Positions 1-64,000 of a stretch of 64,000 bases of DNA are shown in pieces. The DNA is from Candidatus Omnitrophota bacterium (lineage in GTDB: Bacteria; Omnitrophota; Omnitrophia; Omnitrophales; Aquincolibacteriaceae). The stretch spans positions 18,985-82,984 of the forward strand of contig JAHFHF010000005.1 of assembly GCA_023247055.1 (NCBI GenBank), written 5' to 3'. Position 1 is the first letter of the stretch; every line of letters starts with the position of its first letter. The notes below the pieces were generated by a model that saw only the letters and a program-made list of their open reading frames with translations, had not been told where the DNA came from and did not search any database. The translations under genes and the position numbers were made by a program.

Positions 1-3000
1 TATGTGCTGCTGGCGTTGCAACAGCGTTTTCCCGATCAATTCCCTCAGGCCGCAGCCGAAAAGCTGAGCGGATTCTTTCAGAGCTATCAACAGCAAACCC
101 CCAGCCGTCCTGCGAAAAAGGGAGACATCATCGCCTTCGGTGCTTTTGAAAGTCCGCAGCAATTTCAAGATTATATCGATTTCAAAGATGAACTTTTGTT
201 TGCGGTCGTCCCGGCGCCGGGAAATTGGCGGTTTCAGGATCACGCCTATGAATTTATGGCCCAGCGCAACAAGGGCCGGATGGAGATGACCTTCTATCGC
301 GGAGATGGAACAATCGATGAAAATAGAACGGCAGATGACAAACTGCTCGAGAGCGGACTGCTGACAAAAGGAAATATTATTTTTGTGCTGCGCGGAACCC
401 CAAATGGGATTTCAATGCCGCCTATTTTTCCTCGAGTCGCCGGCCGGATGGGACACACCCACCCTCCGGACACTGTTATTCCAGGGGAAAGCGAAAATGA
501 TTCGCTGACCTATCTTGCGAATCATCAGGAACTAGGTATTACCAGGCGTAACTTGCTTTCTGCCCGCTCCGAAGTGCGGCACACGCCGGATGAAATAGGC
601 GCAAAGATGGCTGAAGCGAGGCGATTGATTGCGGGCAATCAAATTCAGCAGGCAGAAGATACTTTGCTGGAGCTTTTTGAAAGTTCGCGCCAGGAGTGGG
701 ATGCCCGGCAGACGTATAAGGATGAAACTGCAAAAACGGAAGTTAAGGGAGATGTAGGAGATTTGCTTCATTTGGCGGAGTTAGCGCTTGCCGCGGCCGT
801 GGCATTGGAGGATTCTGAAACGCCAAAAGCCAAGAAACGTGCGTGGAACCCTTTTCATTCTTTCGAATATTTTTATTTAATAGCACGCTCTCCGGAAGTT
901 GTGCCCTTTTTGCGAGAAAATCATGCTGCTTTCCAACAGATGGGGCTTTATGCGGGGTCGTATATTTCGAAAATGAATGAGTTGCAAAATCAGGAAACGC
1001 AATCCCGGCAATATGGGGGGGAGCCGCCGGAAAAATTATTGCAAAATTCTAATCTTGTAAGCCCCCATTTTTTTGCATTAGCTAAAAATGTTTCAAGGCG
1101 ATTGCACGGCGAATTGACATTTGAAAACGGAGAGAACCCCTTTAGGGGTTTGCTGCGCTTAAATGGAGAGTTCAGCGGCACCACTGCCCATTTTCCGGAC
1201 CATCAAGCGCTCGAGTTTTTGATTTCCCATGCTTCCATCCTGCTGGAACTGAGTGCTCCTGCGCTTGCGGGCTATTTGCAGTATTTGGCGCATTATATAG
1301 CCAAGACTATGCAGACAGACGGGTATTACGAAACCGAAATCAATCGAGGAAATGAAGACCTGCCGCGGATTCAGGTTTACAGGAATCCTTTAGCCAGCTT
1401 AAGTATTCTTCAAGGGCTGTTTTCTATCCAAAATGATTCCCAGGATCAGAAAACAAACAGGGCGATAAACTATCTTCGCATCATGTCGCTATACGTCTCG
1501 TTGGACCAGCCGGATTCAATCCTGCAAGTTCTCGATGAAGTTCTTCCTGAATTATCTAAAGTGGAGAAGAAGGATCGGGATGTATTTGCATACACCCTTC
1601 TTAGAATTTACAGATCGAATTTGACGGAAAACCAAAAAGCAGAAGCCGTCCGCCGGGCGGGCTCGTCTTTTCACGTCAAAAAGATAATCGGGGATATCAG
1701 CAATGAACAGGCGCTTGAAATTTTAAACCGTTTAGCACGCCTGGATGCCCAGTCCGCATTGCCGCGCATGATTCCTGAAACCACGCCCGAATTTTACAGC
1801 CGTCATGCGGAATTATTGACGGCTTTTGAAGGCCTGCCGGCAGCGGAGCAGGATGCCCTCGCGAATTTTTTATACGAAGAATTTGCCGACCGAAATTTAA
1901 CAGAAGCCTCTCTCAAAGCGCTGCTTAGCCCCCAGGCGGTTTCTTTTTATGCCAGGCATGGCCGGCAATCCGAACTTCTGGTTTCTTTTATCGCGCGTTT
2001 CCCCGGCCAGTTAGAGGCCATTACCCGGGAAGGCAGTGAGTTTGTGGCTTTAATGCTGCAGTTAATCCAGTTAGATCCTAAATTTTCAAAAGGATATATT
2101 AGTTTTCTGCATTATTCGGAACAAAGCGAATATCTTCAAACAACAGAGGTTTTGGAAAGATGGATTCAGCTTGTTAAAAAAGAGCCCAAAGGGGCAGAGC
2201 AGGTCTTTGCCCTTTTGCGGAAACGGCCGGAACTGGCGCCTGCCATTTTATTTGGGGGCATTTCGGAAAGTTTGATGCAAATGAAGCCGGATGTCCGGGC
2301 AAGTTATGTGGATGCCGCGGGCAACAGATCGGCGGAAACTTCCGCAGAATGGGTGGCCCCTGCCATTGCCGAAATCGCTGCGGTATTAAAAGGCCGCGCG
2401 GAGGCGGAAGCATTCAACAAGAGGTTTACACAAGACGAGGCCTTTCGGACATTAACGCTGGATGAAGCAATGCGCGCGCCGCTCATTGAAAATTTGGCGC
2501 GCCAGCCAGTCGCGACCCAAGCATCCTATCTTAGAAATGTCACGCCAGACATTTTACAGGATCCTGCCATGGCCGATTTTCAGGTGCGTCTCGACGCCAT
2601 TGAAGACGCGGAGTTGAAAGGGGAAATCCTGGAAGCCATCTCGAAAAACAAAGTTTTCAGAGACTATCTGATGCAGGGGGGCCTGGGTTTTCTGATAGAG
2701 TTGATTCAGAGCAGCCCCGACGCGAACGAAGGTCTAAATCGGGCTCAAGGCTATGTCCTCATTCTGCGCTACGATTCTTCCGGTGCTCTTACCGTCGCCG
2801 ATTATCAAAGTATTCAAGGAAAATACGGTGGGCTCCTGACGGATGCGGAGGTACCCTTATCCTTTTCTGCCGAAATCCTAAGGCTTGCAAGGAACCAGCC
2901 TGCCTTAATAGGTCACATCGATTTGACCCTGCTGAGAGAACTTCACAATCAATTGGGCGAACTTTTCGATGATTTTATTAACATTGCCTGTGAGGATCCG

Positions 3001-6000
3001 CCGGTTTTAACGGAGATGCATTTTCATAGCATGCTTCGCAGTCTTCGTGCAGATTCAAGCATCGCGGGGGATAGATGGCTTGCCGCCGCAAAACCCAATT
3101 ACCGGAACCGGCACCGTTTTGCCTTACAGCTTCTAGAGCCGCCTAAAAACCGCTTTCCGACAAGCGCGCAGATGGCGGATTTGCTCCTTGCCCTCCGCCG
3201 CAGTGACAATGCCGGCGGGGTCGATTTTTTTGAGCGTCACCAAGCTGCTGTCAAACAAATTCACCCGCAGATTTTACAAAGATTAGGCCGCATGCAGCAG
3301 CCCCCCCAAGAAATTTTTGATGCGGCTGCGCTTGAGACGCTGGCTCAATTTTCTAATCCGGCCGCAGCTCAACTTTTACTGGAAGAAATAAATTATTTAG
3401 CCTACGCATTAAAGCAAGGGAAGATCGATGCTTCAACTGCCGCTGCCATGAGAAATAAAATAACAGCATTGATTCAGAACCCGGCTGTTTTGAATGCCGA
3501 CGAGAAAAAAATAGATCTGATCAAGCAATGGCTGCAACAAGCCCGTGAGCACGCGCAAGTGCACGCTATGGGACTGCACTTTATTTTCAATCTTGAATTC
3601 GATGCGGATGTTATGAAGGAACTGCTTAAAGGGTGGCGAGGCGAAAAATTCTACCTCGATTTGTTTGACGAGACGGTTTTGACGATGCTGCAGAATGCGA
3701 AAACAGAATTTGGAAGCGGTTTAACCGATTCGATTTTAGCGGCTGCGAGTGGTGAGCGCGACGTTACTTACCTTAAAACGGCGGATTATTACCGAAATAT
3801 CCGGCAGAAAATTCTGTTTTTGTTCGCAGCAGACGGGTTTAAACAATTTCCTGCCAGGGCCACCAACGATGCTGCCTTGAAATTAATACGTATCGATCCG
3901 GAGACCTTGAAAGCTTCGCTGCAGAATTTAAAGGCGTGGCTTGGAAACGAAGTGATCGATGCTCAATTGGCGCAGGGACAATTTCAGGTTTTAAATCAGT
4001 GGGTTGCTTTTGAAAGTCAAATGACCCAAGCGGGGCATGGAACTGATCTAAAAGATCATTTGACCCGCGCTCCGCCAGAACTCGATCGTTCGGAATATTT
4101 TACGGTTCTTAGCGGCTTGCATCTGGAACTTGTAGGGATGTTGATCAATCTCGACAAAGACAAGGCGCCGGAGGATAAAAAAATCGAGAGAAATTGGCAA
4201 GAGAATCTTGCGGCTTTGAAGACCCTCGATGAACTCTACCGTGGATTACTTGCTTTAAAACAAGGCCAGACAGCCGTGGATCATGCAATTGCTCATCAAT
4301 TCGTGCAGCGTCTGTTGAAAACCGGAGAAAGGGGGCTGGTGAAGGAAGCCCAGTTATTTGTCCGGGGGTTGAAAGCGGGCGTTGTTCCCGTGGCGCTTGT
4401 CAGCGCTTTCCTTGCCCGGGCTGCGGCTACGGGAAATAATGAATTTACCAAGCGAGTCCATATTTTGAAAGTTTTGGGTGAACTGCTTCAAATCCACTCA
4501 AGTATTACGAAAGTAAAAGCCTTGGAAGGCGTATCTGCGAAAATTGTTCAAATTGTTAATTTGTTTTTAAAAGCAGAAAAAGCTGAAATCGGGCAAGTCC
4601 GCCGTTTGCATCAAAAATTGCTTGCGCGGCTTTTAAGCGCGGTGACTGGAGAGAATAAAATCTCTGAACCGGCTGCATCCGCGCTTTCAAAAGACCTTTC
4701 TTTGCTGCCTAAAATCCTGACAATTATTACCCTTTACTATTCGCTTGAAAAGCATGGGCAGGGGCGCATCCAAGACCTGAAGGATCACCTGCAGACCCAG
4801 CTCAGGGAATTTATCTTGACGGGAGACCGGGCGCGCATCCGCAAAGCCATTCTCAAAACGGAAGCCAATCAGATTATTATGAAAAAATTAACCGAAAGCG
4901 GCTACGATTTACGTCTTTTAGAAGAAGGTTTTGAAATCGAGGCTGTGGCCGCATCCTGGGACGAAAAAGAAAAAGAAGACGAAGTGAAGGCGACAATCCG
5001 GCAGTTGTCGCACGATATTATCGAAATTGCGGCCCGGCTGGGTTTCCAACAGCAGGTCGAAGGGGCTGCTGCTGTCAGCCAGTTTGATCATGCGTCCGAT
5101 GCGCAGGACTTTGTAACGGCTATGGCACAGCAGTTTCCCAACAATCCGGCGCTGGTTCAGGCCGATATCGTTGTGGCGCAGATGCGCGAGGTCGAAGAAC
5201 GGGCTCAAAAAGAGATCCGCGCCAAACGCAGTGAAAAAATCCGCGTCGTGGTGCGCAAAGATTTTCTGGATGAGGCTTCTGCCGGCGGGTATGACTATCT
5301 TGGCAGTACCGTGCCCGGCTGTTTTAGCCCGAATGGGGCGCATCAGGAAAGGCCGCCCCAGACTTCGGCCGATGCCGGCGGTACTTTCGCCATTGCTTAT
5401 GACGAAGCCGGAAGAATGATTGCCAATGTCGACCTAGCCTTTACGGATAAAGGCGTAGTGGTCTATACCGCTTACAGCAGCCGCGCCGATCTTAATTTGG
5501 ATCCGGTTTGGTTTAAAGTTTGGCAAGTTTTATCGAAACTGGCTCCGGCCGTTATCCTGGATCCCGCGCATCGATCTGCAGGCGTCAAGGAAGCTTCCAA
5601 ACAAAACCAGCCTGAAAAAAATGTAACGGCTGAAAAATTAGGATCCCAGGGATCAATGTATTTCGATTTCGGCCGGTCCGACGCCGCCGGAAAACTCTCT
5701 TACGCTTTTTCGGAAGCTATCGTTCTCAGAAGCGCGCAATTTCCTGAGGTTCAATCGCCCTTTTTGGATTCCAAGGAAGCTTTACCCGCGTCAACAGCAT
5801 CCGCCGCACAAACAGGCAAAAAAGAGGATGCTCGTGAGACAGTTCAACCCGTAGAGAAGTTAGATCCTAAAAAGTTAAACGACGAAGAACAAAGAAAAGT
5901 TAAAAAAGAACTCTTCGATTTGGGTTTAAAGGACATTGATTTTGCCCCGATTTTAAGAAACTTGAATGAGATTATTTTAACCCCGGGATTTGACCTTGCC

Positions 6001-9000
6001 AGATTGCTTTCGGAACTCAAGACACGGCCTGCAAGCCGGGGTGCACAGCCCGGCATTCCCACGCAAAATGATTTAGAGGCTTTGAAGCGAAAAATTCTTG
6101 AATTGCAAGCCGAACACCGCATCCCTAGAGGATTTGAGGAATTTGCCGAGATCGTCCAACGCGAAGCGCCGAGACTCAGGAGTTTACGCGGCAATGCAAG
6201 GCAAGAGGAATTATTGAGAATTCTTCAAAATACTCTTTCTGAAACAAGAGGCGTTGATTTGTCGCGCCGTCCCAGCCGGGAAGTGGGAGCCATTCCATCG
6301 AGATTTATAGAAAATGCCCAATTGCAAATCGAGTCCCAGGCGGCGGAAGCGCTCACGAGCAGGCTGGATGAAGCCCGAGGTTTATTGGGAGCAGCTTCAC
6401 CCCAAGAAGAAGAACAAGATTTGATCGAGATTCTTTTTGGCGAGTATATCCCTCAAGCGTCTGAGGTCGTTCTATCGGGGGAATTAATCATGGAGAACGG
6501 ACAAGCCCGGCTTGAAATAAAACAGCCGGGTGAAACCTTGGCAATTCTTGATCAGAACCGGGTACCCCAGGGGCAGCGGACTCTGCAGTTTGAGATTTAT
6601 GTGCGACAGGGAAATCTCCATATGGAAATCGTGGACCTCGTTGCTTCAGACTCATCCGAAGCCTTGCGATTTTATGCCAACTTTGCGCAATGGGCCCAAT
6701 TTGTTTCCAACCACTTGCAGGTGCCGCTGGTCATTGAGCATGAAACCGCTATTTTTTCAGGGCGGGCTTCCCGTTTCGGATTTCACCAAATCAAACAAGC
6801 GCAGAGCCTCATTAAAGATAATTGGATTAAAAAAATTCAGCCCTTATTGGCGGAACTCGGAATCCCCGGAGAAAATTTTGCAACCCACGGCGTCAATCTT
6901 GATAACTTTCGATACTACGAAGGAATCATTACGCCCCGGCCGCTTACAGGCCGCTCCGAAGTGCGGACGGCGCCAGAGCATGCCGCTCGAGCTCTGCTTC
7001 ATCAAACGAAAATCGAAACGCGTCAAAGGCATGAATCAAGCCGGCGGGCTTTTTTGACCGCTTTAGGCGCGGCAGCCGCCGGAGTTTTTATAGCCGGCGA
7101 TCATTTTTCCCCCAAAGAAAAGATGAATCCGTGGCGTATTGCTGTGGAGCCTGAAATTTCCATAGATCCGAATGTGCTCGTGGAGAATCAGCAAGCTGCG
7201 GCCGTTCAAAAAATACAGCAGTGGCGAAATGACCTTCAGCGGGAATTAAAAGAGGTGAACACAGATCCTGAAACGAAAGAAATTGCCGGTGAATTGGCCA
7301 GGATTCTTGGGCAAACGGCTGTCGTTTATCGAGACCAGGATTATCCGGAGTCTGAGCCGACGCGCATCATTGTCGATCACCGGGCCATGCAGGGCAGAGC
7401 GCAATTTTATATCAGCGTGATTCATGAGGCCTTGCATCATTACTACAATAGAAACCAAATGCTGTTGCCTGAGACGGAAATGGTGAGTGGATTTCAAACC
7501 GCGCACGATCTTGAATTTTATCTTTGGCCCGGGGAAGAGGGCTGGGTGATCAAACAAACTAATGTTTTATCCGCCGCGCTTGGGATATTCCCGGAGTTTT
7601 TAAAAGCGTCCAATGCGGATGAAATTCTTTATTTTAACGGAGACTGGCTGACTTTGCCTGCGATTGCCGAGCGCATTCAAGGCGGCCATGAAGTCGCTGA
7701 ACGTGCGGCATTGCTTGTCAAATTTCTGCCTTTAATAGCACAGGGCCAGGAACTTTTCTTTTTGAACCAAGCATCGCAGAAAAACCGGCAGGCAGCCGAG
7801 CAGCTTCTTGTGGACATCTTGCCAAAAAATAGTGCGTTAGATCCAATCATACGGGCGGCATTAGAACCCGCCTTGAAATTAAACGCATGGCTGAAACAAA
7901 ACGGAGCTTTGTCCTACCCCCGCCGTTCGGAAATGCGGGGAGCGGCGCCAGAAGATGAATCTATAGCAGAGACAGCGGCGGCTTCTGTTTTTCAGGATTT
8001 CATTAGCGGCAGATCCGGCGGAAAAATAAGCGGCCGCGACCGCCAGCGGGATTTACGGCTATTGAGACTTGTCGGGACAAGAGTGCTCGCAGCGATGCCC
8101 AGCAGTGTGGATTCGAAAGATAAAAGCGTTTTACTTAATAATTTTTTGTCGCGCATTGCCATGGATATGGTGTCTCCGGAAGCGATACGCCGTTATCTCG
8201 GCGAGTTAAGTTATGTGCTGGCTCAGGCAGAGACGCGTCTGGGGTCTGGAGATGCCGGAAAGAAAGTCATCAATGAAATCATGAAGGCCCAGGGAAGGCT
8301 TCTCCCGTTTATTCAAAATGAAAATTCCGACGGCCAGCGATTTTATACACCCGAACCGTATCGAGGCATTGAAAATTTTCGCCGGTTTTTTGATTTTGTT
8401 TTCGAGGGATGGGATAAAACCGGCACTGGGCGTAAAGGTTATGCGGCCAACGGCAGTGTCCTGATTCACTTCGCCTTGGAAACAGCCCGCGAAAAGGGTT
8501 TTTCGACACGGCAGCTTGAGACCAGAGGATGGCGTCAGCTGCTTCCATTTCTGAGGCTTAACCAAATTAATTTTGGCGGGCAAGTTTATCGTCTTGGCAA
8601 AGCCGAAATTTTAAACGGAGCGGTTACCACGGAATTTGCGGAAGGAAGAAATTTTATTTTTAGGGCCGACCTTGAAGACGCCGCAGGCGTAGCCCAAAAA
8701 CAAATTTTAGTCAAATTGGGCGTAAAGAATCCAGAATTTGATGAGGTCGTCACTGAAATGGCGCGTACGATGGGGCTAAAAACCTATGCCGTTGAGCGAT
8801 TTGATGCGGGGGAGGAAGCCGATAAAGACGGATTCCATCCGATCGCGCTTCAATTGATCGAGTTTGTGCCGTCGCAAATTGTTTTTGCTCAAGGGCAGGA
8901 TGGGGATGGAAGAAAAATTTCGTATCCAAATTTATCACCGCTTAAAACCTTGGAGGCTGGCGCCAAGACACAAGCGCTTGAAGAACTCGGAGAGCATCTG

Positions 9001-12000
9001 GCGCTGGATTATCTTTTTGGCGGACGTGATTCAATGATGAAACATTTTCTCCTTACGCGGGAGGGCCGGTTCATTAAAATTGACAACGAATTTTTGTTCG
9101 AATACAGTGCCACTCCGCAATACCCGAGATTGGCGGGAACCTTGGAAGCGCAAAGTGATTTTTGGGATTTTTTGGCCGCGCTGAAAGAAGGGCCGCCGAT
9201 GGAAGGCTGGGATAGCGAGGCTGCAATCAGACACGGTTTTGACCGGGTTCTGACAAAGATTGCTTTTAACGACGGCGGCGCCAAAGAACGGCTTTTTAAA
9301 ATTATAGAGACACGCAGAACGTCAGCGCAGCAGGATAGTCTTAGTCTGGATGCCATTAAACGAGGCATTGAGCAGCGTGCGGGCCACAGTTACGAATTTT
9401 TGAAGTCTATTGCAAAATCTGCCCGCTCCGAAATGCGGAGCATACCGCGCATACCCATACCGGACGCCGTCCGCGGGGAGACGTCAGACTCATCAACCTC
9501 TCCCCGCGGACGGCGTCCCGTTACGCGTCGGACTTTTCTGGGGCTTGGGATGTGGGGTGGGGTTTTACTTACCAGCTTTTCAGTGGCTAAATACTTCGGT
9601 TCGGAAACAGAACGGCAGAAAAAAATTCGTGAGTCCCGCCAACGGCGTGAAAAACAGGAAAAAATTCCTTCCAAAACTCCGTGGGACAAATTCCCGTTGG
9701 ACGATGTGAAACGTTCAGACACGGAGAAAATCCGTCAGTCGCTACAGGTTACCCTCGATTGGCTTATCCAGACGGGCTACGGCGAGGCGGATATTCTTGA
9801 CGAATACGCCGGTTACCTAGCCCAAGCCAGGCCGGGTGAGGGCCTGTATCATTCGCTTATGTCAAAAAGCTTTCACCTCAAAAAAGGCATTGAAATTGAA
9901 TTTAATGAGCGGCACCTCCTGGAACTGATCCGGCAGGTTAAAAATTCCGAATCCCTGGATCTTTTTGTCGTGACGCTGGCTGCAATGATAATGCGGGAAT
10001 CCCTCGGATTGCAAATTATGATGCATGCTCAAAAACCACTGGAAGAAATCGCGAAGGGAACCGAAAAACTGGAACTGGCGCGAAGAAAAAGAATGCCGGC
10101 AGATGAAATGAATATGTACAGTCAGCCTTTGCGCGAATTTCTTAGCCAAAATGAAAATGAAATCGACCGGCTGCTGGCTCTTTCCTTCGCTTTTGAATAT
10201 CTAGAAGCGGAAGCGGAATGGAATTTTTACGCAGCGGCCTCAGCCCGGAATGATTTTTCCGTGCAGGGCGCCAACGAAGCGCTGAACACAGTTAACGCCC
10301 GGGCTTTGGCGCTGGCAGATCGATTGAGAGTAAGTGCTGATTCGGCATCCCTGTTGATGGAAACACAGGGAGACGATTTCCTTATTTTTCGAAGCCAGCT
10401 GGCTGGAATGACGGTTGAAAAGTATCAACTTCTTAAACAAGGGGAGCTGGCGCGTAAGCGAAAAGAGTTACCCGAAGCGAATTTTTTATTAGTGAATTAC
10501 GGAACTTTTATGGAAGTAAACCGGTTTCAGCCTGCCGAAGAACCAGGCAAACAGGTAGGCCTTAGCCCAGCCATCATAGGAAGTATGGAGCGCAGGGAGT
10601 GGCCAGATTTTGACGGGTTCACGCCCTATGCTAAACGATTGTGGCCTCAGTTCCATACAGCCGTAGCTCAATTGCGCAAGGACCTTCCGTTCGCGCATGC
10701 GCTTTTCGAAGCGCAAAAAAAGGACTTGCTCCGCAGAATGAAGCGCTTGGGTAGCGACTTGAAGCCGCTGCTAGATCGTAAGTCGCGGCCTGAAGCCCCT
10801 CTTTTCGACGGCGGGGCCAAGGCCGGCAATGCTGCCTCCGTCCGTTCTGAGATGCAATTTGTTACGCCAGACTCATCAACCTCTCCCCCCGGACGGCGTC
10901 CCGTTACAACAGATGAAATCTTGAAAACCATTATTTCCAAAGCCCGCTCTGAGATCCGGAAAACGCTGATTTTTGCGGCGGTTGTTTCAGGGGGCGCCTT
11001 GCTCGCGGCTGTGGGCTATCTGAAATGGCCGAGCATTCAACGCTGGTTTGAAAGCCGCAAGAGTCCGGAAGAACCGTCAAGCGGCCGGCGCGATTTCCTG
11101 AAGCAGGCTTTAGCGGCCGCCAGTGCTGCGGCATTAAAACCATCACGAGGGCTGTTAGGAGTTTTGAGCCCGGCGTTAAAGCCGGAGTTTACCATCAAGA
11201 CTGCCATGGGGCAGGTCGCACAAGAGGAAGCGGTGTCATGGATAAAAATAGTGACAGGCATCGAGACAACGCCTTCCGTTTTACCGCCTATCTTGTCACC
11301 TAATAAATCGGTTGTTGAATTTGTGAAAGCCATTGAAGTAGAGCCTATTTCATCCTGGGAAAACCTTGTACCGCCGGGTTATGAGCATTTGCTCGGCCCA
11401 TCGCTTGGAGGTATGTCCGATCTGCGTACGGTTATGATCAACGAATTCATCGGCCGTTTGGCCGAAAAAAAATTGTCTAATGGCCGTTCCCCGCTGGAAA
11501 ACTTTGGGATTTACGAGCCCCTTGGAAGTGGGCGGCGCACTTACACCGTTGCAGGAGAAACTTATACTGACTATGGGCTAACTTTCGAATTGCGTGATAT
11601 TGCAGATTTAATTAAGCAGCATTTGCCCGACGGATTTGAAGATGCGGCATGGACCGATGCGGCGCTGGATCGCGCTGTCAGTCATTTTGCACAGGCGCTG
11701 ACAACCAATCCCGCATTGCAAAATCAAGTTCGAAAATTTCGCCAGGTTAAAACTCAAGAGCGAAGCCGAAAACTTCAGCAGCGCCGTGATGGTGAAGAAA
11801 ATCTGGTGATGCTCAAAAAACAACTTGCCGTCGCAGAGCGCTCACGCCGCGATTTTGCGAATGGCGTTGGTTTCGACGGTATGCGTGATTTCCGTACCGA
11901 CATAGATGAACTGGATGACCGAATCAAAAAGTTGACAGATCAAATCCGGTGGGAAGAGACCTATGTTCTGACGCTCAAAACCGCTCTTTCTGCCCGCTCC

Positions 12001-15000
12001 GAGATGCGGGGAACGGCGGCTCAACAGCCGACTTTGGCTTCTATCTTTTTGATTCTTGGGAGGGTGAGCCGGATGGCGTCTTCGAGCGTGGTGACTTTGT
12101 TTTCAATGGCGCCAAGTCTGTCTTTGACCTCTGTCATATCGAGACAAAGTGAAGCCACTTTTTCACTGATCAAAGATTGGTTCGATTCAAATCTTTCGAT
12201 CAGAACGCCTACTTCCGTTGCAGAGAAATTTTTATCTTTCATGAAGCGTACTTTACTGGATTTGAGGAGGGGAGTCAATATAAATTTTATAAATAATTTA
12301 TTTAATAAAAAACCAAATTCTCTATCTGCGACAGGACGTTGGAATATGCCAGAGCGAGGATTTGCCCGCTCTGAAATGCGGACGCCCCGCCCATCGCCGG
12401 AATGGGAACGGCTCGAGACTTTGCTGAGGAAACAGCCCACGATTGATATTGCTTATACGAACGACTTCAAGCAATTACCGGCAAGTCAACGCGCCGAACT
12501 TTTCAGAAAAGTACTTTACAATGAATATAACCTCTCCACGCAAGGTTCCCATGCCGCGATATTGAATATGCCGATTCCTTCAGCCTGGGTTGTTCAGGTA
12601 CGCAGTTTGATCTATGGTATGCAAGATGCCGAATCTGTATCGGTTTTTCTCAGAGCGCTGCAAGATCCTTCTCTTGATCTCTCGGGTTTTTTTGACGCGG
12701 CCGGACTTCAGTTAAGCGATTTGCTTCGTGAAAAGCCCGAAATCATTTTGCAGTCTTTGAGCGAGCAGGCCCTTAGCCTTTCGGGGCTTGTGGATTTAGT
12801 GATTCAACAGCAGGCGAGTGGGCTTGTCGTTTGGCTTAGGGATCTGTTGATGCATCCTGAAGTCCCGCGAGCGCAAAAGTTTGCGGCAATGAGACGGATC
12901 TATGAAAAAAGCATCGTGCTGCTCAATGAATCACGACCATTAACGCCTGGGCTTGAGACCTTGCTGCCCGGGGCAATGATTTCTTGGGAGCTTTCGCAGT
13001 CAGACTCTGAACCGTCTGTGACAACACAGGATTTAAAGGAGCGCGGGCGCAAGATACGGCTTGAAAGACTCATGGCGCTGAACGACATTTTTCAATTTGT
13101 GGCCTCTTTTATTCGGCAGAATGTTGCAGTGCGGTATAGCGATGTTGAGAATGCGCTGCGGACGCATCCCGAGATCTCTTTGAAGTTTATAAATTTACCA
13201 CTTGCCGTCCGCGCGAAGATCCTTTCAAAAGTGGCGCTTTTTTTCCACAACAAGTATCTGGCGAAGGAACTATTTGAAGATGCGCGCCGCCGTTATTCCC
13301 TTGAGGATTATGAGAGAATGGCTAAGAATATCGAGGCTCTTTCGAGGGACTTAAAACAGGCTTATCGCGACGGAGCGGCGGGGGATGTGAAGTTGCTGCG
13401 CAGCCAGATTCGATATGTTCGCAAATCTTTGAAATGGCTTCACGAAAAAAGAGTAGCGGCCTTTTATCAAGAATTGACGGGGCGGAAAGAAATACCGGAA
13501 ATTATTTATCTTGAACTCGGAGACGCTTCCTTGATTGTCCGCACGGATTTTAAATCGCTGCAGAAGTTAGTCGACTCCCCGCAGATTGCAAAGCCCGTAG
13601 AGCAGTCAGTTTTTTCTCAGTTTTTATCTCAATTCAGCGAAGACCGTCCGGTGCCCGATAAAAATAAGCTGCGTGAGTTGCTTGCAGAGTTTCCGCGGTA
13701 TATCGTTGAAAATTTCCAGAATGAAATGATCGCTTATTTAGCAGGGGGTACAGAACTGCGTTACCGTAATTTTGATGATCTGATTCTGTTTTATCGTGAT
13801 AATTATGCTGATTGGCTCAAAAAATATTTAGAGCGAACCCTGTATCAAGATGCAGCCACGCGAACTCAGAAACAGGAGTTGGCGGCGTTGATCTCTGAAA
13901 TTTGGCAAGGACCTGAATGGAATACTGTTTATCAACAATTGAAGAATGCCAAGGCATTATTGGATCAGCTGGTCGATGCTAAAGCAACCTTGCTTTTTCA
14001 TCAGAGTGAAAACGGGGCTGCATTCGAGAAGACAACGGCTAGGCGTAAGGCTTATCTTGAAGCGGGCACTTCTATCATGGGAATCTTGCAATTTGTTCCG
14101 CTGAGCCGCTTAGCGCCGCTGCAAGACTTGCTGGAAGAATATGAAAAACAAATCCAAACTCAAAATATTTCTCCGAAGCAGCGCCTGCGTGACCGGGAGC
14201 AGCCGTCCATGGTGAAAGCAGGAAAGGAGCGGTCGTTTCAAACCAGCGGATTTTATTCGGACGGGATTATTTATACGCCCCTTGAGTCTGAATCGCTCGT
14301 TATAGACCATGAGACGCAGCATCTGATTCATGGCCTTTATACTTCCGACCACGTGCGAGGCATTTTGCCTTCACAAGGTGAATTTAATGAGCAGCTTTAT
14401 GAGGCCTTGAAGCATACCAAGGCAGCCCGCTCCGAAATGCGGACGGCCAGCCGTGATCAAGATATCAAAGGCGAAGACCTAACCGTAAAAGGGACTTCCG
14501 CCGAAAATTTTGTGATGGATGGAGAAAATTCATCAATTGAAAGATTGCGAAATTTGCTTTGGTCGGAAAATGATCCGCGAAGACGGCTGGGTCAATACCC
14601 GGTCATCATTCAGGATTACGATGCAAACCGGCCAGGTTCCGGAAAAGTGATTTTACGATCTGACGATGACGATGTTGCCACGATGCCTTTTGTTCCCGAT
14701 GACCCCTTTTGGGATGAAATCAATGCGCAACTAAACGGTGGTATTTCACCAGACCATTTGCGGCGCATGGAAGATAAGGCAGGTAAACCCATAGACAAGT
14801 TTTTAAGATCCGTTAAATTTTTTGTCCTTCCTGTGTTCATTTTAATTTTTATAGACGGTGTTTTGGGCGGGCCTGTGATTGGCCGTGCTCCATGGATCAT
14901 GGCCAATTTTGAAAGGGCAATGGTTATGTTAATCCTATCAACTGCCGTTACAAGTCTCGGCGCGACTGGGATTTTTTATGCTAAAAAGTGGTTTTTGGGC

Positions 15001-18000
15001 CGTCGCACAAATCGAAAAAAGAGCGCCGAAAAAATTATAGTAAGGAAAATTGTTTCTAGTAGTAATGATGTTTCCGAAGGCGTCGGGTCTGCAAAACCGG
15101 CAGCCCGCTCCGAAATGCGCCTACCAGCGCGAGCCGAAGTGCGGACAGGCAGTATGGCGGAAAGAATCGCTAAAGAAAGGCTTCACCGCCAAGATGTTCT
15201 GGAGCAATTCCGGGAAATGCGTCGCGATCTTTCAACGCGTACAACCATTCGAAAGCAGGTCGGACCAGATATCTGGGAGGATCGGAAGATGACCGAGGCC
15301 GATCGGGAGAAAGAAGCGCGGCGTCTTGACAGGCAAGTCCAATATGCCCAGCAGCGTTTTCTTTTGGATTCGGATGCCCTGATCGCAAAGCAGCTTGCTG
15401 TGAAGGATTCATTCGCGGCTTTGAAAGGGCATCAATCAGGCGCGTTTGGGGATAAAGCCCGTTTCCGCCATGATTTTGAGTTCGCTGTTTCTAATCGTCT
15501 TGGCTCCCTGTTTAATGAGACGCCTCCGAGCGATGCCGACCTGCTTTTTGTCCAAGAAGCCCTGAAGCAAATCCCGGAAGAAATCTCACGCCGCCCGCGA
15601 TGGATTGCGGATGATCAGGGGAATGTTTATTCCTACATTTCGGGAGGCGGGGAGCGATCCTACTATGCAAATGAGCAGACCGGCGAGGGGGTTTATGTTT
15701 ATGGGTACCAACCGCATTATCCCAATGTTGCTCTGAAACACCTGCAACTCTATATCGCCATCATCAACCGGCTGCGCGCTGCTCCTGAATTCCAGAACTC
15801 GAAATTTGCCATTCCCGAGTATGAAGTCGTGGTCCTGCATCAGCCCGGATTCGAACAAAATTTTTATGGGCTTAAAACAAGGCATATTCCGGGGACGCTC
15901 GCAGGCGCAGATACGACCAGATATAGAGCCAAGGTGGATGCTTTTGTGACGCTGGCCAAACGATTGCTGCATGACATGCTCTATGCGGGCTATTTAGTGG
16001 ACGACGGCGAAAATGCTTTGGGCAAGCCTGATACGCATTTTAATAATTTCATCGAGTCTGGGGGCACTTTTTACGGCGTCGATCTGATCACGATGAGCGA
16101 TATCATCAAAGGCGCGGACAGTCTTGCTCGAGACCTCGGCATCCAAAGCCTGCCGGAAAAGGAAGATTTGCCTGCTTACTTGCAATCCCCAACTGCCGAA
16201 AAAATTAAGGAATTGTTTTTTCAGGCCGTGAAGGACTACCAGAACATCCCTCGCTCCGATGCCGGAACGGAAACCGGGCTTTCTATTTCAGACCGGTTGC
16301 TCATTGCGAGGGAAAAGCTGGCGGTTTTTACGCAGGAGCTCGTCAAAAAATGGCTTGAAGGCGCCTATGATGAGCCGGGAGTCAAGCCGGTCGAACTGGG
16401 CAGTCTTGACAAGCCAGAGGTTGTGCAATTAAAAAGGCTTATTGACGGAAATCGTATGGGAGACGCTACGAGTTACGTTGCAGACAAGGAACACCCGCTT
16501 TTTCCCTATCTTCTCTACCTTGTTCAAAGCGATAGCCTGCCTGTTCCGGCAGGCTTTGCCGGCGAAGCGCCCAGCATGAAAGCGACGCTTTTGGAACAGC
16601 TTCAAAACGGCGCCTTGACCAAAGGAAATTTGAATCTTGGAGACTATTTCCGGGATTATCGCGACTGGGACCAATATGGTTTTATCCGCAAAGAAACCGT
16701 GGTGGCCATTGAGCTGAGAAATGAATTTCTAAAGGGCCTTGTACGGGAAAGGCTATTTTCAGGGTTAGTGCCGGCGGCTTTGGATTCCTTGGACAAGTTG
16801 AGCGCGCAATCCGGTGTTGAGATTCCCTCTGAAATCCGCGAAGAATTTACAACGGCATTGTGGAAATATGTGGACCTGGAAATGCAGCAGCAATGGTGGA
16901 GTGTCAGTTCAGAGCGCTTCGGTCCGCTGGACAGTGTGATCATTGAGAAAATCCGGGCCAGCAGCCGTTCCGAGATACGGATCGGCGCAGCCCTTCAACG
17001 GGCGCTGGCAAAAAAGCGCAGCCCTGAAAAAAGAGCTGAATATCTTAGAGATCTGGCTAACGGGCTTGACGATTTTTCAAAATTTTTGCTCATGGACGTG
17101 ACCTATGGGGAAATTCAAAGAACGAGCCATCCCCCCGGCATTGCCAGAATAAAAGAGAATGTGGAGTCTTACGCGCGGGCCCGCGTGGAAATGTTGCTGC
17201 GTTTTGATGAGGAAACGCGCCGGCGTATTGTCGGGGCCAGCGCGACCGAAGACAATGGGCCTAATAATGAGTACGCGCTGAGATCGTTTTTTAAAGCGGT
17301 CGAGGTCTTCGAAAAGTTACTGGGCGCGGACTATGATCCGGCCGGCTTGCGGGAATATCTTGTGAAAATTTTGACCTACTATTTTACGGGCGCGGAATTC
17401 GAGAAGCGATGGAGCAACGATGCGCAGGATTTGCAGGCCATTGTGGAGGGCGAAGCCTTTGACGCAGGCTTTAATGAGATCACTTATGAAAAGATTTCTA
17501 CGGGCACTTTTTCTTATACCCACAAGCCAACCGATGAATGGCTTGGATACGACAGCCGGGTAGTTTTAAAATATACGGACGAAGTCTCGCAAAGAAACGA
17601 ATTTTACAGGTTGACCGGGTTTTATCCGGAAAACGTCCACGACAAACAAGACCTTTTTGCCCCGCCCTATTTTTATTATTCGCAGTTGATCAAAGCCCAT
17701 GTGAATCCCCGGGATCAGGATTTGACAGTTGTTTACGGGGACCTGCGCTACAACAGTAATATCGCGATCCTTCTGATGCAAACCAATGCCGCAAAAGCTT
17801 ATTTGCCTGCCCGCAATAAAGGAACACTTGAGGAAGCACAGGCGGCTCTGGAAAGCTGGGATTTTGAAGAAATTCGCACAAGGGCGGAAGGGCTTGCCCG
17901 GCCTGTGAATGCGCCATTGAGCCTGGGAGGATTCACACAACAGGTCGCCTATGGGAAAAATTTTGCTAAAGCGGTAGTCAATGAACTCAAAGGTCTTGGC

Positions 18001-21000
18001 CTAAAAAAAGAAGATGTGCATGTTTCTCGAGACGAAAAGGGACGCCTCGTTTTTAAATTTCCGTGGGGTTATCCAGGGACGCAGGAGAAAAAAATTCGCA
18101 CGATTATTTTTTCAGATACCGATTTAATCGATGAGGGGGAAAGAAAAAGTTTCATTCAAACGCTCGCCGGCGAAACCATCCATCTTTATTATGAACACCC
18201 GGGCCAAATTAATTTGAGTGGGGAAAGCCTTGAAGCCAAAAATGAATACCCCGCGCTTCTAGCGGACATGGCCAATCTGTTGCCGCCAGACGGGCGGATC
18301 GTGACCGGCCAGTATGATTCCTGGGGCGGGCGGATTGAAGACCGAGGCGGAAATGACGAGAGTGCCGGACGAAACGTTTTGGCCCAGAGTTTTGTTCCGG
18401 AAGATCTTTCGCGGAGTGCACAATGGTGGAGCCGTGGGATTCCGGAAGCACATCGCTTGGGTTTTGGAGGAAACACCCGGATTTTTAAAAGAAGCGGAGG
18501 AGCAGTGGTCTCTCCAGAAACAGCCAGGCCTTCTCTCGAGCAAATACTGCCGCATCGTGAGCAGCCCCTTCGTTTTGCAGGTGATACGAGGATCGACTTC
18601 AAGGCTGTCCCCGACACGAATTATTTTCTCGCCTACGTAAAACAGCTTACCGAGGGAGCAAAGTATTTAAAAGCTTTTGTGGATGCGGTCAATTACCCCG
18701 GAGAAGTTTTGAATGCCGATGCGAACGGAAGAATTGCCAATGATCCGGATCAATTAATTCAAGAAGCTTTTGACCATATCGTCCGTATACGTCAGGGTGA
18801 GGAACAGGCGAATCGCGGCAGAAAAGAATTGGGTTTTGACTCGAAGAATGATTTTAATGATCTGAGCAGGCCGGAGAACCTAGTGGCCATGATGTCCTAC
18901 CTGGCGTTTGGCGAAGTCCTGCCCTGGGACAATGCGGATGACACCTTGAAAGGGCGCTTGCAAAAAGCGCAAAGTCTTGCGCGGTTGTTTGATGAGGCTT
19001 TGCCCCCAACGGAAGATGTGGAAAATGCGGCTCTTCAAACCATCGCCTATAAGGATTCCAAAAGGGCCCGTGGAATTCTTTTGGAAACAGTGGCGGTTTT
19101 TGCGTTAATTGAGGAAATGATCTTAGACTTTGAAAGCAAAGGGGAAGGGACGGATAAAAGTCTGACTTTCGATCAATTTATTCAGGCAGTCCAGAACGAA
19201 CTCAAAGAGATAAAAGAAACTTGGGGCAATAAGCCGAGAGCTCTTGCCAGAACAGAGGATAAAAAGGGAAGAAAGCGGCTGCGCAGAACACAACAGGAGG
19301 AAAGTCTTGTTCATATTCTCATTGAAGACGACCTCAAGGGAATCAAGCAGCTTGCAGAACGCGCCTTGAACATGGCTTTCGGCTACCGGCCTCAAGACCA
19401 AGGCACGGTGGTGACGCTGCCCCGCTCCGAAGTGCGGAGCATTGTGAACGAAGGGCTTCCCGAGACTTATCCTGGGCGAGATATATTCAGCGCTAAAAAT
19501 ATTCTTGAGGGAACGCCGCTGTGGGAGAAATTGAAAGAGTTTAATCATGGAAAATATCCGGCAGTGATTAATGTTTCCGCACAAAGTACTAAAGCCGCGA
19601 AGGAGTCTTTTGACCGGCAAGTTCAGCATCTCGATAAGAAAGAGATCGTTTATGTCTACTTTCAGATCGAAAATAAAGGCCGCATTACTCATCTTGTCAA
19701 TGTGGATGAAGTTCAGGCGATTGATTCGGAAAACCCCGCGCCGCTTGGACGGCACCCTTTTGTTCTGGCATGGATTGAAGATTCTATAGCTCAAAATTTG
19801 CATTTTACCAGAGTCTCTTTGGGCAAGAACGACTCCGGTCAAGCGAATGATCCGCTGCGCGGGCAGGGCCTCATGAAGCCCGTTTTTGGGCGAATGGAGT
19901 CACTCATAAAATCTCGTTTTCAGGGCTGGACAATCTCTTCCCTGGCGCTGGATGAAAGCGGAAGTGTTCAAAAATTCCTTTCCCATTTTTCAGGAGTGCG
20001 GCACATCACCACGGCACAGGAGGTTCTTCTTGACGATCGCGGTTATGAAAAAATAAGTGAGGGTGATCCGCAGCGATGGGGAAAATTTGTTATGGGCCGT
20101 ATCGCGGCTGGAAGAGATCGCTTGGATCAACCCGCGGCGTATGGTGAAGATAACAAACAGTTAGAAAATTTTTTAAATGAAAGAATTTCAGAAATTCAAG
20201 CTCGCCTTGCTCATTTAAGAGAGGATGTTCAGCACAGGCTTGCCGTGTTGCAAGCGAATTGGGATCAGGAAAGAAGCGATGCTCCACGAAAGGCCAGCCG
20301 TGTTATTTCCGCTATGATAGATCTGATGCGTGGGGATCCTGCCCGTGTGCTTATGTTGGAAGATATTGAGAGGGATCACCAAAGAAAAGGGCTTGATTAT
20401 GGGCAAGAGCAGACGCGTCATCTGGAGAAGGCTCTTCTAGGCCGTATTGAATATAAACAAAAAATCATCAAGAACTCAATTGTATCGCCAGTCATAGTTC
20501 TGGAAAGACAGCTTCACTTTTTTGAAGCAGCACTTCGGTCGCTGCAAGGCGGTGAGGACGCCGCAGGAGCAAGCTTTAAAGCAGAACAAAATGCCGAAAG
20601 ACTCTTTGACAAACTTGCTGAGACTGGCTATGTCGGGGCATGGAATTTTGAACTGCGGGCCAAGGATAAAACGGGCCGTGAGGTTGAAAGATGGAGTGAG
20701 GCGGAAACCCTCGTATTGGAGGTGCGGCTTAAAACGGATGTCGTGGGGCAAATTGCTCTTGATAGGACGCAGCTTCAATTAGCGGGAGACATCTATAAGG
20801 TTTTAGGTGAGAAATTAGCAAGCTTAAAACCGGCTGATTTAACAGGGGCTCAAGAAAGTTTCCGCGCATTTTTTTTAAAAGATCTTGCTCAGTTAAGCCA
20901 GTCGGAGTCTGCTGATATCACAAGAAATACTCGAGATCGTGAGGAGATAGCTTTTGATATGGCCAGTCGTGTTTTGGTTGGCTTTTCTAAAAAAATAGTT

Positions 21001-23757
21001 TTGATTGATTTAGAAAAATCATCAGAGCGGAACCTGCGAGCTGCTGAGGGTGAAAGGCCAACGCTTGACGCACTGCTGGATGCCCAGGTTACAGGGTATT
21101 TAAAGGAGTTTGGATTGTACGGTACCGTGGACTTCGCTTTAGATGGTTTGAAAATTGGACTGCGCCCACGGATCAATTTATGGGTAGAGGTGGGAGTCGA
21201 CCGTGCGGAGTTTGAGAATCAATTGAGCCGCGATGAAGCCTTTTTTACATATAGAAAAGAAAAGAAAACGTTGAATGATATTTTAGTTTTTTTATTGTTT
21301 CATTCCGATGGCAGTCCGCGTGCTGAAACCGAAAGAGAAGCGCTGCTTGAATACACGATGCAGCGCATCGCCGATCTTCAATCTAAAAAAATAGCTGAAC
21401 CCGCAGCCCGCCGCTCTGAAGTGCGTACTGCTCAGCCCAGCACGGCCAGTGACGTTTCTATATCGAATATCCCAGAAGGTTCAAGACGGATTGTCAAAGA
21501 TGGGAAAACTCTTTTTATCACACCGCAAGCAGACCGGGAAATGCAAAGGCTTGATCAACTTGTCGCCGAACGATCGATTGCAGCTGAGTTTTTTGGTTTT
21601 GGTTTGACGAAACAAGTGGAAGATGCTGCTGTTGTCATCGATTTTGTTGTTCCGGAAGCCGTGTATGATTTCGAAAGTCTGTTTTTCGATCAATATCTTT
21701 CGCCGTTGAGAAATGCGTTGGCGCAGTCAAAAAACCTGAAGCTTGCTCTCAGAGAAGACAATGTCGCGCTTATTTCCGATGATGAGAAATATACCTTTGT
21801 ACTCAAAGTCATTGGGAATGAGGCTGCCGGTTGGGCGTCCATTCGCTCTCATATTGAGAAGCTAACCGGCAAGGATTTGCCGGAGGATGTGACGCAACTA
21901 AAAGACCTTTTGAAGACAGACTCTATTGCGGTCAATACAAACTGGGATATGGTAACTTCCGTATCAGGTTTGATACTTACAGAACATTTTGTGAATCGGG
22001 CAAATCAAAGAGCTGAAGAATTAGGCGCCGCGGTGGGGTTTACGATGCATCACCATCCGCAAGTAAGTCTGGCTGTTTTGGTGATGTCTGAGAAACCCTT
22101 GGATAAACGGCGCCTCTATTTTAACGATTTACTTAGGCCGTCTTCCGATGATTTGACAACGATGAAAAGATTGGGCGTTGATTGGTTCGAGATTCGAGCT
22201 TTGGGAACGCCCGAAGATATGGCCTCTCGATCAAAAATAACAAGTGCTTTTTACAGCATTGCTGAAGTCGACCGGTTAGGCCAGCCGGCGAAAGAGGTTA
22301 TCGGAAAACTGCTAGCGCCTGAGGCCCAACAGATTCTGCCACAAACAATGACTGCACTAGTGATTCAATTTTTGAAATCAACGGCAAATCTTTCAGATGC
22401 GGGTTATGACGTTCAAGAAGTCATTAAGTATTTAGCAGGAAAAGAAATAGTTTTACGGTATCAGAGAGAACTGGATGACAATAAAAATATCCGGTCGATA
22501 AGAGATCTGGTTTTGTCTGCTATTTTTTCCAAGGAGCCTCTTTCTGCCGTAAACGACTTAACGCCTGAAGTTCTAGCCCTCCATGTCGAACTAAAAACTT
22601 TTGATCTTTATCAGCGGGTTTTAGCGGCCAACCTGCAAAGCCCCGAAGATAGGCAAGTACTGCTGGACATAGATTTTTGGCATCTCCCTAGAGAAAAAAA
22701 CGTCACAAAAATCAGAGACAATGTAAGCCGGCTTCAGCAATTATTAACTTCCAGTAGTCCCAGTTCCATTGCCGAAAGTTCTGGCCCTGCGGAACAAACC
22801 TCATCCCGCTCCGAAGTGCGGGAAGCCGCGGCTAACCTGGATGAGCTCAAGGTGACGGCGGAGACGCTTGGGAAATTTGCGGCCAGTGGAAAGATTTCAT
22901 CGCAGGAATTCTGGGAGAATGTGGCGCTGAAGCTTGAGCAGATGGAAAAGAGCGGGGCTTCGCTGGATGAGATGACGCGTTTTATTCGCCGTAAGGTCCA
23001 TGCCTATGTCGAAAGCTATCGTTCGGAAACGAAGACGGTGGATGCCGATACAGTCGATCTTCTAGCGGATATGCTGACGAATGTTATCAAGGCGGCATTT
23101 GAAAATCGCAGCGAAGGCGGCGTGGCGATTGGCTGGGCGGTAGGGTCGCAGGATGGACCTTCGCGGCTGTCGGCTGTTTTGAACATGATCGCACGGTTCG
23201 GGCAAACCGGCGCGTTGGAGCGGGTTGTCTTTGCTGGGGAACGCGGCGCCCGGCAAGCGGTCAATAGCGCTGTGCAGCGGCACAACGATCTTGGCAATGT
23301 GAAATTGACATCCATGCCGGCGCTAAACCGCGGCTTGGATGCCTTTTTGGCAACGCAAATGGTTTTACCGGCTATGCATGGCACGGAAGACTTGAAGGGG
23401 ATTGCAGATATTGTGTTGGGTGTCGGGCTGAGACCTGATTTGGGCGCAGAGCCTTCCGAAGCTGATCTTGCGCTGATTGAGATGGCGCAAACGATGGTTC
23501 AAATCACCGTGGCTATCCTGCTGGCTCAGCAAGTCGATGCGCCTGGAAAAGTGATAACGCCCGAATTTTTAAAAGCATCGCTGCTGGATAAAATTCTGGA
23601 TGTCAAAACTTTCCGGCTGAGCGAGCAAACGGTCAATGGCCTGCTGCAGCTTGACTCCAAAGGCCGCCTAGTTGTTTCGCAAAACGGGGTCTTTAACTTG
23701 CTCCGGGCCATGCAGACGGCCATCGCCGCGCGCCAGGCTGCTGCCAAAGCCGCGTAA
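1..23757 (+). CDS. Giant protein, 5'-partial (at least 7,918 aa inside the window, TAA stop at 23755-23757). It is modular, with internal TM segments, twin-arginine-like motifs, an HExxH motif at about 7425-7440 and a recurrent ARSE[MV]R motif.
   Basis: Uninterrupted frame-1 ORF of 23.7 kb in the supplied track; coding-like composition throughout; recurrent in-frame motif copies; enters the window already open, so the true N-terminus lies upstream. Confidence 0.8.
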   Translation, partial: YVLLALQQRFPDQFPQAAAEKLSGFFQSYQQQTPSRPAKKGDIIAFGAFESPQQFQDYIDFKDELLFAVVPAPGNWRFQDHAYEFMAQRNKGRMEMTFYRGDGTIDENRTADDKLLESGLLTKGNIIFVLRGTPNGISMPPIFPRVAGRMGHTHPPDTVIPGESENDSLTYLANHQELGITRRNLLSARSEVRHTPDEIGAKMAEARRLIAGNQIQQAEDTLLELFESSRQEWDARQTYKDETAKTEVKGDVGDLLHLAELALAAAVALEDSETPKAKKRAWNPFHSFEYFYLIARSPEVVPFLRENHAAFQQMGLYAGSYISKMNELQNQETQSRQYGGEPPEKLLQNSNLVSPHFFALAKNVSRRLHGELTFENGENPFRGLLRLNGEFSGTTAHFPDHQALEFLISHASILLELSAPALAGYLQYLAHYIAKTMQTDGYYETEINRGNEDLPRIQVYRNPLASLSILQGLFSIQNDSQDQKTNRAINYLRIMSLYVSLDQPDSILQVLDEVLPELSKVEKKDRDVFAYTLLRIYRSNLTENQKAEAVRRAGSSFHVKKIIGDISNEQALEILNRLARLDAQSALPRMIPETTPEFYSRHAELLTAFEGLPAAEQDALANFLYEEFADRNLTEASLKALLSPQAVSFYARHGRQSELLVSFIARFPGQLEAITREGSEFVALMLQLIQLDPKFSKGYISFLHYSEQSEYLQTTEVLERWIQLVKKEPKGAEQVFALLRKRPELAPAILFGGISESLMQMKPDVRASYVDAAGNRSAETSAEWVAPAIAEIAAVLKGRAEAEAFNKRFTQDEAFRTLTLDEAMRAPLIENLARQPVATQASYLRNVTPDILQDPAMADFQVRLDAIEDAELKGEILEAISKNKVFRDYLMQGGLGFLIELIQSSPDANEGLNRAQGYVLILRYDSSGALTVADYQSIQGKYGGLLTDAEVPLSFSAEILRLARNQPALIGHIDLTLLRELHNQLGELFDDFINIACEDPPVLTEMHFHSMLRSLRADSSIAGDRWLAAAKPNYRNRHRFALQLLEPPKNRFPTSAQMADLLLALRRSDNAGGVDFFERHQAAVKQIHPQILQRLGRMQQPPQEIFDAAALETLAQFSNPAAAQLLLEEINYLAYALKQGKIDASTAAAMRNKITALIQNPAVLNADEKKIDLIKQWLQQAREHAQVHAMGLHFIFNLEFDADVMKELLKGWRGEKFYLDLFDETVLTMLQNAKTEFGSGLTDSILAAASGERDVTYLKTADYYRNIRQKILFLFAADGFKQFPARATNDAALKLIRIDPETLKASLQNLKAWLGNEVIDAQLAQGQFQVLNQWVAFESQMTQAGHGTDLKDHLTRAPPELDRSEYFTVLSGLHLELVGMLINLDKDKAPEDKKIERNWQENLAALKTLDELYRGLLALKQGQTAVDHAIAHQFVQRLLKTGERGLVKEAQLFVRGLKAGVVPVALVSAFLARAAATGNNEFTKRVHILKVLGELLQIHSSITKVKALEGVSAKIVQIVNLFLKAEKAEIGQVRRLHQKLLARLLSAVTGENKISEPAASALSKDLSLLPKILTIITLYYSLEKHGQGRIQDLKDHLQTQLREFILTGDRARIRKAILKTEANQIIMKKLTESGYDLRLLEEGFEIEAVAASWDEKEKEDEVKATIRQLSHDIIEIAARLGFQQQVEGAAAVSQFDHASDAQDFVTAMAQQFPNNPALVQADIVVAQMREVEERAQKEIRAKRSEKIRVVVRKDFLDEASAGGYDYLGSTVPGCFSPNGAHQERPPQTSADAGGTFAIAYDEAGRMIANVDLAFTDKGVVVYTAYSSRADLNLDPVWFKVWQVLSKLAPAVILDPAHRSAGVKEASKQNQPEKNVTAEKLGSQGSMYFDFGRSDAAGKLSYAFSEAIVLRSAQFPEVQSPFLDSKEALPASTASAAQTGKKEDARETVQPVEKLDPKKLNDEEQRKVKKELFDLGLKDIDFAPILRNLNEIILTPGFDLARLLSELKTRPASRGAQPGIPTQNDLEALKRKILELQAEHRIPRGFEEFAEIVQREAPRLRSLRGNARQEELLRILQNTLSETRGVDLSRRPSREVGAIPSRFIENAQLQIESQAAEALTSRLDEARGLLGAASPQEEEQDLIEILFGEYIPQASEVVLSGELIMENGQARLEIKQPGETLAILDQNRVPQGQRTLQFEIYVRQGNLHMEIVDLVASDSSEALRFYANFAQWAQFVSNHLQVPLVIEHETAIFSGRASRFGFHQIKQAQSLIKDNWIKKIQPLLAELGIPGENFATHGVNLDNFRYYEGIITPRPLTGRSEVRTAPEHAARALLHQTKIETRQRHESSRRAFLTALGAAAAGVFIAGDHFSPKEKMNPWRIAVEPEISIDPNVLVENQQAAAVQKIQQWRNDLQRELKEVNTDPETKEIAGELARILGQTAVVYRDQDYPESEPTRIIVDHRAMQGRAQFYISVIHEALHHYYNRNQMLLPETEMVSGFQTAHDLEFYLWPGEEGWVIKQTNVLSAALGIFPEFLKASNADEILYFNGDWLTLPAIAERIQGGHEVAERAALLVKFLPLIAQGQELFFLNQASQKNRQAAEQLLVDILPKNSALDPIIRAALEPALKLNAWLKQNGALSYPRRSEMRGAAPEDESIAETAAASVFQDFISGRSGGKISGRDRQRDLRLLRLVGTRVLAAMPSSVDSKDKSVLLNNFLSRIAMDMVSPEAIRRYLGELSYVLAQAETRLGSGDAGKKVINEIMKAQGRLLPFIQNENSDGQRFYTPEPYRGIENFRRFFDFVFEGWDKTGTGRKGYAANGSVLIHFALETAREKGFSTRQLETRGWRQLLPFLRLNQINFGGQVYRLGKAEILNGAVTTEFAEGRNFIFRADLEDAAGVAQKQILVKLGVKNPEFDEVVTEMARTMGLKTYAVERFDAGEEADKDGFHPIALQLIEFVPSQIVFAQGQDGDGRKISYPNLSPLKTLEAGAKTQALEELGEHLALDYLFGGRDSMMKHFLLTREGRFIKIDNEFLFEYSATPQYPRLAGTLEAQSDFWDFLAALKEGPPMEGWDSEAAIRHGFDRVLTKIAFNDGGAKERLFKIIETRRTSAQQDSLSLDAIKRGIEQRAGHSYEFLKSIAKSARSEMRSIPRIPIPDAVRGETSDSSTSPRGRRPVTRRTFLGLGMWGGVLLTSFSVAKYFGSETERQKKIRESRQRREKQEKIPSKTPWDKFPLDDVKRSDTEKIRQSLQVTLDWLIQTGYGEADILDEYAGYLAQARPGEGLYHSLMSKSFHLKKGIEIEFNERHLLELIRQVKNSESLDLFVVTLAAMIMRESLGLQIMMHAQKPLEEIAKGTEKLELARRKRMPADEMNMYSQPLREFLSQNENEIDRLLALSFAFEYLEAEAEWNFYAAASARNDFSVQGANEALNTVNARALALADRLRVSADSASLLMETQGDDFLIFRSQLAGMTVEKYQLLKQGELARKRKELPEANFLLVNYGTFMEVNRFQPAEEPGKQVGLSPAIIGSMERREWPDFDGFTPYAKRLWPQFHTAVAQLRKDLPFAHALFEAQKKDLLRRMKRLGSDLKPLLDRKSRPEAPLFDGGAKAGNAASVRSEMQFVTPDSSTSPPGRRPVTTDEILKTIISKARSEIRKTLIFAAVVSGGALLAAVGYLKWPSIQRWFESRKSPEEPSSGRRDFLKQALAAASAAALKPSRGLLGVLSPALKPEFTIKTAMGQVAQEEAVSWIKIVTGIETTPSVLPPILSPNKSVVEFVKAIEVEPISSWENLVPPGYEHLLGPSLGGMSDLRTVMINEFIGRLAEKKLSNGRSPLENFGIYEPLGSGRRTYTVAGETYTDYGLTFELRDIADLIKQHLPDGFEDAAWTDAALDRAVSHFAQALTTNPALQNQVRKFRQVKTQERSRKLQQRRDGEENLVMLKKQLAVAERSRRDFANGVGFDGMRDFRTDIDELDDRIKKLTDQIRWEETYVLTLKTALSARSEMRGTAAQQPTLASIFLILGRVSRMASSSVVTLFSMAPSLSLTSVISRQSEATFSLIKDWFDSNLSIRTPTSVAEKFLSFMKRTLLDLRRGVNINFINNLFNKKPNSLSATGRWNMPERGFARSEMRTPRPSPEWERLETLLRKQPTIDIAYTNDFKQLPASQRAELFRKVLYNEYNLSTQGSHAAILNMPIPSAWVVQVRSLIYGMQDAESVSVFLRALQDPSLDLSGFFDAAGLQLSDLLREKPEIILQSLSEQALSLSGLVDLVIQQQASGLVVWLRDLLMHPEVPRAQKFAAMRRIYEKSIVLLNESRPLTPGLETLLPGAMISWELSQSDSEPSVTTQDLKERGRKIRLERLMALNDIFQFVASFIRQNVAVRYSDVENALRTHPEISLKFINLPLAVRAKILSKVALFFHNKYLAKELFEDARRRYSLEDYERMAKNIEALSRDLKQAYRDGAAGDVKLLRSQIRYVRKSLKWLHEKRVAAFYQELTGRKEIPEIIYLELGDASLIVRTDFKSLQKLVDSPQIAKPVEQSVFSQFLSQFSEDRPVPDKNKLRELLAEFPRYIVENFQNEMIAYLAGGTELRYRNFDDLILFYRDNYADWLKKYLERTLYQDAATRTQKQELAALISEIWQGPEWNTVYQQLKNAKALLDQLVDAKATLLFHQSENGAAFEKTTARRKAYLEAGTSIMGILQFVPLSRLAPLQDLLEEYEKQIQTQNISPKQRLRDREQPSMVKAGKERSFQTSGFYSDGIIYTPLESESLVIDHETQHLIHGLYTSDHVRGILPSQGEFNEQLYEALKHTKAARSEMRTASRDQDIKGEDLTVKGTSAENFVMDGENSSIERLRNLLWSENDPRRRLGQYPVIIQDYDANRPGSGKVILRSDDDDVATMPFVPDDPFWDEINAQLNGGISPDHLRRMEDKAGKPIDKFLRSVKFFVLPVFILIFIDGVLGGPVIGRAPWIMANFERAMVMLILSTAVTSLGATGIFYAKKWFLGRRTNRKKSAEKIIVRKIVSSSNDVSEGVGSAKPAARSEMRLPARAEVRTGSMAERIAKERLHRQDVLEQFREMRRDLSTRTTIRKQVGPDIWEDRKMTEADREKEARRLDRQVQYAQQRFLLDSDALIAKQLAVKDSFAALKGHQSGAFGDKARFRHDFEFAVSNRLGSLFNETPPSDADLLFVQEALKQIPEEISRRPRWIADDQGNVYSYISGGGERSYYANEQTGEGVYVYGYQPHYPNVALKHLQLYIAIINRLRAAPEFQNSKFAIPEYEVVVLHQPGFEQNFYGLKTRHIPGTLAGADTTRYRAKVDAFVTLAKRLLHDMLYAGYLVDDGENALGKPDTHFNNFIESGGTFYGVDLITMSDIIKGADSLARDLGIQSLPEKEDLPAYLQSPTAEKIKELFFQAVKDYQNIPRSDAGTETGLSISDRLLIAREKLAVFTQELVKKWLEGAYDEPGVKPVELGSLDKPEVVQLKRLIDGNRMGDATSYVADKEHPLFPYLLYLVQSDSLPVPAGFAGEAPSMKATLLEQLQNGALTKGNLNLGDYFRDYRDWDQYGFIRKETVVAIELRNEFLKGLVRERLFSGLVPAALDSLDKLSAQSGVEIPSEIREEFTTALWKYVDLEMQQQWWSVSSERFGPLDSVIIEKIRASSRSEIRIGAALQRALAKKRSPEKRAEYLRDLANGLDDFSKFLLMDVTYGEIQRTSHPPGIARIKENVESYARARVEMLLRFDEETRRRIVGASATEDNGPNNEYALRSFFKAVEVFEKLLGADYDPAGLREYLVKILTYYFTGAEFEKRWSNDAQDLQAIVEGEAFDAGFNEITYEKISTGTFSYTHKPTDEWLGYDSRVVLKYTDEVSQRNEFYRLTGFYPENVHDKQDLFAPPYFYYSQLIKAHVNPRDQDLTVVYGDLRYNSNIAILLMQTNAAKAYLPARNKGTLEEAQAALESWDFEEIRTRAEGLARPVNAPLSLGGFTQQVAYGKNFAKAVVNELKGLGLKKEDVHVSRDEKGRLVFKFPWGYPGTQEKKIRTIIFSDTDLIDEGERKSFIQTLAGETIHLYYEHPGQINLSGESLEAKNEYPALLADMANLLPPDGRIVTGQYDSWGGRIEDRGGNDESAGRNVLAQSFVPEDLSRSAQWWSRGIPEAHRLGFGGNTRIFKRSGGAVVSPETARPSLEQILPHREQPLRFAGDTRIDFKAVPDTNYFLAYVKQLTEGAKYLKAFVDAVNYPGEVLNADANGRIANDPDQLIQEAFDHIVRIRQGEEQANRGRKELGFDSKNDFNDLSRPENLVAMMSYLAFGEVLPWDNADDTLKGRLQKAQSLARLFDEALPPTEDVENAALQTIAYKDSKRARGILLETVAVFALIEEMILDFESKGEGTDKSLTFDQFIQAVQNELKEIKETWGNKPRALARTEDKKGRKRLRRTQQEESLVHILIEDDLKGIKQLAERALNMAFGYRPQDQGTVVTLPRSEVRSIVNEGLPETYPGRDIFSAKNILEGTPLWEKLKEFNHGKYPAVINVSAQSTKAAKESFDRQVQHLDKKEIVYVYFQIENKGRITHLVNVDEVQAIDSENPAPLGRHPFVLAWIEDSIAQNLHFTRVSLGKNDSGQANDPLRGQGLMKPVFGRMESLIKSRFQGWTISSLALDESGSVQKFLSHFSGVRHITTAQEVLLDDRGYEKISEGDPQRWGKFVMGRIAAGRDRLDQPAAYGEDNKQLENFLNERISEIQARLAHLREDVQHRLAVLQANWDQERSDAPRKASRVISAMIDLMRGDPARVLMLEDIERDHQRKGLDYGQEQTRHLEKALLGRIEYKQKIIKNSIVSPVIVLERQLHFFEAALRSLQGGEDAAGASFKAEQNAERLFDKLAETGYVGAWNFELRAKDKTGREVERWSEAETLVLEVRLKTDVVGQIALDRTQLQLAGDIYKVLGEKLASLKPADLTGAQESFRAFFLKDLAQLSQSESADITRNTRDREEIAFDMASRVLVGFSKKIVLIDLEKSSERNLRAAEGERPTLDALLDAQVTGYLKEFGLYGTVDFALDGLKIGLRPRINLWVEVGVDRAEFENQLSRDEAFFTYRKEKKTLNDILVFLLFHSDGSPRAETEREALLEYTMQRIADLQSKKIAEPAARRSEVRTAQPSTASDVSISNIPEGSRRIVKDGKTLFITPQADREMQRLDQLVAERSIAAEFFGFGLTKQVEDAAVVIDFVVPEAVYDFESLFFDQYLSPLRNALAQSKNLKLALREDNVALISDDEKYTFVLKVIGNEAAGWASIRSHIEKLTGKDLPEDVTQLKDLLKTDSIAVNTNWDMVTSVSGLILTEHFVNRANQRAEELGAAVGFTMHHHPQVSLAVLVMSEKPLDKRRLYFNDLLRPSSDDLTTMKRLGVDWFEIRALGTPEDMASRSKITSAFYSIAEVDRLGQPAKEVIGKLLAPEAQQILPQTMTALVIQFLKSTANLSDAGYDVQEVIKYLAGKEIVLRYQRELDDNKNIRSIRDLVLSAIFSKEPLSAVNDLTPEVLALHVELKTFDLYQRVLAANLQSPEDRQVLLDIDFWHLPREKNVTKIRDNVSRLQQLLTSSSPSSIAESSGPAEQTSSRSEVREAAANLDELKVTAETLGKFAASGKISSQEFWENVALKLEQMEKSGASLDEMTRFIRRKVHAYVESYRSETKTVDADTVDLLADMLTNVIKAAFENRSEGGVAIGWAVGSQDGPSRLSAVLNMIARFGQTGALERVVFAGERGARQAVNSAVQRHNDLGNVKLTSMPALNRGLDAFLATQMVLPAMHGTEDLKGIADIVLGVGLRPDLGAEPSEADLALIEMAQTMVQITVAILLAQQVDAPGKVITPEFLKASLLDKILDVKTFRLSEQTVNGLLQLDSKGRLVVSQNGVFNLLRAMQTAIAARQAAAKAA

Positions 23758-23775
23758 TTTCAAAGCGCTCGTAGG

Positions 23776-24019
23776 TTACTCGATGATGCGAATGTGGCCC
23801 GTCTTTTGGAGTACGATCAATCCTTTGATTTTTTCAGCGGATAGTTGAGTTAGCAGATTTTTGATCGCTTCAACCAAAGTATCTGCATAGGGCGGGTGAA
23901 TTTGGACGTGCAATTTCAATATCAGGCAAAGAAACTTGAACGCGTACGCAATCATGGCCTAATTGGGAAAGTGTTTTAAGAATTTTTACCGGCACATCCT
24001 CGTCGATCAGGAATTTCAT
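23776..24019 (-). pseudogene. DUF5615-like (PIN-like putative toxin) remnant, frameshifted near 23890.
   Basis: Minus-strand translation from the ATG at 24019 gives MKFLIDEDVPVKILKTLSQLGHDCVRVQ..., which matches the DUF5615 N-terminal consensus. The frame then breaks and continues in another frame (...DTLVEAIKNLLTQLSAEKIKGLIVLQKTGHIRIIE*). No DUF433 partner is present. Confidence 0.45.
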
Positions 24020-24227
24020 TACAAAGGCCGGTTAGCGGGTTTGCTGAAAAGGGAAGAACTCTTGATTTTTGGCGTACTCCGACTTTTTTGAGATGAAGCG
24101 AAGGGTGCTGCGGATTTGTTTTTAGTAAATTAAACTTCTGCCGTGCGAGTGTCTGAAGGTCTTTGGAGAGTTTGTGATGGCCCTTCCAAAAGGATGGGCT
24201 GGCAAAATGCCTCATAATTCTTGGCAA
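23976..24227 (-). CDS. Putative RelE/ParE-superfamily-like toxin; family assignment is tentative and the 3' portion may be degraded or overlaps the DUF5615 remnant.
   Basis: ORF-track protein ...SFWKGHHKLSKDLQTLARQKFNLLKTNPQHPSLHLKKVG... resembles the F-x-K-x-LKKL...NP...LKG pattern of RelE/StbE-type toxins. It sits immediately downstream of a small antitoxin-like gene with a 16-nt overlap. Confidence 0.3.
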   Translation of the reverse strand: MPRIMRHFASPSFWKGHHKLSKDLQTLARQKFNLLKTNPQHPSLHLKKVGVRQKSRVLPFSANPLTGLCNEIPDRRGCAGKNS

Positions 24228-24409
24228 TGGCCTTTTTTGAAATCTCCCAGGGCTTTATTGGCGACGGCGTCAAGTTTTCCAGCTTTAGCGTCCTTTTCAA
24301 ATTGCTTATCCCACGTACGCGCATCAAATTTGTGAAACCAAGTTCGAAATGCGGCCAACTTTTGTGCGGGTAATTTCGTAATCGCGTGTTCTATGTCTCT
24401 AATCGTCAT
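24212..24409 (-). CDS. Small (65 aa) helical antitoxin-like protein (addiction-module component).
   Basis: Short charged, helix-prone protein MTIRDIEHAITKLPAQKLAAFRTWFHKFDARTWDKQFEKDAKAGKLDAVANKALGDFKKG... overlapping a toxin-like ORF. This is the typical type II toxin/antitoxin arrangement. Confidence 0.35.
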   Translation of the reverse strand: MTIRDIEHAITKLPAQKLAAFRTWFHKFDARTWDKQFEKDAKAGKLDAVANKALGDFKKGHCQEL

Positions 24410-24571
24410 ATAGGGTCACTCCTTATGCAAATATTCTTTTAAAATTGTATCATGCGAGCGCATTCTGGAGGATGGCTTTTTCGACGAGGGCCGGGCCCTT
24501 TTTCGGGCCCGGCCCTATCGTTTTTCCGTTTCTTGCGGCATTTCCAGCCCTCTGATATCATACCTCCCGCT

Positions 24572-27500
24572 ATGGATTCCCCGAAAGCCGCGGGGCTAGA
24601 CCCCGGCCAAAAGACAGCGTTTAGTGATAAAAACAAGTTGATTCAGTACATCAACTTGAAACTCGCCGCTTTGAACCAGCCCATTTGCGGCAAATCCGAT
24701 GACCTCATTGAAATTGCGCGGCCGCTTCTGCGCAATCACCAGGAAAAAAACCGCCTTCTTTACCAGCATCTTTGCCCGGTTGACCGCCGCATTCAGAATT
24801 TTTTGGATGATTATTTAAAAGACGTGCCGAACCGCGAAAAGGCCCGGCTTCCCGCCCAAACGTTTACGCTGGATTTTTACGGCCTGGCGCGCATGATTTC
24901 ACTGCCAGTGACGGCGGATGTGTTTACTTCTGACATTGTAAATTCCTACCGCTTGAAGCAGGGTGTTTTACACAACCCCAAGAACGACCGCCGTACGACG
25001 CACGGAGTTTTTCATATTACGGAAGGCGGCCTGCCCATTCCTGACGACAAAAAAGCTGTGCCGCCCGGTGTGTTTGCCGCCATGCTGAGCCATGCCTTGA
25101 GACCGTCACGCGAACTTCTGCGCCTGCCTTTTACCAGCGACCAGAAAAAACAGGCCGAACTTTTTGTCTCACTGCTTCTGCGTCCGATGGTCGTGCCGGA
25201 AGTCCGGGGCTTTACGCCGCGTAAGAGTATGGAAATCCGTTTTTTTGCGCCGGGCAATCTGGTGGGCAACCTAGATTTTGTGGAATCCATTTTTGGCAAT
25301 GCCGGTGACCCGTATCTGCCGGAGAATGATGCTGCACTCGATGTCGAACATTGGACGGGCCATACGGGCTGTGTCATTCTTGCGCCGCATCTGCTGACGC
25401 TGACTAAAAAAGAACTGGGTTTACCTCACCACGGTGAGGCTACGGAACGGCAGCGTCGCGACGGCATGTGCTGGCAGTCTCCGGACGAGCGTTATAACGA
25501 AGGTGAGGCCTTTAAGCTGACGTGCCGCGATGAGCGCGGAGTCATTGTGACGATAATTGCCGACAATTATTTCGGCTACTGCAAAAAAGAAGTCAAAACC
25601 CAGATCAGTTATGCGGCCAATCTTTATGGAATGGCCGAAGAAGAACACTCCGGTGGAGCCATTGCTTTCCCGAGTTACGTGCTCGGAGAAAGTTTTCACT
25701 TTGAGGGCAAGCTGCCGCAAAACGGGCTTAATTTCGACGATATGGTCGTGCAGTATGCCGACTTTATGGATTTAAAACCCGAGGGTTATGCCATTGATAA
25801 AAATTATCCTGATATTATTTACGTGCCCGCCGATGCGCGGCTCAGCGTCAAGCATGAGAAGGTGACTTGGGAGGCGCGCGGCCGCGAACATGCGATTAAA
25901 CTCCTGCCGTGGCAGACGTACGTTTATCCTTCCGGCTATAAAGTGCAAATGCAGAAACACACGGGCAGCGGCATCTGGCGCCTGACGGGCACGGTCTCCG
26001 AAGGCACCCTTTGTCATAAACCCTGTACAGTTTCCGGCGGCGGCAAATCCGAAATCTCCAAATCGATTGAGTATGCCATTATTCACGGGCCTGTTTTTGT
26101 CGCGGATTTTTACAAAGACATGGACGTTGTGGACCAGATTTTAGCGCACGATTTTAGCGGCCGCTTTGTGCAGAAATTTTCGGACAAGCGCCCCAGCCGT
26201 TCCATTTTGAGCGAAGAGCGTTCGCTCGGATCTGTGATCAAGCTGCTGACGCAGTCACCGGAATACACCGACACTTACAATGCCTGGCTCAATTCACTAG
26301 CGCCGCACATCCGTGAGTTTGTTTTTATTCTCAAACGCTATTACAAACCCGAATGGGGCGGCGACTGGCGCAGCCATTTTACGGTCGACATCATCAACGG
26401 CTACATGGGCCACGAATTAAAATACGATGACCGTAAGCTGGTGGCCAATTACCTGCGCGTCGGTGAAGAAAAAGACGGGGTCTGGCGCACCTTTAAATTG
26501 CGGCAGGATTTTAACGCGGCGGTTAAAATCCAGGCTGAAGATGATATTACGGCCTCGGTCGTGGTGCCGGCGCAGCACTTAAAATATTTAAACGCGGAAT
26601 ACGCGCAGCCGTTTGTCAAGATGGTGGCCAATTGCGAATACCGGCTTTTTCAGCGGCCTGATGATGCCATTCACCGCGGTTTTGATAAACAGGCGGAAAA
26701 AGACATTTGTTCCAATGACGTTTTCCTTTCAAACTGGCAGCCGCTGACGCTCGAAGAGGCGCGCGATTTGGTGGAAGATGCCACGGGCATTGACCAGTAT
26801 TCGAAGCCCATGGGGGATTTTATCCGCGGCATCGAAACAGAAAACAAACCCGTGTACTTTGTTTCCTCTGCGCATCCGCGCATCGTAGACGGCAAGCCGT
26901 CCAAGAACCCGCGCTATTTGCAGGACCGGCCTGATCTTATTAATCCGAGGCAGACTTATTTGGCCGATATCGGCGCACGGCTTTTCCGCAAAGTGCCTGC
27001 GGCGGAACCAGTTTATTTTCCTGTCAACGCCGTACTCTCAGGCCGCCGCAACAATCCGCCGGATCCGGCCCATCACCTGAGGCCGCTGGCGGTCTATAAC
27101 CCCATTCACTATCAGGAACTGCCCGAGTTGTTTATTGATTTTATTGCAAGCGTGACCGGCAAATCACCTTCGACCACCGGGGCGGGTTCAGAGGGCGCGT
27201 TGACCAAGGGGCCGTTCAATGCGCTTTTACCGGTGATTGATTTGAATAACGCCCTGGTCTCTTTTATTTTGACGGGGCATCAGGGGTTTAGTTCCGCGGC
27301 AGGCTATGTCGGCCCGAATATCCGGGTTGACCATGACATCAGCCTTTTGATTCCGGAAATCTGGTGCCGCATGAGTTTGGCCGAACGCGATCCTCAATTT
27401 CTGATCAAAAATGGTTATCTCGAGAAACTGGCTGATTTTGACCACAAAGGCAGCCGCGTCCTGGCCAGCCGTTTGGGTTACCGCATTACGATGCGGTTTG

Positions 27501-28075
27501 TATATGCTTTCTTCGGCCGCATGTTTAATTATCCCAACGCGGTTTTCAGCGAAGCGATGCTTAAACCCGAATTGCAAAGCATGGATATTTTTGCCGACGG
27601 CGTTGACAACATTGTTTCTGCGGGTAAAACCGCCGCGCAGTCTTACTTCGCCGACGGCAGCGTGGAATTGGCCATTCCGCCGCTTAAGGCCCTTTTGCAC
27701 ATCATGGTTCATGGTCATTACGAAGGCAAAGATGTTCAGCATGCCGGCATCCGGGCCCTCTTCACTCGCGAGACCCTGCTCAAATCGGCGTGGTATGAAG
27801 AGCGTTTAAGTGCCAAACAAAACGCGGACGTCCGGCTTTGGCAGCGCCAGGTCAAATACCTTGAAGATTTTCTGGTCAAGCCGAGCCACATTGAATCCAT
27901 TGCCGATCTCAGCCTCCGCCAGCGGCTGGCGTTTGCGCGCAAAGAACTTGCGCGCGTACAGGCCAAAGATTACGTGAAATGGCTGCAGGGAACCTTGGGT
28001 CTTGATCCCGGGGTTTTCAAAAAAGAAAATACAGTGGCGGGTTTAGAACCCGCCTCTACCCGAGGAATTGTTTGA
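24572..28075 (+). CDS. Large (about 1,167 aa) soluble enzyme; tentatively the PPi-dependent phosphoenolpyruvate carboxykinase (EC 4.1.1.38) family, otherwise a conserved hypothetical protein.
   Basis: Single long ORF (24452..28075 in the track; first Met at 24572, MDSPKAAGLDP...). The size class and general character match the ~1,100-1,200 aa PPi-PEPCK family. No motif-level confirmation is possible from memory. Confidence 0.3.
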   Translation: MDSPKAAGLDPGQKTAFSDKNKLIQYINLKLAALNQPICGKSDDLIEIARPLLRNHQEKNRLLYQHLCPVDRRIQNFLDDYLKDVPNREKARLPAQTFTLDFYGLARMISLPVTADVFTSDIVNSYRLKQGVLHNPKNDRRTTHGVFHITEGGLPIPDDKKAVPPGVFAAMLSHALRPSRELLRLPFTSDQKKQAELFVSLLLRPMVVPEVRGFTPRKSMEIRFFAPGNLVGNLDFVESIFGNAGDPYLPENDAALDVEHWTGHTGCVILAPHLLTLTKKELGLPHHGEATERQRRDGMCWQSPDERYNEGEAFKLTCRDERGVIVTIIADNYFGYCKKEVKTQISYAANLYGMAEEEHSGGAIAFPSYVLGESFHFEGKLPQNGLNFDDMVVQYADFMDLKPEGYAIDKNYPDIIYVPADARLSVKHEKVTWEARGREHAIKLLPWQTYVYPSGYKVQMQKHTGSGIWRLTGTVSEGTLCHKPCTVSGGGKSEISKSIEYAIIHGPVFVADFYKDMDVVDQILAHDFSGRFVQKFSDKRPSRSILSEERSLGSVIKLLTQSPEYTDTYNAWLNSLAPHIREFVFILKRYYKPEWGGDWRSHFTVDIINGYMGHELKYDDRKLVANYLRVGEEKDGVWRTFKLRQDFNAAVKIQAEDDITASVVVPAQHLKYLNAEYAQPFVKMVANCEYRLFQRPDDAIHRGFDKQAEKDICSNDVFLSNWQPLTLEEARDLVEDATGIDQYSKPMGDFIRGIETENKPVYFVSSAHPRIVDGKPSKNPRYLQDRPDLINPRQTYLADIGARLFRKVPAAEPVYFPVNAVLSGRRNNPPDPAHHLRPLAVYNPIHYQELPELFIDFIASVTGKSPSTTGAGSEGALTKGPFNALLPVIDLNNALVSFILTGHQGFSSAAGYVGPNIRVDHDISLLIPEIWCRMSLAERDPQFLIKNGYLEKLADFDHKGSRVLASRLGYRITMRFVYAFFGRMFNYPNAVFSEAMLKPELQSMDIFADGVDNIVSAGKTAAQSYFADGSVELAIPPLKALLHIMVHGHYEGKDVQHAGIRALFTRETLLKSAWYEERLSAKQNADVRLWQRQVKYLEDFLVKPSHIESIADLSLRQRLAFARKELARVQAKDYVKWLQGTLGLDPGVFKKENTVAGLEPASTRGIV

Positions 28076-28081
28076 TTTTTC

Positions 28082-28109
28082 GTAGTGGCAATTCATGAAT
28101 TGCCACTAC
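28082..28109 (+). terminator. Perfect palindrome GTAGTGGCAATTC-ATG-AATTGCCACTAC (12-bp stem) just after the large enzyme gene and before the mscS ribosome-binding site.
   Basis: The inverted repeat is read directly from the sequence. No U-tract follows it, so it could be a terminator-like or processing hairpin. A related half-sequence (GTAGTGGCAAT) recurs at 39118. Confidence 0.4.
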
Positions 28110-28129
28110 AAATAGAAACAGGAGGTTTT

Positions 28130-28963
28130 ATGGAAGAAAAAGTCACGGCGCTTCAGCAATTCATCAATACCGTCATTACGTTCTGCGTGAATTACAGTTT
28201 TCAGGCTTTGGGCGCGCTCATCATCTTGTTTGTGGGGTTTCTGGTTTCGAACTGGACGGGCCGGGTTTTCTTCGCCTTTTTGACTAAGAAAAATCTGGAT
28301 ATAACGCTGGCAAAGTTTTTGGCCACCCTTGTCCGTATGCTCGTTCTAGGGTTCGCTGTCTTGATTGCGCTGGGTAATTTTGGCGTGACCATTGCCCCGT
28401 TTGTTGCGGCCTTGGGGGCCCTGACTTTCGGCGCAAGTTTTGCCATTCAAGGCCCGCTTTCAAACTATGGAGCCGGCCTGAGCATTATCCTGTCGCGGCC
28501 GTTTGTGGTGGGCAATACGATTACGGTCCAGGAAGTCAGCGGCGTGGTTGAAAATGTCAGCCTGGCTTGCACGATTCTGCGAAATGAGGACGGCGTCAAA
28601 ATCACGATTCCCAACAAGGATATCGTAGGCCAGATCCTTTATAACTCCCAGGCCGTGCGGATTATCGAAAGCGAGGTCGGCATTAGTTACAACGATGATC
28701 CCGAGAAAGCGATTAATGTGGTGCGCGACACACTGAAGAAATTCGATGCGATTGTGCAAGAACCCGCTCCGATGGTCGGCGTGCAGGCTTTTGCGGATTC
28801 CTCAATTACCCTCGGTTACCGCTACTGGGTGCCGACCGTGAAGTATTTCCAGACCCTTTATGCGGTCAATTTGGCGATTTACAAGGCCTTCAATGAAACG
28901 GGCATCACGATGCCGTTTCCGCAGATGGAAGTGCGGCTGCTGAACCAAACCGCGAAAGTCTAA
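28130..28963 (+). CDS. Small-conductance mechanosensitive channel (MscS family).
   Basis: Three N-terminal TM helices, then the conserved MscS beta-domain region (GNTITVQEVSGVVENVSLACTILRNEDGVKITIPNKDIVGQILYN). AGGAGG lies 6 nt upstream of the ATG at 28130. The track's 28085 start would place the ribosome-binding site inside the ORF. Confidence 0.8.
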   Translation: MEEKVTALQQFINTVITFCVNYSFQALGALIILFVGFLVSNWTGRVFFAFLTKKNLDITLAKFLATLVRMLVLGFAVLIALGNFGVTIAPFVAALGALTFGASFAIQGPLSNYGAGLSIILSRPFVVGNTITVQEVSGVVENVSLACTILRNEDGVKITIPNKDIVGQILYNSQAVRIIESEVGISYNDDPEKAINVVRDTLKKFDAIVQEPAPMVGVQAFADSSITLGYRYWVPTVKYFQTLYAVNLAIYKAFNETGITMPFPQMEVRLLNQTAKV

Positions 28964-29064
28964 AAATCAAAAAGCAGCGGTCTCATAAGTTTTTTCGTAA
29001 ACCCCAACGATAGACTCGTCATTGCGAAGCAGCGTTTCACGGAAGCTGAAGCAATCTCGCTGTT

Positions 29065-29766
29065 TCACTCTCCCAAATACAACTGCTTCACCACCGGATT
29101 ACTCAGCAGTTCCTTGCCCGCCCCTTCCAGCTTAATCTTTCCGGTTTCAATCACGTAAGCGTACGACGCAATTTCCAGGGCTTTCCAGGCATTTTGTTCC
29201 ACGAGCAGGACGGTGATGCCGCGCTGATTGATGCGGCGGATCAATTGAAAGACCGTGTCAATCATTTTGGGCGCCAGACCCAGGCTGGGTTCATCGAGCA
29301 GCAAAAGGCGCGGACGCGCCATCAGCGCGCGGGCCATGGCCAGCATCTGCTGCTCGCCGCCCGACATATTGCCGGCCAGCTGCTGTAAGCGGTCTTTCAA
29401 AATGGGAAAAAGTTCCAGGAGTTCGGCGCGGTCTTTGCCCACATCGCTGTCGCTGCGCAGATACGCGCCAAGATCGAGATTTTCCTGCACCGTTAAGTGT
29501 GAAAAAATCCGCCGGCCTTCCGGCACCTGCACAATCCCAAGTTTAACGCGTTCATCCGGTGCCAGTTTTTCGACCGTGCGCCCCTCAAACGCAATGCGGC
29601 CCTTGCGCACGGGCACAAGGCCCGAGAGCGTCATGAGCGAGGTTGTCTTGCCCGCGCCGTTGGCCCCAATGAGCGTCACGATCTGCCCGGCCGGCACTTT
29701 GAGCGAAAGGCCTTTTAAGATTTCAATCCGGCCATGCCCGGCGTAAAGATCGCTGACTTCAAGCAT
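29065..29766 (-). CDS. livF: Branched-chain amino acid ABC transporter ATP-binding protein LivF.
   Basis: Walker A GANGAGKTT, signature LSGGEQQML, Walker B LLLLDEPS. It is the last gene of a liv-type operon. Confidence 0.9.
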   Translation of the reverse strand: MLEVSDLYAGHGRIEILKGLSLKVPAGQIVTLIGANGAGKTTSLMTLSGLVPVRKGRIAFEGRTVEKLAPDERVKLGIVQVPEGRRIFSHLTVQENLDLGAYLRSDSDVGKDRAELLELFPILKDRLQQLAGNMSGGEQQMLAMARALMARPRLLLLDEPSLGLAPKMIDTVFQLIRRINQRGITVLLVEQNAWKALEIASYAYVIETGKIKLEGAGKELLSNPVVKQLYLGE

Positions 29767-30560
29767 CAGGAATGCCCTCCGCGGCCGAGATAAGCCTCAA
29801 TCACCCGGCTGTTGCTTTGGATTTCGCGCGGCGTGCCCTCGGCAATTTTTTTGCCGTAGTCGAGCACAATCACTTTGTCGGAAACCGGCATGACCACTTT
29901 CATGTCATGCTCGATCAGGATCACGGTTACCCCGTTGGCACGGATGGCGCGGATGGTTTCCAGAAGTTCGTCTTTTTCGCGGGGGTTCATGCCCGCGGCG
30001 GGTTCATCGAGCAAAAGCAGTTTAGGGTCAGACGCCAGCGCGCGTGCCATTTCGAGTCTGCGCTGATAGCCGTAAGAAAGATTACGTGCCAGTTCGTCGG
30101 CTTTTGCGGCCAGGCCAAAAAAAGACAGCAGGCGCAGAGCATGCGCGCGAATCTTTTTTTCGGTGACTAAAAAACGCCGGGAAGGAATCAAGGTGTCCAA
30201 AAGACTTAAATTCGTACGTACATGCGCGCCGACAATGACATTTTCAAGCGCCGTCATATGCTTGAAAAGCCGGATGGTCTGGAAGGTGCGGGCCACTCCC
30301 TTAGCCGTGATGGTGAAAGGGTAGAGCCGGTTGAGCAAGATTTGTTCGTCAAAGTAAATGGAGCCTTCGTCGGGCGCATAGAGGCCGGTAATGCAATTAA
30401 AGAGCGTGGTTTTGCCCGCGCCGTTGGGGCCGATGATGCTGACGATTTTTCCACGCAGTACGGCGAAATCAATTTTTTCAAGCGCTGTCACGCCGCCGAA
30501 GCGTTTACCCAGGCCTTCCACATTCAGAATGGTCAGATCGCTCAGGGTCACAGCGTTCAT
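29766..30560 (-). CDS. livG: Branched-chain amino acid ABC transporter ATP-binding protein LivG.
   Basis: Walker A GPNGAGKTT, signature LSYGYQRRLE, Walker B LLLLDEPAAG. Its TGA overlaps the livF ATG by 1 nt (TGATG). Confidence 0.9.
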   Translation of the reverse strand: MNAVTLSDLTILNVEGLGKRFGGVTALEKIDFAVLRGKIVSIIGPNGAGKTTLFNCITGLYAPDEGSIYFDEQILLNRLYPFTITAKGVARTFQTIRLFKHMTALENVIVGAHVRTNLSLLDTLIPSRRFLVTEKKIRAHALRLLSFFGLAAKADELARNLSYGYQRRLEMARALASDPKLLLLDEPAAGMNPREKDELLETIRAIRANGVTVILIEHDMKVVMPVSDKVIVLDYGKKIAEGTPREIQSNSRVIEAYLGRGGHS

Positions 30561-31546
30561 GCTTTTTCCCCGCGTGCGGCGCCGGCATATTCTTCGCGGT
30601 GCCGCTTTTCGCCCAAGATACCCTGGGGCCGGAGCAGCATCATGGCAATCATGGCCGCACCGAAAAGCAGCATGCGATAGGCGTCAAAACCGCGCAAAAA
30701 TTCAGGGAGCAGACTGAGTGCTAAAGCGCCCAGAATGACTCCGCTGATATTGCCCAGCCCGCCCAGCACCACCATGGCCAGCACCATGACGGAGATGACA
30801 AAATCAAAACTGTCGGGGGAGACCGTACCTTGTTTTGCGGCAAAAATGCAGCCCGCAATGCCCGCAATAAAACTGCCTAGGCCAAAAGCTGAAAGTTTTG
30901 CGCTCATCAAATTGATGCCCATGCAGGAAGCCGCCAGTTCATCCTCGCGCATCGCGACCCAGGCGCGGCCCAGAGGTGAGGCTTCCACGCGTCTCAGCAA
31001 AAAGATCAGCACCAGAATCAGCGACAGCACCAGAAAATAATAAGGGCCGGATTTGACGCCGAACTCGGTGCCTGCAAAAAAAAGGTCCGGATGATCGATG
31101 CCCAAAAGACCGTTGGGGCCTCCTGTAATTTCATCCAGATTATTCAGCGCAATCCGTACGATTTCGCCGGCGCCCAAGGTGACAATGGCGAGATAGTCGC
31201 CCCCCAGGCGCAGTGCCGGAATGGCGAACAGCATACCGAAACCGGTGGCCGCAAGGGCGCTCAATACCAGGCCAGGCCAGAAAGGGACGTGCCAGTGAAT
31301 ATTCAGCAGGGCATAGGTATACGCTCCGACGGCAAACGGAGCGGCATAGCCCAGATGCAGGATGCCGGCAAAGCCGACGATGACATTCAGCCCAAGCGCC
31401 AGGATGATAAAGAGCCCGGCCGTGACCATGACGTCGATGTGATAAGCGTTGCGATTGATGAGTGGAAAAAGAAAGGCCGCCAGGATGAGAACCGCCGGCA
31501 GCGCGTATTTTTTCCATTCAAATAAAAATGTATTTTTTTTTGGCAT
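30557..31546 (-). CDS. livM: Branched-chain amino acid ABC transporter permease LivM.
   Basis: Polytopic membrane protein with the LivM-type permease layout. It overlaps the livG start by 4 nt. Confidence 0.85.
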   Translation of the reverse strand: MPKKNTFLFEWKKYALPAVLILAAFLFPLINRNAYHIDVMVTAGLFIILALGLNVIVGFAGILHLGYAAPFAVGAYTYALLNIHWHVPFWPGLVLSALAATGFGMLFAIPALRLGGDYLAIVTLGAGEIVRIALNNLDEITGGPNGLLGIDHPDLFFAGTEFGVKSGPYYFLVLSLILVLIFLLRRVEASPLGRAWVAMREDELAASCMGINLMSAKLSAFGLGSFIAGIAGCIFAAKQGTVSPDSFDFVISVMVLAMVVLGGLGNISGVILGALALSLLPEFLRGFDAYRMLLFGAAMIAMMLLRPQGILGEKRHREEYAGAARGEKA

Positions 31547-31559
31547 AGATTTTTACGCG

Positions 31560-31578
31560 GGCGGGTTTAGAACCCGCC
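31560..31578. repeat. Short hairpin GGCGGG-TTTAGAA-CCCGCC; an identical copy is at 28037..28055.
   Basis: Exact 19-nt match between two sites, each a 6-bp GC stem. One copy lies in the livH-livM spacer and the other inside the 3' end of the large enzyme CDS (encoding GLEPAST). Confidence 0.5.
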
Positions 31579-31597
31579 ACTGCAGATTTTGTAAACA

Positions 31598-31630
31598 TTT
31601 GTAGTGTACAGGCATGCCTGTACACTACAA
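31598..31630. repeat. Perfect 33-nt palindrome TTTGTAGTGTACAGG-CATG-CCTGTACACTACAAA in the livH-livM intercistronic spacer.
   Basis: Read directly from the sequence: 14-15 bp arms around a GGCATGCC core. Similar GGCATGCC-centred hairpins occur at about 52001-52040 and 53915-53945. Confidence 0.6.
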
Positions 31631-31659
31631 ATCGGCAGGGGACGATCCGCCCGCCCCCC

Positions 31660-32568
31660 CTACACTTTCTTTACGACGCGCGCGCCCAACAGGCCCGAAG
31701 GCCGGAAGAGCAGGATCAGGATCAAAATAAAAAAAGCAAAAACGTTTTTCCATTCGGAAGAAAGATAACCCGCGCCCAGACCTTCGAGAACACCGATTAA
31801 CAGCCCGCCGATCATGGCGCCCGGAATATTGCCGATGCCGCCCAGCACCGCGGCCGTGAAGGCTTTGAGGCCCGCAAGATAGCCGTCATGAAAGTTGATG
31901 GTGTTGTAATACATGCCGAACATGACGCCGCCCGCGCCGGCCAAGGCAGAACCAATCAAAAAGGTCACGGAAATAATCCGGTTCGTATTAACGCCAACCA
32001 GGTTTGCGGCATCGCGGTCATCGGCCAGGGCGCGCATGGCCTTGCCCGTGCGGCTATGGCGGATAAAAACATGCAGCGAAATCATCAGCAGCACAGAACT
32101 TGCGGCAATCAGGATCTGCAGATTCGTGAAAGTTACACTGCCGGCCGTGTAAGTGACGGATTCAATCAGTGAAGGAAAACTTTTATCCGAAGGCCCGAAA
32201 ACCAGCATGATGATGTTCTGCAGGAGAAATGAAACACCGATGGCCGTAATCAGCGGTGCCAAGCGCGGTGCATGGCGCAGGGGCCGGTAAGCAAACCGTT
32301 CGATCACCACGCCCAGCAGGGCGCTCAGGGTCATGGCAAATAAAAAAACCAGGAAAACGCCGAGCGTGGCGGAGCCGGGACTGCTTAAAAGAGGAGTCAG
32401 AATGGAATAGGCAAAAAGGCCGAAGTAAGCGCCCACCATAAACACTTCGCCGTGCGCAAAGTTGATCAGTTGGGCAATGCCGTAAACCATCGTATAGCCT
32501 AGTGCGATCAGCGCATAAATCATACCGATCGTCAGGCCATTGACGAGTTGCTGGAGGAAGACGTCCAT
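31660..32568 (-). CDS. livH: Branched-chain amino acid ABC transporter permease LivH.
   Basis: MDVFLQQLVNGLTIGMIYALIALGYTMVYG... is a typical LivH N-terminus and the protein is polytopic. Confidence 0.9.
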   Translation of the reverse strand: MDVFLQQLVNGLTIGMIYALIALGYTMVYGIAQLINFAHGEVFMVGAYFGLFAYSILTPLLSSPGSATLGVFLVFLFAMTLSALLGVVIERFAYRPLRHAPRLAPLITAIGVSFLLQNIIMLVFGPSDKSFPSLIESVTYTAGSVTFTNLQILIAASSVLLMISLHVFIRHSRTGKAMRALADDRDAANLVGVNTNRIISVTFLIGSALAGAGGVMFGMYYNTINFHDGYLAGLKAFTAAVLGGIGNIPGAMIGGLLIGVLEGLGAGYLSSEWKNVFAFFILILILLFRPSGLLGARVVKKV

Positions 32569-32722
32569 GGGTTAAGTCGTGAGTAATGAGTGATGAGTCA
32601 TGTGAAAAAAGGAAAAAGAGGGAAGGGGAAGAGCGAAAGGAAAGAATAATGGCATTGCAAATAATGATTTTGAGATAAGGTGATTTTGTTTCTCTTCACC
32701 TTTTTACTTTTTCCTTTCGCAA

Positions 32723-33874
32723 TTATTCCGCCGGTCCGATATAAACCAGTTTGCCGTTTTGGACTTGGAAAACGCCGATAAATTGTTTTTCATTGTCGCC
32801 AATGGCATTGAATTTGACTTCGCCGGTAATACCGGTAAAGGAGGGGATTTCGCGCATCGCTTTTAAAATCGCTTCACGGTTCTTGACGCCGGCTTTACGG
32901 ATGGCAGCGATTAAAATATTCGTGGCATCGTAGCTGTAGGCGGACCACTGTCCGAGCTCACCGTAGCGGGCGCGGAACGCGGCGATAAAATCTTTAGCGG
33001 CCGGAATTTTTTCAACATCGCCGCCGACCATGGTGGCATAGGTGCCTTCGGCAATAGGCGCGCTGGCAAGTTCAACCAAAATCAGCGTGGCAATACCGTC
33101 GCCGCCTATAAACGGGATCGGGATGCCCAGCCCCCGCGCCTGGCGCAGCAGCAGGGCGCCCTCAGGATAAATTCCGCCAAAATAAATGAATTCAGGCGCA
33201 AGCGGTTTAATGCGGGTCAGAAGCGGCGTGAAATCCTTGTCGCCCTGGGTTATGCTCTCATGGCCGAGAACGGTCATGCCAAGTTTTAAGGCTTCTTTTT
33301 TGAATTCATCCGCCAAACCTTTACCGTAGGTCGTTTTGTCATCAATGATAAAAACTTTTTTGAGTCCCAGTTGATGGGCCGCGAATTTTGCACCGCTCGG
33401 CCCTTGAACGTCGTCAGTTGCAGAAACCCGGAAAAAGGTATCAAAGCCTTGTTTGGAAAGTTCAGGGTTGGTCGAGCCTGCCGTCAATTCGGTGAGACGG
33501 GCCTCGTAATAAATGGCGGAAGCGGGCTTGGTGCAGCTGGAATTGAAATGCCCCATGACGGCCATGACGTCGCTGTCGGAAACAAATTTCTTGGCAACGT
33601 TCACGGCTTGGGCCGGATTGCGCTGGTCATCCAACAGGAGCGCCTCGAGTTTATAACCAGGAATAATTTCGCCCTGCTGATTAGTTTCTGCAACGGCAAG
33701 TTCAAGGCCGCGGCACAGGTCCAGGCCCAACTGGGCCTGGTCGCCGGTCAAAGGCGCCGCACAGCCGATTTTGATGACGGGGGCGGAACTTTCTCCGGAA
33801 CAGCCGGCGAGCGCTGAGAGTAAAAATGCGGTGGCAAGGTGTCTTATCTTAATTTTAGAATGAAAAAAACGCAT
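32723..33874 (-). CDS. livK: Branched-chain amino acid ABC transporter periplasmic substrate-binding lipoprotein (LivK/LivJ family).
   Basis: Signal peptide with lipobox LAGCSG, and the type I periplasmic binding fold signature (IKIGCAAPLTGDQAQLG...). It is the first gene of the operon. Confidence 0.85.
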   Translation of the reverse strand: MRFFHSKIKIRHLATAFLLSALAGCSGESSAPVIKIGCAAPLTGDQAQLGLDLCRGLELAVAETNQQGEIIPGYKLEALLLDDQRNPAQAVNVAKKFVSDSDVMAVMGHFNSSCTKPASAIYYEARLTELTAGSTNPELSKQGFDTFFRVSATDDVQGPSGAKFAAHQLGLKKVFIIDDKTTYGKGLADEFKKEALKLGMTVLGHESITQGDKDFTPLLTRIKPLAPEFIYFGGIYPEGALLLRQARGLGIPIPFIGGDGIATLILVELASAPIAEGTYATMVGGDVEKIPAAKDFIAAFRARYGELGQWSAYSYDATNILIAAIRKAGVKNREAILKAMREIPSFTGITGEVKFNAIGDNEKQFIGVFQVQNGKLVYIGPAE

Positions 33875-33939
33875 GAATTATCAGTATAAAGAAATTAAGC
33901 TGCTTTGGCAACGGGACTTGCTTCTTGGAGTATAAAAAA

Positions 33940-34167
33940 GCAGAATAGAGCCGATATTGAAACATCCACGACACAGCCCATCAGGCTGTGCGTGGACAGT
34001 CTCTGCGATAGACGCAGAGGCAGAATAGAGCCGATATTGAAACATCCACGACACAGCCCATCAGGCTGTGCATGGACAGTCTCTGCGATAGACGCAGAGG
34101 CAGAATAGAGCCGATATTGAAACATCCACGACACAGCCCATCAGGCTGTGCGTGGACAAGTCTCTAC
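33940..34167. repeat. Tandem direct repeat: 80-bp unit x 2.85 (copies start at 33940, 34020 and 34100). Each unit contains two stem-loops.
   Basis: Units are near-identical, with one G/A difference in copy 2 and a truncated, diverged copy 3. Each unit contains CCACGACACAGCC-CATCA-GGCTGTGCGTGG and CTCTGCG-ATAGA-CGCAGAG. The units are contiguous with no spacers. The array lies in the divergent region between the livK start (33874, - strand) and the secreted-protein gene (34218, + strand). Confidence 0.9.
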
Positions 34168-34217
34168 ACTTTGTTTTTTACGGTTGTTATCTCCAAAACG
34201 GATTCAAAGGAGTTTGT

Positions 34218-35012
34218 ATGACGTCTTTTAAAAAAATGGCAGCAATTTTTATCGCAGCAGGACTCTTGATGCCGGCTCATGCGCATGCGGCGGCGCTGGA
34301 AGGTGAAGTTGTCTCGCTGGCCCCTATGGAATCCGGTCTTTGGAAAGTCGTGATCAAGGCAGCGGGCGGTAAGCAAAGTTTGGTTCTTTCTGCAAAAAGT
34401 GCGATCCTGAAAGAAGTCCGGGTCGAAGACATCAAGCAGGGAGACCGGCTGGCCAGCACGAACAGGGGTTCCCAGGGGGGAACCAAGGGACTGAAAGCGC
34501 CTTTTGGAAATATGTCGGCGGGCGCCAAAAAAATGCTGGGGCTTCCCAATGTTCCGAATATTCCGGCAGTTCCCAATATTCCCAACATTCCTAATAAGCA
34601 GCAGATGAAAGGTGTGGCCCCCAAGGGCGGCGGAGCAGCCCCTCAACCCGGCGGTGGGAATCCCGGCGTCCCCCAGCCTGGCGGAGGCAAATCGGCGGCA
34701 AAAGAAGAACCGCCGCCGGTCAAGACCCAGGACGAAATGCTGCAAGAAAAAGGTTTTCAGAATGAAAAGTTGCTTTTCCCGCCCACGGAAGGTGAGATTG
34801 GCCCCGGCGAAGAAGTCACGCAGGTGCGCAAGGTCGACCAAGGCTTTGAAGTAACGCTGCTTTCGAGCACGGGCAAACCGGAGAAACAAACCTATGCGCC
34901 GGGCAAAAAAGTGGTCAAAGTGTTAAGCCCTGGTGATTTGAAGAAAAAAGACCGCGTCAGCCTCGACTTTAATGAGAAGGACAAAACGGTCACTCAATTA
35001 AAAATCAAGTGA
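34218..35012 (+). CDS. Secreted low-complexity protein (signal peptide; Pro/Asn/Ile and Gly/Pro-rich repeats).
   Basis: AAGGAG lies 6 nt upstream of the ATG at 34218. Signal peptide MTSFKKMAAIFIAAGLLMPAHAHAAA; repeats NVPNIPAVPNIPNIPN and GGGAAPQPGGGNPGVPQPGGG. Confidence 0.6.
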   Translation: MTSFKKMAAIFIAAGLLMPAHAHAAALEGEVVSLAPMESGLWKVVIKAAGGKQSLVLSAKSAILKEVRVEDIKQGDRLASTNRGSQGGTKGLKAPFGNMSAGAKKMLGLPNVPNIPAVPNIPNIPNKQQMKGVAPKGGGAAPQPGGGNPGVPQPGGGKSAAKEEPPPVKTQDEMLQEKGFQNEKLLFPPTEGEIGPGEEVTQVRKVDQGFEVTLLSSTGKPEKQTYAPGKKVVKVLSPGDLKKKDRVSLDFNEKDKTVTQLKIK

Positions 35013-35599
35013 CCCGGGTTTGGGCGCTTGCAGCGCTCCTGTTTTTAAGCGGTTGTACCGCGCTTTTTGGATGGAAAATTCACGCGCCCGGCATTCTCTC
35101 ACAAAACTATTACAGCCGCGTCCTGCCGGCCGAAGACCGCATCGCGCTTTATCTGCCTGACGATGTTCTGCATTATGAATCGACTAACCGCGGCGGCGCG
35201 CTTGCGGACCCTCAGACTTATTATGTCGGCGAAGCATTTGCCCCCATGATTTTAGAGGCCTTCCAGCAAGGATTCCGCGAATTTATTTTTTTTGAAGTCG
35301 AACCGGATGCGGCTCTGATGCGGCAATATGGCGTTCAGCGTCTAGCGGTGGTGCGGATCCGGACGTTAAAAAACCGTGTGACGCTGAAGGGTCAAGCGGT
35401 TCAACTCGAAACCGAGACGCGGGTGTATAATGAAGCTTTACAGCCTGTGGCTGCTTTTGAGTCCATGGGAACTAGCGATGCCAAGAAGGTCTTTGCTAAA
35501 AAAGGCGGCCCTGAAATCAATCTCAATGCCGCTATTGAAAACAACGTGACGGCGATTGTGCAGTACCTGCAGGATAAAGTCATGAGTGATGAGTCATGA
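35009..35599 (+). CDS. Hypothetical lipoprotein.
   Basis: GTG start overlapping the upstream stop (GTGA). Signal peptide with lipobox LFLSGC. Confidence 0.5.
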   Translation: MTRVWALAALLFLSGCTALFGWKIHAPGILSQNYYSRVLPAEDRIALYLPDDVLHYESTNRGGALADPQTYYVGEAFAPMILEAFQQGFREFIFFEVEPDAALMRQYGVQRLAVVRIRTLKNRVTLKGQAVQLETETRVYNEALQPVAAFESMGTSDAKKVFAKKGGPEINLNAAIENNVTAIVQYLQDKVMSDES

Positions 35600-36174
35600 G
35601 TGATGAGAAAAGACAACAGACAATAGAGAACAGAAATTGCCCTAAAAAAGGAGCGAAAACGCTTTCTTTCTGTGTTCTGTCCTCTGTTTTCTGTGCTCTG
35701 TACTCTGTTGTTTGTTCTCTCTCTATCTCTTTTGCCGGCGAGGTTATTCCTGAGACGCCCTCAGCCGTGGTGGTGCGCGAGCACCCGCGCACGGGGCATC
35801 CGTATGTCAGTATTGTCGATCCCAAAAAACCGCGAACGGTTTTTAACGGCGAACTTCAGCGCTACAACCGGCCGGATTACCGCATGCTTGAACCCGGTGT
35901 GAAACCGCGCGATGTGGACTATCATGGGCCGGTGAGCAGCCGCAAAAAAGTTTATGTGCTGGCGGGGGTTTTGGCGGCCGGCGGCGTGGCCGGATATGCG
36001 GCTCTGCCGGTGTCTGCGGCCAGCGGTGGTGCTGCAGGCGGGGCTGGGATATATGCGGCAGCCAGTGGCGCCGTGACAGCCGGGACGTTTTCGACGCATT
36101 GGGCCATGAAGCGTGATGACCGGCCGGATGATTTTACGCAGGCTTCTGTGTCCCGTGAATTGAAGTTGTCTTGA
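35596..36174 (+). CDS. Hypothetical membrane protein with a Gly/Ala-rich (glycine-zipper-like) segment.
   Basis: ATG overlaps the previous stop (ATGA). There is one clear TM helix plus a GGVAGYAALPVSAASGGAAGGAGIYAAASGAV segment. Confidence 0.45.
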   Translation: MSDEKRQQTIENRNCPKKGAKTLSFCVLSSVFCALYSVVCSLSISFAGEVIPETPSAVVVREHPRTGHPYVSIVDPKKPRTVFNGELQRYNRPDYRMLEPGVKPRDVDYHGPVSSRKKVYVLAGVLAAGGVAGYAALPVSAASGGAAGGAGIYAAASGAVTAGTFSTHWAMKRDDRPDDFTQASVSRELKLS

Positions 36175-36310
36175 CTTGAAATTTTCAGCGAACTCCTTCT
36201 CTCTCTTGGGGGAGAAGGTTAGGATGAGGGGGTAGACTTTATTTCTCATCACCCTGACCCTCTCTCCAGAGGGAAAAGGGAAAGCACCAACTCAGTTAAG
36301 GAGTCTAACA

Positions 36311-37084
36311 ATGAATAAAACAAATCTGTTTTTATTTTTTTCAATCCTTGGAATTTTAAGTCTGGCGGGCTGCGGTCCCAAAGAAGAGCCTACGGTTGAA
36401 AATGCCGCGCCTGTGACTTCTGAAGCCGTGCCTCAGGCGGCTGCTCCGGCGCAGGGTGCGGGAACAATCCGCGGCCAGATCAAATTTACGGGAACTGCCC
36501 CGGCGCCTGCCGCACTGCAGATGGCGGCTGATCCTTTTTGCGCAGCCAACGCCGGATCCGGTGCTGTGGTCGAAGATTTGATCGTCAATGCCAACGGTAC
36601 GCTGCGCAATGCCTTTGTCTACATCAAGACTGGGCTGGAAGGGAAAAGTTTTCCTGCGCCTTCCACGCCGGCCGTCTTGGACCAAGCCGGATGCCGTTAT
36701 CATCCGCATGTTTTAGGCTTGCAGGTAGGCCAGCCAGTTGAAATTATTAACAGCGACAGCACCCTGCACAATGTGCACGCTCTGCCAAAGGCCTCGCCGG
36801 AATTCAATCTAGGCATGCCGATCAAAGGTATGAAAATGAAAAAGTCTTTTTCCGCTCCGGAAGTCGCGGCCCGCTTTAAATGCGATGTCCATCCGTGGAT
36901 GTCTGCTTATGCCGGAGTTGTCGCGCATCCCTTTTTTGCCGTGACAGGCGAAGACGGCAGTTTCGAATTGAAAAATGTTCCTGCGGGTTCGTACACAGTA
37001 GCGGTCTGGCATGAAAAGTTGGGCGAAAAAGAAACCGCTGTGACCGTGACGGATGGAGAATCCACGGTTGACATGGCATTTTAA
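36311..37084 (+). CDS. Lipoprotein with a cupredoxin-like type-1 copper-site motif and a C-terminal carboxypeptidase-regulatory-like beta-sandwich.
   Basis: TAAGGAG ribosome-binding site; lipobox LSLAGCG. Candidate copper ligands are HNVH ... C-D-V-H-P-W-M, matching the Cys-x2-His-x2-Met pattern of blue copper sites. The C-terminus AVTGEDGSFELKNVPAGSYTVAVWHEKLG resembles the CarboxypepD_reg fold. Confidence 0.45.
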   Translation: MNKTNLFLFFSILGILSLAGCGPKEEPTVENAAPVTSEAVPQAAAPAQGAGTIRGQIKFTGTAPAPAALQMAADPFCAANAGSGAVVEDLIVNANGTLRNAFVYIKTGLEGKSFPAPSTPAVLDQAGCRYHPHVLGLQVGQPVEIINSDSTLHNVHALPKASPEFNLGMPIKGMKMKKSFSAPEVAARFKCDVHPWMSAYAGVVAHPFFAVTGEDGSFELKNVPAGSYTVAVWHEKLGEKETAVTVTDGESTVDMAF

Positions 37085-37102
37085 AATTAAAAGGAGACCG
37101 GT

Positions 37103-37333
37103 ATGAGAAAAAAGTTATTTAGAATTTTTACAGGCGCCTTATTGATTTTTTCCGTTGTCAGCGCAATGGCGTCTGCCGGCAGCGTTTGCCCGGTCATGCC
37201 CGATCATCAGGGCAGTTCGAAGTATGCCGTGGATTACAAGGGCAAGACGTACAATTTTTGCTGCAAAAGCTGCGTGAAAAAATTCAACAAAAATCCGGAA
37301 AAATATAGCCGAACGACTGCCGGGGCGGCCTAA
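37103..37333 (+). CDS. YHS/TRASH-domain small protein (putative metal/copper-binding).
   Basis: AAGGAG ribosome-binding site; signal peptide; CPV...KYAVDYKGKTYNFCCKSCVKKFNKNPEKY matches the YHS domain pattern. Confidence 0.6.
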   Translation: MRKKLFRIFTGALLIFSVVSAMASAGSVCPVMPDHQGSSKYAVDYKGKTYNFCCKSCVKKFNKNPEKYSRTTAGAA

Positions 37334-37611
37334 TGGTAAAAAATCTATTTATTTTTTTGGCAGCGGGACTCTTGGTTTTCCAGGGGCCGGGTGCCCAGGC
37401 CGCGGAGGTGCTCTGCTCCCTGCATGACGGCCAGGCCGCTGACGGCACTACGGTGCTGGAAAAGCAGGGCAAAAAATATGAATTTTGCTGTTCGGGCTGC
37501 CTGCAGAAGTTTAAAGAATCGCCCGAATATTTTTCGACCGTTGAAAAAACGAACGCTATGCCCGGGCAAGCGAAGGCCGAAGCCGCATGCAGCACCGTCT
37601 GCAGCGATTAA
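37333..37611 (+). CDS. Second YHS/TRASH-domain small protein.
   Basis: TAATG overlap with the previous gene; signal peptide; CSLHDGQ...KYEFCCSGCLQKFKESPEYF; Cys-rich C-terminus. Confidence 0.55.
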   Translation: MVKNLFIFLAAGLLVFQGPGAQAAEVLCSLHDGQAADGTTVLEKQGKKYEFCCSGCLQKFKESPEYFSTVEKTNAMPGQAKAEAACSTVCSD

Positions 37612-37635
37612 CGGCGGCTGAAGAGGGAGTGTGCG

Positions 37636-38043
37636 ATGAATTTTGAAGGCGTTTTTTTTCATCCGTTGATGGTCCATTTTCCCATCGCTTTGTGTTTCTT
37701 TGAATTTTTTCTGCTGGCACTGGCGGCTTTCAAAAAAGACATAGCCTATCTGCAGTTTGCCCGCTTGACGTTTTACGTTTTGACCGCCGGGCTCGCCGCA
37801 GCGCTGATCAGCGGTTATCACGATGCCGGCGGCCATATCGCGGATCTTTTTGCGGGTGGCGTAAAACCCCATTTTTTTGCAGCCTGCAGCCTGACCGCTT
37901 TGACGGCCGTGCGTTTTGTTCTTTGGCGTCAATTTTCCCCCAGCCATCCTCGGTGTGTTGTTGTTCATCTTTGCGGTTCGGTCCTGATGATGGCGGCAGT
38001 CAGCATCACCGCTTATTTTGGAGGCGAACTTGTCTACTCTTGA
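37636..38043 (+). CDS. DUF2231-family integral membrane protein.
   Basis: AGAGGGAG ribosome-binding site; N-terminal HPLMVHFPIAL signature; 4 TM helices. Confidence 0.55.
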   Translation: MNFEGVFFHPLMVHFPIALCFFEFFLLALAAFKKDIAYLQFARLTFYVLTAGLAAALISGYHDAGGHIADLFAGGVKPHFFAACSLTALTAVRFVLWRQFSPSHPRCVVVHLCGSVLMMAAVSITAYFGGELVYS

Positions 38044-39100
38044 TGCGGCCGAAACTCACGAAGACCATAGCTGCTGCGGATCGATGCATACGGCCCAAAA
38101 ACCCTGGTATCAGGATGTCACGGTTTGGATTTTAATCGTGGGTACGGGTTTAATCGCCGCGTCTTTTGTTGTGCCCGGCCTTGTCGTTTTCCATGCGGCA
38201 GCAATGCATTACTTGCGCAAGCTGTGGCTGCCTGTCCTGGCCGGACTTTTCTTGGGCGGTTTGCTCGAACGATTCGTGCCCGAAAGTTATGTGTCGAAGC
38301 AGCTGGCGCGGCCGGGGAAAAGCACGGTGTTTTATGCAGTGGGCCTTGGATTTTTGATGAGCGCCTGCAGCCATGGTCTGATTGCGCTTTCCATGGAACT
38401 GCACCGTAAGGGCGCTTCCGGTGCGGCGATCGTTAGTTTTCTCTTGGCCAGCCCCTGGGCCAGCCTGCCCATTACGCTGCTTTTGATCGGGCTTTTTGGG
38501 GCCAAGTCTTTCGTGATTATTTTTGGCGCTTTAGTCATCGCGGTGGTTACGGGTTTAATTTTTCAGGCCCTGGCCCGTGCGGGCCTGATTGAGAAAAACC
38601 GGCATACGGTCACGGTGCATTCAGAATTTTCTATCCGCAAAGACATCCGCCGCCGCCTCAGCCAGTACCGCTTTTCCTGGACCGGTCTTTTCAGCGATCT
38701 CAAAATGATTTTGCGCGGTGCCGCAAGCCTGGCCCACATGACGCTGGGTTGGACGGTATTCGGCCTAGTCATGGCCAGTCTTTCCAACGCTTTTGTGCCC
38801 ACGGATTGGTTTCATCGATTTCTTGGGCCTTCCGCGATGGGTTTGTGCGGCACGCTTGCGCTGGCGACAGTACTGGAAGTTTGTTCGGAAGGAACTTCGC
38901 CCTTGGCTTTTGAGATTTATCGCCAGACCGGCGCTTTCGGCAATGCGGTAGCCTTTCTGATGGGAGGTGTGGTGACGGACTATACGGAGATTGGGTTGAT
39001 CTGGCAGAATATTGGGCGCCGCACGGCGTTATGGCTGCTGGCCGTCAGTCTGCCGCAGGTTTTTCTGCTGGGATTACTGCTCAACAAGCTTGGTCTTTAA
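38018..39100 (+). CDS. Predicted permease (COG0701 / two-repeat permease family).
   Basis: Polytopic membrane protein with an N-terminal Cys/His-rich stretch (HEDHSCCGSMH). The ORF overlaps the upstream gene by 26 nt, and an alternative ATG lies at 38084. Confidence 0.5.
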   Translation: MEANLSTLDAAETHEDHSCCGSMHTAQKPWYQDVTVWILIVGTGLIAASFVVPGLVVFHAAAMHYLRKLWLPVLAGLFLGGLLERFVPESYVSKQLARPGKSTVFYAVGLGFLMSACSHGLIALSMELHRKGASGAAIVSFLLASPWASLPITLLLIGLFGAKSFVIIFGALVIAVVTGLIFQALARAGLIEKNRHTVTVHSEFSIRKDIRRRLSQYRFSWTGLFSDLKMILRGAASLAHMTLGWTVFGLVMASLSNAFVPTDWFHRFLGPSAMGLCGTLALATVLEVCSEGTSPLAFEIYRQTGAFGNAVAFLMGGVVTDYTEIGLIWQNIGRRTALWLLAVSLPQVFLLGLLLNKLGL

Positions 39101-39110
39101 AATTAACTTC

Positions 39111-39170
39111 ATTCCCGGTAGTGGCAATTTCCGCCACAGGCGGACAGCATGAATGGCCGCTACCGGGTTT
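39111..39170. terminator. Bidirectional terminator-like nested hairpin between the convergent permease and aminotransferase genes.
   Basis: CCCGGTAGTGGC ... GCCGCTACCGGG arms enclosing CCGCC-ACA-GGCGG, located between the + strand stop at 39100 and the - strand stop at 39160. Confidence 0.45.
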
Positions 39171-40323
39171 TAGCCGAAAGCAGCCTTGCCAACCCAGTTT
39201 TAAAGCTTTCCTCGGGTACAAGCAGACTTAAGACCAGGGCCGCCGGCATTTCTTCCAAATCAAACAAGTAGCCGGGATGCAGCAATACTTTTTGATTTTC
39301 GAGCAGGTCCAGCGCCCACTGCTCGTCTGTTTGAATTCCGGGCATGCGCAAAATCGACGACCAGCCGCCTTCGGTTTTTAAAACTTCCACCGCAGAACCT
39401 GCAAAATGTTTTTCAAGAAAAGCCCGGTTGCTCCGGATTCGGTCCCGGATTTCTTGCTGAATCGCGGGCATTTTTTCCAGCCAAAGCGGCAGCGCATTCT
39501 GGATGGGTGTGGACGCTGAAAGGTAGGTATCTGCCACAATTTCGAGGCGGCGCAGGGCATCGTTTTTCAACTCTTCCGGTCCTGTGACCACCACCCAGGA
39601 AAGTTTCATCTGCGGCAGTCCCAAAATTTTTGAAATGCCGCTTAACGTAAACGTCAGCCCATCGTTTTGTGCGGCAAAACTTGGCGGCAGAGGCGTGGTC
39701 TCCAGAGCAAAATCGTAAAAGACTTCATCGGAAATGAGCGCTGCTTTCTTGCGCTGGGCCCAGGATGCCAAAATAGCCTGTTCCTTTTCGCTGACATAAT
39801 TACCGGCCGGATTCGAAGGGTGGACGACAAGCGTGGCTTTAACGCGCGCCGTGCATTCCTCCAAAATCTTAGGCTCCATCTGCCAACCGTTTTGGTAAAT
39901 CAGAGGGTAGCGGATCAACTTAACGTCATTGATTTCAGCCAAGTAATCCATGAGCGGGTAACCCGGCGCAGGACCCAGGATGCTGTCGCCATGTTCCGCC
40001 AGAATTTTGAAGACAAAACTGTAGGCTTCACTGGTGCTGGCTGTGATAAAAATCTGGTCAGGATGCAGTAAGATTCCCTTGGCGGCATAATACCGGCAGA
40101 CGGCTTCACGGGCCTTGGGCAGGCCGTGCGGGTCCGGCGTGTATTTCAGTCCATCCGGATGCAGCAGAGGTTCAAGAAGAGCGGGTGTTAAATACGAGAA
40201 TCCGCAGTCTGTGGGATTCGTGACCGTGAGATTGATGAAGTCCGGGTGCGCGCGAAGTTCCTCAGCTTTTTGCGCCAGCGGATTCAGCGCCGTATTCCAG
40301 TCCGTGCGTTTGGAGAAAGTCAT
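39160..40323 (-). CDS. PLP-dependent aminotransferase, class I/II (alanine/aspartate aminotransferase-like).
   Basis: Fold-type I aminotransferase character (…SGISKILGLPQMKLSWVVV…; SKxxG with the PLP lysine context). Start chosen at MTFSKRTDW (40323), which overlaps the upstream stop as ATGA. The track ORF extends to 40398. Confidence 0.75.
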   Translation of the reverse strand: MTFSKRTDWNTALNPLAQKAEELRAHPDFINLTVTNPTDCGFSYLTPALLEPLLHPDGLKYTPDPHGLPKAREAVCRYYAAKGILLHPDQIFITASTSEAYSFVFKILAEHGDSILGPAPGYPLMDYLAEINDVKLIRYPLIYQNGWQMEPKILEECTARVKATLVVHPSNPAGNYVSEKEQAILASWAQRKKAALISDEVFYDFALETTPLPPSFAAQNDGLTFTLSGISKILGLPQMKLSWVVVTGPEELKNDALRRLEIVADTYLSASTPIQNALPLWLEKMPAIQQEIRDRIRSNRAFLEKHFAGSAVEVLKTEGGWSSILRMPGIQTDEQWALDLLENQKVLLHPGYLFDLEEMPAALVLSLLVPEESFKTGLARLLSAKTR

Positions 40324-41420
40324 TTCTTTTTTGCCGCGGTATCGAGGAGTTGGCAAACACTTTCGCGGGTCACCGGTGAGCCGAAGACCTGCTCCCAAAC
40401 TTCCGGCGATTCCATCGAAAGATAAAGCGTCACATCCGGCGCTAATTCGCGGATCATCCGCGTCATGATTTTATAGATTTCAATGCGACTGGGTTTGAAG
40501 TAGCGCAGTTTGCCGTCCATACCTTTGATCCATTCGGCCGCAGGAAGTTTGGACTTGGGGAAGCGGTCTTCCATAATGGGTTTGAGTTCCGGCATCATAC
40601 GCAGGCAGCCCAGGCTGATCCAGCCGATTTTCTCAGCAGGCACCGCCCGGAACAGATCGCGTGCGACCTCACCGTAATCTTGCTCCCAGCCAGGATAGTC
40701 GATGATAGGGTCAAAATGAAAATTGACGCGCCAGCCGGGAAGGCCGGCCACGGTTTTGGCTGCGGCAAGGCGCTCGTCGATAGAGGCGCATTTATGTTCT
40801 TCCTCGCGGCTGATTTTGCGCGAGTTCAGCGACCAGCCGACCATCGCTTTGCCGGCGCCGTCGAGTGCCGCAAGCCGTGCGATATTGACGCTTTTAGTCT
40901 TGAGTTCCAACAAAGCATTTTTCTGCCGGGCAAAAAAAGGCACCAGGATTTCTGAAAAACCTGTGATAGGGTCGAGCGAGAGCGAATCGGCGAGCTGCCC
41001 CGTACCAATGCGGAAAAACCGGTCTGGATTGTCATCGAGAACCCTTTGCAGATTCGCCAGCATCTCCTCGATATTGACAAAGACGGTTAGCAAAGGGTTC
41101 GTGAGATAGGCCTGCAAAATGCAGTAGCTGCATTCCAGGTCGCAGCCTTCCGCAGCATGCAAGGTAAAATAATCGCACGACAAATACTGTTCCGCTTCGG
41201 GAAAAGGTTTGAAGGAACGCCCCTTGTCATAGGCTAGCAGCAAGGTGCGTTTGCCTTCGCCGATGGAGTCGCGTTTGGCGCGCAGCGCAGCATTTAGCAC
41301 TCGCGTATCTTCAATCACTTCCTGCGGCACATCCGGCAGCCGCCGCAGGATCGTCTGCGTTAGGGGGAAATTCAGCGCCGTTCTTTCAATATAGATTTTT
41401 TGGGGTTGATAGCGTGTCAT
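40320..41420 (-). CDS. Radical SAM protein of the SplB / DNA-repair-photolyase-like family (COG1533).
   Basis: CDLECSYC (CxxxCxxC) cluster motif and SplB-like length. Start chosen at MTRYQPQKIYIE (41420); the track ORF begins at 41459 and would overlap the GT2 gene. Confidence 0.65.
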   Translation of the reverse strand: MTRYQPQKIYIERTALNFPLTQTILRRLPDVPQEVIEDTRVLNAALRAKRDSIGEGKRTLLLAYDKGRSFKPFPEAEQYLSCDYFTLHAAEGCDLECSYCILQAYLTNPLLTVFVNIEEMLANLQRVLDDNPDRFFRIGTGQLADSLSLDPITGFSEILVPFFARQKNALLELKTKSVNIARLAALDGAGKAMVGWSLNSRKISREEEHKCASIDERLAAAKTVAGLPGWRVNFHFDPIIDYPGWEQDYGEVARDLFRAVPAEKIGWISLGCLRMMPELKPIMEDRFPKSKLPAAEWIKGMDGKLRYFKPSRIEIYKIMTRMIRELAPDVTLYLSMESPEVWEQVFGSPVTRESVCQLLDTAAKKK

Positions 41421-41440
41421 AGGTGAGGGACAGGTCCGTC

Positions 41441-42355
41441 TTAACGTCTTGTAGGCCAAGGGGTTGCGAGGACCTGTCCCTGGTTTTGGGCGCCTTGCCG
41501 GAAAATGCGGCTTTTTTCTTCCAGCATTTGCCGGGCAGCAAGGGTTTGCGTCGCATCCAGCGCCCCGGAAGACAGGATTTTTTCAAGCGCGTAAATGCGG
41601 AAGCGGTCCATGGCCGGAAATTCGCGTGAGCGCTGGTCTGCGTGGCCGCCGTATTTAATCACGTACGGTTTTTCAATCAGTCCTACCGGATGGCGCGCGG
41701 CGATACGCAGCCATAAATCATAATCTTCACAGGCGGGCAGGGATTCATCAAAGCCGCCGGTTTCGATGAAAAACGATTTTTCCATCATAACGGCCGAGGG
41801 GCTGATGACGCACAGCGGCAGGCATTTTTCAAAAATAAAGCCGCCGTATTTTTTGTGTTTTTTCATTGGATTGACGCGTACGCCATTGCGGATCCAGATT
41901 TCTTCGGTCTGGCCAATGCGGTATTCGCGATGGGCTTGAAAAAAATCCCATTGGGCGCGCAGTTTACCCGGTTTCCATTCATCGTCGGAATCCAGGAAAG
42001 CAATCCAGCGGCCTTGGGCCGCCTCAACGCCGCGGTTGCGTGCATACGAAGGCCCGCGCTGTTCTTGCCAATGCAGATAAACGACCGAAGGAAATTCTTG
42101 GCGGACCCAGGCTTCCGTGCCGTCCGTGGAACCGTCATCGGCAATTATTAACTCGATTGCCGTTTCTGTTCGCGAGGGACACCGGCCATCAGCCGGTGCC
42201 TGCGCAGTCCCTGGGCGCAACCTATCAGCCGGCGCGCCTAGTTCAATGATCGATGACTGTCCCTTGTGCATGTTTTTTTGAGCCAGCACAGAACGGATGG
42301 CACGTTCAAGAGTATGCTTGCGGTTAAATGCGGGGATGATGACACTGATGTCCAT
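41441..42355 (-). CDS. Family 2 glycosyltransferase.
   Basis: N-terminus MDISVIIPAFNRKHTLERAIRSVLAQ with DxD-type motifs (IADDGSTDGT, FLDSDDEW). Confidence 0.85.
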   Translation of the reverse strand: MDISVIIPAFNRKHTLERAIRSVLAQKNMHKGQSSIIELGAPADRLRPGTAQAPADGRCPSRTETAIELIIADDGSTDGTEAWVRQEFPSVVYLHWQEQRGPSYARNRGVEAAQGRWIAFLDSDDEWKPGKLRAQWDFFQAHREYRIGQTEEIWIRNGVRVNPMKKHKKYGGFIFEKCLPLCVISPSAVMMEKSFFIETGGFDESLPACEDYDLWLRIAARHPVGLIEKPYVIKYGGHADQRSREFPAMDRFRIYALEKILSSGALDATQTLAARQMLEEKSRIFRQGAQNQGQVLATPWPTRR

Positions 42356-42591
42356 ACGGATGGATACTATACATGCCGCAAGGGGATCGAGTCATCTTCG
42401 AATACAGTTACCCGGAAGTCCGGCGAAGGGGCGGCGTGTTGGATAGGGGGTGCTATAAATTGGCATGCCGAGATTGAATTATATTCAAATTTGTAGTATT
42501 CGATATTGTTACATCGATAACAATCGACGAAATTGTCCACGCTTATGCCAATTTCTGCCTCTTTTCCTTGTCCCGGATATCGCAACGTGGA

Positions 42592-42620
42592 TTGACACCC
42601 TCTGGAGGGACTTCTATACT
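42592..42620 (+). promoter_or_regulatory. Sigma70-type promoter TTGACA-17 nt-TATACT for the cyclodeaminase-folD operon.
   Basis: Exact -35 (42592-42597) and near-consensus -10 (42615-42620) with a 17-nt spacer that contains the palindrome CCCTC-TGG-AGGG. It lies about 55 nt upstream of the ATG at 42676. Confidence 0.5.
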
Positions 42621-42675
42621 AAACCTTTTGAGTGGCCCCCCCTAGTTTGGTGCTCAAGCGAAGGTAATCCCAAGT

Positions 42676-43287
42676 ATGACATCCTTTTCCGGTTTGACTC
42701 TTAAGGAATATCTCGACAAACTTTCCAGCGATGCCCCTGTACCGGGCGGCGGCAGTGTTTCCGCCTATGCCGCCTCGCTTGCGATGGGGCTCAGCCAAAT
42801 GGTGGCGCGCATTACTTTGGGCCGTAAAAAAAAACCGGGTTTGAGTCCGCAGGAGGAGCAAAAAGAGGACGAACGCCGGGCCACGATTCAAAAAATTCTC
42901 AATTCGCTGGAAAAAACACGTGCTGACGCGTTTCAAATTGTGGATCTGGACCCCAAAATTTATCAGGAAGTGATGGATGCGGCGGGGGATGTGAACCGCA
43001 TGGAAGATGCTTTGCATAATTCGTTCCGTCTGCAAGCTGATTTGGCACTTTTGATTGTCATGGCACGCGAATGGAATACCGTGCTGGCTGGCCTTGTCAA
43101 AGGTTCGATTGCCAATGATTTACTTGTGAGCGCGTCGCTTTCTGAGGCGGCTTTTCACGGCGCTTACCACACGGCGATGATCAATGTGAAATACATGAAA
43201 GACGAGAATCGTAAACAGCAGGCGGAGAAAGCTTTGGCCGATTTGAAAGCCCGCTACCAGGAAGGAACTGCCCATGCCGGCCGCTGA
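42676..43287 (+). CDS. Cyclodeaminase/cyclohydrolase-family protein (FtcD C-terminal-domain-like; methenyl-THF cyclohydrolase/formimino-THF cyclodeaminase).
   Basis: PVPGGGSVSAYAASLAMGL motif and an all-helical ~200 aa protein immediately upstream of folD, which it overlaps. Confidence 0.7.
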   Translation: MTSFSGLTLKEYLDKLSSDAPVPGGGSVSAYAASLAMGLSQMVARITLGRKKKPGLSPQEEQKEDERRATIQKILNSLEKTRADAFQIVDLDPKIYQEVMDAAGDVNRMEDALHNSFRLQADLALLIVMAREWNTVLAGLVKGSIANDLLVSASLSEAAFHGAYHTAMINVKYMKDENRKQQAEKALADLKARYQEGTAHAGR

Positions 43288-44134
43288 AACGCGCCTCCTC
43301 GAAGGCAAAATCCTGGCCCAAAAAATCCAGGAAGAAATCAAAGTGCGTATTGGCGAGGGCCTGCGCCAGGGCCGCAAAGCGCCTTCGCTCTTGGCCATTC
43401 AAGCGGCACAGGATCCCTCCGCAGACTGGTACATCGGCCAGCAGAAAAAACTCGCGGAAAAACTGGGCGTTCACTTTGAACAAATTCCGGCAGGCGTGAT
43501 CACCGCACAGCCGGGTTTAATTGAAAAAATTAAATCCGCCCAGCATACGTTTACGGGTATTTTTATCGCAATGCCGCTGCCCGCAGGATTTAACGCCGAC
43601 GAAGTTCTCCTTGCGCTTGATCCCAAAAAAGACGTGGAAGGCATTCATCCCGCCAGCCTGGGGCTGATTGTTTTGCGCAAGGCCCGGCTCATTCCGCCCA
43701 CGGCTTATGCCTCTTTCAAGCTGATCGAAGCCTCGGGCCTGGACTTGCGCGGCAAAAAAGCCGTGATCGCGGGGCAGAGCGCCATTGTGGGCCGTCCGCT
43801 CCAGCTTTTGCTGGGCGAGCGCCGTGTGACTACCACGGTCTGCAATACCGGAACCTCGCCAGCGGACTTGGAAAAATTTGTTTCGGAAAGCGACATTGTC
43901 GTCGCCTGCGCGGGCCAGCCCGGCCTGATCAAAGGCTCCTGGATCAAATCCGGCGCGGTGGTCATTGACGTAGGCACGACGGAAGTAGCCGGCAAACTGA
44001 CCGGCGATATCGAGTTTGAAGAAGCCAAAAAACGCGCCGGATTTATCACACCTGTTCCCGGCGGCGTAGGGCCTCTGACGGTGACCATGCTGATGCAGAA
44101 TTTGATTCATGCGTATGAATGGCAGCGAGCATGA
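43274..44134 (+). CDS. folD: Bifunctional methylenetetrahydrofolate dehydrogenase / methenyl-THF cyclohydrolase.
   Basis: Typical FolD length and motifs (GKILAQKIQEEIK..., ...VIAGQSAIVGRPL..., TPVPGGVGPLTVTMLMQN). Confidence 0.9.
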   Translation: MPAAETRLLEGKILAQKIQEEIKVRIGEGLRQGRKAPSLLAIQAAQDPSADWYIGQQKKLAEKLGVHFEQIPAGVITAQPGLIEKIKSAQHTFTGIFIAMPLPAGFNADEVLLALDPKKDVEGIHPASLGLIVLRKARLIPPTAYASFKLIEASGLDLRGKKAVIAGQSAIVGRPLQLLLGERRVTTTVCNTGTSPADLEKFVSESDIVVACAGQPGLIKGSWIKSGAVVIDVGTTEVAGKLTGDIEFEEAKKRAGFITPVPGGVGPLTVTMLMQNLIHAYEWQRA

Positions 44135-44193
44135 CACAAATCACTTTTTAAGGAAACGGGTTCATAAGCCTTCTAAATCTAATCACTGGCTTG

Positions 44194-44292
44194 TCATTGC
44201 GGGCTCTCGCTGTTTTTTTAGCGTGCGCCGAAGCAATCTCAAGAGCAAACGAGATTGCTTCGGCCTCAAATTGAATGTTGCCTCGCAATGAC
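44194..44292. mobile_element. MITE/REP-like element (~100 bp) with terminal inverted repeats GTCATTGCGGGC / GCCTCGCAATGAC and a perfect internal hairpin.
   Basis: Internal 13-bp hairpin CCGAAGCAATCTC-AAGAGCAAAC-GAGATTGCTTCGG. Related copies are at 47592-47685, 47698-47783 and 52056-52146, with a partial copy at 29018-29062. Confidence 0.6.
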
Positions 44293-44470
44293 GAGAATGA
44301 CATGGGATCAACAATCACATGCATGATCGTATTTGCCTCCGCGCAAATGCGAGAATGACATGGGATCAACAATCACATGCATGATCGTATTTGCCTCCGC
44401 GCAAATGCGAGAATGACATGGGATCAACAATCACATGCATGATCGTATTTGCCTCCGCGCAAATGCGAGG
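44283..44470. repeat. Tandem repeat, 58-bp unit x about 3 (period measured between 44341 and 44399), abutting the MITE end.
   Basis: Unit GCGCAAATGCGAGAATGACATGGGATCAACAATCACATGCATGATCGTATTTGCCTCC repeated exactly. The first copy is a variant that contains the MITE terminus (TGCCTCGCAATGACGAGAATGACATGGG). Confidence 0.85.
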
Positions 44471-44523
44471 CAGCGGCTAGAGTTACAGGGACTTATGAAA
44501 CCGGCTCCTTGTGACTTTTAAAT

Positions 44524-45318
44524 ATGCGAACTCCCATCAAAAAAATTTACGATATGAAAGCCCAAAAGGAAAAAATCGCCGTGCTCACGGCCTATGATTT
44601 TCCCATGGCCCGGATTTTGGATGAGGCGGGCGTGGATGTCATTCTGGTGGGCGATTCGTTGGGCATGGTCGTGCTGGGATATGAAAGCACGGTGCCTGTG
44701 ACCATGCGCGATATGCTGCATCATACGCGGGCGGTTGCGCGCGCCGTGCGCAAAGCGGTGGTGGTGGCTGACATGCCCTTTGGTTCTTATGACATCCCTG
44801 AACGCGCGCTGCGTAACGCGTTGCGGCTGATCAAAGAGGGCGGTGCGGATGCGGTCAAACTCGAAGGCGGACAAACGATTGAAAAACAAGTTGCGCATCT
44901 TGTCCATGCGGGCGTGCCGGTCATGGGGCATGTGGGCATGACCCCTCAGACGGCAACCCGGCTCGGCGGTTACCGCGTGCAGGGCCGTGACTCCAAGCAG
45001 GCCGCTCAAATTTTAAAAGACGCGCTGCTTTTGGAGCGGCTGGGTGCTTTTTCAGTGGTGTTGGAATGCGTGCCGGGACCGTTGGCGCAGAAAATCACCC
45101 GCAAATTGAAGTGCCCAACGATTGGTATTGGCGCAGGCATTCACGCGGACGGTCAAGTGCTTGTGCTCAATGACATGCTGGGTTTGGAAAGCAGTGTACG
45201 GCCGCGGTTTGTGCGGCAGTACGCGCAGTTTGGCAAAGCCGCGCGCAAAGCCGCGCTGGTTTACATCCGCGATGTGAAGGAAAGTAAATTTCCAACTGTG
45301 GAAGAGAGTTTTCATTGA
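44524..45318 (+). CDS. panB: 3-methyl-2-oxobutanoate hydroxymethyltransferase (ketopantoate hydroxymethyltransferase).
   Basis: KEKIAVLTAYDFPMARILDEAGVDVILVGDSLGMV... is the canonical PanB sequence. An alternative ATG lies at 44554. Confidence 0.9.
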   Translation: MRTPIKKIYDMKAQKEKIAVLTAYDFPMARILDEAGVDVILVGDSLGMVVLGYESTVPVTMRDMLHHTRAVARAVRKAVVVADMPFGSYDIPERALRNALRLIKEGGADAVKLEGGQTIEKQVAHLVHAGVPVMGHVGMTPQTATRLGGYRVQGRDSKQAAQILKDALLLERLGAFSVVLECVPGPLAQKITRKLKCPTIGIGAGIHADGQVLVLNDMLGLESSVRPRFVRQYAQFGKAARKAALVYIRDVKESKFPTVEESFH

Positions 45319-46766
45319 GTAAAGATAAAGCTGCTCATATTGTTGTTGCGGACAAAGACGCCGATGTCTGTGACCTGGTGGCAACGCGGCTTTCCAACCG
45401 CGGCTTCCGCATCAGTATGGCCGGGACCATGGAAGAATTGCTGCGCCATCTTGACCGCGACCCGCCGGTCCTGATTCTGGTGTCTTCCGAGATGGAGCGC
45501 CTGGGCGGCCGCCACCCGGTTGAAAAAATCCGCGAAAAAACGCATTTGGCCGCTGTGCCGGTGATTTTGCTGACGCGTGAAAGCGAAATTGCCGAGTTGA
45601 TTCTGGGGCAGGACCGCGGTTTTGACGACTTTCTGATCAAGCCGTTCAGCCCGCTTATTTTACAGCTGCGGGTCGCGCTCAATATGAGCCGCGCGCGCAT
45701 TCGCAGCGATGCCAATGCGTTGACGCATTTGCCAGGCAATGCGGCGATTGAGAAAACCATTAAAACGAAAATCGAACGCGGCGAAAAATTTTCCGTGCTC
45801 TATATCGACATCAATCAATTTAAGGCGTTTAACGACCGCTATGGCTTTGAAAAAGGCGATGACGTGCTGAAACATACGGCCAAACTTTTGACGCACACGC
45901 GCGAAAAAACACGGGGCTGCGAAGATTGTTTCGTAGGACACATTGGCGGCGATGATTTTATCGTGGTCTTGCCGCCGGAACATGAAGAAACATTTGCGCG
46001 AACGTTTATTCAGGAGTTTGACAGCGTGATGCTGTCCTATTACAGCGATGCGGACCGCAGCCGGGGCCATGTGCGTCTGACCAACCGGCGCGGCAAACGT
46101 GAAAATATTCCGCTGATGTCGTGTTCGGTCGCCGCTTGCAATAATGTTTACCGCCCTTATAAAAACCTGGGTGAGATTGCACGCGATGCCGCTGAGGTCA
46201 AAAGTTTTCTGAAATCGCAGACAGGCAGCCACTATCTGCGAGACCGGCGGTCGGAACCGATTGCGCGGCTTGATACCGCGGTCGAAATTTTATCTCCCGA
46301 AGTCGAGGCGCTCGGAAGCCGCGCCAAAGATTCAGATCCCCTGGGGCGGGTGCTCGTGAATGCCGGCCTGCTTACGGAAGAACAGCTTGAACTAGCCATC
46401 AAACGCCACCTCGAAACGCGCCAGCGGCTGGGCCAGACGCTGATTGCTATGAATTTGGTTTCCAGCCAGGATGTGGGGCGGATGCTGGAAAAAAAATTGC
46501 GGGTGCCGTATGTGAGTTTGGCCCAAGCCCGCATTGCGCGCGAAACGCTGCGGATTTTTACGGTGGATTTTATGCGCTCGCACCGCGTTGTGCCCCTCTC
46601 CGCATCCGGCGCGCGCCTGAAGCTGGCCATGTGCGACCCGTTTGACCTTAAAACTTTAGACGCCATTGAACGCGTCAGCCAATACAAACCCGAGCCGTGC
46701 CTTGCGCTCGAAGACGAGTTTGAATCGTTTATCGAAAGCTACGGTCCTTCCGAGAGGACCGCATGA
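45315..46766 (+). CDS. Multidomain signalling protein: degenerate receiver (REC) domain, GGDEF-family domain (GGDDF variant) and a C-terminal MshEN / T2SS-E N-terminal-like (c-di-GMP-binding) domain.
   Basis: TTG start overlapping the panB stop. The REC-like N-terminus lacks the phospho-acceptor Asp (VLILVSSEMERLGG). The GGDEF-like core is FKAFNDRYGFEKGDDVL...GHIGGDDFIVVL. The C-terminal ~110 aa (LGRVLVNAGLLTEEQLELAI...FDLKTLDAIERVSQ) resembles the GSPII_E N-terminal/MshEN fold. Confidence 0.6.
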   Translation: MSKDKAAHIVVADKDADVCDLVATRLSNRGFRISMAGTMEELLRHLDRDPPVLILVSSEMERLGGRHPVEKIREKTHLAAVPVILLTRESEIAELILGQDRGFDDFLIKPFSPLILQLRVALNMSRARIRSDANALTHLPGNAAIEKTIKTKIERGEKFSVLYIDINQFKAFNDRYGFEKGDDVLKHTAKLLTHTREKTRGCEDCFVGHIGGDDFIVVLPPEHEETFARTFIQEFDSVMLSYYSDADRSRGHVRLTNRRGKRENIPLMSCSVAACNNVYRPYKNLGEIARDAAEVKSFLKSQTGSHYLRDRRSEPIARLDTAVEILSPEVEALGSRAKDSDPLGRVLVNAGLLTEEQLELAIKRHLETRQRLGQTLIAMNLVSSQDVGRMLEKKLRVPYVSLAQARIARETLRIFTVDFMRSHRVVPLSASGARLKLAMCDPFDLKTLDAIERVSQYKPEPCLALEDEFESFIESYGPSERTA

Positions 46767-47584
46767 GCGTTTCCAGAATCATTCTGGCTTTCGCCGCCTT
46801 TTTTTACGGCGCTGCGTTTCTGCTGCATCTGATGTCTTTTTTCGGCCAGCGTGAAAACAACCGTGCCGCGTCCCGTCTGATGCAAACCGGTTTTACCGCG
46901 GCGACGTTTTATTTCATGGTTGAGGCGGCCACGCTGGCAACGTTCTTCCCCGTTGCAGACATCTCACATGCCCTGGCCTTTTTTGCCTGGTCTCTGGCAT
47001 TCGTCTATCTTGTCCCGCTTTCCCATATCCGCAGTGATTCTTTTGGTCTGGTCCTTACGCCGGTGTTGACGCTGCTTGTGAGCGCGGCTGCGCTAACGGC
47101 GGTTTTGCCCGCCAAAGGTGCTCTGCCGCCGGCCAGTCCATTTTTTATGCTGCATATCTTGTGTGCTTTTTTTGCCTATGCCAGTTTCACCATTTCGTTT
47201 GCCGCCGGCCTGCTTTATTTGATCCAGCGTCATGAACTTAAAGCACGCCGGACGGGCGCGTTTTACCACAAACTGCCGTCACTGGAAGAGTTGGAAAGAC
47301 TCATCGACCAGCCCATGCTTTGGGGCGCTGCGCTGCTGGTGGCCGCTATTGCGATCGGGTTTGTCTGGTCAAAGACGGCGTTTGGCATGTATTCGCTCAC
47401 CGATCCCAAGACGATTGCCACCGGCATTGTGACTTTGATTTACGGAATGATTCTCGGCCTGCGTCTCGGCGCCCGTCTGCGGGCCAAGCACGCAGCGGTC
47501 TTAAGCGTTGCCGCGTTTGCACTGGTGATTCTGAGTTTCGTAGGCATGCGTTTTATTCAAGGCAGCCATAATTTTTTAGCGTAG
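46763..47584 (+). CDS. CcsA-like cytochrome c assembly family membrane protein (HemX-like, as found in hem operons).
   Basis: Eight-TM protein with CcsA-family character directly upstream of hemA; compare B. subtilis hemAXCDBL. Confidence 0.55.
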   Translation: MSVSRIILAFAAFFYGAAFLLHLMSFFGQRENNRAASRLMQTGFTAATFYFMVEAATLATFFPVADISHALAFFAWSLAFVYLVPLSHIRSDSFGLVLTPVLTLLVSAAALTAVLPAKGALPPASPFFMLHILCAFFAYASFTISFAAGLLYLIQRHELKARRTGAFYHKLPSLEELERLIDQPMLWGAALLVAAIAIGFVWSKTAFGMYSLTDPKTIATGIVTLIYGMILGLRLGARLRAKHAAVLSVAAFALVILSFVGMRFIQGSHNFLA

Positions 47585-47591
47585 ATTTTTG

Positions 47592-47783
47592 GCATTGCGA
47601 GGCAGCGAGGCACTAAAACTGAATCGGTCTCAATGAGATTGCTTCGACGTCCGTTGAATGTTGTCTCGCAATGACAAAAAAAGTGGTCCTTTGTCATTGC
47701 GAAGCAGTGAGGCATTAAGGCTGAAGCAATCCCAATGAGATTGCTTTGGCTTCAATGGGTACGCCGCCTCGCAATGACAAAGT
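47592..47783. mobile_element. Two tandem copies of the GTCATTGCG-type MITE/REP-like element (47592-47685 and 47698-47783).
   Basis: Each copy has CATTGCGAGGCAG...GAGATTGCTT...CTCGCAATGAC architecture, with an internal GAAGCAATC/GAGATTGCTT palindrome. Confidence 0.6.
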
Positions 47784-47818
47784 GTGAGAATGAAAATTCA
47801 GGAATAAAATAAAATCAT

Positions 47819-47965
47819 ATGGGATTATTCGTCATTGGATTGAATCATAAAGAATGCCCCGTGGAAGTGCACGAACGCCTGCCCCTGCGCTTTTGTTTGC
47901 GCAGGGGCTGTGCCTCGGCGGCCAATGAAGCTGCCGTAGGCATAAAGCCGTTCGCTAAAATTTAG
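47819..47965 (+). other. Upstream mini-ORF (48 aa) formed by a diverged duplication of the hemA 5' end, with a strong internal hairpin.
   Basis: ATGGGATTATTCGTCATTGGATTGAATCATAAAGAATGCCCCGTGGAAGTGCACGAACGCCTGC... mirrors the hemA start ATGGGACTTTTTGTCATTGGTTTGAATCACAAGGAATGTCCGGTTGAGGTGCGCGAACGCCTGC..., then diverges into the hairpin CCCCTGCGC-TTTTGTTT-GCGCAGGGG. It stops at TAG (47963-47965), 6 nt before the real hemA ATG. Confidence 0.6.
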
Positions 47966-47971
47966 GAATTT

Positions 47972-49246
47972 ATGGGACTTTTTGTCATTGGTTTGAATCA
48001 CAAGGAATGTCCGGTTGAGGTGCGCGAACGCCTGCATTTTTCTGCGCAGCTTGCGGAGAAGGCCTTGACGGCCATGAAAGAAGCCGGCGATATTTCTGAA
48101 TTTGCGCTTTTGTCGACCTGCAACCGGGTGGAATTTTACGGTTACACGGAACAAGGGCAGCCCCGCGAGGCGGTCCTGGCGCTGATCGAAAGCCTGCACG
48201 GCATCCGCCGCAATGAATTTGAGCATTTTCTTTATCTGCATGAATCCAAAGATGCGGTGCGGCATCTGTTCCGCGTGGCCGCGGGGCTTGATTCGCTGGT
48301 CGTCGGCGAAAATGAAATTCTCGGTCAGCTGCGCGATGCCTTTAAAGCCGCCAATCAGGCGGGCACGATCCATTCACTGCTTTACCGCCTGATGGAAAAA
48401 GCGCTCAAGACCGGCAAGGAAGTGCAGACACGCACCAAGATTGCTCAAGGGGCGGTCAGTATTCCTGCCGTGGCCGTCGAATTGGCGGAAAAAATTTTCG
48501 GGACTTTGTCCGGAGAAAAAGTCATGGTGCTTGGGACCGGTGAAATGAGCGTGCTGACGCTGAAAAATTTACGCACCGCCGGGGCCGATATCGCCTATAT
48601 CGCGAGCCGTAATGAAGAAAAAGGCCGCGCGTTGGCCAAGGAATATGGCGCTATTTGGCTGTCCATGGAAGAGTGGCAGCGCGAACTGACCGGCGTGGAT
48701 ATTTTGATTGCCTCCACAGCTGCTCCGTATCCCATTGTCCTTAAAACGCATGTGGCTGGGGTCATGGCCGCGCGGCGCAGGCGGCCTGTTTTTTTAATTG
48801 ATATTGCGGTGCCGCGCAACATCGAGCCTGAAGTCAACCAGATCGACGACGTTTTTCTCTACAATGTCGATGACCTCAAAGGCGTCTCCGCTGCCAACCT
48901 AAAATTGCGCCGCGGTGAAATCCGGGCGGCCGACGACATTGTCGACCAGGCCGTGATCCAGTTTCAATCGTGGTTTGAACAACTTGCCGCGCGTCCGACG
49001 GTCGAGCGTTTTGAAGAATTTCTGGAACAAGTCCTGCAGGCCGAGTTTGCGGAACTGGCGCGCGAAACCGGACTGTGCGAAGAACGCAAACAGCAGATCA
49101 TGAACCGTTTGAAAGCGAAGATTCTCCACCGGCCGTTTGAAAAGATCAAAGAAGCCTCCAAAAACGGCGGCGTCAAAAAACACGTCGAAGCGCTGCATTC
49201 ATTGTTCAATTTGGATACCGATCAAGCACCGAGCACCAAGCACTGA
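47972..49246 (+). CDS. hemA: Glutamyl-tRNA reductase.
   Basis: MGLFVIGLNHKECPVEVRERL..., the catalytic Cys region LSTCNRVEFY and NAD-binding GTGEMS are all canonical HemA. Confidence 0.92.
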   Translation: MGLFVIGLNHKECPVEVRERLHFSAQLAEKALTAMKEAGDISEFALLSTCNRVEFYGYTEQGQPREAVLALIESLHGIRRNEFEHFLYLHESKDAVRHLFRVAAGLDSLVVGENEILGQLRDAFKAANQAGTIHSLLYRLMEKALKTGKEVQTRTKIAQGAVSIPAVAVELAEKIFGTLSGEKVMVLGTGEMSVLTLKNLRTAGADIAYIASRNEEKGRALAKEYGAIWLSMEEWQRELTGVDILIASTAAPYPIVLKTHVAGVMAARRRRPVFLIDIAVPRNIEPEVNQIDDVFLYNVDDLKGVSAANLKLRRGEIRAADDIVDQAVIQFQSWFEQLAARPTVERFEEFLEQVLQAEFAELARETGLCEERKQQIMNRLKAKILHRPFEKIKEASKNGGVKKHVEALHSLFNLDTDQAPSTKH

Positions 49247-49391
49247 GTTTTGAGCGCTAAGCCGTAAACGAGCGGCGGATAATTTTTTGCGCCTGCAAAA
49301 CATTTTCCTCTATGAAAAATTTAAAAACTTATTTTTTGTTCTCTCGGTGCTTAGTGCTCGGTGCTCAGGGCTTGGTGCTCGGTGCTTTCTC

Positions 49392-50330
49392 ATGAAAACC
49401 CGCGTTAGAATCGGAACGCGCGGCAGCGCCCTCGCCCTCTACCAGGCTGAGTTATTCAAAAACAAACTGGCCAATGATTTTTCCATGGTTGCTTTTGAGC
49501 TGGTTGTTATTAAAACAGCGGGAGATGTTCGGGGCACGCGTAGTATGCGCGGCGGCGACGATAGCAAAACACTCTTTACGCGCGAAATCGAAGAAGCGCT
49601 GCTGTGTGAAGACATTGATCTGGCCGTCCATAGCGCCAAAGACCTTGCCGCCGTCATGCCGCGTGGACTTCGGATCGGGGCTGTTCTTGAACGTGAAGAC
49701 CCGCGCGACTGTCTGGTCGCCCGCAAAAATATTCCTTTGGCCCATCTTGAATCCGGTGCGCGGATCGGCACCAGTGCACTGCGCCGCAAGGCCCAGCTTT
49801 TGCGCTTTAATCAGGATTTGGTGATCGAGGAATTGCATGGCAATGTGGACACGCGCGTTAAAAAAGCCCTGCAAGGTGATTTCGACGCCATTGTGCTTGC
49901 GCATGCGGGTTTGAAGCGGCTCGGCTTGGTCGATCATGTTTCTGAAATTTTTGACGCAGAACGTTTTTTACCAGCGCCCGGTCAGGGCATTATCCTTGCC
50001 CAAATCCGGCAGGGTGATGCCCAAACCCAGGCGTTGCTCGAGCCGGTCAATCACAAACCGACTCTGACGCGGCTCGTCTGCGAGCGCGCTTTTCTCAAGC
50101 GGCTAGGCGGCGGCTGCCAACTGCCCTGCGGCATGCTGACCGAATTGACACCCGGAAAATTAAAAGCCCGTGGCATTCTGTTGATGCCGGACGGTTCGCA
50201 TTGTATTGAGCGTGAAATTGAAGACCCCGGCGGCGACCCTGAAGCCACCGGCATGGAACTTGCCGAAATAATTCTTGAAGAAGGCGGCAGGAAGATCTTA
50301 AATGCCATTGAAAAAAGTAATGAGGCCTGA
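49392..50330 (+). CDS. hemC: Porphobilinogen deaminase (hydroxymethylbilane synthase).
   Basis: MKTRVRIGTRGSALALYQAE... is canonical HemC. The track ORF starts at 49287, but the first in-frame ATG matching the HemC N-terminus is at 49392. Confidence 0.9.
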   Translation: MKTRVRIGTRGSALALYQAELFKNKLANDFSMVAFELVVIKTAGDVRGTRSMRGGDDSKTLFTREIEEALLCEDIDLAVHSAKDLAAVMPRGLRIGAVLEREDPRDCLVARKNIPLAHLESGARIGTSALRRKAQLLRFNQDLVIEELHGNVDTRVKKALQGDFDAIVLAHAGLKRLGLVDHVSEIFDAERFLPAPGQGIILAQIRQGDAQTQALLEPVNHKPTLTRLVCERAFLKRLGGGCQLPCGMLTELTPGKLKARGILLMPDGSHCIEREIEDPGGDPEATGMELAEIILEEGGRKILNAIEKSNEA

Positions 50331-50441
50331 GTGATGAGCCACGAGAAAAAATAATGCAAAATAAAAACGGTGAGGCAGATTCTTTTTTCCCTCTCTGCTC
50401 ATTCCTTGTTACTCATTGCTCGTTGCTCATGGCGCTGCCTT

Positions 50442-51947
50442 ATGAAAGGTAAAGTCTATCTCGCCGGCGCCGGACCCGGCGACCCGGGCCTTATCACGGT
50501 CACGGCTGCGCGGCTGCTTGAAGAAGCGGATGCGGTGGTCTATGACGGCCTGGTCAATCCGGTTCTGATTGAAAAGCTTGCCGCTGAAAAGTGGAACGTC
50601 AGCAAACACTTCCCTGTGCGTACGGCCAGGCACGGTGCCGATCAGACCCGCATTAATCAACTGCTTGTCAAGCTGGCGCGCCAGGGCAAGAACGTGGTGC
50701 GTCTTAAAGGCGGAGACCCGTTTATTTTTGGCCGTGGCGGGGAAGAAGCCTCTTTTTTAAAAAAGCATGGCATTGCTTTTGAAGTCGTGCCCGGGGTCAG
50801 TGCCGGACAGAGTGTTCCGGCCTATGCGGGTATTCCGGTTACCGACCGGCGTTTTGTTTCCAGTGTTACCTTTGTGACCAGCCATGAAGATCCGTCTAAG
50901 AAAAACAGCCTGGACTGGAATGCAGTCGCGCGGCTGGGCGGCACGCTGGTTTTTTTTATGGGCTGGAAAAATCTGGCAGAGGTTTCGCGCCGCCTGATCC
51001 GGGAAGGTTTGTCCGGCCGGACGCCCAGCGCGGCGATCCAATGGGGCACCTTGCCGGAGCAGAAGGTTGTGGAGGGGTCTTTAAAAGATATTGCTGCAAA
51101 AGTGCGGCGCGCGGATCTGCGTCCGCCTGCGCTGATCGTGGTCGGTAAGACCACGGGACTGCGCCGCGAACTGCAATGGTACGAAAAGAAACCGCTTTTT
51201 GGAAAAAAGATCGTGATCACCCGGCCTGAACATCAGAATGCCGCGCTGGCGGCGCTGCTGCGCGAACAGGGCGCAAACGTGATCGAATGTCCTGTTATCC
51301 GCATTCTTCCGCCCAAAAATTTTAAAGAGCTCGACAAGGCCTTGTGCCAACTCGACCTTTATGACTGGGTCCTTTTTGCAAGCACGAATGCCGCCGGTTT
51401 TTTCTTCAGCCGTCTTCACGCCCTTGGACTGGATACGCGCGTTTTGCGCGGCGTGAGCATTGCGGCCATGGGCCCCGCGACCGCGGCTTTTCTGGCCAGC
51501 CGGGGCGTGCGGGCTGATTTTGTGCCGACGCGTTTTGAAACAGGGGCGTTTGTGACGGCTTTGAAACGTAAAAAAGCCATTCAGGGAAAACATGTCTTGC
51601 TGCCCAGGACGGACATTGCTCCGCCGGATTTAAAACAAAGGTTGGAAAAGGTGGGAGCGAAGGTCACGACCGTGACAGCTTACCGCACGGTGCAGGACGC
51701 CGGTGTGCGTGCGCACCTGCGGCAGGTTGTGCAAGGGCCGCTGCCGGATGCCGTTCTTTTCGCCAGTGCGTCGTCCGTACGTTATTTTTTTCGTGCGCTG
51801 CCCCGCAAATTCTGGGGTAAAATGCGCGGCCGTTTGGTTTCGATCGGGCCGGCCACGACCGCGGCTTTGAAAGAACTCGGCCTGCGGCCGAAGGCGGAAG
51901 CGAAGTACCATACGGCGCAAGGACTGGTTAAAGCCATCCAGCAATAG
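50442..51947 (+). CDS. Fused uroporphyrinogen-III C-methyltransferase (CobA/SUMT) and uroporphyrinogen-III synthase (HemD).
   Basis: N-terminus VYLAGAGPGDPGLITV...VVRLKGGDPFIFGRGGEE is the SUMT signature. The C-terminal ~250 aa (KIVITRPEHQNAALAALL...) is HemD-like. Confidence 0.85.
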   Translation: MKGKVYLAGAGPGDPGLITVTAARLLEEADAVVYDGLVNPVLIEKLAAEKWNVSKHFPVRTARHGADQTRINQLLVKLARQGKNVVRLKGGDPFIFGRGGEEASFLKKHGIAFEVVPGVSAGQSVPAYAGIPVTDRRFVSSVTFVTSHEDPSKKNSLDWNAVARLGGTLVFFMGWKNLAEVSRRLIREGLSGRTPSAAIQWGTLPEQKVVEGSLKDIAAKVRRADLRPPALIVVGKTTGLRRELQWYEKKPLFGKKIVITRPEHQNAALAALLREQGANVIECPVIRILPPKNFKELDKALCQLDLYDWVLFASTNAAGFFFSRLHALGLDTRVLRGVSIAAMGPATAAFLASRGVRADFVPTRFETGAFVTALKRKKAIQGKHVLLPRTDIAPPDLKQRLEKVGAKVTTVTAYRTVQDAGVRAHLRQVVQGPLPDAVLFASASSVRYFFRALPRKFWGKMRGRLVSIGPATTAALKELGLRPKAEAKYHTAQGLVKAIQQ

Positions 51948-52055
51948 CGGTAAGAAGTAAAATATAAACGCGCCTCATCATTGCTCCCAACACCCATGTG
52001 TTGGAATTACGTAGGGCCTGAGGCATGCCTGAACCCTACGACTTGAGATTACTTC

Positions 52056-52146
52056 GTCATTGCGGGCAACGTTCACTTTGATGCCGAAGCAATCTCGGTT
52101 GCTTTTGGGATTGCTTCAGCTTCAGTGGAATGCCGCTTCGCAATGA
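52056..52146. mobile_element. GTCATTGCG-type MITE/REP-like element copy between cobA/hemD and hemB.
   Basis: GTCATTGCGGGCAACG...GCCGAAGCAATCTCGGTTGCTTTTGGGATTGCTTCAGC...GCCGCTTCGCAATGATG. Confidence 0.55.
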
Positions 52147-52177
52147 TGAAACGGCGCTTGGGCATCATCAGAGTGCG

Positions 52178-53203
52178 ATGAAAAAAAATAAAATAAAACC
52201 GTTTGATTTTCAATTTCCGGATTACCGGCCGCGGCGCATTCGCAGCCATGCGGTTTTGCGCAGCCTTCTGTGCGAGACACGTTTTGCGCCCGAACAACTG
52301 ATCATGCCTTATTTTGTGCGGGCGGGACACGGCGTCAAAGAATCCATCACGGCCATGCCGGGCCAATTCCGGTTTTCACCGGACACATTGCTGACAGAGT
52401 TGGACTCGCTGGCTGCCGGCGGCGTGCGCGCCCTCCTGCTTTTCGGGCTGACGGACTCTAAAGATAAAAAAGCCAGAGGCGCTTATGCGAAGACCGGAAT
52501 CATTCCGCAGACAATCCGTGCGGTAAAAAAGAAATTCCCCAAGCTGGCGGTCATCACCGATGTCTGCCTGTGTGCCTATACGAGCCACGGCCATTGCGGT
52601 CTTTTAAACGGCCGGGGTGAAATTGACAATGACGCTTCACTGCCGGTGCTGGCCAAAATGGCGCTTGCGCACGCGGAAGCCGGCGCCGATATGGTCTCGC
52701 CCAGCGATATGATGGACGGCCGTATTAAAGTCATCCGGCAAGTTCTCGACCGCCGGGGTTTTAAATCACTGCCTCTGATGAGTTATGCGGCTAAATACAA
52801 CTCGGCTTTTTACGGGCCTTTCCGCGAGGCCGCCCATTCAGCGCCTGGCCAAGGAAAAAATAGTCCCAAAGACCGCAAAAGTTATCAGATGGAACCTGCT
52901 AACCGCGAGGAGGCCCTGCGCGAAATTGCGCTCGACATTCGCGAGGGCGCGGACATCGTCATGGTAAAACCGGCGCTGGCTTATCTCGATATTCTGCGCG
53001 AAGCCAAAGAGAGGTTTCATTTTCCGCTGGCAGGGTATTTTGTGAGCGGGGAATATGCCATGATTAAGGCTGCGGCAGAAAAAGGCTGGCTGGATGAAAA
53101 GCAGGCCGTGCTCGAAGCTTTGACTGCCGTGTTTCGCGCAGGTGCCGATACCGTCATTACTTACCATGCTAAAGCCGCCGCATGCTGGCTGAACAGCCGT
53201 TAA
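52178..53203 (+). CDS. hemB: Porphobilinogen synthase (delta-aminolevulinate dehydratase).
   Basis: Canonical HemB, including the zinc-site region CLCAYTSHGHCG and the active-site Lys region. Confidence 0.92.
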   Translation: MKKNKIKPFDFQFPDYRPRRIRSHAVLRSLLCETRFAPEQLIMPYFVRAGHGVKESITAMPGQFRFSPDTLLTELDSLAAGGVRALLLFGLTDSKDKKARGAYAKTGIIPQTIRAVKKKFPKLAVITDVCLCAYTSHGHCGLLNGRGEIDNDASLPVLAKMALAHAEAGADMVSPSDMMDGRIKVIRQVLDRRGFKSLPLMSYAAKYNSAFYGPFREAAHSAPGQGKNSPKDRKSYQMEPANREEALREIALDIREGADIVMVKPALAYLDILREAKERFHFPLAGYFVSGEYAMIKAAAEKGWLDEKQAVLEALTAVFRAGADTVITYHAKAAACWLNSR

Positions 53204-53221
53204 ATTTCATGAAAGGAAGTT

Positions 53222-53884
53222 ATGACTTTGCAAAAACCGGATTTGAACAGCGCTGAACTTCTTGAAGCTTTAAAATGGCGCTATGCCGCCAAACTTTTTG
53301 ATGCTTCAACAAAAATCTCTCCTGAAATTTGGAGCGCTTTGGAAGAAGCGCTGATTCTCTCGCCATCGTCCTATGGGCTGCAGCCTTGGAAATTTCTTGT
53401 GATTAGGGATCAGGGCTTGAAAGAACGGCTGGTGCCGCTGTCGTGGAACCAGCGCCAGGTCGCGGATTGCTCGCATTACGTGGTGTTTGGTGCGAAAATC
53501 AACATCACGAGCCGGGATGTGGATGCTTGGATCAACCGCATGGCCGAAGTGCGCGGGGTCTCCCTGGAATCTCTTGGAGTTTACCGGGAGTGGATGGTCA
53601 AAGACCTGGTGCAGGGCCCGCGGCATGACGTGATCCATGAGTGGGCGGCGCGGCAGTGTTATCTCGCTTTGGGAAATTTTATGACTTCCGCCGCGCTGCT
53701 TGGGATTGATACCTGTCCGATGGAGGGTTTGGAGCCGGAAAAATACGATGCGCTGTTAGAATTGCCGGACAAAGGATTTAAAACCGTTGTGGCCTGTGCT
53801 GCCGGTTACCGCTCCGGCTCTGACAAATACGCTTCTCTCGCGAAGGTCCGTTTTAAAAATCCCGACGTTCTCGAAAAAATTTAG
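53222..53884 (+). CDS. NAD(P)H nitroreductase family protein.
   Basis: AAGGAAG ribosome-binding site. N-terminus ...LEALKWRYAAKLFD... and overall nitroreductase-fold character (...SPSSYGLQPWKFLVI...). Confidence 0.8.
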   Translation: MTLQKPDLNSAELLEALKWRYAAKLFDASTKISPEIWSALEEALILSPSSYGLQPWKFLVIRDQGLKERLVPLSWNQRQVADCSHYVVFGAKINITSRDVDAWINRMAEVRGVSLESLGVYREWMVKDLVQGPRHDVIHEWAARQCYLALGNFMTSAALLGIDTCPMEGLEPEKYDALLELPDKGFKTVVACAAGYRSGSDKYASLAKVRFKNPDVLEKI

Positions 53885-53897
53885 CGCAAATCTTATT

Positions 53898-53982
53898 TTG
53901 TCATCCCGAATTCTTTGTTTGTCCCAGAATGACATGAGCCGTTGGGGCATGCCTGGCCACGACGGCTCAGGATGACAAATAA
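53898..53982. terminator. Long hairpin in the convergent nitroreductase (+) / pfk (-) intergenic region.
   Basis: Outer arms TTTGTCATCC ... GGATGACAAA enclose GGGGCATGCCTGG and a TGTCCCAGAATGACA sub-palindrome. Confidence 0.4.
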
Positions 53983-53992
53983 ATGAAAATTA

Positions 53993-55084
53993 TTAATCCC
54001 CGAAACACGTGCCCACGGCGCGTGCGGTGCAAACTTCGTCAGATTGGGGATCGACGGTGCGCAGACGGCTGACCGCTTCTTCCAGAGCGACCGATTCGAT
54101 TTCCTGCCCCCGTAAAACGACCATTCGCCCATACTGTTTCTTGGCAAAAAGCGCGACGGCATGCACGCCGAAGCGTGTTGCCAGCCAGCGGTCAAATGAC
54201 GTCGGAATGCCCCCGCGCTGCAGATGCCCAAGCACAGTGACGCGGCTTTCGAGACCGGTGATGGTCTGAATTTGATTGGCAACCGTATGGCCGATGCCGC
54301 CGAGGCGGACCGGGTCGGGTGAGCCGGCCACTCTCTGCTGGACCATAGCCTCTCCCCCCAAGGGCTTGGCGCCTTCGGCCACGACAATTAGACTAAAACG
54401 TTTGCCGCGCCGGATGCGGGCCTCGATCGCTTCACGGATTTTGTGGATGTCATAGGGAATTTCCGGAATTAAAATCACATCGCCGCCGCCGGAAATGCCG
54501 GAGCGCAGGGCGATCCATCCCGCATAGCGCCCCATGACTTCCAGAACCATGGCGCGGCCATGCGATTCCCCGGTGGTATGCAGCCGGTCCACGGCTTCTG
54601 TGGCGATAGCCAGCGCAGAATCAAAACCAAAAGTCACATCGGTGCAAGCCAGATCGTTGTCGATGGTTTTTGGGATGCCAATCATGGGGACGCCGAGTTT
54701 TGAAAGTTTGAGCGCGATGGTTTGCGTCCCGTCGCCGCCGACAGCAATCAAACCGTCGAGCTTGTGTTTTTTAAGCGTTCGAAGAGCGTCCTGCGACCGG
54801 TCTTGAATCGAAATTTCGCCGTTGGCCTTGCGTTCGGCATAACGGAACGGTTCGGCCGTATTCGACGTCCCTAAAATGGTCCCGCCTTTTTGCAGAATGT
54901 CCGAGACCATGGCTTCCGTAAGCGGAAGCGTCCGGTCTTCAACCAGCCCCGCATACCCATCTAAAATTCCGAGGACTTCACAGTGATGATGGAAAAAAGA
55001 AGACTTCACCACAGCGCGGATCACTGCGTTGAGTCCCGGGCAATCGCCCCCTCCGGTCAAAATTCCGATTCGCAAACACGCCAT
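53993..55084 (-). CDS. pfkA: 6-phosphofructokinase (PfkA family).
   Basis: GILTGGGDCPGLNAVIR, GGDGT and PKTIDNDL motifs. Residue 104 is Gly and residue 124 is Lys (E. coli numbering), so phosphoryl-donor specificity (ATP versus PPi) cannot be decided from sequence. Confidence 0.9.
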   Translation of the reverse strand: MACLRIGILTGGGDCPGLNAVIRAVVKSSFFHHHCEVLGILDGYAGLVEDRTLPLTEAMVSDILQKGGTILGTSNTAEPFRYAERKANGEISIQDRSQDALRTLKKHKLDGLIAVGGDGTQTIALKLSKLGVPMIGIPKTIDNDLACTDVTFGFDSALAIATEAVDRLHTTGESHGRAMVLEVMGRYAGWIALRSGISGGGDVILIPEIPYDIHKIREAIEARIRRGKRFSLIVVAEGAKPLGGEAMVQQRVAGSPDPVRLGGIGHTVANQIQTITGLESRVTVLGHLQRGGIPTSFDRWLATRFGVHAVALFAKKQYGRMVVLRGQEIESVALEEAVSRLRTVDPQSDEVCTARAVGTCFGD

Positions 55085-55537
55085 AAGATCTCATTTCTGA
55101 TTACGCAAGTTGAAAAATATTTTTTCGCCGTATAAAGATTCCTCAGCTTAAAATTATATCTTATAGGTATCTTTTATTCTAAAAAATACATCTAATGATA
55201 AAAAAAGCATCTGAAGACCGCTTTTGGACTTATGACAAATATGTGTTTGGCGCGCTTCGAAAAAACCATACTTTTTTGTCTTGCAAGGATGACAGACGTA
55301 AATACTCTATGCCGTAACTGCTTTTATCATAAGGAGTTATATCCATATACTATATACAAAAAATTTTGGCATGGATGATGCTATATTCCCGCCTTCTGCG
55401 AAATCAAAAGGCAAATATGACTGAGCAGCAGCCTCTGGAATGAAAAACAAGGCATTTTTTTTGTCTAATAATTAAGGAGTTTAAAAATTAATTATTAAAT
55501 TATTTTTAGTAAATTTTTTATTTTGAAGAGGGAGACA

Positions 55538-58500
55538 ATGAACCTTGAGCAAGTTCATACTACGCTAGAAAAAAAAACAAAGACTGCGGCAACGAAAGGC
55601 TATAAAAAAATCGTTGCGGTCTTTTTGGCCGTCCTTTTAATTCTACAAGAGGCTGTTTTCGCAACTCCCTCCGGGAATTTTATCTCCGGAACGCTGACAA
55701 CAACGCCCTCTGCGATTTCCGATCTCGTTTTACCCCGCGCCAGAGTTCTTGAAGGTATTTTTGCCCGTCTCCATTTGCCCGCCGAATTTGGGAAAATTGA
55801 CAATTTTTATTGGGGAGACTCCCGCCGGACAGTGATCCATATTCGCGATTTGCACATCAATACAGAAGCTCAGCATAAGATCGCCCGCATAATCCAGCGG
55901 GTGTCAGAACGTTATGGCGTCCGCCTTGTACTGCTTGAAGGAACTTCGGGAGAACTGGCGCATGGGCTGCTTTCCCGTTATCCCGACCGCAAAGCGCGCG
56001 TGTTGACCGGCCGGGCCTTTTTAAACGAGGGTAAAATGACGGGGCCCGAATATTTGGCCGTTACAAGAAATCCAGGTTTGATTCTTTATGGAGTCGAAAA
56101 TCAAGAACTTTATGAGCAGAACCGCGCGGCACTCCTGAAGGCCGTGGATCTGGGACACGGATTGAAAGGACATTTGGAAGATCTGCGGGAAAATGTAAAA
56201 ACGCTGGCTGTCCGGATTTTTCAAAAAAATATCAGGGACTGGATTAAAAACCGCGAATTATTTCAGAATAACCAGCAGTCCATCGCAGACTACGCCCGTT
56301 TTTTGAAGCAGGTTTGCGAGCAGGAAAATCTGCCAACAGATACGCCCCAACTCCGGCGTCTGTTAAAACTTGAAAAAATTGAGAGCCGGCTGCGGCGGGA
56401 AGGACGCTTTAAGAACGAAATCGAACTCGCGCGGTATCTCGAAACGGTTTTAAAACAAGAAGGCGGTCTGGATGCGGGAATTTTCGATGAAATCAAACAA
56501 ATCGAAAAGACGCTTGAAGCGCATTGGTTTATGCCGCCGTCAGGCCTTCCCTGGGATTTGACCTCGCCAGTCTCTCAAGCCGTCAGCCAGCTTTATAAAC
56601 TTTTCCGCATTCTTGAGGTTTATAAAAAAATGTTCGCGCTCAGCCTGACACGCGAAGACGTGGAATTTCTTTATCAAAACCGCGAAGATTTTGACCCGTA
56701 CGCTTTGAGTGATGCGCTCAGCCGTTTAGGACACCGTTATTCTCTGGAGATTTCTACGCGCGCTTTCCCATTCATGGAGTTCGAAGCCGCGCTCGAGGCC
56801 TATGAAGATTTTTATAAGCTGGCGCTGGCCCGCGACGAAACACTGATGACAGAATCGTTGAAAAGCATGAAACACTACCATGAGACCATCGCAGTTCTTG
56901 TCACGGGGGGATTTCACACTCCGGCAATTGAAGAGCGATTGAAAAAAGAAGGCTATAATTTTTGCACCATTACCCCTGCACTGCAGAGCGGCATTGATTT
57001 TGCCAAAGACAAGAAACTGTATTTTAGAGCCATGCAAATGCCGCAGTCTCCGGTCGCCCGCTATGCAGGTGCTGGCGATCCAACGATGCAGCTTCAAGTG
57101 CCTAGTCTATTTCCCGTGAAAAGTGCGTTTGGGGCTTTGGGAACAAAACTAGACCTTCCCCGGTGGATGGTAACCTATGACCGCGCCGGCGATTTGGCGA
57201 CGATGATGATAGCCCTCGCAGCAACAGGGCTTCGCCGCGCCGTACCCGGCCTTCAGCCCCGCCTTCAAAGCGCATTCAACGAATTAAGTCCCGAAGAACA
57301 AGTTCTCGCCGGAATTTACCGGCGTATTCACGGAGTGCAAACGCTTGCGCGATCACTGGATGCCCGGACCGGAAGCGCCGTCGTCCCGTTTACTGCGGAC
57401 ATGGGTTTTGGATTGGAATTCAATTGGAGGCCCGCGCCGTTTGGTTCTGCCGCGTCTGAAAACCCGCGGCGGCAGAGTTTTTCATTCGTGACGCCGGACG
57501 GAGTGCGTTCCGAAGTGCGGATTTTGACCGAACCCCTGCTGGCCGATATCGCCGGCAGAAATTTTTTACGCGCAGCGCAAAAACAAAAATTCACAAGCGC
57601 TGCCGCACCGCTGCCAAGCCGCGAGCCAGCGGTCTCCATGCAGGCTAAAGTCCGGCAGGCATCCCGGGTTAGAACCACGCGCAGCATCCTTGTGAATTCC
57701 AACATTCCCGTTCCGGTTAAAACGAGGACGCCGGCAGTGAAGAGCCCTGGGCAGTTTACGTTTTCAACACTCACAGTCCCGAGTCTTAACCCGCTTCCCG
57801 AACTGGCAGCTCTGGCATTGACAGCTGCGCTTAGCGGCGGTTTTGGCATGCTGCCATGGATGGCAGTTCTCATACGCCTGAGTTGGTTTTCTTCGATTTT
57901 TGCACATGGATTCGGCCACGTTCTCTTTAAGTGGATTGTCGATCAGAATCATCCCTTTGATTTACGCGAATCCCTGGAAGGCATAAGCGCGCGTGAATTT
58001 TGGACCGGTCTTATTCCCTTCACGGCCATTTATACGCCCGGTTTATCCGCCAAAATTCCGGCGCCTGTTTCGGCGGGGGAGCGTGATGCGAAAAAAATTT
58101 CCTTTAAAGCTTTGGGGGGCCCAGCACTGAATCTGTTCGGAGCTGCCGCGGCGGCATTTTTGCTGTTTTCTACGGCGCTCAGCGGCCCAGCGGCAGCAGG
58201 GCTTTATACAGCTTTGATTTTCAATACGTTATTTGCGGCGCTTTCATGGTCGGATTATATGTCTTGGGCTGCGGGGTCGGCGCCTTGGGGGTTTGCCTGC
58301 GGTTATCTGGATTATGTGGGGCCGCGCCTCAGCACAGATGACAAATCCCTTGTCCCCGAGGATTACATTGAAAGCATCTACAACTCCACGCGTATTTTGA
58401 GCGGCCGCGGTAACCAGGCCTATGGATTTCAATCCATGGCACTCGACCGTAACGGCCATGTTGTCTTTTTAGGATTGAAAGATGTAAATCCCAAGCGCGC

Positions 58501-61500
58501 GGTGCTTCACAGCCGGCTGCGCGGCGATTTAAAAAGGGAAGTCTTGGCCGCACGGCGCGATGGTTTCAGACCGCTTGAAGATCTGATCGAGTACTCGTCC
58601 CATCTGCGTTTTGGAACTTCGACGCCGCCGTCTAAAAAAGAAACCCACCCGCATCCCAGTCCTGAACTTCTGACGACCTACTACGATTGGACAAGAGGAA
58701 CAAAAGAAATTAATGCCCGAAATGCTAATTTTCAGATCAGCGTGCGTCATAACGGGGATAACGACGGCACGAAAGAAGAAGAGCAGATTCTTGAGGCCTA
58801 TCCCATTTATGCTTTTGGCAAAGAGATGAGTTATAAAGAAATCCGCAGGGAACTGAGCCGTATCCTGTATGAGGATACCACTCAAGGAGACTCGCCTGTG
58901 ATTGCGTCGATGCTTGCGCTCTATGCAACTCAAGGCCGCTGGGGCGCTTCGGCGCGTCTGGCCTATTTGATGATGGCAGGGTCTTTGGGGGAATCCTTTA
59001 AAGGCCTGAGCCATCCGAAAGCTATTGATAAGATCACGCAGCGCTGGGGCGATATTTTTGACGCGGAGTTTCAGCGGTTTAAGACGAAGATTTTTACCCA
59101 GCAGAAGGGCCGGTGGGTCCCTGACCGTACGGTGATCGCAGGCGAATTTTTGCCGGCCCTGCATCAGAGTGCCGCCGCGCGGCTGAGAGGGGACAAGTAT
59201 CTCGGCGCCTTACCGGTGGATGTTTTGAGTGCTTTTATTGAGAGCGCTGTGTTTGCTTTTTTGCACCAAGATACTTATCGCGCGATTCAAATGCTGATGG
59301 CGACATCGCTTCCTTCGAGCACTTTCGGGCTTTCCGTGAGTTCTACGTTGGAGCCTAAGACCAAATTCTGGGTCGCGAAGGGCCAGCCCGGTGCGCTTGG
59401 ACATAATCCCGATACCGGTGCGTTCATTGCAGCTTCCGATCCGGGAGCTGTTTTCGAAGGCCTCAATGAGCGCTCACGTTTTCTGACGTTTAATGACGAT
59501 CAGGGCGAAATTATCCGGCTGGATATGTCCCAAGCCCGCGCGCCGGTTTTAAATATTTTTTCTATGGCGGCCCACCGCGAGTTGAGCCCGCAAGAGATCC
59601 AAGCGCGCTGGGTAGCCATTGCAGGCAATCCCTACATTCAACTTCCGCCTTCTCAGGACGGCCGTTCCAATTTGAAGCGCGATTTAGAAGAACTCAATGA
59701 TATTTTGATCAATGTCAATGACAGCTTCGATGCGCGGTATCGTGCCAGCCGCAAAGCCCCTTCCAATCGCATAACAGCCGACCGGTTTAATACGGCGCTG
59801 ATTGAAATAGCCCGCCAGAAAAAAAACCGGGATGATCATGAAGCAGACATCCTTTTTATTGCGGAAGGTCCGAGTTACGACTTGCTTCAGCGCAAAATTC
59901 AAGACTTGAAATCCCTCGCTCCCGGCATCCGCGTCCACGTCGTTCAGGGCAATCAGTATATGGAAAATAAAGATGCGTATTACTCCGGCATCGGATCGGC
60001 TTTTAAAATCGGAAAAGAGACCATTGTTTTTTCGGTCAGCCAATCGGGTATGACGTTTTCGAATGTCGAAGCTGTCCGCGATGCGGAAATTATGAGAAAA
60101 AACAGCCTGCTCAAGGATGTTTTTGTAATGACAGGAGAGTGGTTCAGCGTTTTAGGGCGCTCTCTGGGCCAGGATTATTTTCCGGACTCCGATTTCAGCG
60201 GGCGTATTTTTTCTAATATGAGCGGACGGCGCTATTCCGAAGCGGCCACGATGGCAGATGCGACTGACTTTTTTCTAACTAAACTTTTAATCGATGCTTT
60301 TAAAAATCTGGCGGCCCAAAGCCCGGCCGATGTTTCCGCGGCCCCGCTGTTTGGGGTGAAGTTATCCGTTTCTGAACTCAACCGGCTTGAAGCCAATATT
60401 GCTCCGTTTTTGCATAGCGGGATCGCAAAAATTACGGGCCGGGGCGCCCATGGCCGCGAGGTCCGGTCTCCGGAGAATGAGGGGCTGCTGTTGCAGGGGC
60501 AAGATATTGCGAATCATATCTCGGAACAATTTTTTGCGACGAGCATGGTCCGGTTCTATACCTTTGTCAGCACGCAGCTCAGCCTGCCTGTTTTTAAAGT
60601 GCTGGCGCTTCTTTTCACGATGACCGCTCTATGGGCTACGGGCGTCGAATCTTTCAGCGTGCTTCTTCAGAATATTTCGACGCTGGAAATGGCGATGTTT
60701 TTCGGCGTTTGGTTTATCGCCCACGAGGCCGACGCCTTTTTTTATACCTGGCAGGACAAATTTTTTATTTATCTTATCCGGTTTATGCAGGGAAGAGAAA
60801 TCATGGCGCGCACCGGTTCCCGTTTTCTCGCCATCGGAGGCCCCTACTGGTCGCTGTTAAGAGACTACTTCCGCGCCGCTTTGCTCGAAGCGCCTGCGGG
60901 ACTGCAGCTGGCGGGCGTCGATGGGCGAGAAACGGCCGGTGATTTTGTGCATCGCTTCAAAGACTCGCCGCGCGGGACGCTGGTACTTATTCAGACGGCC
61001 GATCCTGAAAATGCGACGACGGCGCAGGATTCCGCGGCCGGGGCCTGGAAAATGGCCATGAGCCAGCTCGACGGCGTGCGTAATTTTAATGTCGGGCCTT
61101 ATATTCTTGCCAATACCACCAACCCGAAGCTAGCCGGGCGCTATAAGGCCCGGACCGTCGCCGTGAGCGCTCCCGCAGTTCAAGCCCCGGATGACATTGA
61201 CCGCATGCTGAACGTGCGCTGGTTTGAGGAATTGAAACTTCTGGTGAGCGGCCAGGTCATTGCTGCCGAAATGGCGGAAAAACTTTCTAAAATCGAAGTG
61301 CCTTTTTATGTGCGCCGCTCCGAGTCTGCCTATGCCTATCTTTTGCAAGCATTTCTTGGATTTTTTTCACGCATTTATTCTGCACTGGTCCTGCGGGCCA
61401 ATGATTTCATGATGCAGAATTTATTCCGCGCGGCGCCCTATGACCGCATGTTTACGCCGGGTAAAGGACAGAGCGGCTTGACTGTTTTCACCACGCAAAT

Positions 61501-64000
61501 CAATGCTCCCCGGCCGAATAAAACCGGTGAAACTAAACGGGACATCCGTGCGATCGCGCATCGACTGATGCAAGAAGGCATTGACACAAGCATGCCTTGG
61601 CTTCCTAAAGCCGGCGTGTTTGCGTTCATCTATGCCGATCTTTACAATCCGGCATCTGAAAGAAACGCCGCTCCGGTTGTCGCGATACAAATGCCGGAAA
61701 TCTTGAAATCTGTTGTGAAACCCCAGACACTGCAATCGGATACAGAAACCATTTCTGAAATTGGTTTTGATTGGGGCGGTTCGCTGGCGTTAGTGATGGT
61801 GCCTCCAGCGGCCCGCCATGAACGTTTTGAGCGTCCGCCGGTTAAAAAACGTTTTATTGCGAGGCTTCCAGCCGCTGTGCCCCAGCGGGGCGAATTTGCA
61901 TGGGGCTCTTTTGAACAGCCGGCGGGCGGGGAGCGTCCGCGTTCCGAAATGAGAAATGCCGTGCCCCGAGTGGAAGTCATCGAAGCAGGCCGGAGATTTA
62001 TTCTGACCCTGCCGGCTTCTTCCGGAGCTCAAATTCAGGATCTTTCTGGCAGGACGTTCGAAACATTGACCTTTGACCGGATTGACGGTGCTTATCAAAC
62101 CGCCGATGGCGGCATGACAGCCTCCCTGGATGCTCAAAAACAACGGCTGGTTTTTTTAGGAACGCGTTACGGTTTTGCGGATATCCGGGGAAAAAAAGCG
62201 GTCGTCTATAAACAATTTAATCTGCCGCTGGAGAGCACGGTTTTCGAGCACTTACAAGACCCTTTGCGTGTGCCGCAAGTACTGCCGTTGCCGCCGTCCA
62301 TTTCACCGCCGACTTCCGGATATTCTGCCCCGCTGTCGTATGCGCCGCCGCTGCAGATGCAGAGTCCTATTCCGCGGGGTCTCTTAAAAATCTCGATCAT
62401 GGGAGTGCTGATCGCCGGAGCCGTGTTGGCTTTCTCCGAAGGCTGGATTCCGACTGCCGCCGCTTCTGCAATAGCGACGTTTCAACTCCCATGGACATCT
62501 TCAAGCAGCGCTATGCATCTGGCCTATGGGGGTGGTTTAACCGCCGCCGGGCTCTTGATAGTCTGGGAAACGCGCGACCGTTCGACGCGCAGTTCGCGGA
62601 TGGCATGGACAGCCCGTTTGCGCGGCTGGCTCTTTCGCAGTCTTTTTGTCGGATTTTTTCCCGTGTTTGGATATGCGATCCTGGCTTTCGAACTTGCGCC
62701 GCTGCCGGTGCTCGCGGCCGGACTCTGGCTTTTTTATGGAACTCTTTTTGCCGGCGCGTTTGTTTTTATTTGGGCTCTTACAGTCATGAGCCTGCCCTTT
62801 CGCCGCTGGCTGCCACCTGCCGTTGCGTCTTGGTTTTCATTCAAAAAAGATGTGGCCGCCTTGCTCGGAGTGGCTTTCTTGGCTGCAGCAGGGTATCTAG
62901 GAGCGCAGTCGAATTTGGCACCGTCGATTTTACCCTATCTGCAGGGTTGGATTCCTCTACAGAAAACTTCTACCCTTCCCGAAGAAAACCATCCTCGTCT
63001 GACAGCGCCTTTGGCTGCAGTCCATTGGCCGGCCCCGCAGCAACAACTGCCGCCGGTCTCTCAAGTGCCGCGCCGGTTGTCGCGCGATCTAGTCTCGCTT
63101 GGCTGGGATCCGGCTGCCATGCCGCCGGGTGAACCGGCCAAGGTGACCCGGCCTTCCGGGCCCCGCTCTTTTGAATTTTTAGGGGTGACGCCGCTTCTTT
63201 ACGAAGGCGGGGACGATAAAATTACCACGGTTTTTCTCCTGGCCCAAAAAGAAGGTTATCTTGAAATGGATCCTCGTTCCGGCATCCGCGCCGCCGATTG
63301 GCAGAATCCCGGCAAGGCTTTTGTGATCAAAGGGCCGCAGCCGCTGCTTCGTTACCGGCGGCCTGTGACGGAAACGGAAGCCTCGGCGCTGCGAGAGTTG
63401 ATTGAGCGTTTAAAAGAGGTGGATGCGCGCTATGAGCATGCGGATGCAGCTCTGGACCGCCGTATTGTTCCGCTGAAAACACGGTTGGCAAATAAAGAAG
63501 CCGTGATTACGGAAATCATCAATCATTTTGAAGTCGAGCAGCAGAACCAGGTTTTCGGCACGCTCCTGGCGCCTTTCAGAGCCGGAGAGGAAGGCTGGAT
63601 TCTTCCAGGCAAACGCGCGCTCGGAAGCGCCGTATCCGGGACAGCGCTGGCGCGCTTTCAGAGCCAAAATCGTTTGACGGTCCGCGTTGCCGTGCCCCTA
63701 AGCGTTTGGAAAGATTATGATTTGACGGCGATGCGTGTTGGCGTGACGCTGGAAGGCCAGGAACAAAGCGCGCGTATCGTACACCTTACGGCGGAGCCGC
63801 GTCTCGACGCTCAGATGATTTTAACGCTTGAACTTTTTTCCAAGGGAAAAATTTTTACCTGGAATACCGAAGAAAACGGTCCGGCGCACGTGCGTGTGCG
63901 GTTGGAAATGGAACCGCGGAGGGGCCCTGTTTCTTACAGTCAGAAATTTGACGCTGATGCGTTTGTGAGTTCTTATGCCGAGATTGGCACGCGCGTCCGT
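55538..64000 (+). CDS. Second giant ORF, 3'-partial (at least 2,821 codons to the window end). N-terminal signal anchor, internal multi-TM blocks, and the shared RSEVR motif.
   Basis: GAGGGAG ribosome-binding site 5 nt upstream of the ATG at 55538. Manual frame-2 translation from 55538 showed no stop codon through 64000. N-terminus MNLEQVHTTLEKKTKTAATKGYKKIVAVFLAVLLILQEAVFA. It is absent from the supplied ORF track, presumably because no stop lies in the window. Confidence 0.75.
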   Translation, partial: MNLEQVHTTLEKKTKTAATKGYKKIVAVFLAVLLILQEAVFATPSGNFISGTLTTTPSAISDLVLPRARVLEGIFARLHLPAEFGKIDNFYWGDSRRTVIHIRDLHINTEAQHKIARIIQRVSERYGVRLVLLEGTSGELAHGLLSRYPDRKARVLTGRAFLNEGKMTGPEYLAVTRNPGLILYGVENQELYEQNRAALLKAVDLGHGLKGHLEDLRENVKTLAVRIFQKNIRDWIKNRELFQNNQQSIADYARFLKQVCEQENLPTDTPQLRRLLKLEKIESRLRREGRFKNEIELARYLETVLKQEGGLDAGIFDEIKQIEKTLEAHWFMPPSGLPWDLTSPVSQAVSQLYKLFRILEVYKKMFALSLTREDVEFLYQNREDFDPYALSDALSRLGHRYSLEISTRAFPFMEFEAALEAYEDFYKLALARDETLMTESLKSMKHYHETIAVLVTGGFHTPAIEERLKKEGYNFCTITPALQSGIDFAKDKKLYFRAMQMPQSPVARYAGAGDPTMQLQVPSLFPVKSAFGALGTKLDLPRWMVTYDRAGDLATMMIALAATGLRRAVPGLQPRLQSAFNELSPEEQVLAGIYRRIHGVQTLARSLDARTGSAVVPFTADMGFGLEFNWRPAPFGSAASENPRRQSFSFVTPDGVRSEVRILTEPLLADIAGRNFLRAAQKQKFTSAAAPLPSREPAVSMQAKVRQASRVRTTRSILVNSNIPVPVKTRTPAVKSPGQFTFSTLTVPSLNPLPELAALALTAALSGGFGMLPWMAVLIRLSWFSSIFAHGFGHVLFKWIVDQNHPFDLRESLEGISAREFWTGLIPFTAIYTPGLSAKIPAPVSAGERDAKKISFKALGGPALNLFGAAAAAFLLFSTALSGPAAAGLYTALIFNTLFAALSWSDYMSWAAGSAPWGFACGYLDYVGPRLSTDDKSLVPEDYIESIYNSTRILSGRGNQAYGFQSMALDRNGHVVFLGLKDVNPKRAVLHSRLRGDLKREVLAARRDGFRPLEDLIEYSSHLRFGTSTPPSKKETHPHPSPELLTTYYDWTRGTKEINARNANFQISVRHNGDNDGTKEEEQILEAYPIYAFGKEMSYKEIRRELSRILYEDTTQGDSPVIASMLALYATQGRWGASARLAYLMMAGSLGESFKGLSHPKAIDKITQRWGDIFDAEFQRFKTKIFTQQKGRWVPDRTVIAGEFLPALHQSAAARLRGDKYLGALPVDVLSAFIESAVFAFLHQDTYRAIQMLMATSLPSSTFGLSVSSTLEPKTKFWVAKGQPGALGHNPDTGAFIAASDPGAVFEGLNERSRFLTFNDDQGEIIRLDMSQARAPVLNIFSMAAHRELSPQEIQARWVAIAGNPYIQLPPSQDGRSNLKRDLEELNDILINVNDSFDARYRASRKAPSNRITADRFNTALIEIARQKKNRDDHEADILFIAEGPSYDLLQRKIQDLKSLAPGIRVHVVQGNQYMENKDAYYSGIGSAFKIGKETIVFSVSQSGMTFSNVEAVRDAEIMRKNSLLKDVFVMTGEWFSVLGRSLGQDYFPDSDFSGRIFSNMSGRRYSEAATMADATDFFLTKLLIDAFKNLAAQSPADVSAAPLFGVKLSVSELNRLEANIAPFLHSGIAKITGRGAHGREVRSPENEGLLLQGQDIANHISEQFFATSMVRFYTFVSTQLSLPVFKVLALLFTMTALWATGVESFSVLLQNISTLEMAMFFGVWFIAHEADAFFYTWQDKFFIYLIRFMQGREIMARTGSRFLAIGGPYWSLLRDYFRAALLEAPAGLQLAGVDGRETAGDFVHRFKDSPRGTLVLIQTADPENATTAQDSAAGAWKMAMSQLDGVRNFNVGPYILANTTNPKLAGRYKARTVAVSAPAVQAPDDIDRMLNVRWFEELKLLVSGQVIAAEMAEKLSKIEVPFYVRRSESAYAYLLQAFLGFFSRIYSALVLRANDFMMQNLFRAAPYDRMFTPGKGQSGLTVFTTQINAPRPNKTGETKRDIRAIAHRLMQEGIDTSMPWLPKAGVFAFIYADLYNPASERNAAPVVAIQMPEILKSVVKPQTLQSDTETISEIGFDWGGSLALVMVPPAARHERFERPPVKKRFIARLPAAVPQRGEFAWGSFEQPAGGERPRSEMRNAVPRVEVIEAGRRFILTLPASSGAQIQDLSGRTFETLTFDRIDGAYQTADGGMTASLDAQKQRLVFLGTRYGFADIRGKKAVVYKQFNLPLESTVFEHLQDPLRVPQVLPLPPSISPPTSGYSAPLSYAPPLQMQSPIPRGLLKISIMGVLIAGAVLAFSEGWIPTAAASAIATFQLPWTSSSSAMHLAYGGGLTAAGLLIVWETRDRSTRSSRMAWTARLRGWLFRSLFVGFFPVFGYAILAFELAPLPVLAAGLWLFYGTLFAGAFVFIWALTVMSLPFRRWLPPAVASWFSFKKDVAALLGVAFLAAAGYLGAQSNLAPSILPYLQGWIPLQKTSTLPEENHPRLTAPLAAVHWPAPQQQLPPVSQVPRRLSRDLVSLGWDPAAMPPGEPAKVTRPSGPRSFEFLGVTPLLYEGGDDKITTVFLLAQKEGYLEMDPRSGIRAADWQNPGKAFVIKGPQPLLRYRRPVTETEASALRELIERLKEVDARYEHADAALDRRIVPLKTRLANKEAVITEIINHFEVEQQNQVFGTLLAPFRAGEEGWILPGKRALGSAVSGTALARFQSQNRLTVRVAVPLSVWKDYDLTAMRVGVTLEGQEQSARIVHLTAEPRLDAQMILTLELFSKGKIFTWNTEENGPAHVRVRLEMEPRRGPVSYSQKFDADAFVSSYAEIGTRVR

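Follow-up and report, generated by a model that had tools for sequence, protein, structure and literature searches.

A long, probably modular membrane protein of a Candidatus Omnitrophota bacterium and its recurring RSExR motif

The g2 gene and its upstream region

The window considered here, namely, the whole 64,000-nucleotide stretch of contig JAHFHF010000005.1 that was analysed, holds two very long genes that are cut by its ends, termed giant ORF 1 and g2. These and the features around the start of g2 are as follows:

1-23757, + strand: giant ORF 1, at least 7,917 aa with its N-terminus lying outside the window, carrying RSE[VMI]R in frame 13 times
53993-55084, - strand: pfk
55085-55537, no strand: AT-rich divergent intergenic region between pfk and g2 (GC 0.305)
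55528-55534, + strand: Shine-Dalgarno-like GAGGGAG, read from the sequence
55538-64000, + strand: 5' part of g2, stop-free and running past the window

A sequence-only reading of this DNA had proposed that a giant frame opens with the ATG at 55538, a claim that an overlooked stop codon would overturn. Machine translation revealed no stop up to position 64000, bearing out a frame of 2,821 codons; g2 is absent from the ORF list because the ORF tool used drops ORFs that run off the window. The nearest in-frame stop 5' of the ATG lies at 55496, with the TTG at 55523 being the sole alternative in-frame start on that side. The ribosome-binding site assigned to the ATG is present, albeit at a spacing of 3 nt and not 5. 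With regard to the downstream extension suggested by the same reading, ENA contig k141_4627563 matches g2 at 100% identity across 8,463 nt; in this contig, the frame is readable without a stop to aa 3,182 and the called gene, cut by the contig end, reaches at least 3,510 codons. Four g2 homologues (P0001-P0004; 4,342-4,747 aa) are collinear with g2 and their alignment leaves ~750-900 aa past g2 aa 3,182; a full length of ~3,950-4,000 aa is predicted. Between two-thirds and three-quarters of a single real gene of ~4,000 codons, counted from its 5' end, lies within the window. The protein is large, but ~4,000 aa falls below the 10-kAA and 30-kAA ranges given in the literature for long and giant Omnitrophota proteins, respectively.

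Given that long genes can be joined or broken in metagenome assemblies, the frame could reflect a chimeric assembly, neighbouring genes fused by error or a decaying pseudogene. One relative (P0122, on ENA contig_42455) is clearly fragmented, its pieces being called separately beside transposase genes. For g2, such an origin is nonetheless very improbable. Three independent contigs (ENA and Logan) are identical around the g2 start, one of these spanning 9.5 kb of the gene with zero differences, and 3,182 stop-free codons can be read. Moreover, the module order matches that of the four homologues, which come from different genomes and show 25-58% identity, and three of these (P0001, P0002 and P0004), when looked up, proved to be complete single genes inside their contigs. 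Finally, conservation at the protein level extends throughout g2.

The region separating pfk and g2 is as strikingly AT-rich as had been noted, its GC content being the lowest of any intergenic region in the window (0.36-0.54 in the 12 others, as compared to 0.519 in coding sequence). These 453 bp presumably serve as a divergent promoter region shared with pfk, with both promoters lying inside. Promoter-like matches within the region occur at chance level (2 versus 2.1 expected), no Rfam match was obtained, and short AT-rich inverted repeats were seen but no credible ORF. It had also been considered that the region marks the boundary of a horizontally acquired island or is silenced by a nucleoid protein. 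The depth of the dip would fit such a scenario, with the next lowest intergenic value being 0.364 and with the region lying 22 GC points below g2, whereas the upstream regions of five g2 homologues lie 8-14 points below their genes. Still, this scenario is unlikely. Because the GC content of g2 (0.529) equals that of its surroundings, including its housekeeping neighbours and window coding sequence at large, there is no hint of a horizontal-transfer boundary; tRNA genes, integrases, repeats or mobile-element remnants were not noticed; and a divergent gene pair would be expected to place two promoters and two 5' leaders here.

Modular organization of g2

The following segments, all on the + strand, were assigned to g2:

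55538-55666: signal peptide or signal anchor, aa 1-43, from hydropathy
55760-57112: head domain, aa ~75-525, of the erythromycin-esterase/ChaN/TIKI/TraB-type fold
55847-55855: candidate catalytic D104-x-H106 of the head
55937-55939: candidate catalytic E134 of the head
56831-56833: candidate catalytic R432 of the head
56915-56917: candidate catalytic H460, in GGFH of the head
57770-58312: TM block A, aa ~745-925, from hydropathy
57905-57919: H-G-x-G-H motif in TM block A, aa 790-794
58298-60547: divergent GlmS/GFAT-like module, aa 921-~1670, from an AF2 model, Foldseek and signature
58298-58300: predicted nucleophile Cys921, immediately following TM block A
60515-60847: TM block B, aa ~1660-1770, from hydropathy, limits approximate
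62378-62905: TM block C, aa ~2281-2456, from hydropathy, ~5 hydrophobic segments
62915-64000: start of a conserved C-terminal region, aa 2460 to at least 3182, from P0001-P0004

The N-terminal signal anchor recognized earlier corresponds to a hydrophobic core at aa 25-43 (hydropathy peak 2.43), accompanied by a Lys-rich n-region. As judged by eye, a signal-peptidase site is possible between ...AVFA and TPS, and the N-termini of homologues follow the same pattern (...QEASYA before TP and ...QEASTA before AP). The head domain, which defines the family, matches no Pfam model and stands at the front of over 10,000 long-protein clusters, retains a (D/E)-x-H ... 28 ... E ... R ... 28 ... H pattern, the spacing found in active members of the Ere/ChaN/TIKI superfamily (PMC6254334). 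Relative to the TIKI/TraB/erythromycin-esterase/ChaN superfamily (EreA-C, Bcr135/136, ChaN, HopBA1, RRSP, PMT and TIKI1/2), however, sequence similarity is undetectable, the first Glu is replaced by Asp, a large helical insertion of ~230 residues interrupts the fold mid-domain, and a head of the g2 type is always the exported tip of a very long membrane protein.

The hydropathy profile agrees with the proposal that soluble regions are interleaved with TM blocks. Multi-TM blocks had been placed near 57770-58310 and 62380-62900, where they were indeed found, while the third block, B, had gone unmentioned. Block B, with its hydropathy peak at aa 1681-1703, is conserved with P0001, and block A, together with its H-G-x-G-H motif, is kept in P0001, P0122 and P0123. 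The C-terminal region shows 25-49% identity across A4 with P0001-P0004 and returned nothing from a PDB profile search or from Pfam.

In the AF2 model of the GlmS-like module (pLDDT 76.7), a class-II (Ntn) glutamine amidotransferase domain precedes a SIS sugar-phosphate isomerase domain. Full-length GlmS or human GFAT-1 accounted for all of the best 31 Foldseek matches in the PDB (E 2e-16 to 4e-13), with PurF and SIS proteins ranking next, and the GlmS-like signature (C-G, R-G, H-x-R-x-x-T, N-G-D, D-S/T, S-Q-S-G-x-T) is conserved. A PDB sequence-profile search placed GlmS and SIS proteins among its 7 matches at E values of only 0.17-1.3, the module fell below all Pfam and NCBIfam thresholds, and the Cys is lost in the relative P0005. 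The module thus resembles GlmS/GFAT in its predicted two-domain Ntn class-II glutaminase and SIS isomerase structure and in sharing C-G, R-G, H-x-R, N-G, D and the S-x-S-G-x-T phosphate loop, yet differs in being built into a membrane protein, in its long insertions and in the position of its Cys at residue 921, after a TM block, and not at residue 1 or 2. At 13-14% identity and with sub-threshold Pfam and NCBIfam scores, GlmS-like activity would not be assured.

A GlmS-type glutaminase requires its Cys as a free N-terminus. Were the module active, a cut between residues 920 and 921 would therefore be required, since Cys921 is internal, and cleavage at this position would free it. In Bacillus subtilis PurF and in GltB, residues ahead of the catalytic Cys are removed to yield an N-terminal nucleophile, with the propeptides of class-II amidotransferases measuring 11-42 residues. 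Residues likewise precede the catalytic Cys in g2, although here the 'propeptide' would comprise 920 residues and span a TM block as well as an exported domain. The internal Cys921 is a second hint of chain cutting, independent of the RSExR motif considered below.

On the basis of crude hydropathy, a topology is inferred in which Sec would export the head and the chain would be threaded by the TM blocks such that enzyme modules, e.g., the GlmS-like module, would lie on the cytoplasmic side. This simple topology is questioned by P0001, whose NAD(P)-dependent glutamate dehydrogenase module shares the side of the supposedly exported head.

The RSExR motif

Copies of a short peptide motif recur in g2 and giant ORF 1:

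57506-57520, + strand: RSEVR, copy 1 in g2, aa 657-661, in the linker from the head domain to TM block A
61940-61954, + strand: RSEMR, copy 2 in g2, aa 2135-2139, at a homology break between two modules
+ strand, starting at 565, 6952, 7924, 9424, 10945, 11995, 12367, 14428, 15106, 16966, 19423, 21412 and 22807: RSE[VMI]R in giant ORF 1

The in-frame sharing of a motif by the two genes, as reported earlier, is non-random. The window contains 15 copies of RSE[VMI]R, as compared to ~0.06 expected from amino-acid composition (0.049 and 0.014), and 14 occurrences of the DNA pattern CGNTCNGARNTNCG, as compared to 0.36 expected from shuffles. All copies lie on the + strand in the coding frame of g2 or giant ORF 1, with none in the remaining 32 kb. 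The motif had been given as VRSEVR; its core is RSE(V/M/I)R, with the leading V lying outside. Copies in giant ORF 1 are spaced by 124-2,129 aa, mostly 300-800. Copy 2 of g2 falls between P0001 alignment blocks (g2 aa 749-2045 and 2143-2819). That g2 carries just two copies weighs against the reading of the motif favoured below.

The motif had been described as a hairpin, and a DNA or mRNA hairpin acting in pausing, RNase processing, uptake-like events or recombination, in frame by chance, would account for the near-fixed CGC-TCC-GAA-(A/G)TG-CGG of the window copies, given that CGC, CGG and TCC each make up just 19-27% of their synonymous sets. Likewise, the mean folding energy of 27-nt windows at the copies is -8.3 kcal/mol, as compared to -3.4 for controls in the same genes, an effect also seen in another genome of ~49% GC (L008). 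Against this, the stem (CCGC...GCGG) is the automatic product of Arg CGC followed by xTG-CGG, and the copies in g2 itself fold weakly (-5.7 and -3.3). In the low-GC genomes L007 and L009, folding is at background (-2.7 versus -2.0 and -2.2 versus -2.1, respectively). Relatives, in which the motif reads R-S-E-[VLAMI]-R, conserve the peptide but vary the codons, including Ser AGC and Arg AGA or CGT (CGT-TCT-GAA-GTA-CGG, CGA-AGC-GAA-CTT-CGA, CGT-TCC-GAA-TTA-AGA and others). Together with the exclusively coding-strand, in-frame placement of the copies, these observations render a nucleic acid hairpin improbable.

Among 258 family proteins, RSExR occurs 265 times in 66, as compared to 12.4 occurrences expected, while conservative variants are rare. 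The nearest head-domain neighbours of motif-bearing proteins are themselves motif-bearing in 39 of 48 cases (10.9 expected). The motif is restricted to a clade and specific to long proteins of this kind. As only about a quarter of the members carry RSExR, it is not required for the common function of the family, nor is it simply tied to the universal head domain.

The first copy in relatives is usually found at aa ~530-720, right behind the head domain. Of 78 copies, just one falls within a Pfam match, as compared to 14.4 expected, with none of 20,000 randomisations yielding so low a count; as a point against the boundary role, one copy in P0101 sits within a TIM-barrel match. In addition, 14 copies lie no more than 60 aa outside a domain edge (8.6 expected; P = 0.045). 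In P0117, copies at 1075 and 1561 bracket hexokinase (1094-1552), those at 3106 and 3398 bracket adenylate kinase (3137-3313), and those at 3398 and 3644 bracket a receiver domain (3411-3521); in P0101, PGI (3389-3896) lies between copies at 3331 and 3946. Bulky hydrophobic residues are scarce in the flanks of RSExR (P = 3e-21), while no enrichment of copies near TM segments was detected. Because the copies avoid Pfam domains and flank them, RSExR very likely marks the boundaries between modules in these long chains.

Relation to other long proteins and the possible role of RSExR

The two giant genes had been thought to belong to one system. Comparison of their proteins detected no similarity, and between the two genes lie ~31.8 kb of housekeeping genes, encoded on both strands. 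Complete g2 homologues stand alone as single genes; their neighbourhoods are unrelated and contain no other giant gene within 10 kb. Synteny of the two giant genes is not conserved. Giant ORF 1, for which no Pfam domain and, for the first 2,500 aa, no homologue were found, and g2 are of the same protein class and not one locus, and are probably handled by the same machinery.

Those g2 homologues with a source name come mostly from Candidatus Omnitrophota, and g2 homologues embed PGM, SecA, glutamate dehydrogenase, aldolase, PGI, hexokinase and other enzymes. As such, g2 belongs to a known kind of long, multi-TM, multi-enzyme Omnitrophota protein, described as the 'Archaeovorin' type (West-Roberts et al., 2023; bioRxiv 10.1101/2023.11.21.568195) and as class 1 'multi-enzyme metabolic clusters' (Nielsen and Lui, 2026; bioRxiv 10.64898/2026.06.07.730766). 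Like these, g2 is one very long ORF that encodes an N-terminal signal, a number of TM blocks and housekeeping-type enzyme modules amid unannotatable stretches, and its neighbours are poorly conserved. By contrast, at ~4 kaa it reaches neither the 10-kAA threshold of the catalogue nor the 30-kAA 'giant' range, and no SecA-DEAD, C39 or S8 domain was found within its 3,182 readable aa. Neither report includes the TIKI/Ere-like head or RSExR, and one of the two describes the cleavage points as unknown. Overall, it is likely that g2 encodes a long modular membrane protein, typical of Omnitrophota, with RSExR boundary marks.

The most likely role inferred for RSExR is that of a recognition or cleavage site. 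If cut there, the chain would be processed to module-sized pieces, in the manner of a bacterial polyprotein, and such putative proteolysis is proposed tentatively. It is also conceivable, although short of probable, that the motif marks boundaries that stay uncut, serving as a docking site or as a peptide for co-translational folding or pausing in one long tethered multi-enzyme scaffold; its partner could be a chaperone, an insertase, a scaffold or a kinase that targets the Ser. The positional evidence is identical for both readings, no motif-linked protease was seen in any homologue locus inspected, the invariant Ser between Arg and Glu may resemble a kinase site, and the literature is undecided on whether such long proteins are cut. 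On the other hand, the internal Ntn Cys921 would imply at least one cut for GlmS-like activity, the pieces between motif copies have the size of proteins (mostly 200-800 aa), and nothing positive points to any binding partner.

Processing at RSExR would find a functional likeness, and not a family membership, in MARTX toxins and other autoprocessing modular proteins. MARTX toxins likewise present a chain of several thousand residues with unrelated enzyme modules in series, which an in-built protease frees by cutting at short sites between them. MARTX cleavage falls after Leu, and RSExR differs from the MARTX cut motif. Furthermore, neither RTX repeats nor a cysteine protease domain was detected in the long protein, and g2 is predicted to be an inner-membrane protein with cytoplasmic-type metabolic enzymes and putative cleavage, rather than a secreted toxin. 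The MARTX effector RRSP has a TIKI fold, as in the head of g2 (PMC6254334).

The g2 reading frame and the protein kind to which it belongs

The gene considered here, termed g2, and its immediate surroundings comprise the following features:

53993-55084, minus strand: pfk, the divergent neighbour of g2
55085-55537: AT-rich stretch between pfk and g2
55538 to the window end, plus strand: g2, its frame still open

Machine translation of the frame beginning with the ATG at 55538 revealed 2,821 codons and zero stops up to position 64000, exactly as stated in the sequence-only reading, which had also remarked on the absence of this gene from the ORF track; indeed, the ORF listing omits frames that run off the window. 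The closest in-frame stop 5' of the ATG is found at 55496, and the sole alternative start before that ATG is the TTG at 55523. The proposed ribosome-binding sequence GAGGGAG is likewise present (55528-55534), although the gap between it and the ATG amounts to 3 bases and not 5. Downstream extension of the contig, a check that had been suggested, was achieved with an ENA contig that adds 361 residues to the product, with the frame remaining open to aa 3,182. ENA contig k141_4627563 and the window are identical across all 8,463 shared bases, and the g2 gene called on that contig is 3,510 aa long and is cut by the contig end, such that g2 spans at least 3,510 aa. The neighbouring pfk likewise occurs on three contigs in ENA and Logan assemblies.

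When 5.8 billion proteins were searched, 150 relatives of g2 were retrieved, the closest being P0001 (4,548 aa), P0002 (4,342 aa), P0003 (4,690 aa) and P0004 (4,747 aa), all of which align collinearly with g2. Contig look-ups revealed P0001, P0002 and P0004 to be complete single genes within longer contigs. Because all four alignments with the extended g2 product reach residue 3,182, leaving 754-905 homologue residues, a total length of some 3,950-4,000 aa is predicted for g2. Given the identical independent contig and the collinear, complete homologues, it is very unlikely that g2 is an assembly artefact or a pseudogene.

Those relatives with a source name derive mostly from Candidatus Omnitrophota/Omnitrophica, and Auribacterota, Elusimicrobia and Chlamydiota account for a few. 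They measure 1,500-4,900 aa and have only about 15% of the query in common, namely the head domain (aa ~75-525). Outside the shared part, they carry enzymes such as phosphoglucomutase, SecA, glutamate dehydrogenase, aldolase, PEP-utilising enzymes and glycogen phosphorylase, as well as hexokinase, adenylate kinase, phosphoglucose isomerase, TIM and others. In P0001, for example, a complete glutamate dehydrogenase (aa 590-1039) lies between the head domain and the first membrane block, where g2 contains only a linker.

Long and giant proteins of Omnitrophota have been described as presenting many transmembrane helices, together with metabolic domains dispersed through sequence that is for the most part unannotated (Seymour et al. 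2023; West-Roberts et al. 2023; Nielsen and Lui 2026), and have been termed 'Archaeovorins' (West-Roberts et al. 2023, bioRxiv 10.1101/2023.11.21.568195) or, as class 1, 'multi-enzyme metabolic clusters' (Nielsen and Lui 2026, bioRxiv 10.64898/2026.06.07.730766). g2 is a member of this known kind of long, multi-enzyme membrane protein, and one of its shorter representatives. As in the Archaeovorin type or class 1, where a signal peptide and/or multiple transmembrane helices are seen, g2 would contain an N-terminal hydrophobic signal and three transmembrane blocks, as assigned by hydropathy; similarly, a GlmS/GFAT-like module is predicted amid unannotated sequence, comparable to the embedded metabolic enzymes of that kind. 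By contrast, g2 falls below the catalogue threshold of at least 10 kAA, and below that of at least 30 kAA for 'giant', at a length of at least 3,510 aa observed and ~3,950-4,000 aa predicted. Moreover, neither a divergent SecA-DEAD domain nor a C39 or S8 peptidase near the N-terminus, both of them frequent although not universal in such proteins, was detected in aa 1-2,821 of g2. Pfam, NCBIfam (E <= 1) and PDB sequence searches with the 2,821-aa product yielded no match. MARTX toxins, with their RTX/glycine-rich repeats, inositol-hexakisphosphate-activated cysteine protease domain and type I secretion, offer a functional analogy only, as no MARTX-type Pfam domains were detected in g2 (aa 1-2,821) or in P0001-P0004.

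The region between pfk and g2 had been singled out as strikingly AT-rich, and this was borne out, with a GC fraction of 0.305 as compared to 0.36-0.54 in 12 other intergenic regions and 0.519 in coding sequence. Within this divergent intergenic region, promoter-like matches occurred at chance level, and no Rfam family and no notable repeats or ORFs were found. The GC content of g2 equals that of its neighbours. A shift towards AT was likewise seen upstream of five homologues, amounting to 8-14 GC points as compared to 22 for g2. Most economically, 55085-55537 is read as an ordinary double-promoter region.

Head domain, membrane blocks and GlmS-like module

The N-terminal signal anchor previously assigned to g2 is supported by a hydrophobic segment at aa 25-43 on hydropathy analysis. 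A lysine-rich start is followed by a hydrophobic core and the sequence ...AVFA|TPS, with the N-termini of homologues being alike; judged by eye, this would be a Sec signal peptide or a signal anchor. In an alignment of 22 diverse head domains, H106, E134, R432 and G457-G-F-H460 (g2 numbering) are invariant, while D104 is nearly so. An AlphaFold2 model generated from this alignment (pLDDT 83.5, pTM 0.78) ranked EreC first in a Foldseek search, weakly (E 0.03), and the modelled fold agrees with that of ChaN, Bcr135, EreC and HopBA1 in comprising a core parallel beta-sheet flanked by helices. These proteins are named as the TIKI superfamily in the RRSP structure paper, in which a catalytic set of two His and two Glu together with a conserved Arg is described (PMC6254334), with the catalytic residues being H85/E113 in Bcr135 and E3900, H3902, E3930, R4001 and H4030 in RRSP (PMC6254334). 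The spacing in g2 equals that of Bcr135 (H85/E113) and RRSP (H3902/E3930; R4001/H4030), namely D104-x-H106 with 28 residues to E134, and R432 with 28 residues to H460.

Family models for TIKI/TraB/Ere/ChaN (Pfam PF04187, PF01963, PF05139 and the like) nonetheless show no sequence-level match to the g2 head. Profiles of the full domain and of its core returned no relevant match against PDB sequences, Pfam returned none on g2, and a precomputed PF04187 match is carried by a single distant homologue, P0037. Since sequence methods find nothing, the assignment draws on the predicted fold and the residue pattern, according to which the head domain very probably adopts a TIKI/Ere-like fold. A profile search of 1.84 billion representative proteins retrieved 10,398 clusters, 7,372 of them at E <= 1e-30. 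Among the 150 matches listed, the domain is N-terminal in all but one, and the proteins range from 502 to 7,853 aa, including some of 7,000-7,850 aa. One Omnitrophota preprint describes the N-terminal regions of such proteins as generally lacking identifiable domains, C39/S8 peptidases excepted, and a TIKI/Ere-like head is described in neither Omnitrophota preprint (West-Roberts et al. 2023; Nielsen and Lui 2026). Such a head, for which there is no Pfam model and which more than 10,000 clusters share, would bring much of the dark matter together as a single family having a candidate hydrolase.

The two multi-transmembrane blocks previously placed at ~57770-58310 and 62380-62900 were recovered by hydropathy, which also pointed to an additional block. 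With the module discussed below, the membrane-associated part of g2 is laid out as follows:

aa ~745-925, plus strand: transmembrane block A, with a conserved H-G-x-G-H
aa 921-~1670, plus strand: GlmS-like module
aa ~1660-1770, plus strand: transmembrane block B, the additional block
aa ~2281-2456, plus strand: transmembrane block C

The H-G-x-G-H of block A (57905-57919, aa 790-794) sits within a transmembrane helix, is followed further on by a conserved S-D and is retained in P0001, P0122 and P0123. It may recall the HExxH...D of site-2 proteases, but the Glu is lacking.

Directly after block A, the GlmS-like module begins with ...F-A-C921-G-Y-L-D-Y-V-G. Kept in its relatives are C-G, R-G, H-x-R-x-x-T, N-G-D, D-S/T and, later, S-Q-S-G-x-T. 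In the alignment of these relatives (A2), G39 of the R-G pair, H103-x-R105-x-x-T108, N153-G154-D155 and D199 are invariant, and we take residues of this alignment to be the equivalents of Arg26, Arg73, Asn98-Gly99 and Asp123 of E. coli GlmS. SQSG(M/Q/E)T, the SIS phosphate loop, appears in all A2 relatives except P0002, while Cys921, internal in g2, is kept in six of the seven aligned relatives. A model of aa 920-1670, built from only eight sequences (pLDDT 76.7), was compared to the PDB by Foldseek, whereupon the best 31 matches were all full-length GlmS or human GFAT-1 (E 2e-16 to 4e-13; 713-783 alignment columns; 13-14% sequence identity), with PurF and SIS proteins ranking next. The sequence profile hinted at GlmS and SIS proteins in the PDB (E 0.17-1.3), and the curated models GATase_6/7 and SIS (Pfam) and glmS (NCBIfam) gave no g2 match at E <= 1. 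As modelled, the module resembles the two-domain fold of GlmS/GFAT, in which an Ntn glutaminase is followed by a SIS isomerase, and the predicted structure marks aa 921-~1670 as a very divergent glucosamine-6-phosphate-synthase-like module.

In class-II amidotransferases, the nucleophile is Cys1 with a free amino group, and PurF and GltB strip short propeptides to expose the nucleophile Cys. In contrast to the short propeptide preceding the Cys of PurF and GltB, 920 residues precede Cys921 in g2. The 839-aa P0122, which comprises block A and the GlmS-like module, was considered as a stand-alone version but was rejected as being a piece of a broken P0001-like gene. At its locus (ENA contig_42455), a glutamate dehydrogenase fragment lies upstream and a 533-aa ORF downstream, with transposase genes nearby.

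Beyond block B, g2 continues with some 370 aa without a fold assignment, a copy of the RSEMR peptide, block C and a tail conserved in P0001-P0004. A profile of the tail (aa 2460-3182, starting at 62915 in the window) found no match in the PDB or Pfam. By eye, two stretches of the tail ('APF..GEEGW.LPG...LG') may recall HlyD/membrane-fusion-like hairpin and barrel segments, for which PDB and Pfam profiles came back empty.

The RSExR motif at module boundaries

The sequence-only reading had described an in-frame VRSEVR hairpin motif common to both giant genes, that is, g2 and giant ORF 1 (g1; 1-23757, plus strand). A shared motif, R-S-E-[VLAMI]-R or RSExR, was indeed found, conserved as a peptide and not as a hairpin. 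The g2 copies are:

57506-57520, plus strand: RSEVR, aa 657
61940-61954, plus strand: RSEMR, second copy

g1 contains 13 copies of RSE[VMI]R, with 0.049 and 0.014 copies being expected from composition in the two giant genes. At the DNA level, CGNTCNGARNTNCG occurs 14 times as compared to 0.36 expected, every time on the plus strand and in frame. In the 258 family proteins collected, 265 copies were counted in 66 proteins (12.4 expected), with V, L, A, M or I at position 4 in 231; the conservative variants KSE.R, RTE.R and RSD.R are rare, and flanking residues are unconserved. RSExR is a peptide-level motif. In four other genomes it is spelled by many codon combinations, among them AGC at Ser and AGA, CGA or CGT at Arg, and in the two of low GC content the folding of its sites does not exceed background. 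A small CCGC...GCGG stem is seen in the window and in one other genome of ~49% GC, and arises because of the CGC and xTG-CGG codons. Within the window, the codons are nearly fixed (CGC TCC GAA A/GTG CGG; e.g., 9424-9438 and 14428-14442), far more uniform than the codon usage of the genes, and GCC (Ala) precedes seven of the 15 copies. This uniformity could possibly stem from gene conversion, from a recent spread in this genome or from a secondary constraint acting on the nucleotides.

The position of the motif was considered in eight motif-rich relatives having Pfam coordinates. A single copy of 78 falls inside a Pfam match, as opposed to 14.4 expected, with none of 20,000 randomisations reaching so low a count, and 14 copies are found outside a domain but no more than 60 aa from its edge, as compared to 8.6 expected (P = 0.045). 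In several instances, two copies bracket a domain:

Domains bracketed by RSExR copies (residue numbers; copy, domain, copy)
P0117: 1075, hexokinase 1094-1552, 1561
P0117: 3106, adenylate kinase 3137-3313, 3398
P0117: 3398, receiver domain 3411-3521, 3644
P0101: 3331, phosphoglucose isomerase 3389-3896, 3946

The flanks contain fewer bulky hydrophobic residues than do random positions (P = 3e-21); near transmembrane segments, no enrichment of RSExR was seen. In most cases, the first copy comes after the head domain, at aa ~530-720, a pattern that the g2 copy at aa 657 fits, while the second g2 copy falls exactly at the homology break between two P0001 alignment blocks. In g1, copies are mostly spaced 300-800 aa apart. 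Motif-bearing proteins cluster by head similarity, the nearest neighbour also carrying RSExR in 39 of 48 cases (10.9 expected).

Relatives lacking RSExR (P0037, P0065, P0070 and P0024) display recurring short motifs of their own, the flanks of which are unrelated. RDPLHAGE, for instance, is repeated six times in P0037, and P0065 contains nine copies of G[AK]SLG (six being GASLG); RPYQDAQGR and SGAAP, four times each, are also found among them. These sequences suggest a lineage-specific punctuation.

The long and giant proteins of Omnitrophota are known but little understood, and whether they act as one chain or are cut, and at which points, has been described as an open question (West-Roberts et al. 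2023). RSExR bears directly on this question, as a sharply defined pentapeptide that marks the module boundaries of two long, otherwise unrelated genes from the same genome, and those of about a quarter of the relatives sampled, turns it into a testable prediction. A search of the literature with the motif strings returned unrelated acronyms only. Neither the TIKI/Ere-like head as a family-defining domain, nor RSExR as a boundary motif, nor a GlmS-like module with an internal nucleophile is described in the literature consulted on Omnitrophota long proteins.

Possible processing and the relation of g2 to g1

Given the order of the domains, their assigned folds and the location of RSExR at boundaries, as shown by the analysis, a mechanism can be envisaged in which the head domain would be exported, the transmembrane blocks would alternate between membrane sides, the enzyme modules would act at the membrane and RSExR would serve as an inter-module signal. 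All functional claims for g2, its head, the GlmS-like module and RSExR are computational. A role for RSExR in marking boundaries is considered highly likely. The favoured reading goes further and would make RSExR a processing site and the long ORFs polyproteins, since neighbouring copies delimit pieces of the size of a protein, RSExR itself is short, strict and placed in linkers, and cleavage at 920|921 seems to be required by the GlmS-like module. The internal Cys921 nucleophile seems to argue independently for processing. Even so, proteolysis at RSExR is proposed tentatively, its chances being put at somewhat below even. The main rival holds that RSExR remains uncut and serves as a docking, modification or pausing motif; should the motif indeed not be a cleavage site, it would still offer a practical marker for splitting long proteins into modules for structure prediction.

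Were RSExR cut, the head domain could be considered as one candidate protease, because its relatives include site-specific endopeptidases, namely TIKI and RRSP. The link is weak, however, as the head is universal in the family while RSExR is not, and the head is quite unlikely to be the enzyme in question. The fullest version of the processing reading would have RSExR be the polyprotein cleavage code of one large Omnitrophota clade, with single membrane-threaded chains being cut into enzyme-sized products by the TIKI-fold head or a co-evolving protease, and with self-cleavage at the Ntn Cys activating the GlmS-like module. As a whole this is doubtful, yet if true, these would be the first sequence-defined processing sites of giant bacterial proteins, with products predictable from sequence. 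The topology of g2, as suggested by hydropathy, is the weakest part of the mechanism. Simple topology models are questioned by P0001, in which an NAD(P)-dependent glutamate dehydrogenase would lie on the same side as the presumably exported head. Implausible localisation of the same kind has been noted for Omnitrophota giant proteins (West-Roberts et al. 2023).

As to the suggestion that the two giant genes belong to the same system, the shared motif places g1 and g2 in the same class and they probably use the same machinery, but they do not form one operon or locus. BLASTP comparison of g2 with g1 yielded chance-level matches alone (E >= 3.5), such that nothing apart from RSExR is common to both. 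The two are separated by ~31.8 kb of ordinary genes on both strands, including those for MscS, a branched-chain amino-acid ABC transporter, folD, panB, an aminotransferase, a glycosyltransferase, hemA/C/D/B, a nitroreductase and pfk. Homologues of g2 stand alone in unrelated contexts. The g1 product, of at least 7,917 aa with its N-terminal side off the window, contains few transmembrane-like segments and no Pfam domain beyond a sub-threshold TPR match, and no homologue of its first 2,500 aa was retrieved from 5.8 billion proteins at E <= 1e-3. Essentially, g1 is an orphan.

The sole local match of g1 is an HExxH module ('IHEALHHYY...SGF...PGEEGW'; window ~7417-7590, aa 2472-2529) that shares 45% identity over 58 aa with P0040 (aa 897-954; E 1.6e-8) and falls between the RSExR copies of aa 2317 and aa 2641. 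Another HExxH is present at aa 4769. Judging from its sequence, the module may be metalloprotease-like. As a candidate RSExR protease it was set aside, being present in one of 258 family proteins, P0040, which itself lacks RSExR. A 'GEEGW' string common to g1 and g2 was put down to chance, given five occurrences in all.

Elsewhere in the window, a 1,207-aa ORF without a Pfam match (24452-28075, plus strand) begins ~700 bp 3' of g1, after a 694-bp gap with a GC fraction of 0.43. Three consecutive overlapping ORFs of 286, 196 and 192 aa, also without Pfam matches, occupy 34152-36174 (plus strand). Finally, 45315-46766 (plus strand), flanked by panB on one side and a cytochrome c assembly gene on the other, encodes a receiver-GGDEF-MshEN protein, in which a domain for the synthesis of c-di-GMP is joined to one for its binding; the presence of c-di-GMP components in the vicinity of giant genes has been reported (West-Roberts et al. 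2023).
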